Shown piece by piece: positions 1-64,000 of a stretch of 64,000 nucleotides of DNA. The translations under genes were made by a program, and so were the position numbers. Below the pieces are notes generated by a model that saw only the letters and a program-made list of their open reading frames with translations, was not told the DNA's origin and made no database searches. Numbering within the stretch: position 1 is the first letter of the stretch; each line of letters starts with the position of its first letter. Source of the stretch: Acidimicrobiales bacterium. GTDB lineage: Bacteria > Actinomycetota > Acidimicrobiia > Acidimicrobiales > RAAP-2. The stretch is taken from NCBI GenBank assembly GCA_036502025.1, contig DASXZJ010000090.1, positions 1,540-65,539 on the forward strand, written 5' to 3'.

Positions 1-1056
1 CTGCGGGTCCACCATGTGCCCGCCGGACCCCGCGGCAGCCTGCCCAAGGAAGCCCTGCCCGAAGTGGTCGACGAGTTCACCAAGGGTGTGCTCGACGCCA
101 TGACGACCGAGGGCGAGCCCTTCGACTCCGTCCACGCCAACTACTGGCTGTCCGGGCTGTCGGGCCACGTCATCAAGCACGAGCTCAATCTGCCGCTGGT
201 CTGCACCTTCCACACGCTGGACCGGGTGAAGGCCGAGTCCATGCCCGAAGAAGTGGAAGCCGACATGCCCCATCGGCGGGCCGAGGCCGAGGCGTCCATC
301 ATCGAGTGCTCCGATGCCGTCCTGGCTTCCTGCACCGTCGAGGCGGAGCAGATCGCTTCCCTCTACGGCGCCGATCCCGGGCGCATCCGGATCGTGCCGC
401 TCGGGGTCGACCACGCCTTCTTCGGACCGGGGCATCGGCCCCAGGCCCGCCGGGCCCTCGGGCTCCCCCAGGACGGGCGGCTGCTCCTGTTCGTGGGCCG
501 GATCCAGCCCCTCAAGTGCGCCGACGCGGCCATCGAGACGTTGGCCGAGTTGAGCGACTCGGGTGGGGAGGCCTACCGCCTGGTGATCGTCGGAGGACCG
601 AGCGGACCTCACGGGGAGAAGGCGCTGCAGGGCTTGTTCGACCTGGCCGACGCCCACGGGGTGCGTGACCTGGTCCACTTCATCGACCCGCAGCCCCACG
701 AGCTGCTGTCCTCCTACTACCGGGCGGCCGACGTGTGCATCGTGCCCAGCCGCTCGGAGTCCTTCGGCCTGGTGGCCCTGGAGGCGGCGGCCTGCGGGAC
801 CCCGGTGGTCGCCTCGGCCGTGGGCGGCCTGACCACCCTGGTCGACCACGGGCGCACCGGATTCCTGGTCGAGGACCCGACGCCGGATCGCTACGCCAAC
901 GCCGTGCGCGCCATCTTCGAGGAGCCGCTGCTGGCCGAGCGCCTCTCCACTGCCTCGGTGCTCCGGGCCCGCCGCTACACCTGGCGCGCCGCCGCGGGCG
1001 CGTTGCTGGACCTGCACGAGGAGCTGGCATCCGGCCGCCTCGTCGAGTGCAGCTGA
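1..1056 (+). CDS. mshA: GT4 glycosyltransferase, MshA-like D-inositol-3-phosphate glycosyltransferase (5' end lies outside the window)
   Basis: The frame is open from nt 1. Motifs HANYWLSGLSGHVIKHELNLPLVCTFHTLDRVK and SRSESFGLVALEAAACGTPVVA (the EX7E region of retaining GT4 enzymes). It is followed by a YbjN-like gene, as in mycobacteria. Confidence 0.8.
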   Translation: MRVHHVPAGPRGSLPKEALPEVVDEFTKGVLDAMTTEGEPFDSVHANYWLSGLSGHVIKHELNLPLVCTFHTLDRVKAESMPEEVEADMPHRRAEAEASIIECSDAVLASCTVEAEQIASLYGADPGRIRIVPLGVDHAFFGPGHRPQARRALGLPQDGRLLLFVGRIQPLKCADAAIETLAELSDSGGEAYRLVIVGGPSGPHGEKALQGLFDLADAHGVRDLVHFIDPQPHELLSSYYRAADVCIVPSRSESFGLVALEAAACGTPVVASAVGGLTTLVDHGRTGFLVEDPTPDRYANAVRAIFEEPLLAERLSTASVLRARRYTWRAAAGALLDLHEELASGRLVECS

Positions 1057-1092
1057 CGGGTGCCCGTCGTCAATCTCCCGGAGGAAGAGGAG

Positions 1093-1551
1093 ATGGCCGC
1101 CGCGGTCTCCTGCATCGACGCCTGGGTGGCCCGGGAACTGGCGAGCGACGGCTTGCTGGTCGCCGGGGAGCGTCAGGAGGTCACCGACCGCACGGCGTCC
1201 TACCGGTGGTACCTCCGGTTCAAGGGTGAAGAGAAGGACTTCATCACCGTCTGGTTCACCCTGCAGCAGCGGACCCTCCACCACGAGGCGCAGTTCATGC
1301 CGGCACCCGAGGAGAACGTGGCCGAGACCCTCACCTACCTCATGCGGTGCAACGCCAAGCTCTTCGGCATGTGGTTCAGCCTCGGTCCCGAGGACGCCGT
1401 GTACCTGGTCGGCCGGGTGCCCGCCGCCCAGATCGACGACGACGAGCTCGACCGCATCACCGGCTCCTCGGTGCTCTACGTGGACGACTACTTCCCCACG
1501 GCCATGACGATGGGGTACGCCTCGGTCTACCGTCGCCGGCCCCGACGGTAA
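1093..1551 (+). CDS. YbjN-like (putative sensory transduction regulator / chaperone-like) conserved protein
   Basis: The ORF opens at GTG 1060, but ATG 1093 is preceded by GGAGGAAGAGGAG. Its position directly after mshA mirrors the mycobacterial mshA neighbour. Composition is acidic and soluble. Confidence 0.6.
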   Translation: MAAAVSCIDAWVARELASDGLLVAGERQEVTDRTASYRWYLRFKGEEKDFITVWFTLQQRTLHHEAQFMPAPEENVAETLTYLMRCNAKLFGMWFSLGPEDAVYLVGRVPAAQIDDDELDRITGSSVLYVDDYFPTAMTMGYASVYRRRPRR

Positions 1552-1562
1552 CGTCGCATCCC

Positions 1563-2357
1563 ATGCCGGTCTCGTTGTTGATCGTCGGAGGCGGAAAGAT
1601 GGGCGGCGCGCTGCTCGGCGGCCTGCTCGCCTCGGGCTGGGCCACGGCGGGGGAGATCGCGGTGGTGGAGCCGATCGCCGAACGCCGCGACGAGCTGGCC
1701 CTCCTGTTCCCCGGGTTGGCGGTCCACGACGCGCCGCCAGCCGAGTCGGGCGGCGCCGTGCTGGCGGTCAAGCCCGACGCCGCCGAAGGCGCCTGCCGGG
1801 TCCTCAGCGCGGTCGGGGTGCCGCGGCTGCTCTCCATCGTGGCCGGCATCCCGTCGGCTCGTCTGGAGTCCGCCCTGGGTGGTCAGCCCGCCGTGGTCCG
1901 AGCCATGCCCAACACGCCGGCCCAGGTCGGCGCGGGCGTTACGGCCATCTCGGGTGGGTCCTTCGCCACGTCGGCCGACCTGGCCTGGGCCGAGGGGATC
2001 ATGTCCGCGGTCGGGACGGTGGTGCGCCTGCCCGAGCGCCTGCTCGATGCGGTGACCGGCCTCTCGGGCTCGGGACCGGCGTACTTCTTCCTGGTCGCCG
2101 AGGCGCTCATGGAGGCCGGGGTCCAGATGGGCCTGACCCGCGACGTCAGCCGCACCCTGGTGGTCGAGACGATGCTGGGGTCGGCCAAGCTGCTGGCCGA
2201 GTCCGGGCAGGACCCTGAGGCCCTGAGGGCCATGGTGACCTCCCCCGCAGGCACGACGGCAGCCGGGATCCGGGCCCTCGAGTCCCGGGCCGTGCGCTCG
2301 GCCTTCATGGAGGCGGTGGCGGCTGCCACCGAGAGATCCCGCTCCCTGCAGCGCTGA
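1563..2357 (+). CDS. proC: pyrroline-5-carboxylate reductase
   Basis: Rossmann motif LIVGGGKMGGALLGGLL. Also VRAMPNTPAQVGAGVTA and the C-terminal TSPAGTTAAGIRALE signature. Confidence 0.9.
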   Translation: MPVSLLIVGGGKMGGALLGGLLASGWATAGEIAVVEPIAERRDELALLFPGLAVHDAPPAESGGAVLAVKPDAAEGACRVLSAVGVPRLLSIVAGIPSARLESALGGQPAVVRAMPNTPAQVGAGVTAISGGSFATSADLAWAEGIMSAVGTVVRLPERLLDAVTGLSGSGPAYFFLVAEALMEAGVQMGLTRDVSRTLVVETMLGSAKLLAESGQDPEALRAMVTSPAGTTAAGIRALESRAVRSAFMEAVAAATERSRSLQR

Positions 2358-2420
2358 GCGGATTCCCTCCCGCTTTTCCATCGGGGGGAATGGACCTACC
2401 ATCCTCGTTGCGGAGGCATC

Positions 2421-2627
2421 GTGGCACCCACCAAAGATCACAGCAGTCCCCAGATCCGCTTCATGACGGTCAGTGAGGTGGCCACGTCGCTGCGGGTGTC
2501 GACCATGACGGTGTACCGCCTGATCAACAGCGGCGAGTTGCCGGCCGCACGGATCGGGCGCTCCTTCCGGGTCCGCACCGAGGATCTGGAGCACTATCTC
2601 GCTGGCCGCTTCACCGTCGCCGGCTGA
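2421..2627 (+). CDS. excisionase/MerR-like helix-turn-helix DNA-binding protein
   Basis: MTVSEVATSLRVSTMTVYRLINSGELPAARIGRSFRV. This small HTH gene is conserved downstream of proC in actinobacteria. Confidence 0.8.
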   Translation: MAPTKDHSSPQIRFMTVSEVATSLRVSTMTVYRLINSGELPAARIGRSFRVRTEDLEHYLAGRFTVAG

Positions 2628-2641
2628 ATCGGGCCGGGGGA

Positions 2642-3535
2642 ATGGCGGGTCCGTCCGCCCAGACCGTCTTCTTCCTGTCCGACTACGGCTTGGCGGACGA
2701 GTTCGTGGGTGTCGTCCACGGCGTGCTGCGCGCCGCCGCTCCCGACGCGAGAGTGATCGACCTGACCCATCAGGTCCCGGCGTTCGATGTGCGCGCCGGC
2801 TCGCACACGCTTGTCCGCGCCGTCCCCCATCTCGGGCCCGGCGTCGTGCTCGCCGTGGTCGACCCCGGGGTCGGCTCGGCCCGTCGGGGTGTATGCCTGC
2901 ACGTGACCTCGACCCACGACGGGCCCTCCTACTTCGTCGGTCCCGACAACGGGTTGCTGGTGGCCGCCGCAGAGCTGGCGGGTGAGGCTCCGCTGGCCCA
3001 TGTGGTCGAGCTGCGGCTACCGGCGCGGGCCGAGGAGGCCGGCAGCACCTTCGACGGGCGTGACCTCTTCGCCCCGGCCGCGGCGGCGCTCTGCCGGGGG
3101 GCGCCACCCGCTGACCTCGGGGAGCCGATTGAGCCCGACACCCTGATCCGGCTGTTCGGCGGGGTCGTCGAGCATGGCCGGATGGCCGATGGCCGCTCCA
3201 GCCTCCGGGCCGAGGTGACCTGGGTGGATCACTTCGGCAACGTGCAGCTGGCGGCCACGCTGGCCGACGCCAGGGTGGCCGGGATCCCGTCGGAGGGCTC
3301 GGTCTGCGTGACCGCGCTGGTGGAGAGCGACCTGGCCGGCCGGATGTCGCTCCCTCCGGCGCTGGTGCCCGAAGGGGTGGACCTCGCGTGCGTCGAGTCG
3401 TTCGCCGATCTGGCCCACGGCGAGCTGGGCCTGCTCACCGACGCCAACGGCCACTTGGCCATCGTGGCGGGCGAAGCGTCGGCGGCGCGGTGGCTCAACG
3501 TGGTCGCCGGAGAACTGGTGCTGTTGGCCTGGTGA
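2642..3535 (+). CDS. SAM hydroxide adenosyltransferase (DUF62, chlorinase/fluorinase-like fold)
   Basis: N-terminal FFLSDYGLADEFVGVVHGVL, then AVVDPGVGS, VGPDNGLL and TFDGRDLFAPAAA. Confidence 0.8.
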   Translation: MAGPSAQTVFFLSDYGLADEFVGVVHGVLRAAAPDARVIDLTHQVPAFDVRAGSHTLVRAVPHLGPGVVLAVVDPGVGSARRGVCLHVTSTHDGPSYFVGPDNGLLVAAAELAGEAPLAHVVELRLPARAEEAGSTFDGRDLFAPAAAALCRGAPPADLGEPIEPDTLIRLFGGVVEHGRMADGRSSLRAEVTWVDHFGNVQLAATLADARVAGIPSEGSVCVTALVESDLAGRMSLPPALVPEGVDLACVESFADLAHGELGLLTDANGHLAIVAGEASAARWLNVVAGELVLLAW

Positions 3536-3585
3536 CAGGCGCCGGTTTGGTGTCGGGCCAGGTCCCGTCGGTACCATCCGGAACT

Positions 3586-4314
3586 GTGAGCGGCGAGCCA
3601 CCTGCGAATTCGAAGCGCATTCCCGAGGCGACGGTGGTTCGCCTTCCGGTCTATCAGCGCATCCTGGCCGAGCTGGTGCGCAACTCGGTGTCAACCGTCT
3701 CGTCGGAGCAGCTGGCCAACCTGGCCCGGGTCAACGCGGCCAAGGTGCGCAAGGACCTCTCGCTTTTGGGTTCGTTCGGCACCCGCGGCTCGGGTTATGA
3801 CCCCGCCTTCCTCATCTCCCAGATCGACCGGGCCCTCGGGGTCGACGAGAACTGGCCCGTCTCGATGGTCGGCATCGGCAACCTCGGGCGCGCCCTGACC
3901 AACTCGGCGGGCTTCGCCTCGCGCGGCTTCCAGGTGACCTCCCTCTTCGACGTCGATCCCGCGGTTGTGGGCGAGGAGATCAAGGGCATGAAGGTCCGCC
4001 ACATGGACGAGATCGCCACCCTGCGCCCAACGGAGCGCCCGGCCATCGGCGTCATCACCACGCCGGGATGGGCCGCCCAGCAGGTGGCCGACCTGCTGGT
4101 CCAGGTCGGGGTCACCTCCTTGTTGAACTTCGCGCCCCGAGTCCTCACGGTGCCGCCCCACGTGCACCTCCGCTACGTGGACCTTTCCATTGAGCTGCAG
4201 GTGCTCGGCTTCTACCGGGCTCGCAACGGCCTCGAACGGAGCGAGGCGGCACCGAGCGGCAGCGTTCCCATCCTGCGCTCCGTCGGCCTGTCCGCCCCCT
4301 CCGACCTGGCCTGA
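3586..4314 (+). CDS. rex: redox-sensing transcriptional repressor Rex
   Basis: IPEATVVRLPVYQRIL, NAAKVRKDLSLLGSFGTRGSGYD and the Rossmann motif VGIGNLGRAL. The start is taken at GTG 3586. The ORF is open further upstream, so the start is uncertain. Confidence 0.85.
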   Translation: MSGEPPANSKRIPEATVVRLPVYQRILAELVRNSVSTVSSEQLANLARVNAAKVRKDLSLLGSFGTRGSGYDPAFLISQIDRALGVDENWPVSMVGIGNLGRALTNSAGFASRGFQVTSLFDVDPAVVGEEIKGMKVRHMDEIATLRPTERPAIGVITTPGWAAQQVADLLVQVGVTSLLNFAPRVLTVPPHVHLRYVDLSIELQVLGFYRARNGLERSEAAPSGSVPILRSVGLSAPSDLA

Positions 4315-4390
4315 CCCACCCCCACCTGGGAGACTGGCACTCCATACCCGGTGACCGGCATGCTTGATGCCCGACCCAGGAGGCATCCGA

Positions 4391-5662
4391 GTGTCCGTCG
4401 TCGTCGTAGGGCTCCAGCACAAGCAGGCGCCGCTCTCACTGCTCGAAGCGGTGGCGGTGAGCGACGCCGACCTGCACAAGGTGCTGGGCGCGCTGCGGCA
4501 CCGGCGCAACCTCCAGGAGACGGTGGTCCTCTCCACCTGCTTGCGCACCGAGGTCTATGCCGTGGTGGACCGCTTTCACGATGCCGTCGCCGAGGTCTAC
4601 GAGGTCCTGGCCGAGCACTCCGGCGTCTCGACCGACGAGCTGGCTGCCCGGGCCACGGTCCGCTTCGACGACGATGTCACGGCCCACCTCTTCTCGGTCA
4701 CGTCGGGCCTCGAGTCGACGGTGGTCGGCGAGAGCGAGGTGGTTGGCCAGGTCCGCCGCGCCTTCGAGTTCGCCCGGGAGGAAGGCGTCTGCGGTCCCGT
4801 CCTCTCCGCCCTCTTCCAGCACGCGCTCTCGACCGGGAAGCGCGTACGAACCGAAACGGGCATCTCCCGGGGAACGACCTCGTTCGCCTACGCCGCCGTC
4901 ACGGTGGCCCGCGGCAGCGACGCCGCCGGCCTGCGCGACAAGCGGGTGATCGTGGTGGGTGCCGGGGAGATGGGCGTTGGGGTGTGCCGTGCCCTGTGCG
5001 ACATTCCTCTCGAGTCGGCCCCACGTTCGATTGTCGTGGTCAACCGCTCGCTGGCCCGAGCCGAGAACCTGGTGCGCGAGGCCGGCGATGCCACGAAGCT
5101 GCGGGCCGCGCCGCTCGACGGGGTGCATACCGAGCTGGCCCAGGCCGATGTGGTGCTGGCTGCCGTGGCGGCTGAGTCCCATGTGTTGACGGCGGCGCAC
5201 TTCTCCGGCGTGGCCGGGCCGATGCTGGTGATCGACCTCGGCGTGCCCCGCAACGTCGACCCGATCGTCGGATCCCTGCCCACCGTCACCCTCTTGGACA
5301 TGGACACGCTGAGCGTCTCGGTGAGCCGGGCGCTGGGTGACCGCCAGGAAGAGGCGGTCGCCGCCCATTCGATCGTCTCGACCGAGGTGGAGCGCTACCG
5401 CACCGCCAGCCGCCAGCGGGGAGCGGCGCCGATCATCGCCGCGCTCCGGGCCCGGCTCGAATCGCTGCGGGTGACCGAGCTCGAACGGAACCGGGCCCAA
5501 CTGGCTGATCTGACCGAAGCCGAGTGGGAGCAGGTGGACAGCGCCACCCGCGCCGCGCTGGCCAAGTTGCTCCACGAGCCCACCATGCTGCTCAAGGAGA
5601 CCGCGGGCACGCCCCGCGGCGAGCGTCTGGTCGAGGCGCTGCGCATCCTCTTCGACCTTTAG
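4391..5662 (+). CDS. hemA: glutamyl-tRNA reductase
   Basis: VVVGLQHKQAPLSLLE, the active-site region LSTCLRTEVY, and NADPH motif VVGAGEMG. AGGAGG lies 7 nt before GTG 4391. ATG 4364 is an alternative start. Confidence 0.9.
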   Translation: MSVVVVGLQHKQAPLSLLEAVAVSDADLHKVLGALRHRRNLQETVVLSTCLRTEVYAVVDRFHDAVAEVYEVLAEHSGVSTDELAARATVRFDDDVTAHLFSVTSGLESTVVGESEVVGQVRRAFEFAREEGVCGPVLSALFQHALSTGKRVRTETGISRGTTSFAYAAVTVARGSDAAGLRDKRVIVVGAGEMGVGVCRALCDIPLESAPRSIVVVNRSLARAENLVREAGDATKLRAAPLDGVHTELAQADVVLAAVAAESHVLTAAHFSGVAGPMLVIDLGVPRNVDPIVGSLPTVTLLDMDTLSVSVSRALGDRQEEAVAAHSIVSTEVERYRTASRQRGAAPIIAALRARLESLRVTELERNRAQLADLTEAEWEQVDSATRAALAKLLHEPTMLLKETAGTPRGERLVEALRILFDL

Positions 5663-5669
5663 AGCGCAG

Positions 5670-6578
5670 ATGGGAGCATTCCGCCTGGCCACCCGGGGGT
5701 CGCCACTGGCGCTCCGTCAGACCGAGCTGGTGGCCGACGCGCTACGTGGCACCACCGGACTCGACGTGGAGGTGGTGGTGGTGCGTACCCGGGGCGACGA
5801 CCTCACCGTTTCGCTGGCTGAGGTCGGCGGTCAGGGCGTCTTCGTCACCGAGGTGGAAGCGGCCGTAGCCGACGGACGAGCGGAGGCGGCCGTGCACTCC
5901 GCCAAGGACATGACGTCGCTCATGCGAGCCGACCTCGTGCTGGCCGCCGTCCCAGCGCGGGCCGATCCCCGCGACGGGCTGGTCGGGTGCCCGTTGGCCG
6001 AGCTGCCCGCCGGTGCGCTCGTCGCCACGGGCTCGGCCCGGCGACGGGCCCAGCTGGCCAACCTGCGGCCGGATCTGAGCTTCACCGACATCAGAGGGAA
6101 CATGGAACGACGCGTCAAGAAGGGCGAGGATGGGTCGGTGACCTCGGTGGTGGTGGCGGTGGCGGCCATGGCGCGTTTGGGGTGGATGGCCCGACTGAGC
6201 GACATCCTCGACCCGATGGACGTGCTGCCCCAGGCCGGCCAGGGCGCCATCGCCGTGCAATGCCGGACCGGCGATGCCGCGACCCTGCGCCTGCTCGACA
6301 CTATTGACGACCCGGCCTCGCACCGCGCCGTGCGGGCCGAGCGGGCGGTACTGGCGGGGTTGGGTGGGAGCTGCACCGTGCCGGTCGGGGCGTGGGCCGA
6401 GGGCGTGGAGGGCTCGTCGTCGCTGCACATCCACGGCCTGCTGGCCAGCGGCGACGGTCGCACGGTGATCCGGATGTCACGCCGAGGGGACGATCCCGAA
6501 GTGGTCGGCGCCGAGGTGGCGCGGGCGTTGCTGGTCGAAGGTGGCGGATCGGGTCTAGACGGATTCTCGGGCGAATGA
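5670..6578 (+). CDS. hemC: hydroxymethylbilane synthase (porphobilinogen deaminase)
   Basis: RLATRGSPLALRQTE, VRTRGD, and the cofactor Cys region GGSCTVPVGA. Confidence 0.9.
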   Translation: MGAFRLATRGSPLALRQTELVADALRGTTGLDVEVVVVRTRGDDLTVSLAEVGGQGVFVTEVEAAVADGRAEAAVHSAKDMTSLMRADLVLAAVPARADPRDGLVGCPLAELPAGALVATGSARRRAQLANLRPDLSFTDIRGNMERRVKKGEDGSVTSVVVAVAAMARLGWMARLSDILDPMDVLPQAGQGAIAVQCRTGDAATLRLLDTIDDPASHRAVRAERAVLAGLGGSCTVPVGAWAEGVEGSSSLHIHGLLASGDGRTVIRMSRRGDDPEVVGAEVARALLVEGGGSGLDGFSGE

Positions 6579-8086
6579 CCGTCTACCTCGTCGGGGCCGG
6601 ACCCGGGGACCCCGGATTGCTGACTCGCCGCGGGGCGCGGCTGCTCTCCGAGGCGGAGGTCGTGATCTACGACCGCCTGGTGCACCACTCGGTCCTGGCA
6701 CTGGCCCGGCCTTCGGCCGTCCTGATCGATGTGGGTAAGCGTCCCGACGCGGCGCAGTCCGGCGCGGACCGCCAGGAGGAGATCAACCGCTTGTTGCTCG
6801 AGCACGGTCGGGGCGGCCAGGTCGTGGTCCGGCTCAAGGGCGGCGACCCGTTCGTGTTCGGCCGGGGCGGTGAGGAAGGTGAGGTCCTCACCCGGGCGGG
6901 CGTGCCGTGGCAGGTGGTGCCCGGAGTTTCCTCGGCCTTCGGCGTCCCCGCCGCGGTTGGTATACCGGTGACCCAGCGCGGTTTCTCGTCGTCGGTGACC
7001 GTGGTCACCGGGCGGGTGGGCGACCCTTCGGCCCCGGGCGGCGTCGACTGGGCCACGCTGGCCAAGCTGGAGGGGACGCTGGTCATCTTGATGGGGATGA
7101 TGACCCGCACCGAGATCGCCGATGCCCTCCAGCACGCCGGCAAACCCGCCTCCACCGCGGTCGCGGTCATCGAGCGCGGCACCACCTCCTCGCAACGGGT
7201 CGTCCGCACCACCCTCGACCAGCTGGAGGCGGTCGACCTCGGCTCACCGTCGGTGATCGTGGTCGGAGCGGTAGCCGCACTGGGGGCCGGCCAACTCCCG
7301 CTGGTGTCGGCCGGGCCGCTCTCGGGTCGAACCATCGTGGTCACCCGATCAGGAACGCGGGCCCGTGGCCTGATCAGCGCGCTGCACGAAGCCGGAGCCG
7401 AGACCGTCGAGCTGCCGCTGACGCGTCAGACCGAGGCCGCCGACGGGGGAGCGGCGTTGCGCGCCGCGGCGGCGGACGTGGTGGCGTACACCTGGGTCGT
7501 CCTCACCTCGGCCAACGCGGTGGACCGGTTCATGGGGGAGCTACGTGACGCCAGGTCCCTCGGGGCGACGTTGGTGGCCGCGGTCGGCCCAGCCACCGCC
7601 GACGCCCTGCGCCTGGCCGGGGTCGAGCCGGACCTGGTGCCGGCTGAGCACTCGGCCCACGGGCTCGTCGAGGAATTCCCCGAGGCTGCCTCGTCGGCCG
7701 GTCGCGTGCTCTTTCCTGGCGCCGATCAGGCCCCTTCCACCATCCCTGACGGGTTGGAGGGGAGGGGCTGGCAGGTGAGCAGGGTCGAGGCGTACCGGAC
7801 GGTGGCGCTCCCACCACCCGAGGAGGCTCTGTCGGGTCGTGTCACCCAGGCCGATGCGGTGGTCTTCACCGCCACCTCCTCGGTCAGGGCATACCTCGCT
7901 CTGCGTGGATCCGACGGCGCCCCGCTGGCCGTGCCGCCCCTCGTCGTCTGCATCGGTCCAACGACGGCAGGCCACGCCCGCGAGCTCGGGCTGGCCAACG
8001 TCCACGAAGCGCACGGGTCATCGACCGCGGGCCTGGTGGCCGCGCTGATTCATCACCTGGGCGGGTCGCATCCGCCCGCCTCGTAG
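6575..8086 (+). CDS. hemD: fused uroporphyrinogen-III C-methyltransferase / uroporphyrinogen-III synthase
   Basis: N-terminal VYLVGAGPGDPGLLT and VRLKGGDPFVFGRGGEE (a CobA/SUMT-type domain), with a HemD-like C-terminal half from about IVVTRSGTRA onward. ATGA overlap with the hemC stop. Confidence 0.85.
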   Translation: MTVYLVGAGPGDPGLLTRRGARLLSEAEVVIYDRLVHHSVLALARPSAVLIDVGKRPDAAQSGADRQEEINRLLLEHGRGGQVVVRLKGGDPFVFGRGGEEGEVLTRAGVPWQVVPGVSSAFGVPAAVGIPVTQRGFSSSVTVVTGRVGDPSAPGGVDWATLAKLEGTLVILMGMMTRTEIADALQHAGKPASTAVAVIERGTTSSQRVVRTTLDQLEAVDLGSPSVIVVGAVAALGAGQLPLVSAGPLSGRTIVVTRSGTRARGLISALHEAGAETVELPLTRQTEAADGGAALRAAAADVVAYTWVVLTSANAVDRFMGELRDARSLGATLVAAVGPATADALRLAGVEPDLVPAEHSAHGLVEEFPEAASSAGRVLFPGADQAPSTIPDGLEGRGWQVSRVEAYRTVALPPPEEALSGRVTQADAVVFTATSSVRAYLALRGSDGAPLAVPPLVVCIGPTTAGHARELGLANVHEAHGSSTAGLVAALIHHLGGSHPPAS

Positions 8087-8097
8087 GCTGGTCGTCC

Positions 8098-9096
8098 ATG
8101 ATCCCGGCTGATCCGGCCTTCCCGGCCCTGCGCCTGAGGCGTCTCCGTCGCACCCCGGCGCTCCGTCGCCTGGTGGCCGAGACCCGCCTCGGCGTGGACG
8201 ACCTGATCGCTCCCCTGTTCGTTCGCCAGGGCATCGACGCACCGGTTCCGATCGCCTCGATGCCCGGTCAGGTCCAGCACTCCGTCGACTCGCTTCTCCT
8301 CCAGGCCAAGCGCCTCGTCTCGCTCGGAATCCCTGGACTGATCCTCTTCGGGCTGCCGAGCCACAAGGACGCGACGGGTACCGAAGCCTGGAATCCCGAT
8401 GGGATCGTCCAGCTCGCCCTGCGCGCCCTGCGCGACGCCGTCGGCGACGACCTGGTCCTGATGGCCGATCTCTGCCTGGACGAGTACACCGACCACGGGC
8501 ACTGCGGCGTGCTGGGAGACGGCGGCGAGGTCCTCAACGACGCGACCCTCGAGCTCTACCAGCGCATCGCCCTGGCCCAGGCCGCGGCGGGAGCAGACGT
8601 GGTGGCGCCCAGCGGCATGATGGACGGGCAGGTGGCGGCCATCCGTGCCGCACTCGACGGCAGCGGCGATGATCAGGTGGCCATCCTGGCCTACGCGGCG
8701 AAGTACGCCTCGGCCCTCTACGGCCCCTTCCGCGAGGCGGTCGACGTCACCATCGCGGGCGGGGGGGATCGCCGGGCGTACCAGCAGGATCCGCACAACC
8801 GTCGCGAGGCATTGCTCGAGATCGCCCAGGACGAGGCGGAGGGGGCCGACATGGTCATGGTCAAGCCCGCCATGACCTCGCTCGACGTGTTGGCCGCGGC
8901 ACGGCGGCGGGTGCGCGTGCCGCTCGCGGCCTACCACGTCAGCGGTGAGTACTCCATGGTGCAGGCGGCGGCCGCGGCAGGGTGGATCGACGGTCCGGCC
9001 GTCGCGGTGGAGCAGCTCGTCGCCCTCAAGCGAGCCGGGGCCGACTTCATCCTCACGTACTTCGCGACCGAGGTGGCTGAGACACTCGGTGGCTGA
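8098..9096 (+). CDS. hemB: porphobilinogen synthase (ALA dehydratase)
   Basis: RRLRRTPALRRLV, the metal site DLCLDEYTDHGHCG, and Schiff-base Lys region ADMVMVKPAM. Confidence 0.9.
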   Translation: MIPADPAFPALRLRRLRRTPALRRLVAETRLGVDDLIAPLFVRQGIDAPVPIASMPGQVQHSVDSLLLQAKRLVSLGIPGLILFGLPSHKDATGTEAWNPDGIVQLALRALRDAVGDDLVLMADLCLDEYTDHGHCGVLGDGGEVLNDATLELYQRIALAQAAAGADVVAPSGMMDGQVAAIRAALDGSGDDQVAILAYAAKYASALYGPFREAVDVTIAGGGDRRAYQQDPHNRREALLEIAQDEAEGADMVMVKPAMTSLDVLAAARRRVRVPLAAYHVSGEYSMVQAAAAAGWIDGPAVAVEQLVALKRAGADFILTYFATEVAETLGG

Positions 9097-10414
9097 TCGA
9101 CCTCCGGCGTCCAACGCCGACTGGTTCGAGCGCGCCATGAGGGTCATCCCCGGCGGCGTCGATTCGCCGGTCCGCTCCTTCGCGTCGGTCGGCGGGACGC
9201 CCTACACGGTGATGCGGGGCAACGGTCCCTACGTCGAGGACGCCGAGGGCACCCGTTACATCGATCTGGTCCAGTCCTACGGCGCCGTCCTGCTCGGCCA
9301 TGCCCATCCGGTGGTCACCGAGGCGGTGAGCCGGGCGGCCGCGCTGGGCACCACTTTCGGAGCACCCACCCCCGGTGAGGTCCTCCTGGCCGAGTCCATC
9401 TGCGAGCGGGTGGCCGGCTGCGAGCAGGTCCGGCTGGTCTCCTCGGGGACCGAGGCGGCCATGAGCGCGGTGCGGCTCGCCCGCGGGGCGACCGGGCGGG
9501 ACCGGGTGGTGAAGTTCGAGGGTTGCTACCACGGTCACTCCGACGGTCTCCTGGCCGGGGGCGGCAGCGGTGTCGCCATGCTCGGGCTACCCGGCTCGGC
9601 TGGGGTGTCGGCCGGATCGGTGGCAGCCACCGCCGTGCTGCCCTACAACGTGATCCCCGAGCTCGATGGCGACGTGGCCTGCGTGATCGTCGAACCGGTG
9701 GCGGCCAACATGAACCTGGTGCTCCCCCAGCCCGGCTTCCTCGCCGGTCTGCGTGCGGCCTGCGACGCGGCCGGGGCGCTGTTGATCTTCGACGAGGTGA
9801 TCACCGGGTTCCGCATGGGCCCCGGCGGCGCCACCGCATGGGCCGGCGTCACGCCCGACCTGTGGTGCTTCGGCAAGGTCATCGGCGGGGGCCTACCCGT
9901 CGGGGCGCTGGCCGGCCGGCGTGAACTGCTCTCCGCCCTGGCGCCCCAAGGTCCGGTGTACCAAGCCGGGACGCTCTCGGGAAACCCGCTGGCCACCGCG
10001 GCCGGCTTGGCCGTGCTGACATTCGTGAGCGACGCCGACTACCGCGACCTTTCAGTGCGGGCGGCATCCTTTGCCAGCCGTCTCGCCTCGGCCATCGCGG
10101 ACGGGGGACTGGCCGTCAGCGCGCCGGTCGCCGGCCCGTTGGTCGGGCTCTTCCTCGCCCCGGTCGACACGGGCGGGACGGACGGGGAGCTGGCCGCGCC
10201 CATCGACTACGTCGGCGCGCGGGAGTTGGCCACCAACGGCGTCTATCCGGCGTTCTTCCACGCCATGCTCCGTCGCGGGGTTGCCTTGGCCCCAGGCGCC
10301 TACGAAATCATGTTCCCCGGCGTCTCGCACGGTGACGATGTCCTCGGTCAGGTGGTCGAGGCGGCCGGTGAGGCGTCGCTCGAAGTAGCCAAAGACCTGT
10401 CACACCGCGGCTGA
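9089..10414 (+). CDS. hemL: glutamate-1-semialdehyde 2,1-aminomutase
   Basis: WFERAMRVIPGGVDSPVRSF, EVITGFRMG, and PLP-Lys region FGKVIGGGLPVGA. GTG 9089 overlaps the hemB end by 8 nt. Confidence 0.9.
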   Translation: MADRPPASNADWFERAMRVIPGGVDSPVRSFASVGGTPYTVMRGNGPYVEDAEGTRYIDLVQSYGAVLLGHAHPVVTEAVSRAAALGTTFGAPTPGEVLLAESICERVAGCEQVRLVSSGTEAAMSAVRLARGATGRDRVVKFEGCYHGHSDGLLAGGGSGVAMLGLPGSAGVSAGSVAATAVLPYNVIPELDGDVACVIVEPVAANMNLVLPQPGFLAGLRAACDAAGALLIFDEVITGFRMGPGGATAWAGVTPDLWCFGKVIGGGLPVGALAGRRELLSALAPQGPVYQAGTLSGNPLATAAGLAVLTFVSDADYRDLSVRAASFASRLASAIADGGLAVSAPVAGPLVGLFLAPVDTGGTDGELAAPIDYVGARELATNGVYPAFFHAMLRRGVALAPGAYEIMFPGVSHGDDVLGQVVEAAGEASLEVAKDLSHRG

Positions 10415-10418
10415 GGCG

Positions 10419-11549
10419 TCAGCGATCGGTCCCCGAGAAGCGGGGCGGCGCGGCCCCGCGCCCCATGCTCCAGGTCACGCCACCGAGGCGCCCCTCCACC
10501 AGCTCCACGTCTGGTCTGGGTCGGTAGCTCGAAGCCAGGACGGCGTCGGCCTCGTCCGCCCGCCCTTCGTACAGGGCGACGCAGGGCGCCGAGAAAGGGC
10601 AGCGGCGACAGGCGGCCCGTGACGGGGATGGATAGACCTCGATGTCGGTGGCGAACATGGCGCGCGCTTCGGAAGCCAACTGGCGACCGGCCCCCAGAAC
10701 CTCGGCCCGAGTCCTTCGGATCCAGGTGCGGCGGAACAGCGGGCCGGTGTCGTGGATGACGCGTTCGGGCACGAGGGGTTCGTTCGCCATGGCGTAGAGA
10801 CGACGGTGCTGGGGGACCGATCGACCACCTCCGCTTCCTTCGTGTTGCGCCACCCCACCCCGCTCGGGGGCCGCCGATGGCCGTTCGGGCTCGGCGTCGG
10901 ACCGAAGCGGTAGGCGCATCTCGTTGTGGATGGTGCCGGCAATCTCCATGCCCAGGTAGAACTGCTCCCAGGCCCAGCACGCCGCCACCGCCTCCTCGTC
11001 GCGCACGAGTTCGTCGAGCGGCGTCCATTCGCGGACAACCCGATGACGAACGATCCAGTAGGCGTCATGTTGGTCGACCGACAACAGGTCGACGCGACCG
11101 CGGTAGCGCACGTTCTCCCCGCTCGGAGTGAAGAGACCTGACCCAGGCTGGTCAGGGTCGGCCAGGTCGACGTCGAAGTCGGCCTCGACCAGTACCGGCG
11201 CGATGCGTTCCACCTCGGGCGCCCAGTCAAAGTAGGCGTGGAGCAGCCGTTTGGCGCGGCCGTATCGCCCCGCGGCATCACTTGGGGCAGGCTCGCCGCG
11301 ACGTGCGGAGTGGGCCGCCACTGCCCTCTGCAGCGCTTGGTCGACCAGCGGCAACACGATGCCGCGGGACCAGTCCCACATCCCGGGGTAGTAGTAGACG
11401 GCCAACGCGTCCCGTATGGCTCGATCGGTGTCGAGTGGATCGACGGCGACGGCCGGTTCGAGGTTGCGTCGCCCGTGGGATCCGAAATCCCAGGCCCGCC
11501 GGCAGCGCTTGAAGGCGGCCCGGTCCTCGTGCGCCAGTTTGGCGGGCAC
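10419..11549 (-). CDS. PD-(D/E)XK Cas4/RecB-like protein with a C...CX2CX5C iron-sulfur ligand pattern
   Basis: N-terminal FKRCRRAWDF plus C-terminal CRRCPFSAPC (CX2CX5C), GRVDLL and WEQFYLG. The expected ExK position reads RHR. This is a by-eye assignment only. Confidence 0.5.
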   Translation of the reverse strand: MPAKLAHEDRAAFKRCRRAWDFGSHGRRNLEPAVAVDPLDTDRAIRDALAVYYYPGMWDWSRGIVLPLVDQALQRAVAAHSARRGEPAPSDAAGRYGRAKRLLHAYFDWAPEVERIAPVLVEADFDVDLADPDQPGSGLFTPSGENVRYRGRVDLLSVDQHDAYWIVRHRVVREWTPLDELVRDEEAVAACWAWEQFYLGMEIAGTIHNEMRLPLRSDAEPERPSAAPERGGVAQHEGSGGGRSVPQHRRLYAMANEPLVPERVIHDTGPLFRRTWIRRTRAEVLGAGRQLASEARAMFATDIEVYPSPSRAACRRCPFSAPCVALYEGRADEADAVLASSYRPRPDVELVEGRLGGVTWSMGRGAAPPRFSGTDR

Positions 11550-11709
11550 TGATCCGACCTAGCGCCGGTCGATCCGGATCGGGTGGCCGATCAGGCTCTC
11601 GGTCGGTAGCGGCGAGCGTTCCATGGAACCTCAGGGGTGTTGTCGCGTCGCCATCCAGCGTAACGACTCGCGGGTCGAGTGAACAGTCCCGCCCCCGGGC
11701 GGCAAGCGC

Positions 11710-13128
11710 TCAGAACGACCGGATGTCGGCGTCGGGGCCCATCACGATGACCGGATGGAGCGCCGGATTGAGCCAGGTGAGTACCTCGAGTAGTCCGAGG
11801 TAGGGGACCGACACACACCCGTTGGTGGGAATGCCCAGATCGGAGTGCAGGAAGATCGCTGATCCGAGCGGCCCGGCCGGGGGCGTGTTGAAGTTGATGA
11901 CCGCCAAGGAGGGATAGGCGTTCCCTTCGGTCCACAACGCCTCGGAGGCCCCGGCGAAGGGCGGAGTCTCCCCGCACGCCACGTGCTCGAAGGTGTTGTA
12001 CTGCGGGCTGGAAGGGTCTTCGTCCCACCAGTCGCCACAGACCAGATGGTGATAGGGGAACCGGGTGCCCGGGTTGGCGGTGGTGCCGTACATGGTCGAA
12101 CCGATGGCGTACATGCCTTCTGGCGTGGCGTTGTCGCCTTCGTGGCGGGCCGGTCCCGGAATCCAACCGTTGTAGCCGTCATGGGCCGGCAGCGATGCGA
12201 ACGCCTGATACCAGCCGCTGCCGTCGTTCTCGTAGGCGGACAACGTGGCCGTCGTGCTCGCGCCGTTGGGCGCGTCCACCACGATCACCTGGCCGGCGCC
12301 TCCCGTATCGGCCAGTTGATCGACCAGGAGCGGGTTGATGTCCGACGTGGCCGAACCGTGGAAGGTGGCGTCGCCGTAGGAGAAGACGCCGCCGTCGGCC
12401 GCCACCAACCAGTAGCCGCCACCGTCGGGGGTGGCGGCCAGGCCGACGATGGGTTGTTCGAGCGCCAGGTTCCCCGCCGAGCCGTGGAAGGCCGCGTCGC
12501 CGTAGGAGAACACGCCGCCGTCGGCCGCCACCAACCAGTAGCCGCGGCCGTCGGGGGTGGCGGCCAGGCCGACGATGGGTTGTTCGAGCGCCAGGTTCCC
12601 CGCCGAACCGTGGAAGGTGGCGTCGCCGTAGGAGAACACGCCCCCGTCGGCCGCCACCAACCAGTAGCCGCCACCGTCAGGGGTGGCGGCCAGGCCGACG
12701 ATCGGTTGCTTCAGTTGCAGGTTCCCCGCCGAACCGTGGAAGGTGGCGTCGCCGTAGGAGAACACGCCGCCGTCGGCCGCCACCAACCAGTAGCCGCCAC
12801 CGTCGGGGGTGGCGGCCAGGCCGACGATCGGCTCGGCGAGCGCCAGGTTCCCCGCCGAACCGTGGAAGGCGGCGTCGCCGTAGGCGAAGACGCCGCCGTT
12901 GGAGGCAGCGATCACGTAGCCCCCGCCGTCGCGGTCAGCGGAAACGGCGACGGCCGTGGCCGAGGTGGAGGTGACCACCGCCGACCGGGCCTGCGCCGAT
13001 GTCGTCGCCGAACCAGCCCCCGACAGCGAACCACTCGTCGGCGCCACCAGCAGCACCGTGAGGACGACCGCGGCGGCCGCAGCCGACAGTGACGCAGCGC
13101 GGAGAGGCAACGACGAGAGGAAGCCCAA
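11710..13128 (-). CDS. secreted L,D-transpeptidase-fold (YkuD-like) protein with five 42-aa tandem repeats
   Basis: Signal-like N-terminus. Five copies of GGYWLVAADGGVFSYGDATFHGSAGNLALEQPIVGLAATPDG. The C-terminal domain ends in AIFLHSDLGIPTNGCVSVP (a His...[ST]xGC motif). Confidence 0.75.
   Translation of the reverse strand: MGFLSSLPLRAASLSAAAAAVVLTVLLVAPTSGSLSGAGSATTSAQARSAVVTSTSATAVAVSADRDGGGYVIAASNGGVFAYGDAAFHGSAGNLALAEPIVGLAATPDGGGYWLVAADGGVFSYGDATFHGSAGNLQLKQPIVGLAATPDGGGYWLVAADGGVFSYGDATFHGSAGNLALEQPIVGLAATPDGRGYWLVAADGGVFSYGDAAFHGSAGNLALEQPIVGLAATPDGGGYWLVAADGGVFSYGDATFHGSATSDINPLLVDQLADTGGAGQVIVVDAPNGASTTATLSAYENDGSGWYQAFASLPAHDGYNGWIPGPARHEGDNATPEGMYAIGSTMYGTTANPGTRFPYHHLVCGDWWDEDPSSPQYNTFEHVACGETPPFAGASEALWTEGNAYPSLAVINFNTPPAGPLGSAIFLHSDLGIPTNGCVSVPYLGLLEVLTWLNPALHPVIVMGPDADIRSF
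12340..12965. repeat. five tandem 126-bp near-identical coding repeats inside the L,D-transpeptidase gene
   Basis: The repeat landmark GAAGG(T/C)(G/C)GCGTCGCCGTAGG recurs at 12361, 12487, 12613, 12739 and 12865, an exact 126-nt period. Confidence 0.9.
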
Positions 13129-13205
13129 GGAGGTAAGCGTAGGTCCAGCCCCGCCGTCGCAGGCGGTACACCTGCTGGGGCGACCGCCTCGGTACGATCG
13201 TTCGG

Positions 13206-13652
13206 GTGGTGGTCACGGACGGGGTGAGGATTCGGCGGGCCGCTCCTCAGGATGCGCAACAGGTGTTCAACCTGGCCCGCGACATGGCGACCTCCTTCGC
13301 CGTCGACGTGGCGGTGTTCGCCTCCAGCTTGACCGAGATCATGCAGCGCGACGACGCCGTGGTGCTGGTTGCCGAGGCGTCCGAAGCGTCCGGCCACGTC
13401 GTGGTCGGCTACCTCCTCGGTTTCGATCATCCCGCCTTCTACGCCAACGGGCGCGTCTCCTACGTCGAGGAGGTGGCGGTCGTCGAGGAACGGCAGGGCA
13501 AGCGGGTCGGCCGCCATCTCATGGAGGGGTTCGAGCGGTGGGCGCGGACGCGCGACTCCACCCTGGTGACGGTGGCGACGCGCCGAGCCGACGGGTTCTA
13601 CCGGTCGCTGGGCTACGAGGAGACCGCCACGCTCTTCCGCAAGGTCCTCTGA
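13206..13652 (+). CDS. GNAT family N-acetyltransferase
   Basis: Acetyl-CoA motif region VAVVEERQGKRVGRHLMEGFERWAR. 148 aa. Confidence 0.8.
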   Translation: MVVTDGVRIRRAAPQDAQQVFNLARDMATSFAVDVAVFASSLTEIMQRDDAVVLVAEASEASGHVVVGYLLGFDHPAFYANGRVSYVEEVAVVEERQGKRVGRHLMEGFERWARTRDSTLVTVATRRADGFYRSLGYEETATLFRKVL

Positions 13653-13676
13653 GGTCACGCCGGTACGCTGCCTCGC

Positions 13677-14438
13677 GTGGAGCTCGTGGCCGAAGGGCGG
13701 ATGGCCGAGGTCTACACCTACGGGGACGGGCAGGTGGTCAAGCTCGATCGCCCCGAGTGGAGCGGCGTCTCGGCCTTCGAGTCCGACGTCCTCATCCGGC
13801 TGGACCAGGCCGGGCTGCCGGTCGCCCGCTGCCACGGCGTCGTCACCATCGACGGCCGCTGCGGTGTCGTATTGGACCGCGTCGAGGGCCGCCCGCTCTC
13901 GGCGCACCTGCTGGAGGCCGAGGGCGATGCCGTCGCCGCGCTCGCGGCCCGGTTCGCCGCGCTCGGCTCGACCATCAACCGCACCGCGATGAAGGGGCTG
14001 CCCGATCTGGTGTCCCGGCTCGCCGGGGAGTTGGGCCAGTCGGGCCTGGCGCCGGAACTGGCCGCCGAGCTCGGCGAGCTCCTCTTGCAGATCGACGACG
14101 GCCAGCGGGGGGTCTGCCACTTCGACTTCCATCCCGAGAACGTGCTGGTCGGCCCCGATCGGTGGGTGGTGATCGACTGGCTCACCGTCGCCAGCGGCCC
14201 GCCGGCGGCCGATCTGGCCCGGACGCTTGTCCTGTGGGGGCATAACGACGCGCCCCCGGTGCCGGCCTTCATGCGGGAGGTGCGGCGCCTCGGGTTGGCC
14301 CAACGCCAAGTTGGCGTGGCGGATTGCGACGCCTGGATCCGCGTCGTGGCCGGAGCGCGCCTGGCCGAGGGCTTCGAAGGCGCCGATGCCGACCGGTTGC
14401 GAGCTCTGGCGGCCGGACGGATCCGGCTCCCGGCCTGA
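13677..14438 (+). CDS. aminoglycoside phosphotransferase (APH)/kinase-like family protein
   Basis: Catalytic loop CHFDFHPENVLV and the downstream VIDW. Confidence 0.75.
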   Translation: MELVAEGRMAEVYTYGDGQVVKLDRPEWSGVSAFESDVLIRLDQAGLPVARCHGVVTIDGRCGVVLDRVEGRPLSAHLLEAEGDAVAALAARFAALGSTINRTAMKGLPDLVSRLAGELGQSGLAPELAAELGELLLQIDDGQRGVCHFDFHPENVLVGPDRWVVIDWLTVASGPPAADLARTLVLWGHNDAPPVPAFMREVRRLGLAQRQVGVADCDAWIRVVAGARLAEGFEGADADRLRALAAGRIRLPA

Positions 14439-14439
14439 A

Positions 14440-15900
14440 TCAGGCGGCGAACTCGTCCGCCGGAGCGACGTCGGGCAGCAGCCGCGAAATCAGCTCCATG
14501 GCCCGGAAGCCGACCTCGGCCGGCCCGGCGGCGTCGGGCCGCATCAGGTTGGCCATGATGCGCAGCAGTTGGGTCATGAGCAGTTCCGAGCGCATGCCCA
14601 GACCCACGCAGACCCGCATGGCCTGGGGGTTCGAGATCATCCGGACGAAGGCGCGGGCCACCTTGAAGTAGGCGCCATAGGCGGCCTCGAGCTGGCGGTC
14701 GTAGTCGGCCAGCGCGGCGGAGCCCGTGCCGGTCAAGGCCTGGCCGAGGGCGGCGGCGGCCAGTCGGCCGGTCTCGTAGCCATAGGCGATGCCCTCGCCG
14801 TTGAAGGGGTTGATCGATCCGGCGGCGTCGCCGGCCAGGATGACGTTGCCGCCGGCCCGCGGCCCGACCGAGAGACCCATGGGGAGCTTGCCGCCGGTCG
14901 GCGGCCCGAGGCAGGTCTCGGGCGAGAGACCCCACGACGCCGGGGCGAACTCCACGAAAGCGTCCATGAGGTGCGACGTGTTGACGCCCTTCCAGCGCTT
15001 GTCGGTCGAGAGCAGCCCGACGCCGACGTTGACCCGACCGTCGCCCATCGGGAAGATCCAGCCGTAGCCGGGGACCATGTTCCCCTCGGCGTCGCGAATA
15101 TCGAGGTGGGACTCAATGAAGGGATCGTCGTGCCGGTCCGAGCTGTAGTAACCGCGCAGCGCCATGCCCATCGGAAGGTCACGCCGGCGGTTGGTGCCCA
15201 GCATGCGGCCCACCCGCGAGTTGGCCCCGTCGGCCACCACGACGTAGCGGGCCTTGATCTCCCGGCTGCCGCTCCCGGCCTTGTCGCTGACCGTCACGCC
15301 GGTCACGAAGGGCAGGGTGGATGACGGTCCGGCCGCCGCGTCGATGATCGGCGCGAGGACCTCGGTGCCCGCCAGCAGGGTCGCCCCCGCCTTGACGGCG
15401 CGCTCGGCCACCAGGCCGTCGAGGTCGTGGCGGGTGATGGTGTAGCCGTAACTCGGGAAGTTGGGGTGCTGGGGCCACTGCATCTCGATGCTCTGGCCGA
15501 AGCCGTAGGCCCGCAGCCCGCCGTACTTGTGCGAGCCGGCCAGGGCGTCTTCCAGCCCCATGTCGGCCAGCTGGCGCACGGCGCGGGGGGTCAGGCCGTC
15601 GCCACAGGTCTTGACCCGGGGGAAGTGCTTCTTCTCGACCACCACCACGTCCCAGCCCGCCTCGGCCAGCCAGTAGGCGCACGAGGAGCCGGCGGGCCCG
15701 CCGCCGACGATCACGACATCGTGCACGGGGTTCGGCGGCGCCGGACGCTTGGCCGGTGCCGAACGCGTGGCGACGGGGGCCGTGGCCGCTTTGGCCGCTT
15801 TGGCCGTCGCCGCCTTCGCCCTGGCCGAACCGGTCTTCTTGGCGGCCGGACTCGCCTTCCCGGGGCGATCAGCCGGCGGTGCGGCGGAGCGTGGCGTCAC
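14440..15900 (-). CDS. geranylgeranyl reductase family flavoprotein (MenJ-like menaquinone reductase candidate)
   Basis: DVVIVGGGPAGSS, CGDGLTPRAV and GDAAGSINPFNGEGI. The start is uncertain: GTG 15900 gives a Lys/Ala/Pro-rich 58-aa tail, and GTG 15726 gives the core only. The 812-aa track ORF is an artefact of an open frame. Confidence 0.8.
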   Translation of the reverse strand: MTPRSAAPPADRPGKASPAAKKTGSARAKAATAKAAKAATAPVATRSAPAKRPAPPNPVHDVVIVGGGPAGSSCAYWLAEAGWDVVVVEKKHFPRVKTCGDGLTPRAVRQLADMGLEDALAGSHKYGGLRAYGFGQSIEMQWPQHPNFPSYGYTITRHDLDGLVAERAVKAGATLLAGTEVLAPIIDAAAGPSSTLPFVTGVTVSDKAGSGSREIKARYVVVADGANSRVGRMLGTNRRRDLPMGMALRGYYSSDRHDDPFIESHLDIRDAEGNMVPGYGWIFPMGDGRVNVGVGLLSTDKRWKGVNTSHLMDAFVEFAPASWGLSPETCLGPPTGGKLPMGLSVGPRAGGNVILAGDAAGSINPFNGEGIAYGYETGRLAAAALGQALTGTGSAALADYDRQLEAAYGAYFKVARAFVRMISNPQAMRVCVGLGMRSELLMTQLLRIMANLMRPDAAGPAEVGFRAMELISRLLPDVAPADEFAA

Positions 15901-15966
15901 CCCTGCATCGTAGGTCGCCCCCGGGCCGCTCCGACCAGTTCCGGATGTGCCTGGGGAAAGGGCTGC

Positions 15967-16437
15967 ATGGTAGAAACGAACCCCGTGGACCAGTACCTGC
16001 CGATCCTCATCATGATGGCGCTGGCCCTCCTGTTCACCGTCTTCTCGCTGGTCTCGTCGTCGATGCTGGCGCCCCGGAAAAAGCCCTCGGTGGCCAAGCT
16101 CGCCCCCTACGAATGCGGCATCGTGCCCAATCGTGAGCCGCCGCAACGGTTCCCCGTCCGCTTCTACCTGGTCTCGATGATCTTCATCATCTTCGACATC
16201 GAGATCGTGTTCCTGTACCCGTGGGCGGTGGTGTTCCACCAGATCGCCACCTTCGGGCTGATCGAGGTCATCGTCTTCGCCGCCGTGGTGTTCGTGTCCT
16301 TCCTCTACCTGATCTCCAACGGCGCCTTGACCTGGGGTCCCCCCAAGGCCCTGCAGTCCGGCATGCCCGCCCGGACGTCGGAGTCGACCATCTTGCGAAT
16401 CAGCGCGGCGCGCAACCAGCCCGGCGAGGCGGCGTGA
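15967..16437 (+). CDS. nuoA: NADH-quinone oxidoreductase subunit A
   Basis: [22 protein letters not shown] and [12 protein letters not shown]. First gene of the nuo cluster. GGGGAAAGGG precedes the ATG. Confidence 0.85.
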
Positions 16438-16440
16438 CGG

Positions 16441-17001
16441 ATGGGATTTGAGGACCTCCAGCACAACTTCATGACCGGGCGGATCGAGGACCTGGTCAAG
16501 TGGGCCCGCCGCAACAGCGTGTGGCCGGCCACCTTCGGCCTGGCCTGCTGCGCCATCGAGATGATGTCGGTCGGCGCGGCCGACTTCGACATCAGCCGCT
16601 TGGGCATGGAGGTCTTCCGGGCCTCGCCGCGCCAAGCCGACCTCATGATCGTGGCCGGGCGCGTCTCGCAGAAGATGGCGCCGGTCCTGCGCCAGGTCTA
16701 CGACCAGATGATGGAGCCCAAGTGGGTCATTTCGATGGGCGTGTGCGCCTCGACCGGCGGGATGTTCAACAATTACGCCATCGTCCAGGGGGTGGACCAG
16801 ATCGTCCCGGTGGACGTCTACGCACCGGGCTGCCCCCCCTCGCCCGAGACGCTGCTGCACGCCATCTTGACCCTCCACGAGAAGATCCGCACCGGCGAGA
16901 TCACCCGCCGGCCGGGGAGCCGGGTCCCGCCGGGGGAGCAGGCGACGGGCGGTTGGGTGCCGACGGTGGCTGATGCCGTGCGGGTGGCCACGCCGCGGTG
17001 A
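16441..17001 (+). CDS. nuoB: NADH-quinone oxidoreductase subunit B
   Basis: [21 protein letters not shown] and APGCPP (N2 cluster ligands). Confidence 0.95.
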
Positions 17002-17492
17002 CCGTCACGCCGTCGACCGTCCTGCCCGAGGTCCCGCGCCTGCCCGACCGCCTGGTCGATCAGCTGGCCTTTCCGGACCGGGACACCTATGTGGCCATGG
17101 TCCAGGCCTTCAAGTTGGCCGGGTTCGAGATGTGCGCCGACCTGTGCGCGGTCGACTACCTGACCCACCCGGGCCGGTCGCTGCCCGATGGCGTGAAGGC
17201 CGAACGCTTCGAGGTCGTGGTGAACCTGCTGTCGCTCAGCCTGCGCCAGCGGGTGCGGGTCCGGGTGCAGGTGCCCGAGGCCGACCCGGTGATCGCCAGC
17301 CTGGTCGACGTCTACCCCGGTACCGACGCCATGGAGCGCGAGGCGTTCGACATGATGGGCATCATCTTTGCCGGGCACCCGGACCTGACCCGGATCCTCA
17401 TGCCCGAGGACTGGGAGGGCCACCCCCTGCGCAAGGACTACGGCGTGGGCCGGGTGCCGGTGCAGTTCAAGGAAGCGCCGGGGCCCCGATGA
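16998..17492 (+). CDS. nuoC: NADH-quinone oxidoreductase subunit C
   Basis: [47 protein letters not shown] overlap with nuoB. Confidence 0.9.
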
Positions 17493-18967
17493 GCGACGAC
17501 GAGTTGAGCGACGAGCGCGACGAAGCGCTCGACAAAGAACCCGAACCAGGCCACCGCAACGTTCACGGGCACCGGCACGGGCACGCCCCGGACCCCGAGC
17601 TGGTGGAGCAGCAGGCCGAGCACGCACAGCGGGTGAAGGTCGAGGAGGCCATGCTCCGGGCCGAGACCTCCGAGGGGGCCCAGGAGCTGCTGCCCCGGGG
17701 CACCACGGCGGCCAGCGAGCTGCGCCGCGAGGTGGGCGCCGTGCTGCGACTGCCCGAGGGCAACTACATCGACCCGGGCGACATCGACTTCGAGCGCCGC
17801 GACGACCAGACCATGATCATCAACATGGGTCCCCAGCACCCCTCGACCCACGGGGTGTTGCGCCTCATGCTGGAGCTCGACGGCGAGACGGTGCTGCGCA
17901 CCAAGCCGGTCATCGGCTACCTGCACACCGGCATGGAGAAGACGGGCGAGGAGCTGACCTACGTCACCGGGGCGACCAACGTCACCCGCATGGACTACCT
18001 CTCGCCGCTCAGCAACGAGCTGGTGTTCTCCATGGCCACCGAGGCCCTGCTCGACGTGGAGGTGCCGCCCCGCGCCGTGTGGATCCGCATGCTGATGGCG
18101 GAACTGAACCGGGTGTCCTCCCACCTGATGTGGATGGCCACCAACGGCATGGACCTCGGCTCCACGTCCATGATGATCTACGGCTTCCGCGAGCGCGAGA
18201 TGATCCTCGCCTTCTTCGAGAAGACGACCGGCCTGCGCATGAACCTCAACTACATCCGTCCCGGCGGGGTGGCGGCCGACTTGCCCGACGGGTGGCAGGA
18301 CGACATCGAGGTCATCTGCGACACCATCTTCGCCCGCAGCTTTGAGTACGACGAGCTGCTCACCGGCCAGCCCATCTTCCGCGAGCGCACTGAGGCCGTG
18401 GGCAACCTGTCGGCCGAGGAGGCGCTGGCGCTGTCGGTGACCGGGCCTATCCTGCGCTCCACCGGCGTCCCGTGGGACCTGCGGCGGACCATGCCCTACC
18501 TGGCCTACGACAAGCTCGACTTCGACGTGATCATCGGCACCTACGGCGACAACTTCGACCGTTACTCGGTGCGCCTCAACGAGATCCGCGAGTCGATCAA
18601 GATGATCCGCCAGATCGCCGAGCAGATGCCGCCGGGGGACTACCGACTCCAGGATCGCAAGGTGACCCCGCCGCCGCGGGCCCGCATCGACGAGAGCATG
18701 GAAGCGCTCATCCATCATTTCAAGATCTTCACCGAGGGTTTCCGGGTGCCCGAGGGCGAGGTCTACGTGGCCGTCGAGTCACCCCGCGGCGAGCTCGGTT
18801 GCTACATGGTCTCCGACGGAACCTCCAAGCCCTACCGCATGCACATCCGGGCCCCGAGCTTCGTGAACCTCCAGGTGTTGCCGGTGCTGCTGCGCGGCGG
18901 CCTCATGGCCGATGCGGTGGCCGTGATTTCGTCGGTCGACCCCGTGCTGGGGGAGGTCGACCGGTGA
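17489..18967 (+). CDS. nuoD: NADH-quinone oxidoreductase subunit D (with an N-terminal acidic/His-rich extension)
   Basis: [15 protein letters not shown] and the C-terminal [13 protein letters not shown] overlap with nuoC. ATG 17651 is an alternative internal start. Confidence 0.9.
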
Positions 18968-19608
18968 GCCATCTGACCGCAGACCGCATGGAGCAGGCCC
19001 GGTCGCTGGTGGCGCTCTACCCCGAGCCCCGCTCGGCGCTGATCCCGCTGTGCCACCTGGCCCAGGAACAGGACGGTTGGCTACGGCCCGAGGCCATCCG
19101 CGACATCGCCGACCTCCTCGGCGTGACGGCGGCCGAGGTGCAGGGCACGGCGTCCTTCTACGACATGCTGCACCTCGAGCCGGTCGGCGCCTACGTCGTG
19201 GCGGTCTGCACCAACATCGCCTGCCTGCTGGGCGGGGCCCTCGAATTGCTCGAGCACGCCGAGTCGTCCCTCGGTGTGCGCGCCGGTGGGACGACGCCTG
19301 ACGGTCTCTTCACCCTGGAGGAGTCCGAGTGCCTGGCCGACTGCGACCGCACCCCGTGCGTGCAGGTCAACCACCGCTACGTCGGCGGGCAGACGGCCCA
19401 GTCCTTCGACCGGCTGGTGACCGACCTGCGCGCCGGCACGCTGGCCGACACCGTGCCCAACCACGGCACCCTGGTGCGGGTGCGGCGCAGCGTCGGGCTC
19501 CAGGCGGACAAGAAGGCCGTGGCGGCCGAGCGGGCCGCCGCTGCCGACGCCCAGAAGCGCCGGGCCGAGGCGGCCTCGCCGTCGATCCCGAGCGGGCAGG
19601 GGGGCTGA
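18964..19608 (+). CDS. nuoE: NADH-quinone oxidoreductase subunit E
   Basis: ALIPLCHLAQE, CTNIACLLGG and ECLADCDRTPC (2Fe-2S ligands). GTGA overlap with nuoD. Confidence 0.9.
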   Translation: MSHLTADRMEQARSLVALYPEPRSALIPLCHLAQEQDGWLRPEAIRDIADLLGVTAAEVQGTASFYDMLHLEPVGAYVVAVCTNIACLLGGALELLEHAESSLGVRAGGTTPDGLFTLEESECLADCDRTPCVQVNHRYVGGQTAQSFDRLVTDLRAGTLADTVPNHGTLVRVRRSVGLQADKKAVAAERAAAADAQKRRAEAASPSIPSGQGG

Positions 19609-19613
19609 GCGCC

Positions 19614-20918
19614 GTGGCCATCACCGACGCCCCCAAGATCGTCACCGCCCGTCTCGGGTTCGAGGACTCGCACACCCTGGAGCGCTATCTGGCCACCGGG
19701 GGCTACGAAGGGTTGCGCAAGGCCCTCACCATGGCGCCCGAAGCCGTGGCCCACGAGGTCGACGTGGCCAGCCTGCTGGGCCGGGGCGGGGCCGGGTTCC
19801 CGGCCGGCCGCAAGTGGTCGATGCTGCGCAAGAACCCGGTCACCTACCTGGTGATCAACGGCGACGAGAGCGAGCCGGCCACCTTCAAGGACCACCTGCT
19901 CATTGAGCGCGATCCGCACCAGATCATCGAGGGCGTCCTCATCAGCGCCTACGCGCTCGGGGTCACGCAGGCCTTCATCTACCTGCGCGGCGAGTTCGCC
20001 CTCGGGCTCGAGCGCATGACGGCGGCGTTGAACGACGCCTACGCCCACGGCGCGGCCGGCGCCGACATCTTCGGCTCGGGCTTCTCGCTCGATGTGGTGG
20101 TCCACCCCGGCGCCGGGGCCTACATCTGCGGCGAGGAGACGGCGCTGCTCGAGTCGCTCGAGGGCAAGCGCGGCTTCCCCCGCATCAAGCCCCCGTTCTT
20201 CCCGGCCGTGCACGGCCTCTACGGCGAGCCGACGGTGGTCAACAACGTCGAGACCATGGCCAACATCCCGTGGATCATCACCAACGGGGGCGCCGCCTTC
20301 GCCGCCCTCGGCGAGGGCAAGTCGACCGGCACCCGCCTCTTCGCCCTGGCCGGCCACGTGCGCAACCCGGGCACCTACGAGCTCGAGATGGTCAAGACCA
20401 CCTTCCGCGACATCATTTACGCCCCCGTGCTGGGCGGCGGCATCAGCGGCGGCCGGGACCTCAAGGCCTTCATCCCCGGCGGGGTCTCCGCGCCCTGGTT
20501 CGGGCCCGACCAGGTCGATCTCCCGCTCGGCCAGGACGAGGTGGGAAACGCCGGCTCCATGCTCGGGTCCGGCTCCATTGTGGTCATGGACTCCTCCACC
20601 TGCGTGGTGCGGGCCGCCTGGCGCATCACCAAGTTCTTCTCCCGCGAGTCGTGCGGCCAGTGCACGCCGTGCCGCGAGGGGGCGGGCTGGCTGGAGCGCA
20701 TCCTCTACCGGATCGAGAACGGCGCCGGCCGCGAGGAGGATCTCGACCTGCTGATGGACCTGTGCGACAACATCTCGCCCGGCGTGGCCTGGCCGCCGCA
20801 ACAGACCACCATCTGCGTGCTCGGCCCCTCCATCCCGTCGTCGATCGCCTCGGGCATCCGCATGTTCCGCGACGAGTTCCTCGTCCACGTCAAGGACGGG
20901 GGGTGCCCCTTTGACTGA
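19614..20918 (+). CDS. nuoF: NADH-quinone oxidoreductase subunit F
   Basis: GRGGAGFPAGRKW (FMN/NADH site) and ESCGQCTPCREG (N3 cluster). Confidence 0.95.
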   Translation: MAITDAPKIVTARLGFEDSHTLERYLATGGYEGLRKALTMAPEAVAHEVDVASLLGRGGAGFPAGRKWSMLRKNPVTYLVINGDESEPATFKDHLLIERDPHQIIEGVLISAYALGVTQAFIYLRGEFALGLERMTAALNDAYAHGAAGADIFGSGFSLDVVVHPGAGAYICGEETALLESLEGKRGFPRIKPPFFPAVHGLYGEPTVVNNVETMANIPWIITNGGAAFAALGEGKSTGTRLFALAGHVRNPGTYELEMVKTTFRDIIYAPVLGGGISGGRDLKAFIPGGVSAPWFGPDQVDLPLGQDEVGNAGSMLGSGSIVVMDSSTCVVRAAWRITKFFSRESCGQCTPCREGAGWLERILYRIENGAGREEDLDLLMDLCDNISPGVAWPPQQTTICVLGPSIPSSIASGIRMFRDEFLVHVKDGGCPFD

Positions 20919-23772
20919 CGCCGCCAACACGAATAAGACAGAAGAGCTCACGCTCGACCTCGACGGTCGCACCATCGCGGCCAAGCCGGGCGAGATGCTC
21001 ATTGCCGCCGCCGAGCGGGCCGGGACCTACATCCCACGCTTCTGCTACCACCCCCGCATGGAGCCCGTCGGCATGTGCCGCATGTGCCTGGTCGAGGTGG
21101 ACGGCCCGCGCGGGGCCACGCTGCAGCCGGCCTGCTTCATCGCGGTGGCTCAGGACATGAAGGTCGACACCACCTCGGACAAGGTCAAGAAGGCCCAGGA
21201 CGGGGTGCTGGAGTTCCTGCTGGCCAACCACCCGCTCGACTGCCCGGTCTGCGACAAGGGGGGCGAGTGCCCGCTCCAGGACCAGACGCTGGCCTACGGG
21301 CCCGGGGAGAGCCGCTTCATTGAGGAGAAGCGCCACTTCGAGAAGCCCATCGCCATCTCGGACCTGGTGCTGCTCGACCGCGAGCGCTGCATCCAGTGCG
21401 CCCGCTGCACCCGGTTCGCCGCCGAGGTGGCCGGGGAGGCGCAGATCGACTTCGCCGGCCGGGGCGAGCACGTCGAGGTGGCCACCTTCCCGACCGAACC
21501 GTTCTCCTCCTACTTCAGCGGCAACACGGTGCAGATCTGCCCGGTGGGTGCGCTCACCGCCACCCCGTACCGCTTCACGGCCCGACCCTGGGACCTCGAT
21601 CAGGTGGAGTCCACCTGCACGGCCTGCTCGGTCGGCTGCCGGGTGGCGGTCCAGTCCTCGTCCAACCGGCTGACCCGCTTGCTCGGCATCGACTCGGACC
21701 CGGTCAACCACGGCTGGCTGTGCGACAAGGGGCGCTTCGCCTTCGAGTCGGTCAACGGCGACGAGGTCGACGCCTCCCCGCGCGAGGAGGCCCTGGCCGA
21801 CGAGGCCGTCGATGTCGCCCCCGCCACCGCGGCCCAGGTCGTCAGCCTCGGGGTGACCCGCGGCCAGTTCCTGGGCCAGGCCCGCGAGACCGGTCGCTTC
21901 GAGCACGGCCGCCTGATAGAGCCCCGGGTCCGCAAGAGCGGCGAGTTGGTCGCGGTGAGCTGGAGCGAGGCCCTGGCCGCCGCGGCCGAGGGACTCCAGA
22001 AGGCCTGCACCGCCGGCGGCCCGAGCGCCGTGGCCATGATCGGCGGCGCCCGCCTGACCAACGAATCGGCCTACGCCTGGGCCAAGCTGGCCAAGGGCAT
22101 CATCGGCACCGATTCGGTCGACGCCCAGCTGGGCGACGGCCTGCCGGCCGAGCTGGTCCTCGGCCTGCCCCGGGCCACCATCGACGCCGCCTGCGCCGCG
22201 CCGCTGCTCATCACCCTCTCGGGTGACCTGCGCGAGGAGCTGCCCGTGCTCTTCCTGCGTCTGCGCGAGGCCGTCATCGGCTCGACCGCCCTCATTGAGA
22301 TGTCACCGACCGCGACCGCCCTCACGCCGTTGGCGGCGGCCTCACTTCCCATCCGACCCGGCGAAGCCCCCGACCTGGCCCGCGCCCTGTGCGGTGACGA
22401 CGCCGCCGTGGCCGCGCTGGCCACCCACCCCGAGGGCTCGGCCCTGACGCCGCAGGCGCTGGCCGCCGCCCGGGCTCTGCTGGCCGCCCATCCCGGGGGG
22501 TCGGGCGTGGTCATCGTGCTGGGCCGCCCGTCCTACGCCGAGTCGGGCGAGGTGGTGGCCGAGGCCGCCCGCCTGCTCGCCGCCGCGCTGCCGCAGGCGA
22601 CCTTCCTGCCGGCGCTCCGCCGCGGCAACGTCTTCGGCGCCCTCGACATGGGCCTGGCCCCGGGCCTGCTGCCCGGCCGGGTCAGCCTCGACGCCGGCCG
22701 GGCGTGGTTCACCGCCGCCTGGGGCGCCGTGCCCGCCGCGCCCGGGCTCGACACGGCCGGCATCCTCTCCTCCATGGCCGGCGAGTCCCCGGCCGTCACC
22801 GCCTTGGTCCTGCTGGGTTCGGACCCGCTGAGCGACTTCCCCGACCACGCCGCGGCCGAGGCCGCGTTGTCGGCCGGGCACTTCATCGTGGCGGTGACCG
22901 GGCACCCCTCGGCCTCGGTCGACGCCCACGCCGACGTCGTCCTACCCTGCGCCGTGGCGCACGAGCGGCCGGGGACGACCACCAACCTGGAGGGCCGGGT
23001 GACCCGGCTGGGCCAGAAGCTGACCGCGCCCGGCTTCGCCTGGCCGGACTGGATGATCGCCGCCGAGCTGGCCGCCGCCCTGGGCGCCGACCTGGGCGTG
23101 AGCAGCGCCAACGACCTGGCCGACGAGCTACACCTCACCGCGCCGGCGTACGCCGGGCTGACCGCCGCCGTCCTCAACTCCGACGTCGCCCACGACGGGA
23201 TCCTGGTGCCCATCGCCCCCGGGTTCGTGAGCCGGGCCGACGTCGAGCCGATCGACCCGGTCGCCCTGCCCGGCGTCGAGTCGGTGGAGCGTCAGGGCGC
23301 CCCGCCGCGCAGCGGTTCGGCCGGCGGCGACGGCTCGGTCAGGGCGCGCATCGCTGCCCTGGGTGCCGCCCCCGCTTTGCTGTCGGGGCTCGGTGCGTCC
23401 GAGGGCGCCGGCGCGTCCCACGTCCCCCCCGCCGACAACTACGCCCTCCGGCTGGTGGCCACCCGCTACCTCTACGACGCCGGGAGCTCGGTGACCGGCT
23501 CGCCCTCGCTCACGCCGCTGGTGCCGCGCCTGGTCGTCCGGGCCAATCCCTACGATCTCGACCGCCTGGGCGCCAAGACAGGCGATCAGGTCCGACTGCG
23601 CTCGTCGCGCGGCCAGCTGGTGTTGACCGCCGAGGCCGACGGCCGCGTCCCCAAGGGCGTGGTGGCCGTCAACTTCAACGTGCCCGTCGGCCCCGAGGCG
23701 CCGGGCAACGCGGTGGCCTCGCTCATCGATAGCCGCCAGAACGTGACCGAAGTCCGCCTGGAGTCGGTGTGA
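20911..23772 (+). CDS. nuoG: NADH-quinone oxidoreductase subunit G (953 aa)
   Basis: CYHPRMEPVGMCRMCLVEV, HPLDCPVCDKGGECPLQD and CIQCARCTRF, followed by a molybdopterin-like domain. Confidence 0.9.
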   Translation: MTDAANTNKTEELTLDLDGRTIAAKPGEMLIAAAERAGTYIPRFCYHPRMEPVGMCRMCLVEVDGPRGATLQPACFIAVAQDMKVDTTSDKVKKAQDGVLEFLLANHPLDCPVCDKGGECPLQDQTLAYGPGESRFIEEKRHFEKPIAISDLVLLDRERCIQCARCTRFAAEVAGEAQIDFAGRGEHVEVATFPTEPFSSYFSGNTVQICPVGALTATPYRFTARPWDLDQVESTCTACSVGCRVAVQSSSNRLTRLLGIDSDPVNHGWLCDKGRFAFESVNGDEVDASPREEALADEAVDVAPATAAQVVSLGVTRGQFLGQARETGRFEHGRLIEPRVRKSGELVAVSWSEALAAAAEGLQKACTAGGPSAVAMIGGARLTNESAYAWAKLAKGIIGTDSVDAQLGDGLPAELVLGLPRATIDAACAAPLLITLSGDLREELPVLFLRLREAVIGSTALIEMSPTATALTPLAAASLPIRPGEAPDLARALCGDDAAVAALATHPEGSALTPQALAAARALLAAHPGGSGVVIVLGRPSYAESGEVVAEAARLLAAALPQATFLPALRRGNVFGALDMGLAPGLLPGRVSLDAGRAWFTAAWGAVPAAPGLDTAGILSSMAGESPAVTALVLLGSDPLSDFPDHAAAEAALSAGHFIVAVTGHPSASVDAHADVVLPCAVAHERPGTTTNLEGRVTRLGQKLTAPGFAWPDWMIAAELAAALGADLGVSSANDLADELHLTAPAYAGLTAAVLNSDVAHDGILVPIAPGFVSRADVEPIDPVALPGVESVERQGAPPRSGSAGGDGSVRARIAALGAAPALLSGLGASEGAGASHVPPADNYALRLVATRYLYDAGSSVTGSPSLTPLVPRLVVRANPYDLDRLGAKTGDQVRLRSSRGQLVLTAEADGRVPKGVVAVNFNVPVGPEAPGNAVASLIDSRQNVTEVRLESV

Positions 23773-24983
23773 TCGGCACCGACTCCCTCTTCGCCCAGGG
23801 CATCAACTGGGAAGTCATCGTCATCGTGGTGGTCAAGGTCCTGGTCGCCTTCGTGGTGCTGCTCATCGCGACGGCGATGATGGTCTGGTTCGAGCGCAAG
23901 GTGATTTCGGATATGCAGAGCCGGATCGGCCCCAACCGGGCCGGGCCGTGGGGGCTGCTCCAGTCCTTCGCCGACGTGACCAAGCTCATCTTCAAGGAGG
24001 ACCTCCTCCCCGAGCAGGCCGACCACTTCGTGTTCAAGCTGGCCCCCTACCTCTCGGTGGTGCCGGCGTTCCTGGTCTTCGCCGTGGTCCCGGTCGGCGG
24101 CATCCTGCGGTTGGGCAGCCACACCTTCGAGCTGCAGATCTCGGACCCGCCGATGGGCATCCTCTTCGTGCTGGCCATGTCGGGCATCGCGGTCTACGGC
24201 GTGATGCTGGCCGGGTGGTCGTCGGGGTCGAAGTACCCCCTCCTCGGCTCGGTCCGCGCCTCGGCCCAGGTCATCTCCTACGAGGCCGCTCTCGGCATGT
24301 CGGTGGTGATGGTGGTGCTGGTCAGCCACTCGCTCTCCACCCGGGCCATCGTCAACGCGCAGTCCAACGGGTTCTGGAACTGGAACCTGATCCGGCTTGG
24401 CTTCCTGCCCTTCATCTTCTTCATGATCGCCATCACGGCGGAGCTGACCCGGCCGCCCTTCGACCTGACCGAGGCGGACTCCGAACTGGTCGGCGGGTTC
24501 CACACCGAGTACGCCTCCATCCGCTTCGGCCTCTTCTACCTGGCCGAGTTCATGAACACCATCACCATGTCGGCCGTCGTGGTCACCCTCTTCTTCGGCG
24601 GGCCCAACGGGTGGATCCCGCGCTTCATCCCCACCTCGGACATCTGGATGCCGATCATCTGGTTCCTGCTCAAGACGGTGGCCTTCTGCTTCATCTACGT
24701 CTGGTTCCGGGCCGCCCTGCCCCGGCTGCGCTACGACCAGCTCATGGACCTGGGGTGGAAGCGCCTCATCCCCATGTCGCTGGCCTGGCTCCTCCTGGTG
24801 GCCGCCGTCGTCACCTGGCACTGGCGCGGGTTGATCCTGGTGCCGGTCGTGCTGGTGGCGGCCGTGCTGCTGACCCGGGCCAACCAGCTGGGGGCCGGCC
24901 GCAGCGAGCAGGAGTCCGTTCTGCCGTCCGTCGGGCAGCGCCTGACGCCGGCGCCCCGGACCCCTGAGGGTGGTGACTCGTAA
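23769..24983 (+). CDS. nuoH: NADH-quinone oxidoreductase subunit H
   Basis: ERKVISDMQSRIGPNRAGPWGLLQSFAD and EYASIRFGLFYLAEF. GTGA overlap with nuoG. Confidence 0.95.
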   Translation: MIGTDSLFAQGINWEVIVIVVVKVLVAFVVLLIATAMMVWFERKVISDMQSRIGPNRAGPWGLLQSFADVTKLIFKEDLLPEQADHFVFKLAPYLSVVPAFLVFAVVPVGGILRLGSHTFELQISDPPMGILFVLAMSGIAVYGVMLAGWSSGSKYPLLGSVRASAQVISYEAALGMSVVMVVLVSHSLSTRAIVNAQSNGFWNWNLIRLGFLPFIFFMIAITAELTRPPFDLTEADSELVGGFHTEYASIRFGLFYLAEFMNTITMSAVVVTLFFGGPNGWIPRFIPTSDIWMPIIWFLLKTVAFCFIYVWFRAALPRLRYDQLMDLGWKRLIPMSLAWLLLVAAVVTWHWRGLILVPVVLVAAVLLTRANQLGAGRSEQESVLPSVGQRLTPAPRTPEGGDS

Positions 24984-25819
24984 TGGGCGTGGGCGACGAG
25001 ATGAAGGACCAGCTCAGCTTCCTCGGTGGCTTCAAGCTGACCTTCCAGCACCTGACCCGGCCCCGGGTCACCACCCAGTACCCCGACGAGAAGAAGCCCA
25101 AGCAACCGCGCCAGCACGGCCGCCACGTCCTCAACCGTTACGAGGACGGCATGGAGAAGTGCATCGGCTGCGAGCTGTGCGCCGGGGTGTGCCCGGCCGA
25201 CTGCATCTACGTGCGCGGACTGGACAACCCGCCCGACCACCCGGTCTCCCCGGGTGAGCGCTACGGCTACGTCTACGAGATCAACTACCTGCGCTGCATC
25301 CACTGCGACATGTGCGTGGAGGCCTGCCCGACGGAGGCCATCACCGAGTCCAAGCTCTTCGAGTTCTCCTTCACCAACCGCTCTGACGCCATTTACACCA
25401 AGGACGAGCTGCTGGTCGACGACCAGGGCCTGCCCCAGAAGCTCCCGTGGGAGGACTGGCGCGAGGGCGACGACATGATGACCTCGGGCTGGATGCGAGC
25501 CACCTCGCCCTCGGGCAGCGCGGCCTACGAAGGTGAGGTGCAGTGGTCCGGTGAGCTGGGCTACGGCACCCGCGCCCCGGAAGGCGGCCAGTCCGGCCGG
25601 CGTGACGACGAGCTGACCGGCACCAAGCCCCTGCGCGAGATCCTCGAGGCCCACCTGCTGGACGAGGACATCCCGTTGGCCCACCGGGGCATGCAGGGCC
25701 GCCTCTGGCGGGCCAAGACGGGCGCGGCACGGAACAAGAAGAAGATGGAGGCCACCCGGGCCCGCCTCAAGGAGCTGCGGGCGGCGCGCAAGACGGCCAA
25801 GAGCGGCGGGGCGGCCTGA
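24983..25819 (+). CDS. nuoI: NADH-quinone oxidoreductase subunit I (with a C-terminal extension of about 100 aa)
   Basis: Two ferredoxin motifs, CIGCELCAGVCP and CIHCDMCVEACP. Confidence 0.9.
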   Translation: MGVGDEMKDQLSFLGGFKLTFQHLTRPRVTTQYPDEKKPKQPRQHGRHVLNRYEDGMEKCIGCELCAGVCPADCIYVRGLDNPPDHPVSPGERYGYVYEINYLRCIHCDMCVEACPTEAITESKLFEFSFTNRSDAIYTKDELLVDDQGLPQKLPWEDWREGDDMMTSGWMRATSPSGSAAYEGEVQWSGELGYGTRAPEGGQSGRRDDELTGTKPLREILEAHLLDEDIPLAHRGMQGRLWRAKTGAARNKKKMEATRARLKELRAARKTAKSGGAA

Positions 25820-26445
25820 TGCTCCACGTCACCCTTCTGCTGGCTTCGACGCGCCCGGCCTGGCCGGACATCCTGGTCTTCGCGGCGAGCGCGGCGGTGA
25901 TCCTCGTCGGTGCCGTGGGCGTGGTCACCTCGCGCAACCCGGTGCACGCGGCCCTGAGCTTGGTCATGACCCTCTTCGGCGTGGCCGTGCTCTTCATCGA
26001 GCAGGAGGCCGACTTCCTCGCCGCCGTGCAGATCATCGTCTACGCCGGCGCCATCGTGGTGCTCTTCCTCTTCGTGATCATGTTCCTCGGCGTCGACCGG
26101 CGGGAGGACATCGAGACCGAGCCGCTGGCCGGCCAGCGCCCGCTGGCCTTCGTCATGGTCGCCATCACGCTGGCCGGCCTGTTCGCCATGTTCGTCACGG
26201 CGCACTGGGTCACCGGCGCGCACCGGGTGGTCGGGCCGATCCAGGGCCGCATCAGCGACGCCGGCTCTCCGTCGGGCGAGGTGGCCCAACTGGGCCGGCA
26301 GCTGTTCACGACCTACCTGTTCGCCTTCGAAGCCACGGCGGCCCTCCTGGTCATCGCCGTGGTCGGCGCCGTGGTGCTGGCCCGCCGGCCACCGGTAGCC
26401 CAGGATCCCGAAAAAGAGCGGGCGGAAAGCGAGCTCTCCTCATGA
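25819..26445 (+). CDS. nuoJ: NADH-quinone oxidoreductase subunit J
   Basis: Operon position, a hydrophobic 208-aa product, and FLAAVQIIVYAGAIVVLFLFVIM. Confidence 0.85.
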   Translation: MLHVTLLLASTRPAWPDILVFAASAAVILVGAVGVVTSRNPVHAALSLVMTLFGVAVLFIEQEADFLAAVQIIVYAGAIVVLFLFVIMFLGVDRREDIETEPLAGQRPLAFVMVAITLAGLFAMFVTAHWVTGAHRVVGPIQGRISDAGSPSGEVAQLGRQLFTTYLFAFEATAALLVIAVVGAVVLARRPPVAQDPEKERAESELSS

Positions 26446-26747
26446 GCCTCAACGGCGCGTGGTACCTGGGCCTGGCCGCGGTGGTGTTCTCCATCGGTGC
26501 CATCGGACTGATGGTCCGGCGCAATGTGCTGATCATGTTCATGTGCATTGAGCTCATGCTCAACGCGGCCAACCTGACCTTCGTGACCTTCGCCCGCATG
26601 CTGGGGGACATCGGGGGCCAGGCCATCGTCTTCTTCGTCCTGGTGGTGGCGGCCGCCGAGGTCGTGGTCGGCCTGGGCATCGTGGTCACCAACTTCCGGC
26701 GCCGGTCGACCACCGTGGCCGACGACCTCCACTCCCTGAAGGGCTGA
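26442..26747 (+). CDS. nuoK: NADH-quinone oxidoreductase subunit K
   Basis: 101 aa with 3 TM. MFMCIELMLNAANL and AAAEVVVGLGIVV. ATGA overlap with nuoJ. Confidence 0.9.
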   Translation: MSLNGAWYLGLAAVVFSIGAIGLMVRRNVLIMFMCIELMLNAANLTFVTFARMLGDIGGQAIVFFVLVVAAAEVVVGLGIVVTNFRRRSTTVADDLHSLKG

Positions 26748-26755
26748 CCGAAACC

Positions 26756-28675
26756 GTGCTCCACGCTGCCTACCTGATGCCTCTGTTGCCGCTGGCCGGC
26801 TTCGTGGTGCTGGTCGCCGCCGGGAGGCGCATCGGCGACCCCTGGGCGGGCTGGATCGCCACCGCGGCGGTGGCCGGGGCCTTCGTGGTGGCCTGCCTGG
26901 CCCTGGCCGGGCTCCTCGACCTGCCGGCCGACCACCGGGTCTACCTGCACGACTACTTCACCTGGTTCCACGTCGGCGGGCTCAACGTGCCGGTCGGGAT
27001 CCAGGTGGACCAGCTCTCCATCACCATGTGCATGTTCATCACCGGCGTGAGCACGCTCATCCACCTGTACTCCATCGGGTACATGAAGGGTGACCCGGAC
27101 TACCCCAAGTTCTTCGTCTACCTGAACCTCTTCGTCTTCTCCATGCTGCTGCTGGTGCTGGCCAACAATCTGCTGCTCACCTTCGTCGGGTGGGAGGGGG
27201 TCGGCGTCTGTTCCTACTGGCTGGTGTCGTTCTGGTTCTTCCGAGATTCGGCCGCCTCGGCGGGCAAGAAGGCCTTCATCTACAACCGCATCGGGGACGC
27301 CGGGTTCCTGGTGGCCATCTTCCTCATCTTCGAGAAGACGGGGACGGTGCAGTACCAGGGCGGTCCCGGCGGCGGGATCTTCGGGCTCAGCCACCACCTG
27401 GCGGGCGGCGGGGCCGCCACGGCCGCCGTGTTGCTGCTCTTCCTGGCCGCCACCGGCAAGTCGGCCCAGATCCCCCTCTTCAACTGGCTGCCTGACGCCA
27501 TGGAGGGCCCGACACCGGTCTCGGCCCTGATCCACGCCGCCACCATGGTCACGGCCGGGGTGTACCTCCTGGCCCGTATGAACCACCTGCTGGCGCTCTC
27601 CCATGCCGGCATGGAGGTCATCGCCATCGTGGGCGGGGTCACGGCTTTCGTGGCGGCCACCATCGCCTGCGCCCAGCAGGACATCAAGAAGGTGCTGGCC
27701 TTCTCGACGGTCTCGCAGATCGGCTACATGGTCCTGGCCGTGGGCAGTGGCGCCTACATCGCCGCCATCTTCCTCATGGTGGCCCACGCCTTCTTCAAGG
27801 GGCTGCTCTTCCTGGCCGCCGGCTCGGTGATCCACGGCCTCGATGACGAACAGGACCTCAAACGGATGGGCGCGCTGCGCCGCACCATGAAGTGGACCAC
27901 CGCGACGTTCACCATCGGCTGGCTGGCCATCGCCGGCATCCCGCCCCTGGCCGGGTTCTGGGCCAAGGGCGACGTGCTCGACAACGTGTACGCCCACTAC
28001 AAGGTCCTGTGGGCGCTCGGGCTGCTGACCGCCGTGCTGACGGCGTACTACATGACCCGGCTCCAGGTCCTGGCCTTCGGCGGTCAGGAGCGCTGGGACA
28101 AGATCGGGCCGGCCGGCGAGCCGGCGCACCACACGCCGCACGAGTCGCCCTGGGTCATGCGGCTGCCGCTGGTGATCCTGGCCGTGGCCGCCTTCCTCGG
28201 GGGCATCCTCAACCTGCCCTGGGTGCACGGCTTCGGCTTCGACGGGTGGCTGGCGCCGGTCTTCGCCGGCAGTCTCTACGCCGATCATCTCCACGCCGGC
28301 GGGCTGTGGGCCCTGGCCATCACCGACGCCGCCGCCGCGGTCATCGGCATCATCGTCGCGGTCGGGCTGTGGCGCGGCGCCCAGGTCGACCAGCCGGCGC
28401 TGGAGCCGGCCTTTCTCCAGCGCGTCTGGTACTGGGACGACTTCTACGACGCGGTCATCGGACGGCCGAGCCAGAAGCTCGCCACCTTCTTCGCCTGGGT
28501 GGTCGACGCCCGCATCATCGACGGCGCCGTCAACGGCACGGCCCGCCTGGTGCGGGCGGGCGGTTCGGCCACCCGCAAGCTGCAGACGGGCTACGTGCGC
28601 AACTACGCCCTGGGCATCGCGCTCGGGATGGCCCTCATCATCGCGTTCCTCCTCAGCCGGACCTGGTGGTCATGA
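26756..28675 (+). CDS. nuoL: NADH-quinone oxidoreductase subunit L
   Basis: Antiporter-like subunit with WEGVGVCSYWLV, GKSAQIPLFNWLPDAMEGPTPVSALIHAATMV. Confidence 0.9.
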   Translation: MLHAAYLMPLLPLAGFVVLVAAGRRIGDPWAGWIATAAVAGAFVVACLALAGLLDLPADHRVYLHDYFTWFHVGGLNVPVGIQVDQLSITMCMFITGVSTLIHLYSIGYMKGDPDYPKFFVYLNLFVFSMLLLVLANNLLLTFVGWEGVGVCSYWLVSFWFFRDSAASAGKKAFIYNRIGDAGFLVAIFLIFEKTGTVQYQGGPGGGIFGLSHHLAGGGAATAAVLLLFLAATGKSAQIPLFNWLPDAMEGPTPVSALIHAATMVTAGVYLLARMNHLLALSHAGMEVIAIVGGVTAFVAATIACAQQDIKKVLAFSTVSQIGYMVLAVGSGAYIAAIFLMVAHAFFKGLLFLAAGSVIHGLDDEQDLKRMGALRRTMKWTTATFTIGWLAIAGIPPLAGFWAKGDVLDNVYAHYKVLWALGLLTAVLTAYYMTRLQVLAFGGQERWDKIGPAGEPAHHTPHESPWVMRLPLVILAVAAFLGGILNLPWVHGFGFDGWLAPVFAGSLYADHLHAGGLWALAITDAAAAVIGIIVAVGLWRGAQVDQPALEPAFLQRVWYWDDFYDAVIGRPSQKLATFFAWVVDARIIDGAVNGTARLVRAGGSATRKLQTGYVRNYALGIALGMALIIAFLLSRTWWS

Positions 28676-30231
28676 ACAACGCCGGCTTCCCGTACCTCAC
28701 CGTCCTGATCTTCATCCCGGCCATCGGCGCGCTCGTCCTGGCCCTGCTCGGGTTAGGCGGGCGAACATCGAAGGAGTTCAGCGACCGCCTGGCCGGCATG
28801 GTGGCCTTCGCCACCCTCGGGATCGCCATCGCCACCCTGGTGGCCATGAAGGTCGGTGACGGCGGCTACCAGCTGGTGACGAACCGTCAGTGGACCGGCG
28901 ACGCGCTGGGCGTCCGGTGGTATCTCGGCGTCGACGGCATCTCCATCTTCCTGGTCATGCTGGCCGCCGTCCTGTTCCCTCTGGTCATCGTCCTGGGGCA
29001 GAAGAAGAGCAACAGCCGCTCGTACGCGGCCTGGATGCTTCTCCTCGAGGCGGCGGTGCTGGGGAGCTTCCTGTCGCTGGACCTGATCGTCTTCTTCCTC
29101 TTCTTCGAGCTGACGCTGGTGCCGGCGTACTTCATCATCGCCGGGTGGGGCCACGAGCGAAGGGCCTACGCGGCCGTCAAGTTCTTCCTCTACACCTTCG
29201 CGGGCTCGGCCTTCCTGCTGGTCGGCATCCTCACCTTGGCCTTCCTTCATCAGTCCCAGGCCCACGGCCCACTGACCTTCGCGCTGCCCGCCCTCGAACA
29301 CACCCATCTCTCGTCGGCGACGGGGATCCTGCTCTTCTGTGCCTTCACGGCCGCCTTCGCGATCAAGGCGCCCCTCTTCCCTTTCCACACCTGGTCTCCC
29401 GACGCCTACACCGAGGCCCCGGCCGGTGGTTCGGTGATCCTGGCGGGCGTGCTGGCCAAGTTGGGCACCTACGGCCTCATCCGCTTCGATCTCAACCTCT
29501 TCCCCCAGGCCTCACGCACCCTGGCCCCCCTCATCCTCACCCTGGCCGTGATCGGCATCGTCTACGGCGCCATCGTCGCCTGCGCCCAGCGCGACCTGAA
29601 GCGGCTGGTGACCTACTCCTCGTTGGCACAGATCGGCTTCATTGCGCTCGGCACCTTCGCCCTCGGCACGCAGGGTCTCTCCGGCGCGGTGCTGCTGATG
29701 CTCAATCACGGTCTGATCGTCGGCGCCCTGTTCATCCTCATCGGCTTCATCTACGAGCGCCGGGGCACCTGGCAGACCGGGGAGCTACGGGGCCTGCAGA
29801 AGGTGGCGCCGGTGATGGCCGGCGTCTTCACCGTGGTGATGATGGCCTCCATCGGCGTGCCGGGGCTGAATGGCTTCGTGAGCGAGTTCCTGGTCCTCTC
29901 GGGCACGTTCATCACCCATCGCTGGTGGGCGGTGGTCGCCGTGCTCGGGGTGATCGTCTCGGCCGTCTACCTCCTCTGGGCCTACCAGCAGGTGTTCCAC
30001 GGTGTGCCCCGGGCCGAGGATGAGACGACCAGGGATCTGGGCTGGCTGGATCGTCTGATCATGGCCCCGCTGATCATCCTGATCGTCTTCCTGGGCGTCT
30101 ATCCCAAGCCGGTCCTCGATCGCATCAACCCCTCGGTCAACCAGTTGGTGGCCCATGTCCAGGCAGTGACCGGCCACAGCCAGCCGGCCGTGGCCACCAA
30201 CGGGTCCGCGGCAGTGGAGGGTCGGCCATGA
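28672..30231 (+). CDS. nuoM: NADH-quinone oxidoreductase subunit M
   Basis: FFELTLVPAYFII and PLFPFHTWSPDAYTEAPAGGSVILAGVLAKLGTYG. ATGA overlap with nuoL. Confidence 0.9.
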   Translation: MNNAGFPYLTVLIFIPAIGALVLALLGLGGRTSKEFSDRLAGMVAFATLGIAIATLVAMKVGDGGYQLVTNRQWTGDALGVRWYLGVDGISIFLVMLAAVLFPLVIVLGQKKSNSRSYAAWMLLLEAAVLGSFLSLDLIVFFLFFELTLVPAYFIIAGWGHERRAYAAVKFFLYTFAGSAFLLVGILTLAFLHQSQAHGPLTFALPALEHTHLSSATGILLFCAFTAAFAIKAPLFPFHTWSPDAYTEAPAGGSVILAGVLAKLGTYGLIRFDLNLFPQASRTLAPLILTLAVIGIVYGAIVACAQRDLKRLVTYSSLAQIGFIALGTFALGTQGLSGAVLLMLNHGLIVGALFILIGFIYERRGTWQTGELRGLQKVAPVMAGVFTVVMMASIGVPGLNGFVSEFLVLSGTFITHRWWAVVAVLGVIVSAVYLLWAYQQVFHGVPRAEDETTRDLGWLDRLIMAPLIILIVFLGVYPKPVLDRINPSVNQLVAHVQAVTGHSQPAVATNGSAAVEGRP

Positions 30232-31925
30232 TCGCCACCCTGCTGGCCGCCGCCACCCACGCCACCCCGGTGGCCGACAAGCTGCCCGTCCCCTATATCC
30301 GCTACCTGACCATCCTGCCGCCCATCATCATGATCGGCGGCGGCGTGGTGCTCCTGGCTATCGCCTCCCTGGTCCGCCGACCCATGCGCGTGCGGGTGAG
30401 CACCGTGGGCAGCGTCGTCATCTCGGCCGCCGCCCTCAGCCTCTCCATCTGGCAGTGGTTCGACGTGCAGGAGCACGGCGCGCACACCTACGTCGCCCAC
30501 GCCGTCGTGATGGACGGGTTCAGTGTCCTGATCAACATGCTGATCGCGTCGTCCATGTTGCTCACGGCCCTGGTGGCCGACGGCTATCTCAAACGGGAGG
30601 GGATCGAGGGGGCGGAGTTCCACGTGCTGGCCCTGGTCTCGGCGTCGGGGGCCATGTTGATGGGATCGGCCAACGACCTGATCATCGTCTTCCTAGGTCT
30701 GGAGATTCTCTCCATCGCCCTCTACGTCCTGACCGCGTTCAACCACCGCCGGGCCGCCTCGGGTGAAGCGGCTCTCAAGTACTTCCTCCTCGGTGGCTTC
30801 TCCTCGGCCATCTTCGTCTACGGCATCGCGCTGACCTACGGCGCCACCGGATCGACCAACCTCACCCAGATCGCCGACTTCCTGTCCAAGAACCTGGTGC
30901 TCACCAACGGGCTCCTGCTGGCCGGACTCGCCCTCATGCTGGTGGGCTTCGCCTTCAAGGTGGCGGCGGTGCCGTTCCATATGTGGACGCCCGACGTCTA
31001 CCAGGGTGCACCCTCGCCGGTGACCGGTTTCATGGCCGCCATCGCCAAGGCGGGCGCCTTCGCCGCGCTGCTCCGCGTTCTCTTCTCCTCGCTCGGGGTC
31101 ATCACCACCGACTGGCGGCCGATCGTCTACGGGTTGGCCGTGCTCTCGTTGGTGGTCGGCTCAGTGGTCGCGCTGCGCCAACGCGACGTCAAACGCATGC
31201 TGGCCTACTCGTCTATTAACCACGCCGGTTTCATTTTGCTCGGCGTCGAGTCGGCCACCACCCGCGGGGTCAGCGCCTCGCTGTACTACCTCTTCACCTA
31301 CACCTTCATGACCATCGGCAGCTTCGCGATCGTCACCGTGCTCGGCCGCGAGGGGGACGGCGACCACGACCTGACCCGCTACCGGGGGCTGTCGCAGCGC
31401 CAACCGCTCCTCGCCCTCTGTTTCGCCGTCCTGCTGCTGGCCCAGGCCGGTGTCCCGTTCACCACCGGACTCTGGGCCAAGCTGTCGGTGGTGCTGGCCA
31501 CGGTGTCGGCCGGGTCGGTGCCGCTCGGCGTCATCGCCATGGTGACGGCGGCGATCGCGGCCTACTTCTACCTCCGGGTAGCGGTCCTGATGTACTCGGG
31601 GCCGGGCCGAAGCGACGATCAGGCTGGCCAACCTGGACCCAGCGCCGTCCCGGCACCGCACGCCCGCCTGGACTCGGGCAGTCAGATCGGATGGGCCAGT
31701 CCCGAGGGGGTTTCGAACACCATCACCGCCATCAACGCCGAGCTGCTCATGACCGAGGAGCCGGTGGCGCCCTTCGGCGAAGCCACCCCGTCGGTGGTCA
31801 AGGTCCCGGCACTCACCGGGCTGGCCATCGGCATCTGCGTGGCCGTCACCGTGGGCTTCGGGATCGTGCCCAGCGTGCTCCTCGACTTCGCCAAGCACGC
31901 CACACTTCTCTTCGTCGGGCACTAA
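30228..31925 (+). CDS. nuoN: NADH-quinone oxidoreductase subunit N
   Basis: LGLEILSIALYVL and VPFHMWTPDVYQGAPSPVTGFMA. ATGA overlap with nuoM. Last gene of the cluster. Confidence 0.9.
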   Translation: MIATLLAAATHATPVADKLPVPYIRYLTILPPIIMIGGGVVLLAIASLVRRPMRVRVSTVGSVVISAAALSLSIWQWFDVQEHGAHTYVAHAVVMDGFSVLINMLIASSMLLTALVADGYLKREGIEGAEFHVLALVSASGAMLMGSANDLIIVFLGLEILSIALYVLTAFNHRRAASGEAALKYFLLGGFSSAIFVYGIALTYGATGSTNLTQIADFLSKNLVLTNGLLLAGLALMLVGFAFKVAAVPFHMWTPDVYQGAPSPVTGFMAAIAKAGAFAALLRVLFSSLGVITTDWRPIVYGLAVLSLVVGSVVALRQRDVKRMLAYSSINHAGFILLGVESATTRGVSASLYYLFTYTFMTIGSFAIVTVLGREGDGDHDLTRYRGLSQRQPLLALCFAVLLLAQAGVPFTTGLWAKLSVVLATVSAGSVPLGVIAMVTAAIAAYFYLRVAVLMYSGPGRSDDQAGQPGPSAVPAPHARLDSGSQIGWASPEGVSNTITAINAELLMTEEPVAPFGEATPSVVKVPALTGLAIGICVAVTVGFGIVPSVLLDFAKHATLLFVGH

Positions 31926-32359
31926 GCGAACTCCTTGGCGAAGTCGGTGGTCAGCCATTTCTCAGGCGTCATGCGGATGACGACGCTCGAGGTATCACGG
32001 TCAGCGGTCGCAGCCAGGTACAGGTCGCCGAACTCGGGCCCGAGGTAGCGGTAGGCCAACGCCGTCCGTTCCGAAGGCGTCACGTCGGCTTCGGTGCCGA
32101 CGATGGGTCCCTCCACGCTGACGTACTTGTACGGCGGGGTCTCGGTCTGCACGCAGAGGCTGAAGCGGCCGGCGGCGGCCAGCAACCGAGCCTTGCGCGT
32201 GCCCGCACCGGTGATGAGGTTGACCGTGCCGCCCGGCTCATAGGCGTACCAGATGGGCAGGGTGAGCGGCCCACGGCCGTCTTCATGCACGCTCAAGATA
32301 CCTACGTGTACGTCGGCTAAGAACGCCTCACGCTCGATTCGACTCATGGTCACCGACAT
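31922..32359 (-). CDS. pyridoxamine 5'-phosphate oxidase-like (PPOX/F420-class split-barrel) family protein
   Basis: REAFLADVHVGILSV...PIWYAY pattern. AGGAGG lies 5 nt before ATG 32359. Its stop overlaps the nuoN stop convergently. Confidence 0.7.
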   Translation of the reverse strand: MSVTMSRIEREAFLADVHVGILSVHEDGRGPLTLPIWYAYEPGGTVNLITGAGTRKARLLAAAGRFSLCVQTETPPYKYVSVEGPIVGTEADVTPSERTALAYRYLGPEFGDLYLAATADRDTSSVVIRMTPEKWLTTDFAKEFA

Positions 32360-32524
32360 GAGTTCCTCCTGTCGCTAGGCACACGAATGGGCGATTGGGC
32401 CCGGCTGAGTATGCCCCGACGAGACGCGGGGGCGGAAATGACTTACCCTTTCCAGCGGGGAACCACCGCAACGGGCTTGACCGCAATGCAATAGCCCTAG
32501 GTGTTCGTGAGGAGATGTATCCGC

Positions 32525-33598
32525 ATGTCATTTGGATCAAAGTACGCCGCCGCAATTTCTCGATTTGGCGTCGTTCGATTGCTGAGCGCCTTTGTGCTCA
32601 CCGTCGGCGCGACACTCGGCACCTTCGCCCTCCTCGGCTCGGCTCCGGCCACCGCGGCCGGCGGTCCCGACGCCGTGTCCGGTTCTGCCTTCGGGGTGAA
32701 CGTCACGCTGTTGGGTAGCGCCATCGCCAGCCATCTCCCGTCGGTCACGTTGCCGGCGAGTGGTGCGGCCCAGTCGGCCAGCTTGCTGACCATCCCGACC
32801 AACCCGGTTATCTCGACCGGCCTGGCGTCGGTGGCGACGGCCGCGACCAACGCGACGCTGGCCACCGAAGTGGTCAACAGCTCCTCGGACCTCGCCAACC
32901 CGGCGCTCGTCAACACCGTCCTGCCCCTTCCGCTCGGGATCAGTTCGCTTCTCTCGGTTGACGCCGTTCACACGGTGTGCTCGTCAAGCGCCACCGGATC
33001 CACCGGCGGCACCACGGTGGTCAATCTGGTCATCGGCGGCATGGCGATTCCGGTCACCAGCGCCCTGAATCAGGTTCCGACCCTTCCGGCTGCCTTGTCG
33101 CCGCTCCTGAGCGTCGAGATCAACAAGCAGGTCGTCACCAACTCCGTTGGTGCGACGGGGATCACCGTTGACGGCGTCGTCATCTCCCTCCTGGGAGCCG
33201 TGGGCGGCGGGGCCGTCATCACCTTGTCTGAGAGCAAGTGCGGCGCCACCGGCCCCGACATCAACGCCACCCCGACCGTCACGGGCGTCAACCCCGGCAC
33301 CGGTCCGGCCGCCGGCGGCACGACGGTCACCCTCACCGGTACCGGCTTCCAGTGCGTCACCGGCGTGAAGTTCGGCACCACGACCGCCACCTTCACGGTG
33401 GTGAGCCCGACGCAGATCACGGCCACCTCCCCGCCGGGAGCCGCTGGCACCGTCGATGTGACGGTCACCAACTGCAACGGCACCAGTCCGACCGGAACCG
33501 CTGACCAGTTCACCTACACCGCGGGCAGCACCGGTAGTGGCGTCGTCCCGACGGCTCCGCAGTCGCCCGTGGTCAGCGCCGTCCCTGTGACGGGCTGA
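32525..33598 (+). CDS. secreted protein with a C-terminal IPT/TIG domain
   Basis: Signal-like LLSAFVLTVGATLGTFALLGSAPATAAG. IPT/TIG-like VTGVNPGTGPAAGGTTVTLTGTGFQCVTGVKFG...VTVTNCNGTS. GAGGAG lies 9 nt before ATG 32525. No LPXTG or other anchor is seen. Confidence 0.7.
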   Translation: MSFGSKYAAAISRFGVVRLLSAFVLTVGATLGTFALLGSAPATAAGGPDAVSGSAFGVNVTLLGSAIASHLPSVTLPASGAAQSASLLTIPTNPVISTGLASVATAATNATLATEVVNSSSDLANPALVNTVLPLPLGISSLLSVDAVHTVCSSSATGSTGGTTVVNLVIGGMAIPVTSALNQVPTLPAALSPLLSVEINKQVVTNSVGATGITVDGVVISLLGAVGGGAVITLSESKCGATGPDINATPTVTGVNPGTGPAAGGTTVTLTGTGFQCVTGVKFGTTTATFTVVSPTQITATSPPGAAGTVDVTVTNCNGTSPTGTADQFTYTAGSTGSGVVPTAPQSPVVSAVPVTG

Positions 33599-33644
33599 CC
33601 GTCGACGGCTGAAGCCACGAGGCGGCGCCATTCATGGCTGGTAT

Positions 33645-34430
33645 TTGATGTCACCTCGTGTTCTGAGACGAGCAGCGTGCGCCGTCGCGGCGATGTCCGT
33701 GACGGCGCTCGCGCTCACCTCATGCAGTAGCGGCCCTCAGGCATCGGGTCAGAGCGCCCACTCCAACGGGACCAAGTCGAGCGGTCTGCGACTGAGCGGC
33801 AATTCGACCCCGCCGCCCATCGCACCCGCCGGCTCGACCCTGCTGGCCACCCTCCACGGGGCGGTCCAGGGTTACGCGACCCCCAATGGCGCCAAGGCCG
33901 CCACCATCCCGGCGACCTGGCATGGCGCGGTGTCGACGCTTCCGGTGGTGACGGCCCAACCGGGTTGGGTCGACGTCCGGCTGGCGCAGCGACCCAACGA
34001 GTCCACAGCGTGGGTCCGCGTCGGTGACGTATCGCTGACCTCGACCCCCTACCAGATTGTGATCCACCTGGCGGCCACGCACCTCGACCTCTACAAGAGC
34101 GGTCACCTTGTCCTCTCGGCCCCGGCGGGTGTGGGGACGACGGCCGATCCCACCCCGACCGGTCACTACTTCGTGGCGTTCTTCGCCCAGCCGCCCAGCT
34201 CGGGCTACGGCCCCTTCGTCCTCGTCAGTTCGGCCCACTCGAACACGATCTCGGACTGGGAGAGTTCGGGAGATGCCCTGATGGCCATCCATGGTCCCCT
34301 CGGCGCCGACGCGCAGATCGGGATGTCCGGGAATCGGGTGTCACACGGCTGTGTTCGGCTCCACCTCTCCGACCTGGCGCAGCTGCGCGTGGTACCGGCC
34401 GGGAGCCCTATCGACGTGATGGCTTCCTAA
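33645..34430 (+). CDS. lipoprotein L,D-transpeptidase (YkuD family)
   Basis: Lipobox ALTSC. Catalytic region AIHGPLGADAQIGMSGNRVSHGCVRLH. Confidence 0.85.
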   Translation: MMSPRVLRRAACAVAAMSVTALALTSCSSGPQASGQSAHSNGTKSSGLRLSGNSTPPPIAPAGSTLLATLHGAVQGYATPNGAKAATIPATWHGAVSTLPVVTAQPGWVDVRLAQRPNESTAWVRVGDVSLTSTPYQIVIHLAATHLDLYKSGHLVLSAPAGVGTTADPTPTGHYFVAFFAQPPSSGYGPFVLVSSAHSNTISDWESSGDALMAIHGPLGADAQIGMSGNRVSHGCVRLHLSDLAQLRVVPAGSPIDVMAS

Positions 34431-36076
34431 AGGTCTCTGAGGGCCGGTGGCGGGTCGCCCATGAGCGGAACGCCCATCTCCTCGAGGGTCCTGGTCGGGT
34501 TCAGGGCCCGCACGATCCGGTCGCGCCCAGCCGCTTTGGCGGCGTAGAGGGCCTGATCGGCGGCCCGGAGCAGCGCCGTCGCCGTGTTTCCGTGTTCAGG
34601 CGAGGAGGCAATGCCGATCGAGAGTGTCGGCGGTGTCGGCCGTGCCGCCTTGCTCTTGAATGGGAAGTCCAACTCGGCCACGCACAGCTGCAATTCCTGC
34701 GCCCGTCGTTCGCCGTCGGCCCAGGCACAATTCGGAAGGATCACGGTGAACTCCTCCCCGCCGGAACGGCAGGGGACGTCACTCTCGCGGAAGAGCAGGA
34801 GGAGCACTTCCCCGACTGACTTCAGGACGGCGTCGCCAACTTCGTGGCCGTAGGTGTCGTTGAAATCCTTGAAGTGGTCGACATCGATCTGCAGGACGGT
34901 GAGTTGATCCTGGCTCCGGACGGCACTGCTCAACTCCCGCTTCAGGGTCTCCTCCATGTATCGGCGGTTGTACAAGTCGGTCAGGGGATCGCGGATCGAC
35001 AGGTTGCGGAGGGAATCGCGCAGAGTGAAGTTGGCCATGGACATCGCGATCTGCTCCGCCACGGTCAGGGCGAGTTGCTGGATGCTGCCATCCTGTGGAT
35101 CAGCGGAAGCCGCATCGTTGGCGCCGGCGTCGACGTCTGCTGCCAGCGCGATGCTAAGGACGCCGATCAGCTCGCCCTGGGCCAGCAGTGGGCGGCACAG
35201 CGCGGCCATGCCGGTCGATGGATCAAGGTGGGCACAGTAAAGGGCGCCGGGTTTCGAGACGTAGACGTGTCCCCTCCGCAACGCCCAACAGTCATGAGGC
35301 GAGAACGGCGCCTGACCCGATGCGTAATTGCCCCAGGCCGCCATCGTCTCGAGCACGTCCCGCGACGAGCTGAGGATGGAGACGGATCCACCCACCGGGA
35401 ACATCTTCTCGGCGGAGTGGGCGATGACCTCGTAGGCCTCATTCCTCTCCGCGCAGCTGTGCAACATGTCGGCCAGTTCGGCCAGCAGCACCAACTGGCT
35501 GATCGTCGAAGCCATGGCTCTCTTGGACGCTTCGTTTTGCTCGTTAGAGCGGGTCATCCGCTGGCGGAGTTCGACGATGGAGTACGCCACCAGCGCGCCG
35601 ATGAAGGCGAAGAACGCGATCTTGCGCACCCGGATCGTGTCGGTGACCCCAACCGGTAGATAGGTGGTCATTGTCGCTACGGCGACGACGGCCGCGACGA
35701 CCACGATGGATTTCCAGGGCTCGACATAGAGCGCGGTCCACACGATCGGCAGCAGCACGATGATGCCGATACCGGTCGTCGAACCTCCTGCCGCCAGCAT
35801 GAGGGCGAGCGCGTAGCCCGAGAAGAGGAGCGGGACGATGAGATCAACCCACGAGGGAAGGGACCCCCATGGGAGAAGGAAGCAGGCCGCCGTCGCCGCG
35901 AGCAGGAGCACGCTGATGACGGCATCGGTCGTCGACGCCGGGCCCGGCTCCAGGAACAAGCTGGCTTCGGCCACGGTCGCCACCAGGAGGAATGGAAGAG
36001 CCCGCACGGCCAGGCCCTCGCGCCGGAACGCGGTGCCCTTGAGCGGCGAACCGCCTCCTGCTGATCCAGTTCTCAC
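34427..36076 (-). CDS. membrane-anchored GAF-GGDEF diguanylate cyclase
   Basis: Multi-TM N-terminus. DPLTDLYNRRYM, VDHFKDFNDTYGHEVGD, and RESD (an RxxD I-site) 5 residues before GGEEF. Confidence 0.85.
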   Translation of the reverse strand: MRTGSAGGGSPLKGTAFRREGLAVRALPFLLVATVAEASLFLEPGPASTTDAVISVLLLAATAACFLLPWGSLPSWVDLIVPLLFSGYALALMLAAGGSTTGIGIIVLLPIVWTALYVEPWKSIVVVAAVVAVATMTTYLPVGVTDTIRVRKIAFFAFIGALVAYSIVELRQRMTRSNEQNEASKRAMASTISQLVLLAELADMLHSCAERNEAYEVIAHSAEKMFPVGGSVSILSSSRDVLETMAAWGNYASGQAPFSPHDCWALRRGHVYVSKPGALYCAHLDPSTGMAALCRPLLAQGELIGVLSIALAADVDAGANDAASADPQDGSIQQLALTVAEQIAMSMANFTLRDSLRNLSIRDPLTDLYNRRYMEETLKRELSSAVRSQDQLTVLQIDVDHFKDFNDTYGHEVGDAVLKSVGEVLLLLFRESDVPCRSGGEEFTVILPNCAWADGERRAQELQLCVAELDFPFKSKAARPTPPTLSIGIASSPEHGNTATALLRAADQALYAAKAAGRDRIVRALNPTRTLEEMGVPLMGDPPPALRDL

Positions 36077-36147
36077 GCGAGCCTGCCTCCCCCTGCCCTG
36101 CGAACCCTACGTTGGCCGGCGCCGGCGCGCTCACGATGCCTTCGCGC

Positions 36148-36189
36148 TTGACATAGCCACATAGCCAGGTACTATGCAATACATGGTAC
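36148..36189 (+). promoter_or_regulatory. near-consensus sigma-A type promoter (TTGACA-16 nt-TACTAT) with an overlapping imperfect inverted repeat, upstream of or overlapping the padR start
   Basis: TTGACA at 36148-36153 and TACTAT at 36170-36175. GTACTATG (36169-36176) and CATGGTAC (36182-36189) form an 8-bp inverted repeat with 1 mismatch and a 5-nt spacer. ATG 36183 lies about 7-8 nt after the -10 box, which is a leaderless geometry. Confidence 0.4.
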
Positions 36190-36527
36190 AGAGCAGGGCC
36201 CCGCAGCTGGCCCAGATGCGCAAGGGGGCACTGGAGTACTGCGTACTGGCCCTCCTCCGCGACGGCGAGCGCTACGGCTTCGAGCTGGTCAAAGAGCTCT
36301 CGGCCGCCGAACTGGTGACCAGCGAAGGCACCATCTACCCGCTCCTTTCCCGCTTGCGCCAGGACGGGGCCGTCGAGACGTCCTGGCGCGAATCGACCCA
36401 GGGCCCGCCCCGGCGGTACTACAAGCTCACCAGCGAGGGGAAAGCGTCGCTCGACATCTTCGCCACGGAGTGGCAGCGCTTCAGCCGCGCCGTGAGCGGG
36501 ATCCTCGAATCGGGGGGCGTGCGATGA
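36174..36527 (+). CDS. PadR family transcriptional regulator
   Basis: KGALEYCVLALLRDGERYGFELVKEL, EGTIYPLLSRLRQDGAVETSW, PRRYYKLTSEGK. The true start may be ATG 36183. Confidence 0.9.
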   Translation: MQYMVQSRAPQLAQMRKGALEYCVLALLRDGERYGFELVKELSAAELVTSEGTIYPLLSRLRQDGAVETSWRESTQGPPRRYYKLTSEGKASLDIFATEWQRFSRAVSGILESGGVR

Positions 36528-37222
36528 GCGAACCATGGTTGGGTTCCGAACTTGACGCCATGGTCAACGGTTATCTCAACGAGCTCTCCGATGCCCTCGG
36601 GAGACTGCCGGCCACCCAGCGTGACCACCTGGTCAGCGAGATCCGTGAGCACATCGCCGAGCTCCGGGCCGAACGCTCCGTCCGTGATCGCTCCGATATG
36701 GAGGCGCTCCTCAACCGCGTGGGCCTGCCCGAGGACATCGCCGCCGTGGCGCTCGAGGGCGAGGACGAGGAGTCCGATCCCGTGCTGGTTCCGCCGGCGC
36801 CGGCACTGCCCCTCGGACAGCGGCTGAACGTCTCGCGGCGCACGATGGTCGTCGTGGGGGCGGTCGCGGTGGCCTTCATCATCTTCGTGGTCGCGGTGGC
36901 CGGGGTCTTCAGCGATGGGTCATTTCACGGGTCATCGTCGGCGATCGTCACCAATCCCGCCGGAGCCGTGCTTCCCGGTCCGGTTCCCCCGAACCTCCCC
37001 GGCCCGCTGATGGGTACCGTGCCCAACGTGATCGGGGAGAGCCAGGCCGCCGCCGAGGAGACGATGATCGGCGCCGGCTGGAGCTACACCATCGAGGAGA
37101 CACCGTCGACTGCGGTGGCGGCGGGGACGGTCCTGGCCCAGGAGCCGGCGGCCGGCTCAACCGGGGTGCTCCGCCGGCCCGTCGTCATCATCGTTTCATC
37201 GGGGCCGACGTCGACCAGCTGA
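36524..37222 (+). CDS. single-pass membrane protein: DUF1700/HAAS-like cytoplasmic domain, TM, extracytoplasmic PASTA domain
   Basis: ATGA overlap with padR. YLNELSDALGRLPATQRDHLVSEIREHIAEL, then TM TMVVVGAVAVAFIIFVVAVAGVF. PASTA-like VPNVIGESQAAAEETMIGAGWSY...GTVLAQEPAAGSTGVLRRPVVIIVSSG. Confidence 0.75.
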   Translation: MSEPWLGSELDAMVNGYLNELSDALGRLPATQRDHLVSEIREHIAELRAERSVRDRSDMEALLNRVGLPEDIAAVALEGEDEESDPVLVPPAPALPLGQRLNVSRRTMVVVGAVAVAFIIFVVAVAGVFSDGSFHGSSSAIVTNPAGAVLPGPVPPNLPGPLMGTVPNVIGESQAAAEETMIGAGWSYTIEETPSTAVAAGTVLAQEPAAGSTGVLRRPVVIIVSSGPTSTS

Positions 37223-37342
37223 TCAGTGGTGGGGAGGGCGCTCCCGCTCCTGGCGCTCGGCCCAGCAGCGGTCGCAGTCCTCGCACGAGGCGTGGATGCC
37301 CGGGTGGCCGCAGCGCGGGCACCGGATCTCGGGCTCGGTCAC
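37223..37342 (-). CDS. candidate 39-codon Cys-rich (zinc-ribbon-like) mini-protein
   Basis: VTEPEIRCPRCGHPGIHASCEDCDRCWAERQERERPPHH. Its GTG shares one nt with the TAG stop of the upstream 1050-aa gene (TAGTG). It exactly fills the gap to the convergent gene. No homology support. Confidence 0.3.
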   Translation of the reverse strand: MTEPEIRCPRCGHPGIHASCEDCDRCWAERQERERPPHH

Positions 37343-40300
37343 TAACGGGCTGACCCTGTCGGCAGGATGGGCTCGGGCTCCGGTTGGGCGCCGTTGGAGC
37401 CGTTGCCGTCGGGCAAGGCCTCGAGGACGGCCTCGGGCACGGCGGGGCCCGAGCGCTTGGCCACCCCGGTGGTGAGCAAGCGGCCGATGACGGGGACCTC
37501 GGTCAGCGACTCGGCCCGCATGATCTGTACCGTCACCGGCACGAACTGCTCGGCCGAGTCGAAGACGATGTAGCGCGGGAGCCACTTGGGCTCGTACTTG
37601 GCGTTGAAGCGCCACAGTGTCTCGATCTGCAGGACGCCGGACAGCCGGCGCAGGGCCCAGCGCTCGACCCGTTGGGTGACGCCGTCGCCCGATTCGCCGT
37701 CGAGGATGGATCGCATAGCGGCGAAGTTGAGGCTCAATCCCTTCATGCCGCGTTCCTTCAAGTGGGTGATCGTCGAGCACAGCGCGAAGTCGAGCAGCCC
37801 GTTGGGATGCTCAGCCGGATCACGGCGCATGAGGTCCAACGAGAAGCCGCCGATCGCCGGCGACGGGACGAACTGGCACATGGCCACCGGAGCGCCGTCA
37901 GGACCCTCGACCAACGTGAGGAGGAGCCCGGTGTCGCGGCTGTCGAACAGCCGCCCGAGCATCATGGAGAAACCGCGCTCCTGGTCGCCGCGCCGGCTCT
38001 TGGCCATCAGTTCGACCAGCCGGGCGGCATCAGCCGTACTCAGGCGCGCCGGATCCAGGAAGCGCACGGTGTAGCCGTAGCGGGCGACGCGGTTCACGGC
38101 CTGGCGCAGGCCCTTCATCTTGCCGCCCTCGAGCGAGAACGTCCGGGGGTCGACCACCGCTTCGTCCCCGATGTAGAGGAAGCGCATGCCCGAGGCCTGA
38201 TAGGTCGGGAGCCACTCCTCGCCCGCCGCCATGACGCCCAGGCCCCACCCGTTCGCATCGACGTGACGCCGGAAGGCATCCCAAACGTGCGCCCGCTCGG
38301 TGAAGGGGCCGATGGGATCGGGTGAGACGAGGCACACGCCACCGAACACGGCATAGGCCACCATGGAGTCACGGTGGAAGAACCATTGCTTGTCGTCACG
38401 CAAGGCGAAGTAATCCAGTGTGCCGGTGCCGTGACGCCGCACGATGTCGCGGGCCCGCAGTTCGGCGGCCCGACGGCCCACCGCAGCCCGCCCGGTCGAC
38501 AGCTGGCGATCGACTACCGGCCGGGTGAGCAGGTAGAGGGCGAACACGATGAGGGTGATCCCCACCGCCAGGAGGCTCCACGACGCGTAGCGGTTGATGT
38601 GGACCGGGAAGCGGACCGCCTGGATGCCGATCAGGCGCTCGGCCGACCCCAGGAGCACGTTGGGCCAATAGGGCAGCTGATGGTGGTGCACCCGAGCGGC
38701 CACCTCGACGGCGATGAACGACCCGACTGTCGCCGCGACCCCGCCCAGGGCCAGGATGAGGAACGCGGAGAAGATGGTCCCCTGCTCGGTGGCGGCCCGG
38801 AAGCGCTCCCGTTGGACGACAAGGAGGACGAGCACAGCCGCACATATCAGTAGGTTGAACACGTCGGCGGCATGGATGACGTGTAACGCCAGCGTGGCCG
38901 AGAGGAGGCCCACGGCGACCATCCACGAGCGACGCTGGCCCCTGAGCACCCCGCGAGACAGCATGATCATCCCGATGCCTGAGATGGCCACCAGCGCGCC
39001 GGCGGCCTGGGACACCTCAACGGGCAGGTACTGCGCGATGAGGTGGAGGTGGGTGCGCACGGGGGAGGTGACCGCGGAGAGAAGGTCGATGAATCCGGCC
39101 ACGAAGAGCGAGACCGCCGCCAGTCGGCGGATGCGGCGCACCCTGATCCGATCGGCCGCCACCTCGGGGGCGGGCGGCCATGACGAGCCACTGGGCCAGC
39201 TGGCCACCAACTCCGGGTGGAGGTCAGCCGCTCTGGTGCGCCCCTTCACCACCGAGTCGTGGGTGACCAGACGCTCGCCCATGGTGGCCAAGGGCAGGTC
39301 GGCCTCGGCCTGCATCAGGCGCACGTGCAGATCGGCGCCGGTCTCGATCTCCAGCAGTGACATCTGCCGGTGATGCAGGAAGGTGGGAGGGAGCCCGAGC
39401 CGGCCCCGGTGCTCGTGCACCACCTCGGAAGTGGCGCCGGGACAGGCGAAGAAGCCGACGTCGAGATGGGTGAGCTCGGCGACGAGGGCCCCGCCTACGA
39501 CCACCCCGGCCGCCCCGACCTCGACCGCGGCCCGGGTGACGTCGAGCACGTCGACGCCGTCGATGCAGAGGAGCGAGTGCGCGGTCGGACGCGTGCCCTG
39601 GCTGCGCGTCCCGCCCGAGGCCCACGGCGTAGGGAGACCGTCACCGCCGAGGGCGCGCCAGATGCCGCGCGAGGTCATCGCGACCACCAGGGCCAGGATG
39701 AGGAGGAGCGCCACCGCAATGGCCAGGGTCACCAGGAACCGGGAGAACCATGACGCGTTGTACGCGTGCTGCAGGGCGCGCTGCTGGCGCGGCGATCGGA
39801 ACAGGTGGCCCAGGCCGTCGACCACGAACTCGAGTCGCAACAGGAGGGCTACCCCGGCCAATACCAACGGTGGTGCCCACAGATAGCGGCGCAGCCGGCG
39901 ATAGAGCAACCGGGAGGTGACGAACCGGCGGGCCAGGCGCGGGTCGTCGAGCCGTTCGAGGCCGACGAGCCAGGGTCGCTCGTCACTGGGCCCGGCGTCG
40001 ATGGGCGGGTTGGTGTCCGGCCGCGCCTGGCCCGAACGCACCAGCACGGTCCGCGTTCCGGTACCGGTCACACACTGCAGATCGGCACCGCCCACGATTT
40101 CGACCCCGAGACGAGCCAGGGCCCCGTTGAGCTCGCCGGCCTCGGCCGTCGGCGCGCCCAACGCAATGACCCGTGAGTCAGGCCGGGCGGCGAAGTTCCC
40201 GAGCGCGCCGGTCAGCTCGCCGTGGGCCGCCAACGCGTCGGCGGGCCCGGGCGATTCGTCGCAACCGGGAGCGATGAGCTGGCCGCAGAGCACGACGATG

Positions 40301-40494
40301 CCCGGACCCTGCCAGTCCGAGAGCAGCTGCTCTATGTCGTGGGCACCGGCCAGCGAGGTCGGTGAGGGAGTCGGAGGCAGCAGAAGGTCACCGATCACCA
40401 CCACCCGCCGACCGAGGGCGACGTCGATCGTCACCGACGGCTCGGGGCGCGGGTCGAGATCGATCCCGTCCCCCGAGTGGTCGTCCATAGTCAT
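37342..40494 (-). CDS. MprF-like aminoacyl-phosphatidylglycerol synthase family membrane protein (C-terminal DUF2156 domain) with an atypical N-terminal half of about 480 aa
   Basis: C-terminal HGTGTLDYFALRDDKQWFF, FLYIGDEAVVDPRTFSLEGGKMKGLRQAVNR, RGFSMMLGRLFD and LNFAAMRS. Six TM helices precede it. The N-terminal half is two soluble segments split by a TM hairpin. Confidence 0.75.
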   Translation of the reverse strand: MTMDDHSGDGIDLDPRPEPSVTIDVALGRRVVVIGDLLLPPTPSPTSLAGAHDIEQLLSDWQGPGIVVLCGQLIAPGCDESPGPADALAAHGELTGALGNFAARPDSRVIALGAPTAEAGELNGALARLGVEIVGGADLQCVTGTGTRTVLVRSGQARPDTNPPIDAGPSDERPWLVGLERLDDPRLARRFVTSRLLYRRLRRYLWAPPLVLAGVALLLRLEFVVDGLGHLFRSPRQQRALQHAYNASWFSRFLVTLAIAVALLLILALVVAMTSRGIWRALGGDGLPTPWASGGTRSQGTRPTAHSLLCIDGVDVLDVTRAAVEVGAAGVVVGGALVAELTHLDVGFFACPGATSEVVHEHRGRLGLPPTFLHHRQMSLLEIETGADLHVRLMQAEADLPLATMGERLVTHDSVVKGRTRAADLHPELVASWPSGSSWPPAPEVAADRIRVRRIRRLAAVSLFVAGFIDLLSAVTSPVRTHLHLIAQYLPVEVSQAAGALVAISGIGMIMLSRGVLRGQRRSWMVAVGLLSATLALHVIHAADVFNLLICAAVLVLLVVQRERFRAATEQGTIFSAFLILALGGVAATVGSFIAVEVAARVHHHQLPYWPNVLLGSAERLIGIQAVRFPVHINRYASWSLLAVGITLIVFALYLLTRPVVDRQLSTGRAAVGRRAAELRARDIVRRHGTGTLDYFALRDDKQWFFHRDSMVAYAVFGGVCLVSPDPIGPFTERAHVWDAFRRHVDANGWGLGVMAAGEEWLPTYQASGMRFLYIGDEAVVDPRTFSLEGGKMKGLRQAVNRVARYGYTVRFLDPARLSTADAARLVELMAKSRRGDQERGFSMMLGRLFDSRDTGLLLTLVEGPDGAPVAMCQFVPSPAIGGFSLDLMRRDPAEHPNGLLDFALCSTITHLKERGMKGLSLNFAAMRSILDGESGDGVTQRVERWALRRLSGVLQIETLWRFNAKYEPKWLPRYIVFDSAEQFVPVTVQIMRAESLTEVPVIGRLLTTGVAKRSGPAVPEAVLEALPDGNGSNGAQPEPEPILPTGSAR

Positions 40495-40573
40495 GCCGCG
40501 TCCATAGTCTCACCATCTGGCCGCTTCGCCTCTTCTCCTCAGGTGGGATGGTCGACCGCCAGGGCTGGCAGGC

Positions 40574-41140
40574 ATGCCCGGTAAGCTGGACTTTCGTGCC
40601 GTGCGTCACCCCCGATCGGCCCATCGGCCGGCTATGACCCTGGAGGGGGAGGCCCATCCCAACTGGCGCTGGCACGACGAAGGGGGAGCGCGTCACCCGG
40701 GCGGGCCCGCCGTGGTCTTCGACATCGACGGGGTCCTGTCCGACGCCGCCGGCCGCCAGCATTTCCTCGAAAGAGGGAGGCGGGACTGGTCAGCCTTCTT
40801 CGAGGCCTGCGGGGACGACCCGGTCATCGAGGAGATCGCCCGCCTCCTGGAGCTCCTCGACCCGGCGCTGGCCGTGGTCCTGCTGACGGGCCGACCGCGG
40901 CGCGTCCAGCCCCAGACATTGGCCTGGCTGCACCGCTACGGCCTTCGCTGGGACCTCCTGGTCATGCGCGATCGCGGGGACTACGCCCAGGTGACCTCGT
41001 TCAAGCAGAACGTGGTGGCCGATCTCCGAGCCCAGGGCTTCGACCTGCGGCTGGCCTTCGAGGACGATCCCTCGAACCATGCCATGTACGTGGCGGCCGG
41101 CATTCCCTGCGTGTACATCCACTCGGGGTACTACGCCTGA
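40574..41140 (+). CDS. HAD-superfamily phosphatase-like protein
   Basis: VVFDIDGVLSD (a DxDG nucleophile motif), LLTGRP and FEDDPSN. ATG 40634 is an alternative start. Confidence 0.65.
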   Translation: MPGKLDFRAVRHPRSAHRPAMTLEGEAHPNWRWHDEGGARHPGGPAVVFDIDGVLSDAAGRQHFLERGRRDWSAFFEACGDDPVIEEIARLLELLDPALAVVLLTGRPRRVQPQTLAWLHRYGLRWDLLVMRDRGDYAQVTSFKQNVVADLRAQGFDLRLAFEDDPSNHAMYVAAGIPCVYIHSGYYA

Positions 41141-42624
41141 GCCGTCCTCCGTTGCCGCCGCCACCCCGCGAGCAACGCCGCGGCGGCCAGCACGAGCACC
41201 GGCAGGTCGCCCAGATGGTCATAGGGCGTGAAGCCACGCCGCAGCGCGATCGTGGCGGTGAGTACCTGCGGCGCGCCGAGGACGGTCCGCCGGAGGACGA
41301 CGCCGCGCGGCGTGACGACCGTGCTGTAGCCGGTCGGCGCCGCCTGCAGCAGGTCACGCCCGGTCTCGACCGCCTGGACGGCGTCCGCCGCCACCTCCTG
41401 GGTCGGCACCTGCGACGTGGCGTACGACGCCGTGTTGGTGGGGACCACCAACAGTTCGGCCCCGGCCCGGACCGACGTGCGGCTGCGGCTGGCGTAGAAG
41501 ACTTCGAACGACACCAGGGTGCCCAGCGGCCCGGCGGGCGTGCGCATCAGCCCGTCGCCGTGGCCCGGCACCTCGTCGGTCGGCACGGCGGACACATCGG
41601 CCAGGTGGGAGATCAGCGACCGCCACGGTATGTACTCCCCGAACGGGACCCGGTGCACCTTCTCGAAGGTCGCCACAATGTTGCCGCGCGGTCCCCAGGC
41701 GACGATCCGGTTGTAGAAGGTGGTCGTCGACGCCGGCGCCGTGATGCCGGCCACCAACGTCGTGTGCAGCTGCCGCGCCACCGTCGCCATCAGGGTGGCC
41801 TCGCTCGATCCTCGGAGGGATCGGTCCAGGGCGATGACGTCCTCGGGCCACAGGACCAGATCGGGTGCCGGCCCATCGTCACCGAGGCGAATGGTGTCCT
41901 CGACCTGGGCACGAAAGACGGCGGCCGCCGACACCTGCTCCTTGGAGAGGCCACGCGTGCCCCCGCCCTGGACCAGCGCCGCCGTGATGGAGCGCACCGG
42001 CGGACCACCATCGGGCACGAGCGCACCGATGACCACCAGGAGCGCCAGCCCGGCCAGGATCGCCATCCCCCGGGCGGAGCGGGCGCGGGTCTCGCCGCGG
42101 CGGGCCCGGCGGCGACCGCCCACGAGAGTGGCCAGGCCCACCCCACCCAGCCAGACGCCGGCGGTGAGCAGGAGCGGACCGCCGAGCCGGGCCAGCTGGA
42201 GCAGAGGGCCGTCCGCCTGCCCCAGGAAGACACCGCCCAGCGGCAGACCCCCGAAGGGCCAGGTCATGCGGACCGCCTCGACCAGGGTGCTGGCCGCCAC
42301 GAAGGCGGGCGCCCGGCCCCGGTGCGGTGGGGTCAGCGCGGCCGCCACGGCGATGAACAGGGCCTCGAGCAGCACGAGGACGAGCGCGCCATACCAATTG
42401 AAGGTGCCGGCCCACCAGAGTCCGGGGGCATAGCAGCCGAGGCCGGCCAGCCAACCCGCCCACACCCTCGTCCCGACGGGCAGCCCGGCCAGCCGCCAGT
42501 AGAGCAGTCCCGCTCCGGCCAGACCCAGGGGCCACCATCCCCAGGGGGGCAACGAGCCGGCCAGCAGGACGCCGGCGAGCAGCGACGGCAGGATGATCCG
42601 GCCGCGCCGAGTGGGGAGGTTCAC
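41131..42624 (-). CDS. lnt: apolipoprotein N-acyltransferase (Lnt)-like CN-hydrolase membrane protein with Ser at the catalytic Cys position
   Basis: Multi-TM N-terminus. LVLWPED (Glu), FEKVHRVPFGEYIP (Lys), and LGTLVSFEVFY where ICYE is expected. GTGA overlap with the hemY stop. Confidence 0.75.
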   Translation of the reverse strand: MNLPTRRGRIILPSLLAGVLLAGSLPPWGWWPLGLAGAGLLYWRLAGLPVGTRVWAGWLAGLGCYAPGLWWAGTFNWYGALVLVLLEALFIAVAAALTPPHRGRAPAFVAASTLVEAVRMTWPFGGLPLGGVFLGQADGPLLQLARLGGPLLLTAGVWLGGVGLATLVGGRRRARRGETRARSARGMAILAGLALLVVIGALVPDGGPPVRSITAALVQGGGTRGLSKEQVSAAAVFRAQVEDTIRLGDDGPAPDLVLWPEDVIALDRSLRGSSEATLMATVARQLHTTLVAGITAPASTTTFYNRIVAWGPRGNIVATFEKVHRVPFGEYIPWRSLISHLADVSAVPTDEVPGHGDGLMRTPAGPLGTLVSFEVFYASRSRTSVRAGAELLVVPTNTASYATSQVPTQEVAADAVQAVETGRDLLQAAPTGYSTVVTPRGVVLRRTVLGAPQVLTATIALRRGFTPYDHLGDLPVLVLAAAALLAGWRRQRRTAQA

Positions 42625-44051
42625 GGACCGGCGCCCATGACGGCCCGGGCCGCCGCCCGCCCGCTGGCGATGCAGGCCGGGATCCCCACCCCCCGGTAGG
42701 CCGCCCCGGCCACGGCGACGGTGCCCAGCCGGGCCATCGCCGCCTCGATACCGGTGGTCCGCAGGAGGTGGTGCACCCGGTACTGAGGGAAGGCCTGCGG
42801 CCAGCGGGTCACCATGGCGTCGACCGGCTCTCCCGCCACGCCCATGAGCTGACCGAGCTCGTGCCAGGCCCGCTCGGACAGCTCGGTGTCGTCCCAGCCG
42901 CCGAACCGCTCGTCACCGAACCGGCCGACGGAGGCCCGCAGGAGTACCTCACCGTGGCGCGCCAGGTTCGGCCACTTGGCCGAGAGATAGGTGCACGCCG
43001 TGACGGCCCAGCCGTCGGCACTCGCCGCGCCGGCGCTGCGTCGGGGGACGAGGAAGCCGGTCCCGCTCAGCGGCCGGGTCAGCGCGTCCGGCGTCGTGCG
43101 GAAGGTGATCAGGGCCACCGACGCGTACTCGATGGCGCCGAGCAAGCCGGCCGCCTCGCCGTCGTGCGGACCGAGGAGCGCGCCGGCTGCCGGGGCGGGC
43201 ACGGCGAGGACCACGGCGTCGGCCGGCGTCTCGGTGTCGCCGGTGATCACGCTCCACCCCGCCGCGGCGCGCTCGAGGCGTGTCACCGGCACGGCGCTAC
43301 GGATCGTCACGCCCCTCGCCGACAGCGCCGCTTCGAGCTGATGCACCACGGACGCCATGCCATCGGCCAACGTCCAGAACAGCGGGGGCGCCTCAGCAGC
43401 TGGCGCCGGCTCGGGCACCGTGGCGCGCAGGGCGCGCATGAGGCTGCCGCGGGTCTGTGCCGCCGTGAGGAGCGGGGGGAAGGTGGCGGCGGCGGACATG
43501 TCGTCCACCGAGCCCGCGTGGATCCCACCGATCAGGGGGTCGACCAGCCGATCGACCACCCGCCGGCCGAGCTTGCGGGTCACCAGCGGTCCGATGGCCC
43601 GGTCGCCGATGGGGCCGCGCCAGTCGGGGCGGGGGAGCAGGGCGTCCCGGGCCAGGCTGAGCTGGCCCCGAAGGCCGAGGATGCCCGAGCGCGCCGTGGG
43701 CCAGAACCGCGTGGGGATGCCCAGAGCCAGTCCTTCGGGCAAGGGCCGGAGGCGACCGCGGGCCCATACGCCGGCCCCCCGTTGGCCGATCGGGACCAAC
43801 GCGCCGCCCAGCCCCACCTCGTGGCAGAGCTCCAGCGCTTCGGGCCGGCGGCCGAGGAAGCCGTCGGGACCGGCATCGACGAGCTGACCGCCGAACTCCT
43901 CGGTGCGCAGCATGCCGCCGAGCCGGTCGGACCCCTCCAGGAGGACGACCTCGGGTGCGTCGGCCCGCGGGCCCGACCCACCACCCGTCAGCTCCCACGC
44001 CGCGGCCAAACCGCTGATGCCACCACCCACCACCACGACCCGACGGCTCAC
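42621..44051 (-). CDS. hemY: protoporphyrinogen/coproporphyrinogen III oxidase (HemY/CgoX)
   Basis: FAD motif VVVVGGGISGLAAAWEL. 476 aa. It sits within the hemE-hemH-hemY context. Confidence 0.85.
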   Translation of the reverse strand: MSRRVVVVGGGISGLAAAWELTGGGSGPRADAPEVVLLEGSDRLGGMLRTEEFGGQLVDAGPDGFLGRRPEALELCHEVGLGGALVPIGQRGAGVWARGRLRPLPEGLALGIPTRFWPTARSGILGLRGQLSLARDALLPRPDWRGPIGDRAIGPLVTRKLGRRVVDRLVDPLIGGIHAGSVDDMSAAATFPPLLTAAQTRGSLMRALRATVPEPAPAAEAPPLFWTLADGMASVVHQLEAALSARGVTIRSAVPVTRLERAAAGWSVITGDTETPADAVVLAVPAPAAGALLGPHDGEAAGLLGAIEYASVALITFRTTPDALTRPLSGTGFLVPRRSAGAASADGWAVTACTYLSAKWPNLARHGEVLLRASVGRFGDERFGGWDDTELSERAWHELGQLMGVAGEPVDAMVTRWPQAFPQYRVHHLLRTTGIEAAMARLGTVAVAGAAYRGVGIPACIASGRAAARAVMGAGP

Positions 44052-44063
44052 CGGCTCACCGGC

Positions 44064-45014
44064 TCAGTCCGCCGGCGGGTCGGCGCCGTCCGCGGCAACC
44101 ACGACGTCGGCCAGCACGTCGATGAAGCGGGGGTCGTCGTTGAGCGAGGCCGTGCGGGCCAACACCACCCCGGCGTCGGTGGCCACGGCCGCCAGCTCCA
44201 CATCGAGGTCGTAGAGCACCTCGAGGTGGTCGGCCACAAAGCCGATCGGGCAGACCACAACGCCGTCGATGCCACCATCGGCGCCGAGCGCACGCACCAC
44301 GTCGCGCACGTCGGGCCCCAGCCACATCTCCTCGGTGCGGCCGGCGCTCTGCCAGGCCACGTCCCAGTGCGCCAGGCCGGCCGCCTCGGCGACCAGGCGG
44401 GCCGACTCGGCCAGCTGCTCGGGGTAGGTGTCACCCGCCTGCCGCACGCGCTCGGGCACTGAATGGGCGGTGAAGATCACCCGGCACCGGTCCCCCCCAC
44501 CCTCGCCCGCGACCAGCGACCCGACGGCGGACTCGACCCGCTCGGCCAGGAGCGCCACCAGGCCGGGCTCGGCGTACCAGGGGGGCACGGCGAGGAACGG
44601 GACGCTCCCGCCCAGCGCGGCTTGCGCCCGCTCCAGATACTCCCCCGACCCCATCGACGACCCGTGTGGGGTGAGGACCAGCCCGATGATCCTCTCGGCG
44701 CCCGCGTCGGCCAACCCCCTCGCCGCATCCTCGATGAAGGGGCTGGTGTGCTTGGCCCCGAAGGCCACCGCGTACCGGCCCGGCGCCCGCGCCGAGAGCA
44801 CCAAGCCGAGCGCCTCGACCTGGGCCGCCGTCCGCCGGGTCAGAGGCGAGACCCCACCGATGGCGTCGTAGCGGCGCTCGAGATCGGCCAACTGCTCGGC
44901 CGAGGGGGGCCGGCCACGGCGGATGCGCGTATAGAAAGGTGCGATCTGCCCGGGACCCGCCGGGGTGCCGTGCGCCATCACGAGGACTCCGACCGGCCCG
45001 CTCACGTCACTCAC
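44064..45014 (-). CDS. hemH: ferrochelatase (coproporphyrin ferrochelatase type)
   Basis: VLVMAHGTP, FTAHSVPE and CPIGFVADHLEVLYDLD. Confidence 0.85.
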   Translation of the reverse strand: MSDVSGPVGVLVMAHGTPAGPGQIAPFYTRIRRGRPPSAEQLADLERRYDAIGGVSPLTRRTAAQVEALGLVLSARAPGRYAVAFGAKHTSPFIEDAARGLADAGAERIIGLVLTPHGSSMGSGEYLERAQAALGGSVPFLAVPPWYAEPGLVALLAERVESAVGSLVAGEGGGDRCRVIFTAHSVPERVRQAGDTYPEQLAESARLVAEAAGLAHWDVAWQSAGRTEEMWLGPDVRDVVRALGADGGIDGVVVCPIGFVADHLEVLYDLDVELAAVATDAGVVLARTASLNDDPRFIDVLADVVVAADGADPPAD

Positions 45015-45017
45015 CCC

Positions 45018-46076
45018 TCACCCGACGGGGTGCGCGTGCACCAGGTCCACCACGGCCCCGAGTATCCCGATGTCGGCTTCGGGGAGGACGCCGTGGCCGA
45101 GGTTGAAGATGTGGCCGGTGCCGCCGCCGCCCGCCGCGCCGTCGGCCAGCACCTGGCGGGCGGCCTCCTCCACCACCGGCCAGGGCGCCACGCAGAGGGC
45201 GGGGTCCAGGTTGCCCTGCACCGCGTGATCCGGGCCGACCCGCCGGCGTGCCTCGTCCAGGGGCACCCGCCAGTCCACCCCGACCACGTCGGAGCCCGCG
45301 GTGGCCATGAGGCCGAGCAGCTCGCCGGTGCCCACCCCGAAGAGGATGGACGGGACGCCGAGGTCGGCGATCCCCTCGAACACGGCCCGGGTGGCGGGCA
45401 GCACGAAGCGCTCGTACTCGGCCGGGGAGAGCGAGCCGGCCCAGCTGTCGAACAGCTGCACGGCCTGGACCCCCGCCTCGATCTGGGCCCGCAGGAACGC
45501 CACCGACATGTCGGCCAGCCGGGTCATGACGCTCTGCCACAGCCCGGGGTCGCGGTGCATGAGCGACTTGACCCTGGCGAAGGTCCGTGACGGGCCACCC
45601 TCGATGAGGTAGCTGGCCACCGTGAAGGGGGCGCCGGCGAAGCCGATCAGGGCCGTCCCGCTCCCGGCCAGCTCCCCGGCCACCAGGCGCACGGCCTCGG
45701 TGACATACGGCACGTCGGCCTGCGGCTCGAGCGGGCGCAGCCTTCGGAGGTCGTCGGCCGACCGGAAGGGCTGCTCGACCACGGGACCCCGACCCGGCTC
45801 GACGTCCACGCCGAAGCCGATGGCGTGGACCGGGACGACGATGTCGGAGAAGAGGATGGCGGCGTCGACGCCGTAGCGACGGACGGGCTGGAGCGTCAGT
45901 TCGGCCGAGAGGGCGGCATCGCCGATGGCCGAGAGAATCGACCCTCCGCCGCGGGCCGCCCGGTACTCGGGCAGTGAGCGCCCGGCCTGGCGCATGAACC
46001 ACACCGGGGTCCGCGCGACCGGCTGGCGGAAGCAGGCACGCACCAGGTCCGTGTCGGCGACCGCCCCGGGGCTCAC
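45018..46076 (-). CDS. hemE: uroporphyrinogen decarboxylase
   Basis: [31 protein letters not shown] and IFNLGHG. Confidence 0.9.
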
Positions 46077-46396
46077 CCGAGCGGCTCTAGGACGACCGCG
46101 GTCCCGTAGGCGCAGATCTCGGTCCAGTTGCCGCCCATCTCCGAGGTGTCGAAGCGCATGGCCAGGACGGCATTGCCGCCCTTTGCTTCCGCCTCGCTCA
46201 CCATTCGGCCGACCACTTCTTCCCGGCTGAGCTGCAGGTTCTTCGTCATTCCCTTGAGCTCGCCCCCGGCCAGGGACTTGAAGGCGGCACCGAGCTGGGA
46301 CCCTACGTTGCGAGAGCGAACGGTGAGGCCGAAGACCTCCCCGAGGACCGACGTCACCTTGTAACCGGGCGCGTCGTTCATGGTTGAAATGAGCAT
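46073..46396 (-). CDS. YbjQ/UPF0145 family (putative heavy-metal-binding) protein
   Basis: [30 protein letters not shown]...[18 protein letters not shown] overlap with the hemE start. Confidence 0.85.
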
Positions 46397-46517
46397 GAGG
46401 TTCCTTTCGCTCGCGGCCGACCGCTCATCGTAGGCGGGCCTCGGCGTGTGCCCCCGTCGCTGGCCGCCGAGTAAGCTGGACCGTTTCCCTGACGGGCGGG
46501 GGGAGAAAGGGGCGACG

Positions 46518-48902
46518 TTGCCGGAACATCCCGATCTGGAGGCTGAGCAGGAGTTCCTTAACCGCGCCCACGATGGTCTCGACTTCATGCGCGGCGAGGC
46601 CCGCCAGATGCTCCAGGGCGTCCTGGACTTGGGGCGCGGCGGCACCTTCCAGTCCCGTACCGAGCGCGACATCGTCGTGCGGACCAGCCTGGCCCGCCTC
46701 GAGCAGCTGGACATCGGCGACCAGGCGCTGTACTTCGGCCGCATCGATCGCTTCCCCGAGCCGGGCACCGAACCCACTGACGGGAGCAACGGCCCGGCGC
46801 TCGGCGAGTCCTTCCACATCGGCCGCCTGGCCGTGTCGGGACCGGATCACGATCCGTTGGTGGTGGATTGGCGGGCGCCAGTGGCCGAGCCGTTCTACCG
46901 GGCCACCGGACTCGATCCGCAGGGGCTGGCCCGCCGCCGTCATCTGGCCGTGCGGGGCCGCACGGTGCTCGGGTTAGAGGACGAGTACTTCGCCGACCCC
47001 AACCGGGCCCCCGGCGCGCCCGTGCTCGGCGTGTCCGACACCGGGCCGTCGACCAACGGATCCGAGGGCGAGCGCCTGCTGTCCGAGGGCATGGTGCTCG
47101 GTGGTCCCGGCGCCCTGCTCTCGGCCCTGGGGCAGGCGCGGACGGGGCACATGGGCGACATCATCGGCACCATCCAGCGCGAGCAGGACGAGATCATCCG
47201 TTCCCCCCTCACGGGCGTCCTGGTCGTCCAGGGCGGCCCCGGCACCGGCAAGACGGCCGTCGCCCTGCACCGGGCCGCCTACCTCCTCTACACCCACCGC
47301 TTCCCGCTCGAGCGCCAGGGCGTGCTGGTCGTCGGACCCAACCCGCTGTTCCTGCGCTACATCGAGCAGGTGCTGCCCTCCCTCGGCGAAACGGGCGTCA
47401 GCCTCTCCACCGTGGCCGGGCTGGTCCCCGAGATCCGGGTGCGTGGGACCGACGATGCCGCCGTGGCCACACTCAAGGGCGACGTGCGCATGGTCCAGGT
47501 GCTGACCCGAGCCGTGCGGACCCGCCAGCGGCCCCTACGCCACGACCTCGAGGTGCCGTTCGGCGCCGGTGTGCTGCGCCTACGGGCCAAGACCACCGAG
47601 GACATCGTCGCCGCGGCGCGCCGGCGTCCCGGCACCCACAACGTGCGCCGCCGCTTCGTCGAGGCCAGCGTGCTCCGGGCCCTGTCGGACGACTACCGCG
47701 CCCGCTTCTCCCGCGGCGCCGAGACCGAGGAGGACGGCCCGAGCGCCGAGGAGCAGGCCGACCTGGCCCAGCGGCTCCGCCGTACGCCGCCGGTGGCCGA
47801 GGCCCTCGATCGCATGTGGCCGCGCCTGTCCCCCCACGAGCTCATCCACGACCTCCTGGGCGCCCGGCCGCTGTTGGATGCCGCCGGCAAGGGCGTCCTC
47901 AAGGCTCAGGACGCGCAACGGCTCTACCGGCCCCGCAGCGCGTCACTCGACGCCGTGCCCTGGACCGTGGCCGACGCCGCCCTCATCGACGAGGCCCGCA
48001 CCATCCTGGGGCCGCGGCGTGGCTCGGCTCGTCCGAACCGTCGACCGACTCGGGCCGAGGAGGGGACGGCTCAGGAGGGTGGGTTCTGGCCCCAGGGGCT
48101 CGCCTCCTCGCCGATGCCCACCTCCGGTGCGCCGCTGGGCCACGACGACGAGATCCGCTCCTTCGGGCACATCGTGGTCGACGAGGTGCAGGACCTCTCC
48201 CCGATGCAGCTGCGCATGCTCGGTCGCCGCTCCCTGTCGGGCTCGATGACCGTGGTGGGCGACATCGCTCAGGCCACCGGACCCTGGGCCCCGCGCGACT
48301 GGGACGACGTGACGCGCCACCTGACTTCGAAGCGCCCGCCCCGGCTGGTCGAGCTCACCGTCAGCTACCGGACACCTGCCGAGGTGGTGGCGGTGGCTGC
48401 CCAAGTGCTGGCCGTGGCCGCCCCGTCGATCGCCCCGCCGCGACCGGTGCGCCAGTCGGGGAACATACCCCGTCTCATCCGGTCGTCCCGGGCCGGGCTG
48501 GCCGAGGCCGTGGCCCAGGCCACGCGGGAGGAGGTCGAGGCAGTGTCCCCGGGTCGGGTGGCCGTGCTCGGACCGGCGGTCCTGCTGCCTGAACTGGCTC
48601 GCGCCCTCGCCGAAGCCGGCCTGTACGCCATCGACCCACGCGATCCGCTGGGCGACGGCCTCGCCGCCGGGTTAGTGCTCCTCCCGGCCGACGAGACCAA
48701 CGGGCTGGAGTTCGATGCCGTGGTGGTGGTCGAGCCGGCGATGGTCGCTGCGGTGGGCGGGGACTCGCTGGGCGAGGGCCCCCCGGTGGCCACGACACGC
48801 GGGCTGCGGACCCTCTATGTGGCCCTGACCAGGCCCACGCGGCGCCTGACCATCGTGCACGCCGACCGCCTCCCGGTCGAACTGGTGATCGCCCCCAACT
48901 GA
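46518..48902 (+). CDS. helD: HelD-like UvrD/Rep superfamily-1 helicase (RNA polymerase-associated ATPase candidate)
   Basis: Walker A VVQGGPGTGKTAVALHRAAYLLY, VVDEVQDLS, LYVALTRPTRRL. GGGAGAAAGGGG precedes TTG 46518. The ORF opens at 46446. Confidence 0.8.
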   Translation: MPEHPDLEAEQEFLNRAHDGLDFMRGEARQMLQGVLDLGRGGTFQSRTERDIVVRTSLARLEQLDIGDQALYFGRIDRFPEPGTEPTDGSNGPALGESFHIGRLAVSGPDHDPLVVDWRAPVAEPFYRATGLDPQGLARRRHLAVRGRTVLGLEDEYFADPNRAPGAPVLGVSDTGPSTNGSEGERLLSEGMVLGGPGALLSALGQARTGHMGDIIGTIQREQDEIIRSPLTGVLVVQGGPGTGKTAVALHRAAYLLYTHRFPLERQGVLVVGPNPLFLRYIEQVLPSLGETGVSLSTVAGLVPEIRVRGTDDAAVATLKGDVRMVQVLTRAVRTRQRPLRHDLEVPFGAGVLRLRAKTTEDIVAAARRRPGTHNVRRRFVEASVLRALSDDYRARFSRGAETEEDGPSAEEQADLAQRLRRTPPVAEALDRMWPRLSPHELIHDLLGARPLLDAAGKGVLKAQDAQRLYRPRSASLDAVPWTVADAALIDEARTILGPRRGSARPNRRPTRAEEGTAQEGGFWPQGLASSPMPTSGAPLGHDDEIRSFGHIVVDEVQDLSPMQLRMLGRRSLSGSMTVVGDIAQATGPWAPRDWDDVTRHLTSKRPPRLVELTVSYRTPAEVVAVAAQVLAVAAPSIAPPRPVRQSGNIPRLIRSSRAGLAEAVAQATREEVEAVSPGRVAVLGPAVLLPELARALAEAGLYAIDPRDPLGDGLAAGLVLLPADETNGLEFDAVVVVEPAMVAAVGGDSLGEGPPVATTRGLRTLYVALTRPTRRLTIVHADRLPVELVIAPN

Positions 48903-48914
48903 CACCTTTGTCAC

Positions 48915-48939
48915 GAACGGGTCGAACGGCGACCCGTTC
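48915..48939 (+). terminator. perfect 10-bp stem / 5-nt loop hairpin 12 nt after the helD stop
   Basis: GAACGGGTCG-aacgg-CGACCCGTTC, followed by ACCTGCTTGTTGG. There is no clean U-tract. Confidence 0.45.
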
Positions 48940-48986
48940 ACCTGCTTGTTGGCGCTGGGAGGGGCCGGTCGACTAGAAATTGCCCT

Positions 48987-49592
48987 GTGACCCAGGCTGT
49001 TTCGGTCGAGCATCCCGCGCCACAGGGCAAGATCGTCCACGATCGACCCCCGATGCTGGCCATCGGCGTGATGATCTGGCTCGGCTCCGAGCTCATGTTC
49101 TTCAGCGGCCTGTTCGCGGCCTTCTTCACCATCCGCGCCAACGCCCCGGGAGGGGTGTGGCCGCCGGTGGGCACCCACCTCGACACCATCCGGGGCGCCA
49201 TCTTCACCCTCGTGCTGGTGTCCTCCAGCTTCACCATGCAGTACGCCGTGAACCGGGCCGAATGGCGGGACCGCAAGTCCGCCCGCCGGTTCATCGTCTT
49301 CACCCTGATCCTCGGAACGGCCTTCCTGGCCAACCAGGCCACCGAGTGGCTGTTCCTCACCACGCGCTGGTACACCAACTCCTACGGCTCGCTCTTCTTC
49401 ATCATGACGGGCCTCCACGGGCTCCATGTGTTCCTCGGCTTGGTGGCCATGATCTTCCTGCTGGGGCGGATGAAGGGTGACGTGGGTGGTGACCCCGGCG
49501 AGCTGGCCGCCATCCAGGGCGTCAGCTACTACTGGCACTTCGTCGACATCGTCTGGATCGGACTCTTCAGTTGCCTCTTCTTCCTCAAATAG
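48987..49592 (+). CDS. ctaE: cytochrome c oxidase subunit III
   Basis: WLGSELMFFSGLFAAFFTIRA and YYWHFVDIVWIGLF. It precedes qcrCAB, as in other actinobacteria. Confidence 0.9.
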   Translation: MTQAVSVEHPAPQGKIVHDRPPMLAIGVMIWLGSELMFFSGLFAAFFTIRANAPGGVWPPVGTHLDTIRGAIFTLVLVSSSFTMQYAVNRAEWRDRKSARRFIVFTLILGTAFLANQATEWLFLTTRWYTNSYGSLFFIMTGLHGLHVFLGLVAMIFLLGRMKGDVGGDPGELAAIQGVSYYWHFVDIVWIGLFSCLFFLK

Positions 49593-49594
49593 GC

Positions 49595-50590
49595 ATGGTG
49601 GACTCCCCCTCACCCGCGCCGCGCCGGTTCCGGGCCCAGTTCGTCCTACCCGGCAGCCTGCTGGCCATCGCCACCCTCGGCACCCTCTCCCTCTTTCTCC
49701 CCGGCGCCAACGCCGGCGCGCAGTCCAAGGCGTCGCAGGTGTCGACCACCGGGGGCTCGCCGACGAGCCACACCACGAAGGCCTGCGGCACGGTCAACCT
49801 CAAGGGCGTCAGCCCGGTTCACAACACCGGCGACCCGTTCAACAGCAGCACGCTCAAGTGCAAGGGCGGTCAGGTGGAGCAGTACGGCGACAACGCCATC
49901 ACCTACGCCAATCCGTCGTCGGCGTACGCGGCGGCCGGCAAGCTGCTCTTCGACCAGACCTGCTCGAGTTGCCATGGCAGCCAGGCGAACGGGGTCGGGC
50001 CCACCGGGCAGGCCACCATCGGCCCGAACCTCCAAGGCGTCGGCACCGCCACCGTCGACTTCTGGGTGTCGACCGGCCGCATGCCGGCGGCGGACATCAA
50101 GGCGGTGGAGGCCGAGCGCAAGCCCCCTCGCTACAACGACAAGCAGGCTCTTGAGATCGCGGCCTACATCAACACGTTGGACCCCTCGGTGCCGGCCGTG
50201 CCGACCCCGAACCTCAAGGGCGCCAACCTCTCGGTGGGTTCGGACCTCTTCTCGTTGAACTGCGCCGCCTGCCACACCATCACCGGAGCCGGTGACGCCC
50301 TGGCCTTCGGCACGAACGCGCCGACGATCCAGAACCGCTCGGTCACCCCCCAGCAGGTGGCCGAGGCGATGCGCATCGGCCCGGCCAACATGCCGAGATT
50401 CTCGGGCAACCTCACCGACGCCCAGGTGCGCGACGTGGTGGCCTACGTGACGACGAGGATTCAGCACCCGGCCAACCCTGGCGGGGCCGGTCTCGGCGGC
50501 GTCGGGCCGGTGGCCGAGGGCTTCGTCGCCCTTCTCCTCGGGGTCGGTGGCCTGGCCCTCATCTGCTTCTGGATCGGAGAGCGCTCATGA
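49595..50590 (+). CDS. qcrC: diheme cytochrome c subunit of the bc1 complex
   Basis: Two heme motifs, CSSCHG and CAACHT. C-terminal TM anchor. Confidence 0.9.
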   Translation: MVDSPSPAPRRFRAQFVLPGSLLAIATLGTLSLFLPGANAGAQSKASQVSTTGGSPTSHTTKACGTVNLKGVSPVHNTGDPFNSSTLKCKGGQVEQYGDNAITYANPSSAYAAAGKLLFDQTCSSCHGSQANGVGPTGQATIGPNLQGVGTATVDFWVSTGRMPAADIKAVEAERKPPRYNDKQALEIAAYINTLDPSVPAVPTPNLKGANLSVGSDLFSLNCAACHTITGAGDALAFGTNAPTIQNRSVTPQQVAEAMRIGPANMPRFSGNLTDAQVRDVVAYVTTRIQHPANPGGAGLGGVGPVAEGFVALLLGVGGLALICFWIGERS

Positions 50591-51537
50591 GCGACACCGA
50601 CCACGAGCCGTCACGCACCCGGGTGCCGATGCCGATCGCCACCCTCAACGATCCCCACCTGGGCGACGCCGCCCGGAATCCCGAGCGGGTGCAGAACATC
50701 ATCGCGGTCGTCTTCGTGCTGGCCATCGTCATGCTGGCCGGCTTCGGTGCCGCCTACTGGCAGAACTGGAACCCCTGGATCCTGGGCGGGACCATGGGTG
50801 CCGGGTTGTTCCTGCTCGGCTTCGGCATGACGGCGTGGGGCAAGTACCTCATGCCGCAGGGGCCGTTCGTCGAGGAGCGCCACGTCCTGGCCGGCACCGA
50901 CGCCGAGCGGGAGTCCATGGCGGCGGCCCTGGTCGAGCGCTCGACCGTCGTGGTCAAGCGCCGCCGGATGCTCGGTGGTCTCTTCGCCGTGGGCTCGGGC
51001 ATCTTCGGGATCGTGGCCATCTTCCCCCTGTTGCGTTCGCTCGGCCCGGTGCCGGGCACCTCCTTCGAGAAGACGGATTGGCGGAAGGGCTCCATCCTCG
51101 TCGACTCCAACGGACGGGCGGTACACAAGGACACCCTGGTGAGCGGTGGCATCATGACCGTCTTCCCCCGCGGTCACCAGAACAACATCCAGGCGCAGTC
51201 CATGGATCAGACCGTGCTCATCCGGGTGGGTGACGTGGGCTTCACGACGATGAAGGGCCGGGAGACCTGGGCGCCCGAGGGTTACGTGGCCTACTCAAAG
51301 ATGTGCACCCATCTCGGGTGCCCGGTCGGCCTCTACGAGCAGGAGCTCGAACTGCTGGTGTGCCCCTGCCACCAGTCGATGTTCAACGTGCGCAACGGAG
51401 CCGTCCCGCAGTTCGGTCCCGCCCCCCGCCCGCTGCCCCAGCTCCCGCTCGCCTTCAATTCGGATGGCTACCTGATGGCCCAGGCGGGCTATGACGAGGC
51501 GGTCGGTCCCGGCTTCTGGGAACGGAACACCACATGA
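50587..51537 (+). CDS. qcrA: Rieske iron-sulfur subunit of the bc1 complex
   Basis: CTHLGCPV and CPCHQSMF. ATGA overlap with qcrC. Confidence 0.9.
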   Translation: MSDTDHEPSRTRVPMPIATLNDPHLGDAARNPERVQNIIAVVFVLAIVMLAGFGAAYWQNWNPWILGGTMGAGLFLLGFGMTAWGKYLMPQGPFVEERHVLAGTDAERESMAAALVERSTVVVKRRRMLGGLFAVGSGIFGIVAIFPLLRSLGPVPGTSFEKTDWRKGSILVDSNGRAVHKDTLVSGGIMTVFPRGHQNNIQAQSMDQTVLIRVGDVGFTTMKGRETWAPEGYVAYSKMCTHLGCPVGLYEQELELLVCPCHQSMFNVRNGAVPQFGPAPRPLPQLPLAFNSDGYLMAQAGYDEAVGPGFWERNTT

Positions 51538-53105
51538 GTACGACGGCGGCGACCGCCCGGACCAAGCGGAACTCCAAAGCGGCCCTCGGGCCCTACGGGC
51601 GCGTCGGCAACATCGTCAACGAGCTCGATGACCGAATCGGCGTGGCCAAGGGCGGCCGGGTCTTCCTGGACAAGATCTTCCCGGACCACTGGTCGTTCAT
51701 GCTCGGCGAGATCTCGCTGTACTCGTTCCTCGTCCTGATCGCCACCGGGATCTTCCTGGCCCTCTACTACGTGCCCTCGGCCACCGAGGTCCTGTACCAC
51801 GGCTCCTATGCGCCGCTCAAGGGACAGCATGTGTCCGAGGCCTACCAGTCCACCATGAACATCTCCTTCGGAGTCCGGGGCGGACTGATGGTGCGCCAGA
51901 TGCACCACTGGGCGGCCGACATCTTCACCGGGTCGATCATCGTCCACATGGCCCGCATCTTCTTCACCGGCGCGTTCCGCAAGCCGCGCGAGCTCAACTA
52001 CACCGTCGGCATCATCATGTTGATCATCGCCATCTTCGAGGGGTTCATCGGCTACTCGATGCCCGACGACCTGATCTCTGGCACCGGTCTCCGCATCGGG
52101 TACTCCATCGTGGAGTCCATACCGCTGGCCGGTAGCTACCTGGCCTCGTTCATCTGGGGAGGCACCTTCCCGGGGAACGCCGTCTTACCCCGCTTCTACA
52201 TCATCCACGTCCTGATATTCCCACTCATACTGTTCGCGCTCATCGGACTCCACCTGACCTTGCTGGTGCGCCAGAAGCACACGCAGTTCAAGGGGGAGGG
52301 GCGCACGGAGAACAATGTGGTCGGGTCGCCGATGTTCCCGACCTTCATGGCCAAGACGACCGGGTTCCTCTTCATGGTGGCCGCCGCCTCGGCCCTCCTG
52401 GGCGCGTTCGCCCAGATCAACCCGATCTGGCAGTTCGGCTCCTATCTGCCGTACAAGATCTCCTACGCGGTCCAACCGGACTGGTACATGGGTTGGACCG
52501 ATGGGGCGTTGCGCATCATGCCGGCCTGGGAGTTCACCGCCTTCGGCCATACCATCCCGCTGGAGGTCTTCCTGCCGGCGGTCATCTTCCCGGGCCTGGT
52601 GTTCAATATCGCCTTGCTCTGGCCGGCCATCGAACGCCGTTTCACCGGGGACCACGCGCTGCACAACCTGTTGGACCGGCCGCGGGACCGGCCCAAGCGC
52701 ACCGCGTTCGGCGCGGCCTTCTTCGCCATGCTCTTTACCGTGTTCGGTGCCAGCTCGACCGACGTCCTGGCCAACTACTTCCACCTGTCGCTGAACCTGG
52801 TGCTCTGGTCCTTCCGCATTCTGTTCTTCGTCGTGCCCATCGTCGTGGGCTTCGTGACGTACCGGATCTGCCTGGAGCTGCAAGGGGTGCAGGGTGGCGG
52901 GAAGCGCAAGCGTGCGGTCATCGTGCGTCGGTCCGACGAGGGCGAGTACTCGACCGTGACGGCCGAGCCCCGGCCCGACGACGAGCACACCGAGCTGCAC
53001 CCGACGCCGGTGCCCGATCGCATCGACATCGAGCCGCTGGTGGCCGGGCCGGTGCTCGGGAACGGCGAGAGCTCGCCGACCGGCGCCCGCCAGGTCACCC
53101 GCTGA
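51534..53105 (+). CDS. qcrB: cytochrome b subunit of the bc1 complex
   Basis: Multi-TM product with VRQMHHWAADIF, YSMPDD and PDWY, and a long actinobacterial-type C-terminus. ATGA overlap with qcrA. Confidence 0.9.
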   Translation: MSTTAATARTKRNSKAALGPYGRVGNIVNELDDRIGVAKGGRVFLDKIFPDHWSFMLGEISLYSFLVLIATGIFLALYYVPSATEVLYHGSYAPLKGQHVSEAYQSTMNISFGVRGGLMVRQMHHWAADIFTGSIIVHMARIFFTGAFRKPRELNYTVGIIMLIIAIFEGFIGYSMPDDLISGTGLRIGYSIVESIPLAGSYLASFIWGGTFPGNAVLPRFYIIHVLIFPLILFALIGLHLTLLVRQKHTQFKGEGRTENNVVGSPMFPTFMAKTTGFLFMVAAASALLGAFAQINPIWQFGSYLPYKISYAVQPDWYMGWTDGALRIMPAWEFTAFGHTIPLEVFLPAVIFPGLVFNIALLWPAIERRFTGDHALHNLLDRPRDRPKRTAFGAAFFAMLFTVFGASSTDVLANYFHLSLNLVLWSFRILFFVVPIVVGFVTYRICLELQGVQGGGKRKRAVIVRRSDEGEYSTVTAEPRPDDEHTELHPTPVPDRIDIEPLVAGPVLGNGESSPTGARQVTR

Positions 53106-54019
53106 CCGTCGCGCCAGAGCGCCGTTCCGCCCGAGCCACCGCGCGCGACCTCTGGGTCGCCACCGAGACCGTCCACGCCGTCGCCTACTTCGCGCCGGCC
53201 TGCCAGAAGATGGAGGGCCTGAAGGGCTTCTGGGCCACCTACTTCACCGCCCGGGCGGCCCCGCTGGGCCGGGTCGGGGCCGGACCGGTGGCCGCCGCCT
53301 TCTACAACTTCCACCCCGCCATGGTCGAACGGGCGGTTCCGGCGTGTTGGGACGCCCTCGACCCAGTCGAGGTCACGGTCCGGCGGGCCACGGCGGCGTC
53401 GGAGGCGTTGCGCGCCGCCTGCTCCGACGAGGCTCTGGGGGAGCTCGTGGCTGCGCTGCCCGAGCTGCGCGCCGCCGCCGGGCCCTGCACCAGCCCGGGT
53501 CGCGTGCTGGGTAGTGCCAACAGTGCCCTCTGGGCGTCGATCGCCGGTCGTGTCGAGCAACGGGGCGGTACGGGCCCGCCCGGCGAGGTGGCCGAGGCCT
53601 GGCAGGCCTGCACGGCCCTGCGGGAGCACCGGGGTGACGGCCACGTCGCCGCACTGGTAGCCCACCGGATCAGCGGACTCGGGGCGCACCTGCTGGCGGC
53701 CGGCGTGGCCGGGGTGCCCGCCGATCTCCTGCGCGACAACCGCGGCTGGAGCGCGGCGCGGTGGGACGAGGACCTGGCGGCCATGGCGGACCGGGGCCTG
53801 CTGGAGCCCGACGGGCGGGCGACGGTCGCCGGCCGCGCCCTCCATGACTCCATCGAAACGATGACCGACGTCCTGGCCGAGCCGGCCTACGCCGAGTTGA
53901 GCGACCGGGAAGTCAACCGTCTGTACGGGGCGGTGCGGGCCTGCGCCGAGCAGGTTCAGGCGGCCGGATTGATCCCCTTCCCCAACCCCATGGGATTGCC
54001 TGCGTTGCAGGCGCCGTAA
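53102..54019 (+). CDS. conserved actinobacterial hypothetical protein (SCO6745-like by recollection); start codon unresolved
   Basis: ARDLWVATETVHAVAYFAP...GFWATYFTARAAPLG...FYNFHPAMV. Between far upstream and ATG 53210, the only in-frame candidate start is CTG 53102, within a CTGA junction at the qcrB stop. Confidence 0.55.
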   Translation: MTVAPERRSARATARDLWVATETVHAVAYFAPACQKMEGLKGFWATYFTARAAPLGRVGAGPVAAAFYNFHPAMVERAVPACWDALDPVEVTVRRATAASEALRAACSDEALGELVAALPELRAAAGPCTSPGRVLGSANSALWASIAGRVEQRGGTGPPGEVAEAWQACTALREHRGDGHVAALVAHRISGLGAHLLAAGVAGVPADLLRDNRGWSAARWDEDLAAMADRGLLEPDGRATVAGRALHDSIETMTDVLAEPAYAELSDREVNRLYGAVRACAEQVQAAGLIPFPNPMGLPALQAP

Positions 54020-54051
54020 GTTCGACCCGCAGAGTCCGTAGATTCTCCACC

Positions 54052-55668
54052 GTGGATCCGCCGCCGCCAACGTCGGGACCAGCGGCGGGCTGGTTCGCCG
54101 ACCCGGCCGGCCAGAGCGGGTTGCGCTGGTGGGACGGGACGGCGTGGACGGAACACACCGCACCCTGGCCGGACCCGGCGCCAGCGCCGGCACCCACCCC
54201 GCCCCCCCGGCGGCGCTCGCGGGCTCTCATCATCACGCTGGTGGTCGTGGTCATCGGGGGACTGGCCGGTGGCCTGGCCCTTTCACAGCCCTCCTCGAAC
54301 CAATCCTGGCCCAACGGCATCGGACCGATCGCCGCCTTCGTGAGCAAGGACCGCGGCCTCGCTTTCCTCCACTCCGTACCGATCCACTTCCAGGCCCCCA
54401 AGGCCTTCGACAAGCAGATCGCATCCCAGGACCAGGCCGACACCCCCTCGGAGCGGGCCGATGTCCGGCGCCTGAGCGCGCAGTACCGGGCCCTCGGGCT
54501 GATCGGCGGCTCGGTCAATCTGGTCGGCGCCCAGACGGCGCTCGACTCCGGTGGCGTACTGGCCTACTACAGCGACGCCCAGAAGGACATCACCGTCCGA
54601 GGGACCACCCTCACACCCGCCACCAAGGTCACTATCGCCCATGAGATGACCCATGCGCTCCAGGACCAGCACTTCAACCTGACCAAGTTGGACAACCGGG
54701 CCGACACCAGCGACAAGAGCTTCGCCATGACGGCGGTCGAGGAGGGTGATGCCGTGCTCACCCAGAACGACTACACCGGCTCCCTTTCACCGGCCGAGCA
54801 GCGAAAAGCCAACGCCGAGGAGAACGCGCCCGACACGTCGACTCCCCCGAGCGGGCCCGCGCCCAGCGCGGGCCCTACGGGTAACTCGGATTACCTCGAC
54901 GTCACCTCGGCCGTGCCCTACGTCCTCGGACCCGACTTCGTCCTGGTGCTCTACAACGTGGGCGGCATCCCGATGATCAATGGAGCCTTCACCCATCCCC
55001 CGGCATCGGAGCTCGACATCGTGAACCCGACCGCCTACCTGCTCGGTCAGCGGACGCGGGACCTGCGGCCACCCGTGCTCAGTTCAGGAGAGAAGCGCGA
55101 CGGCGCACCGGACACCTTCGGGGCCTTCGACACCTACATGACCCTGTCCGGTCGGATGGACGCCCGATCCGCCCTGGCCGCCGCCGATGCCTGGGACGGG
55201 GGCTCCATGATTCAGTACACCGAAGCCGGGAAGACCTGCACCAAGTTCGATGTCGTTGGCGCGACGAGCGCGCAGAGCAACGTTCTCTCGGCCGCGTTCT
55301 CGGCCTGGGCCCACGCCCTCCCACCCCAGCAGGCCACCGTGACCCAGCGGGGACAGACGACCGACGTCGTGGCCTGCGATCCGGGATCCTCCGGCACGGC
55401 GGGTACGCGTTCGCGCGAGCACGCCCTCGATCTCATCGATGAGCGGAACACCAACATCGCCAGCGCGTATCTCTACGCCAACCTTCGGCCCCGAGCCGCA
55501 CTGTGTGTGGGGGACCTCTCCATCAACGACCCCACGCTGCTGAACGCCGAGAACACGGCCAATAGCTCGTTCTCGGCTCCCGGGGCGTCGGTGCAGAAGG
55601 CGATCGACAGCCAGACGCGCCAACTGATCGCCACCTGCGAGGCGCGGGGCGACCAGCTCTCACCCTGA
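54052..55668 (+). CDS. membrane-anchored putative zinc metalloprotease with an N-terminal DUF2510-like motif
   Basis: GWFADPAGQSGLRWWDGTAWTEHT, TM ALIITLVVVVIGGLAGGLAL, HExxH in TIAHEMTHALQDQHF, and a downstream EEGDA. Confidence 0.7.
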   Translation: MDPPPPTSGPAAGWFADPAGQSGLRWWDGTAWTEHTAPWPDPAPAPAPTPPPRRRSRALIITLVVVVIGGLAGGLALSQPSSNQSWPNGIGPIAAFVSKDRGLAFLHSVPIHFQAPKAFDKQIASQDQADTPSERADVRRLSAQYRALGLIGGSVNLVGAQTALDSGGVLAYYSDAQKDITVRGTTLTPATKVTIAHEMTHALQDQHFNLTKLDNRADTSDKSFAMTAVEEGDAVLTQNDYTGSLSPAEQRKANAEENAPDTSTPPSGPAPSAGPTGNSDYLDVTSAVPYVLGPDFVLVLYNVGGIPMINGAFTHPPASELDIVNPTAYLLGQRTRDLRPPVLSSGEKRDGAPDTFGAFDTYMTLSGRMDARSALAAADAWDGGSMIQYTEAGKTCTKFDVVGATSAQSNVLSAAFSAWAHALPPQQATVTQRGQTTDVVACDPGSSGTAGTRSREHALDLIDERNTNIASAYLYANLRPRAALCVGDLSINDPTLLNAENTANSSFSAPGASVQKAIDSQTRQLIATCEARGDQLSP

Positions 55669-55699
55669 ACCCCTCACCAGAGGAGCGCGCCGGCACCCC

Positions 55700-56209
55700 T
55701 CAGGGCTGGTCCCAATGCGCCCTCAGGTCGGTGAGCCACTCGGGGTACTCCAGCGGCGGGTCGGGGAGGGACGTCACCCCGCGTTCGGCCTGCGTCCGGG
55801 CCAGGGCCGCCGGATCGTCTCCCCACGATCGCGGGTCGCCCATCATCACCTCGAACAGGGTGGCGCCGGCGTCACCGGCCACCAGCGGCCCGAAGGCGGC
55901 TCCGAGCGGTAGCTCGATGTGGGTGCCCGCCGGGCAGTGTCGATCGCCGCACCAGATGTCGCCGGCGATGACGAAGAGCACGTGGGGGCTCAAATGGCCG
56001 TGCCGCCGGACGATCATGCCGGGGTCGTAGTGGGCGTAGAGCGAGAGGTACGGGGGGTCGGCTGAGAAGGCCAGCCACTTCTCGCGCACGAAGGCGTCGG
56101 TGCCGTCGCGGTTGCGCTGGGCCTTGACGGCTTGCCAGGGCACTTCGGGATCGTCGAGATGCCGGAAGACCGGCTCGGCACCCTCGACCCTGGGACTGGG
56201 TTCGTTCAC
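55700..56209 (-). CDS. cupin domain protein
   Basis: RRHGHLSPHVLFVIAGDIWCGD...CPAGTHIELP. GTGA overlap with the upstream MFS gene. The 344-aa track ORF is over-extended. Confidence 0.65.
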   Translation of the reverse strand: MNEPSPRVEGAEPVFRHLDDPEVPWQAVKAQRNRDGTDAFVREKWLAFSADPPYLSLYAHYDPGMIVRRHGHLSPHVLFVIAGDIWCGDRHCPAGTHIELPLGAAFGPLVAGDAGATLFEVMMGDPRSWGDDPAALARTQAERGVTSLPDPPLEYPEWLTDLRAHWDQP

Positions 56210-57441
56210 GGCTCGGCCACTGCCGACCAGGCCGCCGCCTTCGAGGCTCCGGCCGGCCGCACCCGGTCGTACACCGTCATGGCGAGGGTGAGGAGGCCGA
56301 AGCCGGCCCCGAGGACACACACGCCGGACCAGCCCCGGGACCCGTAGACCGTGCCCGCCAGGACAGAGCCGGTGGCGCCCCCGATGAAGTAACAGACCAT
56401 GTACGCGCTGTTGATGCGGCTCCGGGCGTCGGGCCGCAGGGCGTAGATGATGGCCTGGTTGGTGATCTGCATCCCCTGGGTGCCCACATCGAGCACCACG
56501 ATGCCGGCGATCAGGGCGGCCAGCGACGTGCGGCCGACCCACAGCAACCCGAACGAACCGACGAGGAGGAGGCCGGCCACCAGAGTCGACGCCGCGTGCC
56601 GATCGGCATCCGCCAGTTTGCCGGCCAGGTTGGCGGCCAGGACTCCGGCCGCGCCGACCAGCCCGAAGAGCCCGATCGCCGCGTTGGCGTAGTGGTAGGG
56701 AGAGCCCGAGAGCAGGAAGGCGATGGTGGTCCACAGCACGCTGAAGCAGGCGAAGGCACAGGCCCCGTGCCAGGCCCGGCGACGCAGGACCGGCTCTTCG
56801 ACCAGGAGGCGGAGTGAGGAGCCCACCAGGTGGCCGTAGCTACGGTGCGGCCGGGGCCCTTCGGCGGGAAGCGCCCGGCCCAGGACGACCGCGAAGCCCG
56901 CCATGAGGGCGGCGGAGACCCAGTAGATGGCCCGCCACCCGGCCAACTGGGCAGCCAGGCCCGACAGGGTCCGAGCCAGCAGGATCCCGAGGAGTAGCCC
57001 GGTCATGATGCGGGCGACCACCCGGCCCCGGCGCTCGGCGGGTGCCAGGTCCGCCGCCAAGGGGATCATGACCTGGCCCGCCACCGAGGCACATCCCACG
57101 GCGACCGAGGCCACGCCGAAGAGCCACAGGTTCGGGGCCAGGGCGCACGCCACGAGCGAGAGCACGGCCACGGCGAAGATGCGGGTGACCAGGGTCCGGC
57201 GGGCGTGCAGATCGCCGAGCGGCACTACCAGGAGCAAGCCGGCGGCGTAGCCCACCTGGGTGCAGGTGATGATCAGCGACGTCGCGCCCGGACCACTGTG
57301 AAAGTTGCGGGCCACCTCATGGAGCAGCGGTTGGGCGTAGTAGAGGTTGGCGACGACGGCGCCCGTGGCCACGGCGATCAGCGCCACCAACCGCGTCGAG
57401 AGTGCCTCGACGGGCGAGGTCTGGGAGCCGGTCACCGTCAC
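56206..57441 (-). CDS. MFS transporter
   Basis: About 12 TM segments. PLGDLHARR is a loop 2-3-like motif. Confidence 0.8.
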   Translation of the reverse strand: MTVTGSQTSPVEALSTRLVALIAVATGAVVANLYYAQPLLHEVARNFHSGPGATSLIITCTQVGYAAGLLLVVPLGDLHARRTLVTRIFAVAVLSLVACALAPNLWLFGVASVAVGCASVAGQVMIPLAADLAPAERRGRVVARIMTGLLLGILLARTLSGLAAQLAGWRAIYWVSAALMAGFAVVLGRALPAEGPRPHRSYGHLVGSSLRLLVEEPVLRRRAWHGACAFACFSVLWTTIAFLLSGSPYHYANAAIGLFGLVGAAGVLAANLAGKLADADRHAASTLVAGLLLVGSFGLLWVGRTSLAALIAGIVVLDVGTQGMQITNQAIIYALRPDARSRINSAYMVCYFIGGATGSVLAGTVYGSRGWSGVCVLGAGFGLLTLAMTVYDRVRPAGASKAAAWSAVAEP

Positions 57442-57500
57442 CGGCTCAGGCTAACGGTGCCCCACCCTGGCCCGCCGCGCCCGGAGGTCGACCCGATGGG

Positions 57501-57935
57501 TCAGACGTGCCCACCCCGCCGGCTCTCGGCCGTGACCCCGGTGGCGGCGGTGAGAATGAGGGGAACTCCGATCAGGATGAGCCAGGCGCCGAAGACCAGC
57601 GCCAGGACGGTCAGGAACGCTCCCATGCCGAGCACGAACGGCCAGATGGAGGAGCCTGGAAAGGACTCGATCACGCCGGCGCCTTCAGGTATTGACGCGT
57701 CCTTCCGGTCCGACGGGCGGTCGCCGGCACCCTGGACCTTGCCCCAGAAGAAGAATCGCTTGCCCTCAAACCTCCGGTGCCAGAAGAAGTAATAGCCGCC
57801 CGGGAGGAAGCCGAGCAGGGAGGTGCCGAGCAGCATCATGCCGCCGCCGTCCTCGTAGCTCCAGAACCAGTACACCAGGCCGACGATGCCGAAGAAGACG
57901 CCGAGGAACAGGAGGAAGAGCGCTTCGATCTTCAT
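57501..57935 (-). CDS. ctaF: cytochrome c oxidase subunit IV (actinobacterial CtaF)
   Basis: [26 protein letters not shown]. 4 TM, 144 aa. ATGA overlap with the ctaD stop. Confidence 0.8.
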
Positions 57936-59716
57936 GCGACGGGCACTTTCTCTCTGGGCGGTCCCGATGGAGGGGCCGCGTGGGGGCCGTGGGGGACGGT
58001 GAGGTCGTCGGGGTGGTTGTAGTCCCAGGTGGGGCGCTCCGAGCGGATCGGCGGCAGGTGCGTGTAGTTGTGGTGCGGGGGCGGCGAGGTGGTGAACCAC
58101 TCCAACGTGTGAGCGTCCCAGGGGTTGTTGCCCGCCGGGATGGGGTTGCGCCAGGAGACCACGAAGTTGACCAGGAGGAGGAAGAAGGAGACGCCGATGA
58201 TGAAGGCGCCCACCGTCGAGACGATGTTGTAGCTCTGCCAGCCGAGGTTCGACGGATAGCTGGCCACTCGACGCGGCATGCCCAGCAGGCCGACCACGTA
58301 CTGCGGCATGAAGGTCACCCAGAAGCCGATGAACAACAGCCAGAAGTGCCACTTGCCGAGGCCCTCCCGCAGCATCCGGCCGAACATCTTGGGGTACCAG
58401 TAGTAGAGGCCGGCGAAACCACCCAGCACGGCCGTGCCGAAGAGCACCTGGTGGAAGTGCGCCACCACGAAGTAGGTGTCGTGGGTGGCGAAGTCGATCG
58501 GCGGCGACGCCAACATGATCCCGGTCACGCCACCCATCAGGAAGGCGAAGAGGAATCCGATGCTGAACAGCATGGCGGTGGTGAACTGCAGCTGGCCGCG
58601 CCACATGGTGCCGATCCAGTTGAAGAACTTGATCCCGGTCGGTACGGCGATGAGGAGACTCAGGAAAGAGAAGAACGGCAGCAGCACGGCTCCGGTGGTG
58701 AACATGTGGTGGGCCCACACGCCAGTGGAGAGAGCGGCGATGGCCATGGTGGCGAACACCATGCCCTTGTACCCGAAGACCGGCTTGCGGGAGAAGACCG
58801 GCAGGACCTCGGTCACGATCCCGAAGAAGGGTAAGGCGAGGATATAGACCTCCGGATGGCCGAAGAACCAGAAGAGGTTCTGCCATAACAGGGGTGAACC
58901 ACCCCCCGCCACGCTGTAGATGTGCGTACCGAAGTGACGGTCGCAGAACAGCATGATCAGGGCACTGGTGAGCACCGGGAAGGCGATGAGGATGAGGATG
59001 CCGGTGACGAGCATGTTCCAGGTGAAGATGGGCATCCGGAACATCGTCATGCCCGGGGCGCGTAGGTAGAAGATGGTGGCGACCAGGTTCACGCCGGTGA
59101 AGATGGCCGAGAACCCGGTGAGGGCCAGCGCCATGATCCAGACGTCACCACCCGCCCCGGGCGAGCTGGTCGCGCTCGACAGGGGCGCGTAGGCGACCCA
59201 GCCGAAGCTGGCGGCGCCGCCGGCCACGAGGAAGCCCATGAGCATGGTGATCGAGCCGGTGAGGTAGAGCCAGTAGCTCAGCGCGTTGAGTCGAGGGAAC
59301 GCCATGTCGGGCGCGCCGATCTGGAGCGGTACGACGTAGTTGGCCAGGCCACCGAAGGCGAACGGTCCGGCGAACAGGTACAACATCAGGCTGCCGTGCA
59401 TGGTGAACAGCTCGTTGTACTGCCCGAAGGTCAAAAGGGAGGAGTGCGGGGAGGTGAGCTGGATCCGGATGAGCAGCGCCATGATCCCGGCCAGGTAGAA
59501 CATCACGATCGACGTGATCATGTAACTGAGGCCGATCACCTTGTGGTCGGTGGAGGTCAGCCACTTGAGGATCCCCGTCGGGCCGTGCTCGTCGTGCCCG
59601 TGTGCGTGGCCGTCGTCGGAACCGTGCCCGTTGGTCGCGGGCGGAAGGTGGAGTGCGGGCGCCTCGGTTTCGGCCGCGTCTGGCGGCGCGATGACGTCAG
59701 TCACCGTACAGGTCAC
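57932..59716 (-). CDS. ctaD: cytochrome c oxidase subunit I
   Basis: [24 protein letters not shown], and HHMFT. Confidence 0.95.
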
Positions 59717-60587
59717 CTCCCTGGTTGTTGTTGGCCGAGTTGCCGGTGTTGGTGCCGTTCACGCCGCTAGGGAGCTTAGGCACCGAGGAAGGGTTGTTCT
59801 TGACCTCCGCCTGCTGGACGCGCAGCCACCTGGCGTACTGGGCGGGGGTCACCGCCTTGACATTGAAGAACATCAAGGAGTGGTAGAGCCCGCAGAGCTG
59901 GGTGCACTGGCCCCGGTAGGTCCCCGGGTGCAGCACGTTGAAATCGAACGTCGAGGCGTAACCGGGGCTGGCGTACCGGCTGAAGTTGAACTGGGGTACG
60001 TAGAACCCGTGCAGGACGTCGAGAGAATTGAGGGTGATGCGCACCGTCTGGCCGGCCGGGATCACCATGGTCGGCGCCTGCGTGGTCTGGCCGATGACCT
60101 TGACCCCGCCCGGGTACTCGAACTCCCAGCCCCACTGGAAGGCGTGCACGGTCACCTTGGCCTCGGGGTTCGGTGAGATGGCGTCGACCTTGTTCTCGGC
60201 CAGCACGGTGAACACGAAGAGCACCAGGACGATGACGATCGGCACCACGGTGTAGATGATCTCGGTGAGCGTGTGGTACTGGGTCTGGCGGGGGATCTCC
60301 TCGGAGCGGCGGCGGTACCGGAAGACGGCCCAGAGGATCAGGAGGAGGACGAGCCCGCCGACCACGATGCCGGCGATGAAGAAGCCCTGCCAGAGGTGGA
60401 ACTCGGTTCGTCCCTGAGTCGTCGCCCCCTTGTACTCCCCGAACGTGGGCAGTGTGCAGCCGGTGAGGAGGAAGGCGGCGGCCACGATCCCGACCACCGC
60501 CAGCCGCCGGCGCGGCGACCGCGAAGTCGAATTCTGGGGGCTCGAAGCGGTCGGGATGGCAGAAGGGCTGGTCAACGACGAGTCCAC
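59697..60587 (-). CDS. ctaC: cytochrome c oxidase subunit II (lipoprotein)
   Basis: Lipobox LLTGC. CuA site HSFWVP-like DVLHGFYVP and [12 protein letters not shown]. Confidence 0.9.
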
Positions 60588-60662
60588 GAAGCTGACACTA
60601 TCGAACCCGGCCCAAAAAGACGAAGTAGCTGGACAGCGGGTTGCGCGATGCCCCGGCCCTGC

Positions 60663-61991
60663 TCAATGCGGGTGCGGATGGCCCCCCTCCGGCGGTGCGG
60701 CGACGGACTCCTGGGACGCCCAATTGAAGACGCCGCGCGTCATGGTCGAGGTGGCGCGCGCCGCCCGGGCGGCGAAGACCTGCTGGCGGGCGCGTTGCAC
60801 GGCCGGGTCGCCGGGGTTGGCCAGCCACGCGCTCTCGGCCAGGTGACCGGCCAGGCGCAGGGCCTGTTCAGCCGCGGCACCCTCACCCTCACCGTCGTGG
60901 TCCTCACCGGCCACGGCCAGCAGCTCGAGCGCCCGGTCGGCCAGCACGCCGGGTCCGCCGGCCAGAGCGGCCAGCTCCCGGGCCAGGGCCCGCTCGGGGG
61001 CGGGCTTGAGCGAGGCGGGGTTCCCGTCCCACCAGCCGCCGTACTGGCGCCACACCGTGTGCACCACGAACTCGGGCTCGTCGTAGACGGGACGCAGGTA
61101 CGGGCGTTCCTCGAGCTCGGCGGGTGGGTGGACGGAGTGGATGGCGTCGTCCAGTCGACCGCCGGCGTTCATTACGGCCAGGGTCTGGTCGACCAGGGAA
61201 TCGAGGAGGTCCGCCGTGTCGGTGAGGGCCTGGCGGACCCGGTCGGCTCCCACCACCGGGAACCCATGGCCGGGGAGCAGGTATTCGGCCTCCAGCTCGA
61301 GCATTCGCCGGAGCGCGGCCGCCCACTCCCGGGGATAACGCTGCACCTTCTGCGGGTTGCCGGCGTTGGGTGAGGCCCAGATGAAGAGGTCGCCGCAGCA
61401 GAGCACCCTGGTGTCGGCCTGCCAGGTGATGGTGTGGTCGTCGGTCTCGCCCTTCTCGTGGCGCAGGCTGAAGGCGACACCGCCCACCGAGAGGTCCATG
61501 GTGTCGTGGTATGTGCGGTCGGGGTAGCGGTAGTTGATCGGCCACTGCAGGTCTTTGAAGCCGAACTGCCGGCGGTTGATGATGGTGTTGTAGCCCGCCG
61601 TGAAGATGTAACGATCGAAACGCGCCGGCAGCGCGTGGTGGGCGATCACCTCGGGCGCCGGCCAGCCCTTCTCCGTCGACTCTGCCTCCCATACGGGCAC
61701 GCCGAAGACGTGGTCGATGTGGCCGTGGGAGTAGATGGCGGTGTTCAGCCGCGACTCGGTCCAGCGCCGCAGGTCGCCGTGCACCACCGGGGCCAGCGGC
61801 AGGCTGCCCGTGTCGACCAGGACCAGGCCGTCCTCGGTATCGAAGGCCGAGACGTTGGCGAACGAGGGGACGAAGCCCACCCCATCGGTTATCTCGGCGA
61901 AGCCGCCGATGTGGTCGACCGGGTGCATGGTGCTGGTCGACACCTCGCCGCGCCAGAGCTGGTCGGCGATGGTCAGGACGTCCTGCGGCAC
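60663..61991 (-). CDS. metallo-beta-lactamase fold hydrolase, alkyl/aryl-sulfatase-like (no SCP2 tail)
   Basis: YSHGHIDHVFG (HxHxDH), followed by a helical dimerisation-like domain. Confidence 0.75.
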   Translation of the reverse strand: MPQDVLTIADQLWRGEVSTSTMHPVDHIGGFAEITDGVGFVPSFANVSAFDTEDGLVLVDTGSLPLAPVVHGDLRRWTESRLNTAIYSHGHIDHVFGVPVWEAESTEKGWPAPEVIAHHALPARFDRYIFTAGYNTIINRRQFGFKDLQWPINYRYPDRTYHDTMDLSVGGVAFSLRHEKGETDDHTITWQADTRVLCCGDLFIWASPNAGNPQKVQRYPREWAAALRRMLELEAEYLLPGHGFPVVGADRVRQALTDTADLLDSLVDQTLAVMNAGGRLDDAIHSVHPPAELEERPYLRPVYDEPEFVVHTVWRQYGGWWDGNPASLKPAPERALARELAALAGGPGVLADRALELLAVAGEDHDGEGEGAAAEQALRLAGHLAESAWLANPGDPAVQRARQQVFAARAARATSTMTRGVFNWASQESVAAPPEGGHPHPH

Positions 61992-62045
61992 GTGCCCCCG
62001 ATCGGTGTGTGTACTTCGAGGTGTCCGGGCCGGAGCCCGGCGGGA

Positions 62046-62288
62046 TCAGGCTCCCGAACCGGTGTCGTCCGGCGTTCGGGTTGGCTGGGGCGCTGGTGTG
62101 TCCGCGGCGACGGCCGTCCCGTTGGTGGAGGCCGACGACTTCTTGCCGTCCTCCATACCCTTCTCGAACTCGTTCTTCGCCGAGCCCAGGTTTCGTGCCA
62201 GCTTGGGAATGGCGGCTCCTCCGAAGAGGAGCACGACGACCACGATGAGCACGATGACCCCGTCGACCCCAAAGATCTCTGCCAGCAT
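62046..62288 (-). CDS. tatA: twin-arginine translocase subunit TatA/E
   Basis: FGVDGVIVLIVVVVLLFGGAAIPKLARNLGSAKNEFEKG. AAGGAG lies 6 nt before the ATG. Confidence 0.9.
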   Translation of the reverse strand: MLAEIFGVDGVIVLIVVVVLLFGGAAIPKLARNLGSAKNEFEKGMEDGKKSSASTNGTAVAADTPAPQPTRTPDDTGSGA

Positions 62289-62389
62289 GTGTGTCTCCTT
62301 AGCCTTGGCTCACGCGGCGGTGAACCACGCCCAGGTTAGACCCTATTGAGCCGTTCCGGTCAGTGCACCCCGTCACGGGGTATCCGGAG

Positions 62390-62794
62390 TCACCCGGCCA
62401 GGAGGATGCCCATGGCCAGGGCGGCCACGCTGGCCAGGCCGGCCACCGAGCCCCACCCGGCCAGGGCGGTCCGCGTGGTGGAACGGGAGTGGAGCAGGGA
62501 TCCGAGTCCGGCCGCGAGCACGACGACGAGCTTGGCCATGAGCACCGCCTTCCAGGCCGAGGTCTGCGCGGCCCAGTGGAAGGTGGAGATGTTCCAGAAC
62601 CCGGTCACGATGAGGACGGCGTAGGCCGGCCACGCCACCCGCGCGAAGGCTCGGGCCAGCGCCGGCGCGGCCTCGGGGCCCAAGCCGCGGGATGCTCCGA
62701 CCAGGCCCAGCATGACGATCTGGCCCCCCACCCAGACCGAGGCGGCCAGGACGTGGAGGCTGAGCCGGAGGGTATCGAGCCATGGGGCCAACAC
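62390..62794 (-). CDS. small integral membrane protein (about 4 TM, CopD-like/unknown)
   Basis: Hydrophobic 134-aa ORF with LHVLAASVWVGGQIVMLGLV. The family assignment is weak. Confidence 0.5.
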   Translation of the reverse strand: MLAPWLDTLRLSLHVLAASVWVGGQIVMLGLVGASRGLGPEAAPALARAFARVAWPAYAVLIVTGFWNISTFHWAAQTSAWKAVLMAKLVVVLAAGLGSLLHSRSTTRTALAGWGSVAGLASVAALAMGILLAG

Positions 62795-62840
62795 CGGTGT
62801 CGCCTTTACGGTGCCGCTGCGGCTGCCGCTACCGCTACCG

Positions 62841-63614
62841 CTACTTGCCCTGCCAGTTGGGGGCCCGCTTCTCCGCGAAGGCGACCGGGCCCTCCATGGC
62901 GTCGGCCGAGGAGAAGACCACGGCCACGGCCTCCGAATTGATCTTCCAGCCCTCGGCCTCGGAGACGTCGGCGGACCGCTTCATGACGTGCTTGGAGTAG
63001 CGGACGGCCAGCGGGGCGTTGGCGGCGATGCGCTCGGCCAGGGCGATGGCCTCGTCGAGCAGGGAGGCGGCGGGGACGACCATGTTGACCAGGCCGAGCG
63101 CCAGCGCACGCGGCGCGTCGATGGGGTCACCGGTCATGGCCAGCTCCAGGGCGATCGCCATGGGAAGCCGCTTGGGCATCCGGATGAGGCCGCCGGCCCC
63201 GGCGATCAGTCCCCGCTTGGCTTCGGGGATGCCGAAAGTGGCGTGCTCGGCGGCCACCACGAGATCGCAGGACAACATGATCTCGAAGCCCCCGGCCAGG
63301 GCCGAGCCGTTGACGGCGGCGATGATCGGCTTGTCGAATTCACGCGTGGTGAGCCCGGCGAACCCACCGGTGGCCCCGATGATGTCCGCCCCCTCGCCGC
63401 TGGAGAAGGCCTTGAGGTCCATGCCCGCGCTGAAAGCCTTGTCACCGCTCCCGGTGATCACCACCACCCAGCAGTCGGCGTCGTCACCCAGCTCGTCCAT
63501 GATGCCCGACATGGCCTTGCTCACCCCGCCGTTGATGGCGTTGCGCGCCTCGGGACGGTTGATGGTCAGGATCTCGATGTGGCCCCGACGCTCCCGCAAC
63601 ACTTCATCAGCCAT
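62841..63614 (-). CDS. echA: enoyl-CoA hydratase/isomerase (crotonase) family protein
   Basis: ILTINRPEARNAI, AFSAGMDLK, ALAGGFEIMLSCDLVVAAEHATFGIPEAKRGL. GAAGGGAG precedes the ATG. Confidence 0.85.
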   Translation of the reverse strand: MADEVLRERRGHIEILTINRPEARNAINGGVSKAMSGIMDELGDDADCWVVVITGSGDKAFSAGMDLKAFSSGEGADIIGATGGFAGLTTREFDKPIIAAVNGSALAGGFEIMLSCDLVVAAEHATFGIPEAKRGLIAGAGGLIRMPKRLPMAIALELAMTGDPIDAPRALALGLVNMVVPAASLLDEAIALAERIAANAPLAVRYSKHVMKRSADVSEAEGWKINSEAVAVVFSSADAMEGPVAFAEKRAPNWQGK

Positions 63615-63675
63615 GCGTGCTCCCTTCGCTCTCTGCCAGGCGGCGGGCCGAGGTTAGTGCGGCCGGCCCGGGTGG

Positions 63676-64000
63676 TCAGAGGGGCGTGGTCGGGTTGACC
63701 GGCTCGGGTTGGCTGACCGGTACCGACGGGTAGGTCTGCCCCTCGGCCAACATCGCCTCGCCCATGACCCGCGACCGGTTGCTGTAGCGCACGGTGAAGG
63801 CGAACATGGCGCCGATGGCCACCGCCGTGATGATCGGGGAGATGGAGAGGAAGACGCCGGTCGGCACGAAGGCGGCCAGGGTGAGACGGGTGCTGGCCTC
63901 GATGAGCAGGCCCACACCCCAGACCGCCGTCAGCACGCGGAAGGTGTGCCGGCCGGTCGGCAGTTCGTGCAACTCGTCGAAGGCGGCATTGCGCTCGGGA
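63676..64000 (-). CDS. hypothetical membrane protein (5' end beyond the window edge)
   Basis: The frame is open to nt 64000. Hydrophobic VLTAVWGVGLLIE and ISPIITAVAIGAMFAF. No family is recognised with confidence. Confidence 0.45.
   Translation of the reverse strand, partial: PERNAAFDELHELPTGRHTFRVLTAVWGVGLLIEASTRLTLAAFVPTGVFLSISPIITAVAIGAMFAFTVRYSNRSRVMGEAMLAEGQTYPSVPVSQPEPVNPTTPL

Follow-up and report, generated by a model that had tools for sequence, protein, structure and literature searches.

What is the function of a two-gene operon in which a PadR-family repressor is encoded together with a membrane protein ending in a PASTA domain? The operon belongs to an uncultured Acidimicrobiales bacterium and lies in a window of 64,000 nucleotides, the whole stretch of DNA that was analysed. 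Existing database labels call the membrane protein "PASTA domain-containing" or "HAAS domain-containing". An earlier interpretation made from the letters alone (the sequence-only reading) took the pair for a cell-wall sensor in which PASTA occupancy governs the release of PadR. Its sequence-level observations are all confirmed, and its interpretation is partly supported: architecture, topology and coupling are borne out, while ligand control of PadR is something that we infer. On balance, we lean toward regarding the pair as a self-contained, autoregulated two-gene signalling cassette whose sensor is a single extracytoplasmic PASTA domain. The promoter, the regulator gene and the junction between the two genes are laid out as follows.

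36148..36153, + strand: -35 hexamer TTGACA of the operon promoter (promoter scan; upstream alignment)
36169..36189, no strand assigned: predicted 21-bp palindromic PadR operator, GTACTATGCAATACATGGTAC, spanning the -10 hexamer and the probable +1/ATG
36170..36175, + strand: -10 hexamer TACTAT, within the operator (promoter scan; upstream alignment)
36183..36527, + strand: padR, a single-domain LmrR-type PadR winged-helix repressor of 114 aa (Pfam PadR; structure match)
36524..36527, + strand: ATGA, start codon of the HAAS-PASTA gene overlapping the padR stop, indicating translational coupling (direct sequence)

The likely start of padR is the ATG at 36183, not the first ATG at 36174 that the ORF finder reports. 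It stands only 7 nt past the -10 hexamer, and the transcript of the two genes from this sigma-70-type promoter is probably leaderless. In the 12 homologous loci, the codons at 36186–36215 vary mainly at third positions, which indicates that they are translated. The product matches Pfam PadR (PF03551) at 7e-22; a match to the BlaI family (Penicillinase_R) is weak, with an E-value of 0.18. The closest solved structure is 5H20, a 111-aa PadR-family protein (1.3e-26), to which residues 10–107 align, as they also do to the LmrR entries 3F8B and 3F8C. The regulator thus has the build of single-domain LmrR-like PadR proteins, a winged helix-turn-helix (wHTH) plus one C-terminal helix in about 110 aa. 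The C-terminal helix carries an invariant tryptophan, W97, which may be the counterpart of the drug-binding Trp96 of LmrR.

The overlap of the padR stop with the next ATG, claimed from the letters, is present, and loci of the same family keep this 4-nt overlap as ATGA or GTGA (the GTGA variant occurs in L007). Neither a promoter nor a terminator was found between padR and the HAAS-PASTA gene, and together with the overlap this predicts that the two genes are co-transcribed. In one metagenome-assembled genome (L008), PadR and HAAS appear fused in frame at a G5 run. This was considered as Rosetta-stone evidence and rejected, since the fusion probably stems from a homopolymer indel.

The promoter, TTGACA-16-TACTAT, matches the consensus at 10/12 positions; a promoter scan of 35900–37500 gave no other of sigma-70-like type. 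Both hexamers are invariant in an alignment of 12 homologous upstream regions, and the sequence further upstream is unconserved. The inverted repeat that the sequence-only reading had noted proved to be a 21-bp palindrome whose arms are complementary at 8/10 positions. The complementary seeds are short (4 nt or less, split by mismatches), so that a repeat finder missed the palindrome, which was verified by hand and by pattern search. It is invariant in the 12 loci while the flanking sequence drifts, is present as a single copy in the same place in 13/13 fetched Acidimicrobiales loci, and has the family consensus GTACTATGyAwTrCATGGTAC. This comparative footprint predicts the palindromic operator at its own promoter that is a feature of the PadR family.

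The palindrome occurs once in the 64-kb window at up to 3 mismatches, where 0.01 occurrences are expected. Moreover, a position weight matrix (PWM) scan of 252 kb, which includes 6–8 kb on either side of 15 loci, found no second site above 12 of 42 bits. With no second operator within 64 kb, only autoregulation is visible, and the scans predict no output gene other than the cassette's own, which counts against a signalling role. Rfam gave zero matches over the whole 64-kb window, which argues that no riboswitch or sRNA is involved.

A metagenome scan with the operator pattern alone returned 120 loci, 81 of which have a PadR homologue; in 73 of these 81, fewer than 150 bp separate the site from the PadR gene downstream. 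These homologues are 37–54% identical to the regulator described here and come from loci whose GC content ranges from 0.29 to 0.72. Their downstream partners carry PspC (48/49), LiaI-LiaF-TM (30), Toastrack (21) and HAAS (18) domains. The palindrome over the -10 and the start is conserved across families and phyla. Because it also precedes the PadR genes of HAAS-PspC-Toastrack systems in other phyla, the pair described here is a HAAS-PadR dyad, with a transmembrane (TM) helix and a PASTA domain standing in for the PspC sensor. The membrane protein itself is organized as follows.

36524..37222, + strand: gene for the 232-aa HAAS-TM-linker-PASTA membrane protein (ORF, Pfam, AlphaFold2, family alignment)
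36533..36769, + strand: cytoplasmic helical HAAS domain, residues 4–82 (Pfam HAAS; AlphaFold2 model)
36722..36730, + strand: GxP motif kink in HAAS, G67-L68-P69 (AlphaFold2 model; family alignment)
36836..36907, + strand: single transmembrane helix, residues about 105–128, predicted N-in/C-out (hydropathy; K/R bias; model)
36908..37009, + strand: Pro-rich juxtamembrane linker of variable length, residues 129–162 (pLDDT; family alignment)
37010..37198, + strand: PASTA domain, predicted to be extracytoplasmic, residues 163–225 (Pfam; AlphaFold2; Foldseek)

The 232-aa partner was found with the peptide strings quoted from it earlier, and the same protein is deposited in GenBank as HEY3843700.1, [quoted passage not shown]. 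Its helical N-terminal segment, assigned from the letters to the DUF1700/HAAS type, is recovered by Pfam HAAS (PF22564, residues 17–74, 2.4e-11, 44.3 bits against a cut-off of 27). A profile comparison with the N-termini of PspC-type partners also recovers it (hhalign, 92.9% probability, E 3.8e-7). The AlphaFold2 model has four helices with pLDDT above 90 (residues 4–27, 30–50, 56–66 and 69–82), and the Pfam match begins inside the first. The third helix breaks at G67-L68-P69 and the chain resumes as the fourth, which gives the kinked GxP expected of HAAS; across 25 sequences, neither G67 nor P69 varies.

The HAAS domain (4–82) is thus followed by a membrane helix (105–128) and a sensor module (PASTA, 163–225), as in other HAAS proteins. 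The single helix has a hydropathy maximum of 3.03, and there is no N-terminal signal peptide. The N-flank of the helix, RLNVSRR, has 3 K/R against 0 on the C-flank, a bias seen in 24/25 homologues (3–6 against 0–3). By the positive-inside rule, HAAS is predicted to be cytoplasmic and PASTA extracytoplasmic, so that the C-terminus would not lie in the cytoplasm. The Pro-rich linker, which like the single helix had been recognized from the letters, has pLDDT below 50 at residues 130–155 and is gap-rich and unconserved in the family alignment.

The C-terminal PASTA assignment is likewise upheld by Pfam (PF03793, residues 165–213, 1.2e-9, 38.5 bits against a cut-off of 23.2), so that both domain profiles score above their curated cut-offs. 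It is further upheld by the AlphaFold2 fold at residues 163–225 (pLDDT above 92) and by Foldseek. The best Foldseek matches are the PASTA domains of PknB, PrkC and StkP (3OUV, 5E12, 5NOD and 3PY9, all at probability 1.0 and rmsd 1.4–1.8 Å), and the highest target-normalised TM-score, 0.87, is to 3OUV at rmsd 1.4 Å. The PASTA domains of PBP1, PonA2 and PBP2x also match at probability 1.0. Among the domains of PknB, PASTA1 is the closest to the family profile (8e-11). In addition, residues 105–230 align to the TM-linker-PASTA1 part (positions 330–432) of the NCBIfam Stk1-family PASTA kinase model, at E 4e-8. The protein matches only positions 330–432 of NCBIfam PknB_PASTA_kin, with 32.8 bits against a cut-off of 450, has no Pkinase match indicating a Hanks-type kinase domain, and contains HAAS and PASTA as its only Pfam domains. 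By its domain content, it is not a member of the PASTA Ser/Thr kinases.

The architecture recurs. It is precomputed for about 48 clusters of the one-PASTA family to which this protein belongs and for about 38 clusters of a two-PASTA sister family, and the full-length form is thus kept in about 86 clusters at 90% identity. In 15/15 distinct loci examined across both families, a standalone PadR-like wHTH gene stands immediately upstream of the HAAS-PASTA gene. Twelve distinct Acidimicrobiales loci carry the pair, and in the two-PASTA family the spacing is a 12-nt gap in two loci and an 8-nt overlap in one. A whole-protein profile search gave 46,606 matches, the best 150 of which are almost all proteins with 6–34 PASTA repeats; such poly-PASTA proteins swamp the search and make it unusable as a census of HAAS+PASTA. 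A word-indexed search with the HAAS alignment only returned 7 short fragments and zero new architectures.

This conservation effectively refutes the idea that the locus is non-functional or an artefact, whether through a fusion of domains by chance, a wrongly called ORF or the decay of a PASTA kinase to a fragment beside an unrelated PadR gene, and we give this idea almost no credence. In its favour, every homologue derives from a metagenome or a metagenome-assembled genome, of uncultured Acidimicrobiales or related bacteria, and the L008 frame fusion looks like an indel. These points are outweighed by the clusters that keep the full-length architecture, by the conservation of gene order, overlap, promoter and operator in 12 loci, by the confident AlphaFold2 model and by the third-position variation at the 5′ end of padR. 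Identity to the proteins of the window falls from 81–90% for PadR to 63–79% for HAAS and 40–47% for PASTA. This gradient is consistent with a sensor that evolves faster than the conserved cytoplasmic interface to which it is joined.

The genomic surroundings are less informative. The sequence-only reading had drawn on the position of the pair among envelope genes, an argument that turns out to be weak. The L,D-transpeptidase and GGDEF genes of the window lie in a variable insertion region absent from relatives, the MprF-like, HAD and Lnt genes adjoin the cassette within a vertically inherited nuo...hem synteny block, and the loci of the two-PASTA family have unrelated genomic contexts. The MprF-like gene is convergent to the cassette, in a neighbourhood with no other operator. 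The MprF-like, Lnt, GGDEF and L,D-transpeptidase genes were considered as direct PadR targets and rejected, since no operator copy was found for them by either the window search or the PWM scan. A 39-aa Cys-rich ORF that abuts the HAAS-PASTA stop was also rejected as a member of the cassette; in one relative (L004), it stays with the MprF-like gene, 3.6 kb away.

How might such a cassette work? At rest, a PadR dimer on the palindrome would repress its own operon and any operator-bearing promoters elsewhere in the genome. When the Listeria PadR repressors LltR and LstR are inactivated, their own operons rise about 100–150-fold, including that of the DUF1700/HAAS protein Lmo0600 (PMC6624303), and this derepression indicates that the basal state is repression. 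The PASTA domain would then engage a ligand derived from peptidoglycan, such as an un-crosslinked stem peptide, a muropeptide or lipid II, as for PknB, PrkC and StkP. Binding would shift the membrane protein to another conformation or oligomeric state, and HAAS would capture PadR through a groove at the GxP kink and hold it at the membrane, so that the promoter is derepressed. Coupled 1:1 synthesis of repressor and anti-repressor would reset the system. In sum, occupancy of PASTA by a cell-wall ligand may control the sequestration or release of PadR.

Both halves of this scheme build on earlier proposals or findings. By analogy with what is proposed for other dyads, the repressor is probably bound by the HAAS domain. 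A computational study suggested that HAAS-PadR dyads may serve in place of two-component systems and that PadR is contacted at the GxP groove (PMC11237479), and the proposal has been restated (10.1101/2025.01.14.632903); that this model is itself computational counts against the scheme. By analogy with the PASTA kinases, the PASTA domain probably reads the cell wall. It has been established that the PASTA domains of PknB bind mDAP-containing lipid II, that the ligand residues sit in the PASTA3-4 linker, and that ligand binding mainly controls localisation (PMC6428115). The domain described here is single, PASTA1-like and 25–30% identical, and these ligand residues have no mappable counterpart in it. 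PASTA domains are not universally ligand-binding, which also weighs against the scheme.

The same HAAS-PadR relay could instead be driven by a PASTA domain that serves localisation or protein-protein interaction and is not a ligand-occupancy sensor. Such a domain would anchor the protein where the wall is synthesised, or else to a PBP, a divisome protein or a PASTA kinase, and PadR control would follow the state of the cell cycle or of assembly in place of a free ligand. We consider this unlikely, although several observations speak for it. [quoted passage not shown] The PASTA domains of Bacillus subtilis PBP2B strengthen its interaction with DivIB (PMC7654742). PASTA is also the fastest-evolving part of the protein, as would be expected of a co-evolving protein interface. 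However, no partner gene is consistently found beside the cassette, and the contexts of the two families differ. The invariant PASTA positions (P167, G171, A177, G201, V203, P208 and G211) are mostly Gly and Pro and may be fold-determining core residues; they are neutral either way.

It is also improbable, to about the same degree, that the membrane protein is a regulated effector and that PadR itself senses the cue, for example a small molecule at the dimer interface, as in LmrR and PadR. Once derepressed, the PASTA protein may bind or shield lipid II or nascent peptidoglycan, or scaffold wall enzymes. The single-domain LmrR type of the regulator with its invariant W97 would suit this reading, as would the fact that the operon's own operator is the only one within 64 kb. 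The Listeria repressors LstR and LltR act mainly on the operons that encode them, and Lmo0600 causes the derepression phenotype (PMC6624303). A mere passenger is, however, hard to reconcile with HAAS, which is better conserved than the rest of the membrane protein and invariably accompanies PadR across families and sensors, and no effector activity is evident for a lone PASTA domain of 60 aa at the end of a flexible linker. The roles of sensor and effector are also not mutually exclusive.

If the sensor mechanism holds, Actinomycetota would have a kinase-independent, one-step transmembrane route from cell-wall state to transcription, in which peptidoglycan status is wired to a promoter without phosphorylation or proteolysis. 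The idea of HAAS-PadR as an alternative two-component system would then extend from membrane-stress sensors to a cell-wall sensor. With two genes, one promoter, one 21-bp operator and a sensor domain that has well-studied ligand candidates, the cassette is a compact test system for HAAS-PadR binding and release. In addition, the cross-phylum operator shared with PspC-type systems is a reusable handle for regulon prediction across the PadR clade.

The sequence-only reading knew of no characterised example of this architecture, and none was found in the literature searched. The kind is nevertheless not unprecedented, as HAAS-PadR-like wHTH dyads were defined by Ravi et al. (2024, mSystems; PMC11237479); PASTA is absent from the text of that paper and from one supplementary file. 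As in the PadR/HAAS-PspC-LiaI-LiaF-TM-Toastrack systems, the gene of a membrane protein that begins with a HAAS domain and its GxP kink is directly preceded by a standalone PadR gene, and the operator upstream of padR, the PadR proteins and the HAAS profiles all correspond. The sensor differs, being one TM helix with an extracytoplasmic PASTA domain in place of PspC, multi-TM or Toastrack modules, and this replacement predicts an input from the cell wall rather than from membrane stress. The L. monocytogenes pairs LltR (Lmo0599)-Lmo0600 and LstR-Lmo0421 similarly have a PadR that autoregulates the operon of a DUF1700/HAAS-type membrane protein, with a regulon that is essentially that operon (PMC6624303). 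Their host is a Firmicute and not an Acidimicrobiales bacterium, and their partners are multi-spanning and without PASTA (FtsW/RodA-like, or DUF1700 + DUF4097 proteins; PMC6624303).

PknB, PrkC, StkP and PrkA share with the protein described here the N-in single-pass topology, the juxtamembrane linker, the extracytoplasmic PASTA and a presumed cell-wall input. They carry three to five PASTA domains as compared to one or two here, and their output is phosphorylation, whereas the output here would be stoichiometric binding of a repressor. The statement that PASTA domains are known essentially from PBPs and kinases holds for characterised proteins but not for sequence space, which contains PASTA-only proteins of up to 32 repeats without a kinase or PBP domain. 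It is quite possible, if short of probable, that PASTA-tipped single-pass proteins gating PadR by stoichiometric HAAS capture, without phosphorylation or proteolysis, form a third PASTA class besides the PBPs and Hanks kinases.

Two further systems offer functional parallels. In BlaR1-BlaI and MecR1-MecI, a membrane sensor with an extracellular domain that binds cell wall or beta-lactam is co-encoded with a winged-helix repressor, which autoregulates the operon at a palindromic operator. BlaR1 has a PBP-like acyl-enzyme as sensor and uses a zinc-protease domain in the cytoplasm to inactivate BlaI by proteolysis; the HAAS-PASTA protein has no protease domain and a PASTA sensor, so that the likeness would be one of function. 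In Mlc-PtsG, a soluble repressor is retained at the membrane or left free depending on the state of a membrane protein, which is set by phosphorylation during sugar transport. The sequestration logic proposed for PadR-HAAS would be the same, although the protein families are unrelated. Under the proposed mechanism, the cassette would in effect be a PASTA kinase with a repressor-binding domain in place of its kinase domain, and just as much a PspC-type HAAS-PadR system with a cell-wall sensor in place of the membrane-stress sensor.

Two coding regions on the same strand form a PadR regulator gene and, overlapping it, a gene for a membrane protein with a HAAS and a PASTA domain. The features of this cassette are as follows.

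36148-53, + strand: -35 hexamer TTGACA, from the sigma-70-like promoter scan
36170-75, + strand: -10 hexamer TACTAT, with a 16-nt spacer from TTGACA
36169-36189: palindrome GTACTATGCAATACATGGTAC, overlapping the -10 hexamer and an ATG at 36183
36174-36527, + strand: padR as given in the ORF listing (Pfam PadR, 7e-22)
36524-36527, + strand: ATGA, the padR stop overlapping the downstream ATG
36524, + strand: ATG of the HAAS-PASTA gene, 232-aa product

In Pfam, the 232-aa protein contains HAAS (PF22564; residues 17-74, 44.3 bits against a cut-off of 27) and PASTA (PF03793; residues 165-213, 38.5 bits against 23.2), with no kinase, PBP or any further domain. These matches confirm the PadR, HAAS-type and PASTA assignments of an earlier sequence-only reading; the stop-start overlap, product length and peptide strings that it quoted are likewise present. 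GenBank lists the same sequence as HEY3843700.1, ‘PASTA domain-containing protein [Acidimicrobiales bacterium]’.

AlphaFold2, given an alignment of 25 homologues, divides the protein as follows.

Residues 4-27, 30-50, 56-66 and 69-82: four helices (pLDDT above 90)
Residues 105-128: single hydrophobic helix (pLDDT about 60)
Residues 130-155: disordered Pro-rich linker (pLDDT below 50)
Residues 163-225: compact alpha/beta domain (pLDDT above 92)

In a Foldseek comparison of the model, PDB ranks 1-25 are all PASTA domains, which bears out the suggested PASTA fold at residues 163-225. The top match is PknB PASTA3 (3OUV; target TM-score 0.87, rmsd 1.4 Å), and the other best matches are PknB PASTA2-4, StkP PASTA4 and PrkC, then PBP1, PonA2 and PBP2x. 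The family profile matches PknB PASTA1 most strongly (8e-11), and residues 105-230 align with the TM-linker-PASTA1 part of the NCBIfam model for Stk1-family PASTA kinases. At the other end of the protein, a helix breaks at G67-L68-P69, of which G67 and P69 are invariant among the aligned homologues. This break matches the kinked GxP helix that is a defining trait of the HAAS domain (PMC11237479). The protein has one TM segment and no signal peptide, and K/R residues flanking the TM number 3-6 on the N-side versus 0-3 on the C-side in 24 of 25 homologues. The prediction is thus a cytoplasmic HAAS domain and an extracytoplasmic PASTA domain, the orientation previously proposed.

The promoter TTGACA-16-TACTAT is the sole sigma-70-like promoter within 35900-37500. 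Across 12 aligned homologous upstream regions, the -35 hexamer and the palindrome, already noticed as an inverted repeat, are invariant save three central positions, and conservation is absent upstream of the -35. From 36183 to Met-12 of a 114-aa PadR (Met-15 of the 117-aa ORF), codons vary chiefly in the third position (CAG/CAA, GCC/GCG); hence they are translated. The -10 hexamer is followed 7 nt later by the ATG at 36183, so a leaderless padR mRNA and a PadR of 114 aa are implied; the ATG at 36174 would precede the transcript start. Even when three mismatches are tolerated, the window has a single copy of the palindrome (0.01 expected), and each of 13 related loci has exactly one, at the same position. 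In 252 kb (window and loci), no second site exceeds 12 of 42 bits.

The window's promoter spacer also carries a tandem CATAGCCA-CATAGCCA (36152-36167), and several relatives (L003, L008, L010) have repeated GTGAC/TGACA-like units within the 40-60 bp that precede the -35. A second regulator may bind at these repeats, or they may be chance.

A word-indexed search finds 53 homologues of the HAAS-PASTA protein, about 48 of them with HAAS and PASTA; the organism is named for two, both Acidimicrobiales. GTDB species representatives contribute 8 loci, all in Acidimicrobiaceae/Acidimicrobiales metagenome-assembled genomes. Every locus with the window's own domain content has PadR directly upstream with a 4-nt overlap (a GTGA variant in L007). 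Identity to the window proteins declines from PadR (81-90%) through HAAS (63-79%) to PASTA (40-47%). In a second family (about 38 clusters; proteins of about 270 aa) HAAS is joined to two PASTA domains, with PadR again directly upstream in the three loci L134, L135 and L136, across a 12-nt gap containing GGAGG in the first two and an 8-nt overlap in the third. Its operator, CTA(C/G)TATG-N5-CATGGTAC, is related.

One relative (L008 5659-6723, an Acidimicrobiaceae metagenome-assembled genome) has padR and the HAAS-PASTA gene in one frame (...DGGGRA-MSDVPL...). The shared frame comes from 1 nt more or less in a run of G (G5), in all likelihood a homopolymer indel; a natural PadR-HAAS-PASTA fusion is the less likely reading.

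The syntenic order is nuoLMN, a variable region, padR-haas/pasta, a convergent MprF-like gene, HAD, Lnt and heme-biosynthesis genes. The nuoN-padR interval (window 32501-36076) is a variable insertion hotspot within this otherwise syntenic block. In the window it encodes a TIG/IPT-domain surface protein, a YkuD L,D-transpeptidase and a divergent GGDEF membrane protein; these genes are absent there in relatives, which have others instead, such as those for PNPOx, hypothetical or zinc-ribbon proteins. Between cassette and MprF-like gene, L004 has a HisKA_3 kinase and a GerE response regulator (9464-12150) and L005 a TetR regulator (4407-5018), so the two are separable. Genomic contexts of the two-PASTA family are unrelated to these. 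Since the PadR pairing is kept while contexts differ, the conserved entity is the two-gene unit, and the envelope-gene neighbourhood to which the sequence-only reading had pointed is not conserved.

Beyond the cassette lies an unannotated 39-aa Cys-rich ORF (37223-37342, - strand; VTEPEIRCPRCGHPGIHASCEDCDRCWAERQERERPPHH). Of the 13 Acidimicrobiales loci fetched, 12 conserve it (62-76% identity; motif CPRCGH...SC.xCDRCW..QQRE.PPHH). The TAG stop of the MprF-like gene and the GTG start of this ORF share 1 nt (TAGTG), and the ORF adjoins the MprF-like gene wherever the position of the latter was recorded, including L004, where that gene is 3.6 kb away from padR and its partner. The ORF resembles a gene for a zinc-ribbon micro-protein that is paired with the MprF-like gene. 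Its stop (TCA on the + strand) abuts the HAAS-PASTA stop (TGA) as TGATCA (37220-37225), leaving no intergenic distance. No terminator-like site was found within 35900-37500. The convergent transcripts would overlap. No Rfam family reaches gathering score on either strand of the window (1-64000).

The operator connects the cassette to a wider class. When metagenome contigs were scanned for the operator pattern and nothing else, at least 120 loci came out. A PadR homologue (37-54% identical) is found in 81, with the site <150 bp upstream in 73 of these; GC content ranges from 0.29 to 0.72 (median 0.41). The 39 loci without one, as judged with a high-GC PadR query, could contain PadR genes of greater divergence or further members of the regulon. 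The genes that follow the PadR homologues encode PspC (48/49), LiaI-LiaF-TM (30), Toastrack (21) and HAAS (18). The palindrome GTACTATGyAwTrCATAGTAC precedes PadR genes of HAAS-PspC-LiaF-TM-Toastrack operons, and the GC span of these loci makes it a putative cross-phylum PadR operator. These loci are the HAAS-PadR system of Ravi et al. 2024 (PMC11237479). The PASTA-family HAAS profile matches the N-termini of PspC-type partners (92.9% probability, E 3.8e-7), and the nearest solved PadR is 5H20 (1.3e-26). On these grounds the window system belongs to the PadR clade of these loci, probably with the same DNA specificity.

The architecture, the topology (as a prediction) and the conserved layout of promoter and operator are established, and a mechanism can be proposed. 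PadR would sit on the -10 and +1 and repress its own leaderless operon; a wall-derived ligand at PASTA would switch HAAS, which would then capture PadR and derepress the promoter. Capture on signal is preferred to release on signal by analogy with Listeria, where inactivating the PadR repressors LltR/LstR raises their own operons about 100-150-fold without stress (PMC6624303), so that the basal state would be free, DNA-bound repressor; the opposite wording, release on stimulus, has also been used (10.1101/2025.01.14.632903). One main rival makes the membrane protein the effector, not the sensor; the operator scan of the 252 kb shows no output gene outside the cassette. The other makes PASTA a localisation or interaction module instead of a ligand sensor. 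PknB has its ligand residues in the PASTA3-4 linker, and its localisation is controlled by ligand binding (PMC6428115); some PASTA domains serve protein-protein contacts (PMC7654742).

The HAAS-PadR dyad is already known, though defined computationally only, and the text and one supplementary file of PMC11237479 do not mention PASTA as a partner domain. No paper joining PASTA domain, PadR and domain architecture was found in the literature library searched, and automatic annotation already names such proteins ‘PASTA domain-containing protein/HAAS domain-containing protein’. The earlier view of PASTA as restricted to PBPs and kinases is right for characterised proteins but not for sequence space, where proteins made of PASTA repeats alone, as many as 32, are abundant. 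At E<=0.001 the family profile finds 46,606 representatives in the library, of which the best 150 are almost all multi-PASTA. Four library proteins (P0054, P0056, P0067, P0107; 680-2190 aa) have 8-32 tandem PASTA domains and no kinase or PBP domain, and some multi-PASTA proteins have EF-hand-type C-termini. The main value of the cassette is as a minimal system for probing the HAAS-PadR hypothesis, with well-defined ligand candidates for the sensor. Compared with HAAS-PspC/Toastrack systems, the PspC/Toastrack sensor is here replaced by a TM-linker-PASTA module, which resembles that of the PASTA kinases.

Follow-up and report, generated by a model that had tools for sequence, protein, structure and literature searches.

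A Lnt-family gene closes a heme-biosynthesis operon

We analysed a 64,000-nt stretch of DNA (the window) on contig DASXZJ010000090.1 of assembly GCA_036502025.1, from an Acidimicrobiales bacterium (Acidimicrobiia; RAAP-2). On the minus strand at positions 41131..42624, the window carries a gene with a GTG start codon that encodes a putative Ser-type Lnt-family acyltransferase of 497 aa (the Ser372 protein). The protein is composed of an N-terminal polytopic LNT_N domain (Pfam PF20154, residues 17-159), an extracytoplasmic, nitrilase-like CN-hydrolase domain (PF00795, residues 273-461) and a C-terminal TM helix. It scores 175.8 bits against TIGR00546, above the equivalog cut-off of 132.9, and a phmmer search of PDB chains aligns it end to end with the Lnts of P. 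aeruginosa (5n6m, E 1.4e-19) and E. coli. An AlphaFold2 (AF2) model of the protein has a pLDDT of 94.1 and a pTM of 0.94, and the top 24 Foldseek matches to this model are all Lnts, aligned over the full length with TM-scores of about 0.8 (0.77-0.83).

Four co-directional genes precede lnt on the minus strand. Specifically, these are the gene of a YbjQ-domain protein, first in the cluster (46073..46819; YbjQ_1 at residues 142-243), hemE, encoding uroporphyrinogen decarboxylase (45018..46076; URO-D 406 bits, TIGR01464), hemH, encoding ferrochelatase (44064..45014; Ferrochelatase 238 bits, TIGR00109), and hemY, encoding a member of the protoporphyrinogen/coproporphyrinogen oxidase family (42621..44051; Amino_oxidase, TIGR00562). 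A 4-bp overlap (GTGA) joins the stop codon of hemY to the start codon of lnt. The mechanically called ORF of the YbjQ protein has 248 aa, whereas its homologues at the same position in two relatives (L001 and L002) have 107 aa. Further neighbours of the heme-lnt cluster are ctaE/qcrCAB, nuo and ctaCD. On the opposite side, a HAD-family phosphatase gene (40574..41140, plus strand; HAD_PNKP / Acid_phosphat_B) converges on lnt and overlaps its 3′ end by 10 bp, an arrangement shared with L001, L002 and L083. We set aside the HAD phosphatase, and likewise an MprF-like neighbour, as functional partners of lnt, since they adjoin it in the closest relatives only (18 and 14 loci, respectively).

The loci of relatives, taken as ±10 kb around lnt, come from two genome scans, each represented by the best 80 of at least 600 matches. 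Among the matches listed, the first scan has 64 Acidimicrobiia loci of at least 9 kb, 61 of them with lnt linked to hemY/hemE, and in the second scan the linkage is seen in 23 of 43; a hemY homologue lies upstream of lnt in 63 related loci of the first scan, two syntenic lineages with Cys at the nucleophile position included. The order hemE-(hemH)-hemY-lnt is therefore conserved across Acidimicrobiia. The initial annotation placed the gene correctly at the end of a heme operon; the arrangement that it found odd is the conserved one, and its term "paralogue" finds no support in the source lineage, where the gene is the Lnt homologue kept in the same position throughout the class.

A serine occupies the position of the catalytic cysteine

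In mechanistic terms, what defines the nitrilase superfamily, to which Lnt belongs, is a Glu-Lys-Cys triad that works through a thioester. The three Lnt motifs are recognisable in the translation as LVLWPED, FEKVHRVPFGEYIP and LGTLVSFEVFY, and the triad that they supply reads Glu-Lys-Ser. In particular, Ser372 (codon 41509..41511, minus strand) is aligned opposite the catalytic Cys of P. aeruginosa Lnt and of E. coli Lnt (C387), with phmmer pairing "gtlvSFEvfy" of the query with "apyiCYEvvy" of Lnt. The remaining active-site codons, all on the minus strand, are those of Glu261 in LVLWPED (41842..41844, computed from the ORF start), Lys322 in FEKVHRVPFGEY (41659..41661), Glu330 in VPFGEY (41635..41637) and Glu374 in SFE (41503..41505), which correspond to E. 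coli E267 (the general base), K335, E343 (the second catalytic Glu) and E389, respectively. The Glu and Lys of the triad and the essential glutamates E343 and E389 thus all have aligned counterparts, while Ser stands at the position of C387. The gene is a full-length Lnt-family homologue by descent and fold, but it falls outside the definition of a thioester enzyme.

Consistent with the alignment, residue 372 of the AF2 model sits at the elbow between a strand (365-369) and a helix (372-376), and the Glu and Lys are positioned at strand ends, as in the nitrilase fold. The alpha-beta-beta-alpha fold of the superfamily is present; the nucleophile residue is Ser, not Cys. A misaligned nucleophile is ruled out, because phmmer alignments to PDB chains, MAFFT alignments and the AF2 secondary structure all put S372 at the Cys position. 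So is a hidden alternative Cys nucleophile: the only Cys of the protein, C64 in LGCYAPG, is kept only among close relatives and is W, L or F elsewhere in the family. The initial annotation had described an Lnt homologue with these three motifs, with Ser in place of the catalytic Cys and with a single Cys in LGCYAPG, and the ORF, its translation and the alignment to E. coli E267, K335 and C387 confirm that description.

Two residues reported to be essential in E. coli Lnt differ in the Ser372 protein. W237 is not kept, its position falling on Lys/Glu in GLSKEQ, and Y388 is replaced by Phe373, with F, Y or W at this position across the clade. Because a functional mycobacterial Lnt is without W237 and has Trp at 388 (PMC3850990), neither residue is shared by all active Lnts.

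The serine is conserved and alternates with cysteine

Residues E261, K322, E330, S372 and E374 are invariant in 120 of 120 homologues of at least 69% identity, in 37 diverse representatives and, among the matches listed, in about 150 Acidimicrobiia genome loci, and the invariance reaches down to about 31% identity. Of the 134 representatives of 50%-identity clusters whose sequence includes the site, 131 have Ser there, and in intact sequences Cys is the sole other residue ever observed. An apparent Asp at the nucleophile position in Georgenia (L076) proved to be a tblastn misalignment; the protein reads GICFE, with Cys.

Three Cys-bearing lineages (P0135/L083, P0128/L085 and P0178) are nested within the Ser clade. 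In the two whose operon context was inspected, L083 and L085, lnt occupies the identical hemE-hemH-hemY-lnt slot beside ctaE/qcrCAB, and all three lineages retain the Ser-clade signature residues G221, G222, F376, S400 and T431. Bootstrap neighbour-joining trees, which have moderate internal support and a root resting on Actinomycetes Cys-type sequences, give Ser as the ingroup ancestral state in 200 of 200 replicates and require three Ser-to-Cys changes in 197 of 200. Judged from these sequences, the Ser state appears ancestral to the whole clade. It is fixed across the class Acidimicrobiia and reverts to Cys in a few syntenic orthologues, and it appears interchangeable with Cys without other changes to the scaffold.

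The codons at the site are TCN in 146 and AGY in 9 of the loci among the matches listed. These two sets of Ser codons cannot be interconverted in a single step except through Cys or Thr. The nested Cys lineages and the mixture of TCN and AGY codons are what one would expect if the nucleophile were essential but could be either Ser or Cys. Furthermore, the invariance of the active-site residues, together with the exchange of Ser and Cys in syntenic orthologues, points to selection on a working nucleophile.

Comparison with known Lnts

The Ser372 protein shares the two-domain architecture and fold of E. coli and P. aeruginosa Lnt (PDB 5n6h, 5n6m, 8b0k-p) and keeps the equivalents of E267, K335, E343 and E389, but it is only about 20-25% identical to them, has a Ser nucleophile, lacks W237, carries Phe for Y388, and is encoded at the end of a heme-biosynthesis operon. 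Its nearest Cys-type relatives, at 31-34% identity, are Streptomyces Lnt1/Lnt2 and other Actinomycetes Lnts (e.g. L071-L082). Both groups carry the VPFGEYxPxR and E-K-E-x-F-E motifs; the Actinomycetes proteins have Cys, VQGNV, Ala376 and Thr400, whereas the Ser clade has Ser, VQGGG, Phe376 and Ser400. Neither hemY nor hemE is present in the 8-kb flanks of any of the ten Actinomycetes Cys-type loci of at least 9 kb.

The same substitution at the same site has been engineered in E. coli Lnt (C387S; PDB 5vrh, 8b0m). This variant forms the acyl-enzyme (PMC3850990), which indicates that step 1 is feasible with Ser; it has been described as having "low activity" (PMC10313180), and its second (transfer) step is inactive or nearly so (PMC3850990; PMC10313180). 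C387S was made in the laboratory and turns over little or not at all; in the natural clade of the Ser372 protein, by contrast, selection has kept Ser across a class. Since the transfer step of C387S is nearly dead, a natural Ser enzyme would need additional features.

The M. tuberculosis complex has a second Lnt homologue, BCG_2279c (Rv2262c-Rv2261c), in which a natural Ser at C387 was reported in 2013 (PMC3850990). BCG_2279c and the Ser372 protein both have Ser at this position and retain E267, K335, E343 and E389, and Q233 is Gly in BCG_2279c, compatible with the glycine-rich VQGGG loop of the Ser372 protein (PMC3850990). P266 and N314 are reported as changed in BCG_2279c (PMC3850990) but are conserved in the Ser372 protein; the pairing of the two is by residue pattern. 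BCG_2279c is a second copy beside a functional Cys-Lnt (Ppm1), a frameshift splits the gene in H37Rv, and four test lipoproteins were not N-acylated by it in a BCG lnt mutant (PMC3850990). No Mycobacterium locus is among the best 80 matches of either genome scan. Beyond the 2013 paper, we found in the literature no described Ser-type Lnt family, no Lnt described in Acidimicrobiia and no copper link to such paralogues.

Ser-type genes in Actinomycetes adjoin copper-homeostasis genes

Ser-type genes also form a subclade that has spread into Actinomycetes, with members in Corynebacterium (for example C. senegalense), Streptomyces, Pseudonocardia and Blastococcus saxobsidens, among others. Among the matches listed, copper-homeostasis genes (CsoR/CopZ/Cu-ATPase/MCO) adjoin the Ser-type lnt in 22 of 33 Actinomycetes loci, as against 1 of 10 Cys-type Actinomycetes loci and 1 of 107 Acidimicrobiia loci. 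In Pseudonocardia, related Ser-type genes adjoin a second lspA and lipoprotein genes.

In E. coli, lipoprotein acylation is impaired by copper, and cutE, long known as a copper-sensitivity locus, is lnt (PMC6538781). The lit2/lgt2 genes on copper-resistance mobile elements of Firmicutes are, like the Actinomycetes Ser-type lnt, extra lipoprotein-modifying genes in copper clusters (Armbruster et al. 2019, reviewed in PMC8689077); they belong to an unrelated enzyme family and catalyse a different reaction, an intramolecular transacylation. This parallel applies to the Actinomycetes subclade, not to the heme-linked gene of the window.

A candidate oxy-ester Lnt and its alternatives

Between the two readings that the initial annotation had offered, an inactive paralogue or pseudoenzyme and an oxy-ester enzyme, the conservation data favour the second. 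On balance we think that the gene probably encodes an active acyl-O-Ser Lnt, the Acidimicrobiia form of apolipoprotein N-acyltransferase, with Ser372 as its nucleophile and probably with a housekeeping role. By analogy with the ping-pong mechanism of Lnt, Glu261 would serve as general base, with Lys322, Glu330 and Glu374 completing the active site. In the first step, a membrane phospholipid would be attacked by Ser372 at its sn-1 ester, leaving a lysophospholipid and an enzyme acylated through an oxy-ester (acyl-O-Ser). In the second, an amine would accept the acyl group; the likeliest is the free alpha-amino group of lipoproteins that carry S-diacylglyceryl-Cys. Catalytic activity, intermediate and acceptor are what we infer; the data can be read without a change of substrate, although one may have occurred. 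A thiol-free nucleophile may have been favoured at the outer face of the membrane, where it would not be poisoned by thiophilic metals or oxidants. The absence of W237, Phe at Y388, the inactivity of BCG_2279c on four lipoproteins and the poor transfer step of engineered C387S count against an acyl-O-Ser Lnt.

A wider proposal, which we advance tentatively, is that Ser-type Lnt is a thiol-free lipoprotein N-acyltransferase, proof against copper and oxidants, and the first natural branch of the nitrilase superfamily with an oxygen nucleophile. It would be the housekeeping Lnt in Acidimicrobiia, and Actinomycetes would have acquired their copy horizontally in copper-resistance islands to stand in for the metal-sensitive Cys-Lnt under copper attack on lipoprotein maturation.

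A role in lipoprotein maturation does not account for the deeply conserved linkage to the heme operon, and it is here that a different acceptor or outcome comes into play: the Ser nucleophile may form an acyl-enzyme that serves another envelope molecule, O-acylation, or a phospholipase-A1-like turnover to lysophospholipid, perhaps tied to heme or respiratory-complex biogenesis. A generic lipoprotein role leaves unexplained why, throughout the class, the gene is coupled in translation and in position to hemE-hemH-hemY near ctaE/qcrCAB, nuo and ctaCD, and acceptor binding could be altered by the clade-specific changes after Q219 (VQGGG instead of VQGNV/VQGDIPQ) and at F376, S400 and T431. The absence of W237 and the failure of BCG_2279c to act on four lipoproteins (PMC3850990) would fit as well, and Lnt homologues with shifted acceptors exist, AatD acylating an N-terminal Gly (bioRxiv 10.1101/2020.09.23.310854). 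We nevertheless regard a changed acceptor as rather doubtful. The protein has the full Lnt architecture and scores above the Lnt equivalog cut-off; the Cys-bearing syntenic orthologues keep the signature residues and differ only at the nucleophile, suggesting that the Ser-type protein does the work of a thioester Lnt rather than new chemistry; and the Pseudonocardia genes beside lspA point to lipoprotein processing. Among the conserved neighbours, none but the heme enzymes hints at another acceptor, and we know of no acylated intermediate of heme enzymes.

If the source genome also carried a canonical Cys lnt, the Ser-type gene could be accessory or differ in role. The Actinomycetes copies in Corynebacterium and Streptomyces are probably additional to a canonical Lnt, as canonical Lnts are described in both genera (PMC3460810; PMC3850990), and subsidiary paralogues are exemplified by BCG_2279c and Streptomyces Lnt2 (PMC3850990). 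We consider it unlikely, however, that the Acidimicrobiia protein merely assists a Cys-Lnt encoded elsewhere or acts under special conditions, since it is vertically conserved in one syntenic slot and takes the tree position expected of the lineage's Lnt orthologue relative to the Actinomycetes Cys-type Lnts. The absence of any Acidimicrobiia genome with two distinct loci, by comparison of contig names among the best 80 of at least 600 matches in each scan, argues weakly in the same direction. Within the 64-kb window, tblastn with Ser- and Cys-type queries finds no second Lnt homologue.

Pseudoenzymes typically lose constraint on their remaining catalytic residues. The invariance of E261, K322, E330, E374 and Ser in hundreds of sequences, with Cys as the only replacement for Ser, makes it very improbable that the protein is a dead homologue kept for a structural or regulatory role, even though it lacks the textbook Cys and engineered E. 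coli C387S is essentially inactive in turnover (PMC3850990; PMC10313180). Nothing beyond the prior expectation of Cys speaks for an error of sequencing or assembly, or for a mutation confined to one strain, and both are ruled out. The codon TCG is two substitutions from TGY, from which the initial annotation had argued against a single-base sequencing error, and Ser is present in all 120 close homologues, from independent samples, and in about 150 independent genome loci.

In a large natural clade, comprising hundreds of 50%-identity clusters, a whole class and horizontally spread copies, strong purifying selection maintains Ser. Should the clade prove active, the Lnt scaffold can run on an oxy-ester, a result of value to enzymology and to the question of how aminolysis (step 2) is activated. 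Lnt is an antibiotic target, and Ser-type enzymes would escape cysteine-directed covalent inhibitors. With an acyl-O-Ser Lnt, the second "Lnt" of the M. tuberculosis complex, long a puzzle, would gain an explanation open to testing, and the Actinomycetes loci would connect copper stress in Actinobacteria with the maturation of lipoproteins, a parallel to lit2/lgt2 in Firmicutes and to cutE (lnt) in E. coli. In the window itself, ctaC (cytochrome oxidase subunit II; 59697..60587, minus strand; COX2 / COX2_TM) lies 17 kb from lnt and has the lipobox LLTGC; CtaC, encoded in the same respiratory neighbourhood, may be a lipoprotein substrate of the Ser-type Lnt. Proteins of this clade are at present annotated automatically as plain "apolipoprotein N-acyltransferase".

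The window lnt gene encodes an Lnt-family protein with serine at the nucleophile position

The lnt ORF (41131–42624, minus strand, GTG start) encodes a 497-aa protein with the Pfam domains LNT_N (residues 17–159) and CN_hydrolase (residues 273–461), and scores 175.8 bits against the NCBIfam equivalog TIGR00546 'lnt' (cut-off 132.9). A phmmer search of all PDB chains aligns the protein over its full length with the Lnt enzymes of P. aeruginosa (5n6m, E 1.4e-19) and E. coli, matching LVLWPED to the catalytic Glu, FEKVHRVPFGEY to the catalytic Lys and second Glu, and 'gtlvSFEvfy' to 'apyiCYEvvy' of the solved enzymes, so that Ser372 stays at the nucleophile position. The initial annotation had read from the sequence three Lnt/nitrilase motifs with Ser replacing the nucleophilic Cys, a TCG codon for this Ser (41509–41511, minus strand) and a single Cys in the whole protein, and every particular is confirmed. 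The sole Cys, C64, is kept in close relatives only and is W, L or F elsewhere.

An AlphaFold2 model built from an alignment of 37 diverse relatives (mean pLDDT 94.1, pTM 0.94) positions residue 372 at the elbow between a strand (365–369) and a helix (372–376), and each of its 24 best Foldseek matches among PDB entries is an Lnt structure, aligned over the whole length with TM of 0.77–0.83. The window protein is thus a member of the Lnt family by descent, fold and curated score. Since Ser372 takes the place of the Cys that forms the thioester, the mechanistic hallmark of Lnt, we call it an Lnt homologue with a Ser nucleophile, one that probably works like Lnt. BCG_2279c/Rv2262c-Rv2261c, the second Lnt homologue of the M. 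tuberculosis complex, likewise has Ser at the catalytic Cys position (PMC3850990), and the bare Cys-to-Ser substitution has therefore been known since 2013.

Serine and the heme-operon position are conserved in Acidimicrobiia

Residues E261, K322, E330, S372 and E374 are present in 120/120 best database homologues (at least 69% identity; Acidimicrobiales wherever named). Among 475 clusters at 50% identity (E ≤ 1e-30), the best 150 representatives carry Ser (131) or Cys (3) at the nucleophile site, the remaining 16 being fragments or frameshifted there. The survey of related genomes proposed in the initial annotation, two scans of one-genome-per-species contigs, found Ser at the site in about 150 Acidimicrobiia-type loci among the matches listed, every one reading E-K-E-S-[FYW]-E. 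An accident of one sequence is ruled out by these 120 homologues and about 150 loci. The closest Cys-type proteins among the matches listed are Actinomycetes Lnts of 31–34% identity (Streptomyces, Kitasatospora, Actinocrinis, Georgenia, Nanopelagicales), which differ from the Ser clade at G221/G222 (VQGNV versus VQGGG), F376, S400 and T431.

The window is a respiratory neighbourhood. In window order, the nuo operon (about 20.9–31.9 kb) is followed by PadR, GGDEF and L,D-transpeptidase genes, an MprF-like gene (37342–40494, minus strand), a HAD phosphatase gene (40574–41140, plus strand), the co-directional minus-strand genes lnt, hemY, hemH, hemE and a YbjQ-domain gene, a UvrD-like gene (46446–48902, plus strand), ctaE and qcrCAB, and finally ctaD and ctaC. 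The HAD gene converges with lnt, and the two genes share 10 bp at the 3′ end of lnt; three related loci (L001, L002 and L083) show convergent overlaps of about this length, which indicates a conserved feature, not a gene-calling artefact. The initial annotation had called lnt the oddly placed, overlap-coupled last gene of a heme operon. The coupling holds, as the hemY stop and lnt start overlap in GTGA, but the placement is not odd for this lineage, because 63 related loci likewise have a co-directional hemY homologue upstream of lnt. Furthermore, among the matches listed, loci of 9 kb or more contain hemY/hemE in 61/64 cases for the first scan and 23/43 for the second, and the linkage persists down to about 31% Lnt identity, which makes lnt the class-wide Lnt homologue of Acidimicrobiia, conserved in position.

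The ctaC gene (59697–60587, minus strand) encodes cytochrome oxidase subunit II with a signal peptide ending in the lipobox AAAFLLTGC, which predicts a lipoprotein in the same respiratory neighbourhood as lnt; the classic lipobox (LLTGC) implies that the organism makes lipoprotein precursors. Heme coupling could possibly reflect co-regulation with respiratory complexes containing lipoproteins such as CtaC.

Several neighbouring genes deserve comment. The 1050-aa MprF-like protein has a C-terminal LPG_synthase_C domain (aminoacyl-phosphatidylglycerol synthase) and a long N-terminal membrane region, is matched by MprF/LysX models partially and far below cut-offs, and is encoded downstream of lnt in close relatives only. 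The mechanically listed YbjQ-domain ORF (46073–46819, minus strand; 248 aa) carries the domain on residues 142–243 only, syntenic homologues are 107 aa, and the stop of the ORF overlaps the start of hemE; translation probably begins inside the listed ORF. The 818-aa UvrD-like protein matches UvrD-helicase/AAA_19 over about 45 residues only (245–296), and its gene keeps its position in L001, L083 and L085. In an Ilumatobacteraceae MAG (L058), hemY and lnt are separated by a 300-aa ORF (7051–7953, plus strand) with a Thr-rich linker and a C-terminal domain resembling sortases (…TLFACHP…), unlike L066, where hemY is lengthened to 582 aa by a repetitive insert.

Serine and cysteine interchange in orthologues

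Three Cys lineages occur among the close representatives (P0135/P0276, P0128/P0271 and P0178), two of them placed on contigs (L083 and L085, respectively). Both occupy the slot of the Ser-type gene, with ctaE/qcrCAB and the UvrD-like gene followed by hemE-hemH-hemY-lnt; beyond lnt lies the convergent HAD gene in L083 and a DBI_PRT gene in its place in L085. Cys-bearing orthologues (TGC/TGT) in this slot are L083 10001–11458, L084 7013–8470 and L085 10001–11818, which have the appearance of natural Ser-to-Cys revertants and are usable as ready-made comparison enzymes.

In distance-based neighbour-joining trees of moderate internal support, rooted on Actinomycetes Cys-type Lnts, the ingroup separates from the outgroup with bootstrap 200/200, parsimony assigns Ser as the ingroup ancestral state in 200/200 replicates, and three independent Ser-to-Cys changes are needed in 197/200. 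The three Cys lineages retain all residues that distinguish the Ser clade (G221, G222, F376, S400 and T431), the nucleophile being the sole difference at the compared sites. Such reversion without further changes argues that the Lnt scaffold of the clade can accommodate either nucleophile.

Ser codons at the site are TCN (146) and AGY (9), and an AGC lineage (L015) neighbours a TGC lineage in the neighbour-joining tree. TCN and AGY interconvert by single substitutions only via Cys (TGY) or Thr, which is the classical 'two serines' argument for catalytic serines, reportedly made by Brenner in 1988. Intact sequences carry only Ser or Cys at site 372 and the partner residues do not vary, which is our main argument for an enzyme using residue 372 as nucleophile.

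An oxy-ester mechanism is the favoured reading

E. coli Lnt follows a ping-pong reaction in which Cys attacks the phospholipid sn-1 ester, giving an acyl-thioester and lysophospholipid, after which the acyl group passes to the N-terminal amine of the lipoprotein (PMC10313180, PMC5500888 and works cited in PMC3850990). In the window protein, Ser372, activated by Glu261 with Lys322, Glu330 and Glu374, would form an acyl-O-Ser ester by ester-to-ester exchange, to be resolved through aminolysis. The first step is feasible with Ser, since E. coli C387S forms the acyl-enzyme (PMC3850990) and keeps 'low activity' (PMC10313180). The aminolysis is the weak point: engineered C387S is almost inert, which counts against this step with Ser, and with BCG_2279c, the sole natural Ser-type homologue examined, four lipoproteins are not N-acylated in the BCG lnt mutant (PMC3850990).

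We lean, by a modest degree, towards an active oxy-ester Lnt that may serve as the housekeeping enzyme of the lineage, the alternative favoured by the Ser/Cys swap and constant partner residues. Of its two main rivals, an enzyme with a changed acceptor is considerably less probable and an accessory paralogue is improbable. The inactive paralogue or pseudoenzyme of the initial annotation is disfavoured, as a dead site would be expected to drift and site 372 does not.

Many serine-type copies in Actinomycetes lie near copper genes

Ser-type lnt genes of Actinomycetes form a monophyletic subclade (bootstrap 200/200) nested in the Acidimicrobiia-type clade with 66% support in neighbour-joining trees. 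Hosts are Corynebacterium, Janibacter, Jiangella, Pseudonocardia, Blastococcus, Geodermatophilus, Klenkia, Pengzhenrongella, Phytoactinopolyspora and one Streptomyces, and heme linkage is absent from these loci. We counted copper-homeostasis genes (CsoR, CopZ, Cu-ATPase, multicopper oxidase, SCO1, CopC/CopD, DUF3105) within 8 kb at loci of at least 9 kb. At least one was present at 22/33 Actinomycetes Ser-type loci (3 of the 33 having supplied reference proteins), compared with 1/10 Actinomycetes Cys-type and 1/107 Acidimicrobiia loci; at least two were present at 11, 0 and 0, respectively.

In E. coli, copper impairs lipoprotein acylation, and lnt is identical with cutE, a locus of copper sensitivity (PMC6538781); in Firmicutes, lit2 and lgt2 are on copper-resistance elements (PMC8689077). 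Given this context and the copper neighbours, a thiol-free Lnt is an appealing explanation for the Ser state, and we hypothesize that thiophilic metals or oxidants would be unable to block it, a rationale that would touch the window's own lnt by extension only. In the literature searched, neither a Ser-type Lnt spanning a whole class, nor toggling between Ser and Cys in Lnt, nor copper-island Ser-type lnt copies had been described.

Among the Actinomycetes loci L086–L119, L122, L132 and L133, Ser-type lnt of Corynebacterium, Janibacter, Pseudonocardia, Blastococcus, Pengzhenrongella, Klenkia and other hosts has copper/metal homeostasis neighbours, which also include Zip, CDF and ArsR genes. 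Two loci of Pseudonocardia hold an additional lspA (Peptidase_A8; L087 5881–6423, and L090) and a Lipoprotein_15 gene within a few kb of the Ser-type lnt in a CopC/CopD/multicopper-oxidase cluster, suggesting that a lipoprotein-maturation module has been duplicated within a copper island. Two distinct Ser-type copies per genome are found in MAG MFD03066.bin.2.7 (L111, L118), Pseudonocardia sp. OFTM335 (L091, L097) and Pseudonocardia sp. KRD-184 (P0364, P0389).

Ser-type actinobacterial lnt genes also occur on contigs labelled Bifidobacterium, Gammaproteobacteria, Acidobacteria and 'Bacillus sp. AZ43 (UNVERIFIED_ORG)' (L044, L062, L064, L067 and L112), which are probably mis-binned or contaminated assemblies. 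The hem-lnt operon of Acidimicrobiia is present on L044, L064 and L067; L062, a contig of 3.9 kb, bears lnt alone, and L112 is of the Actinomycetes copper-island type.
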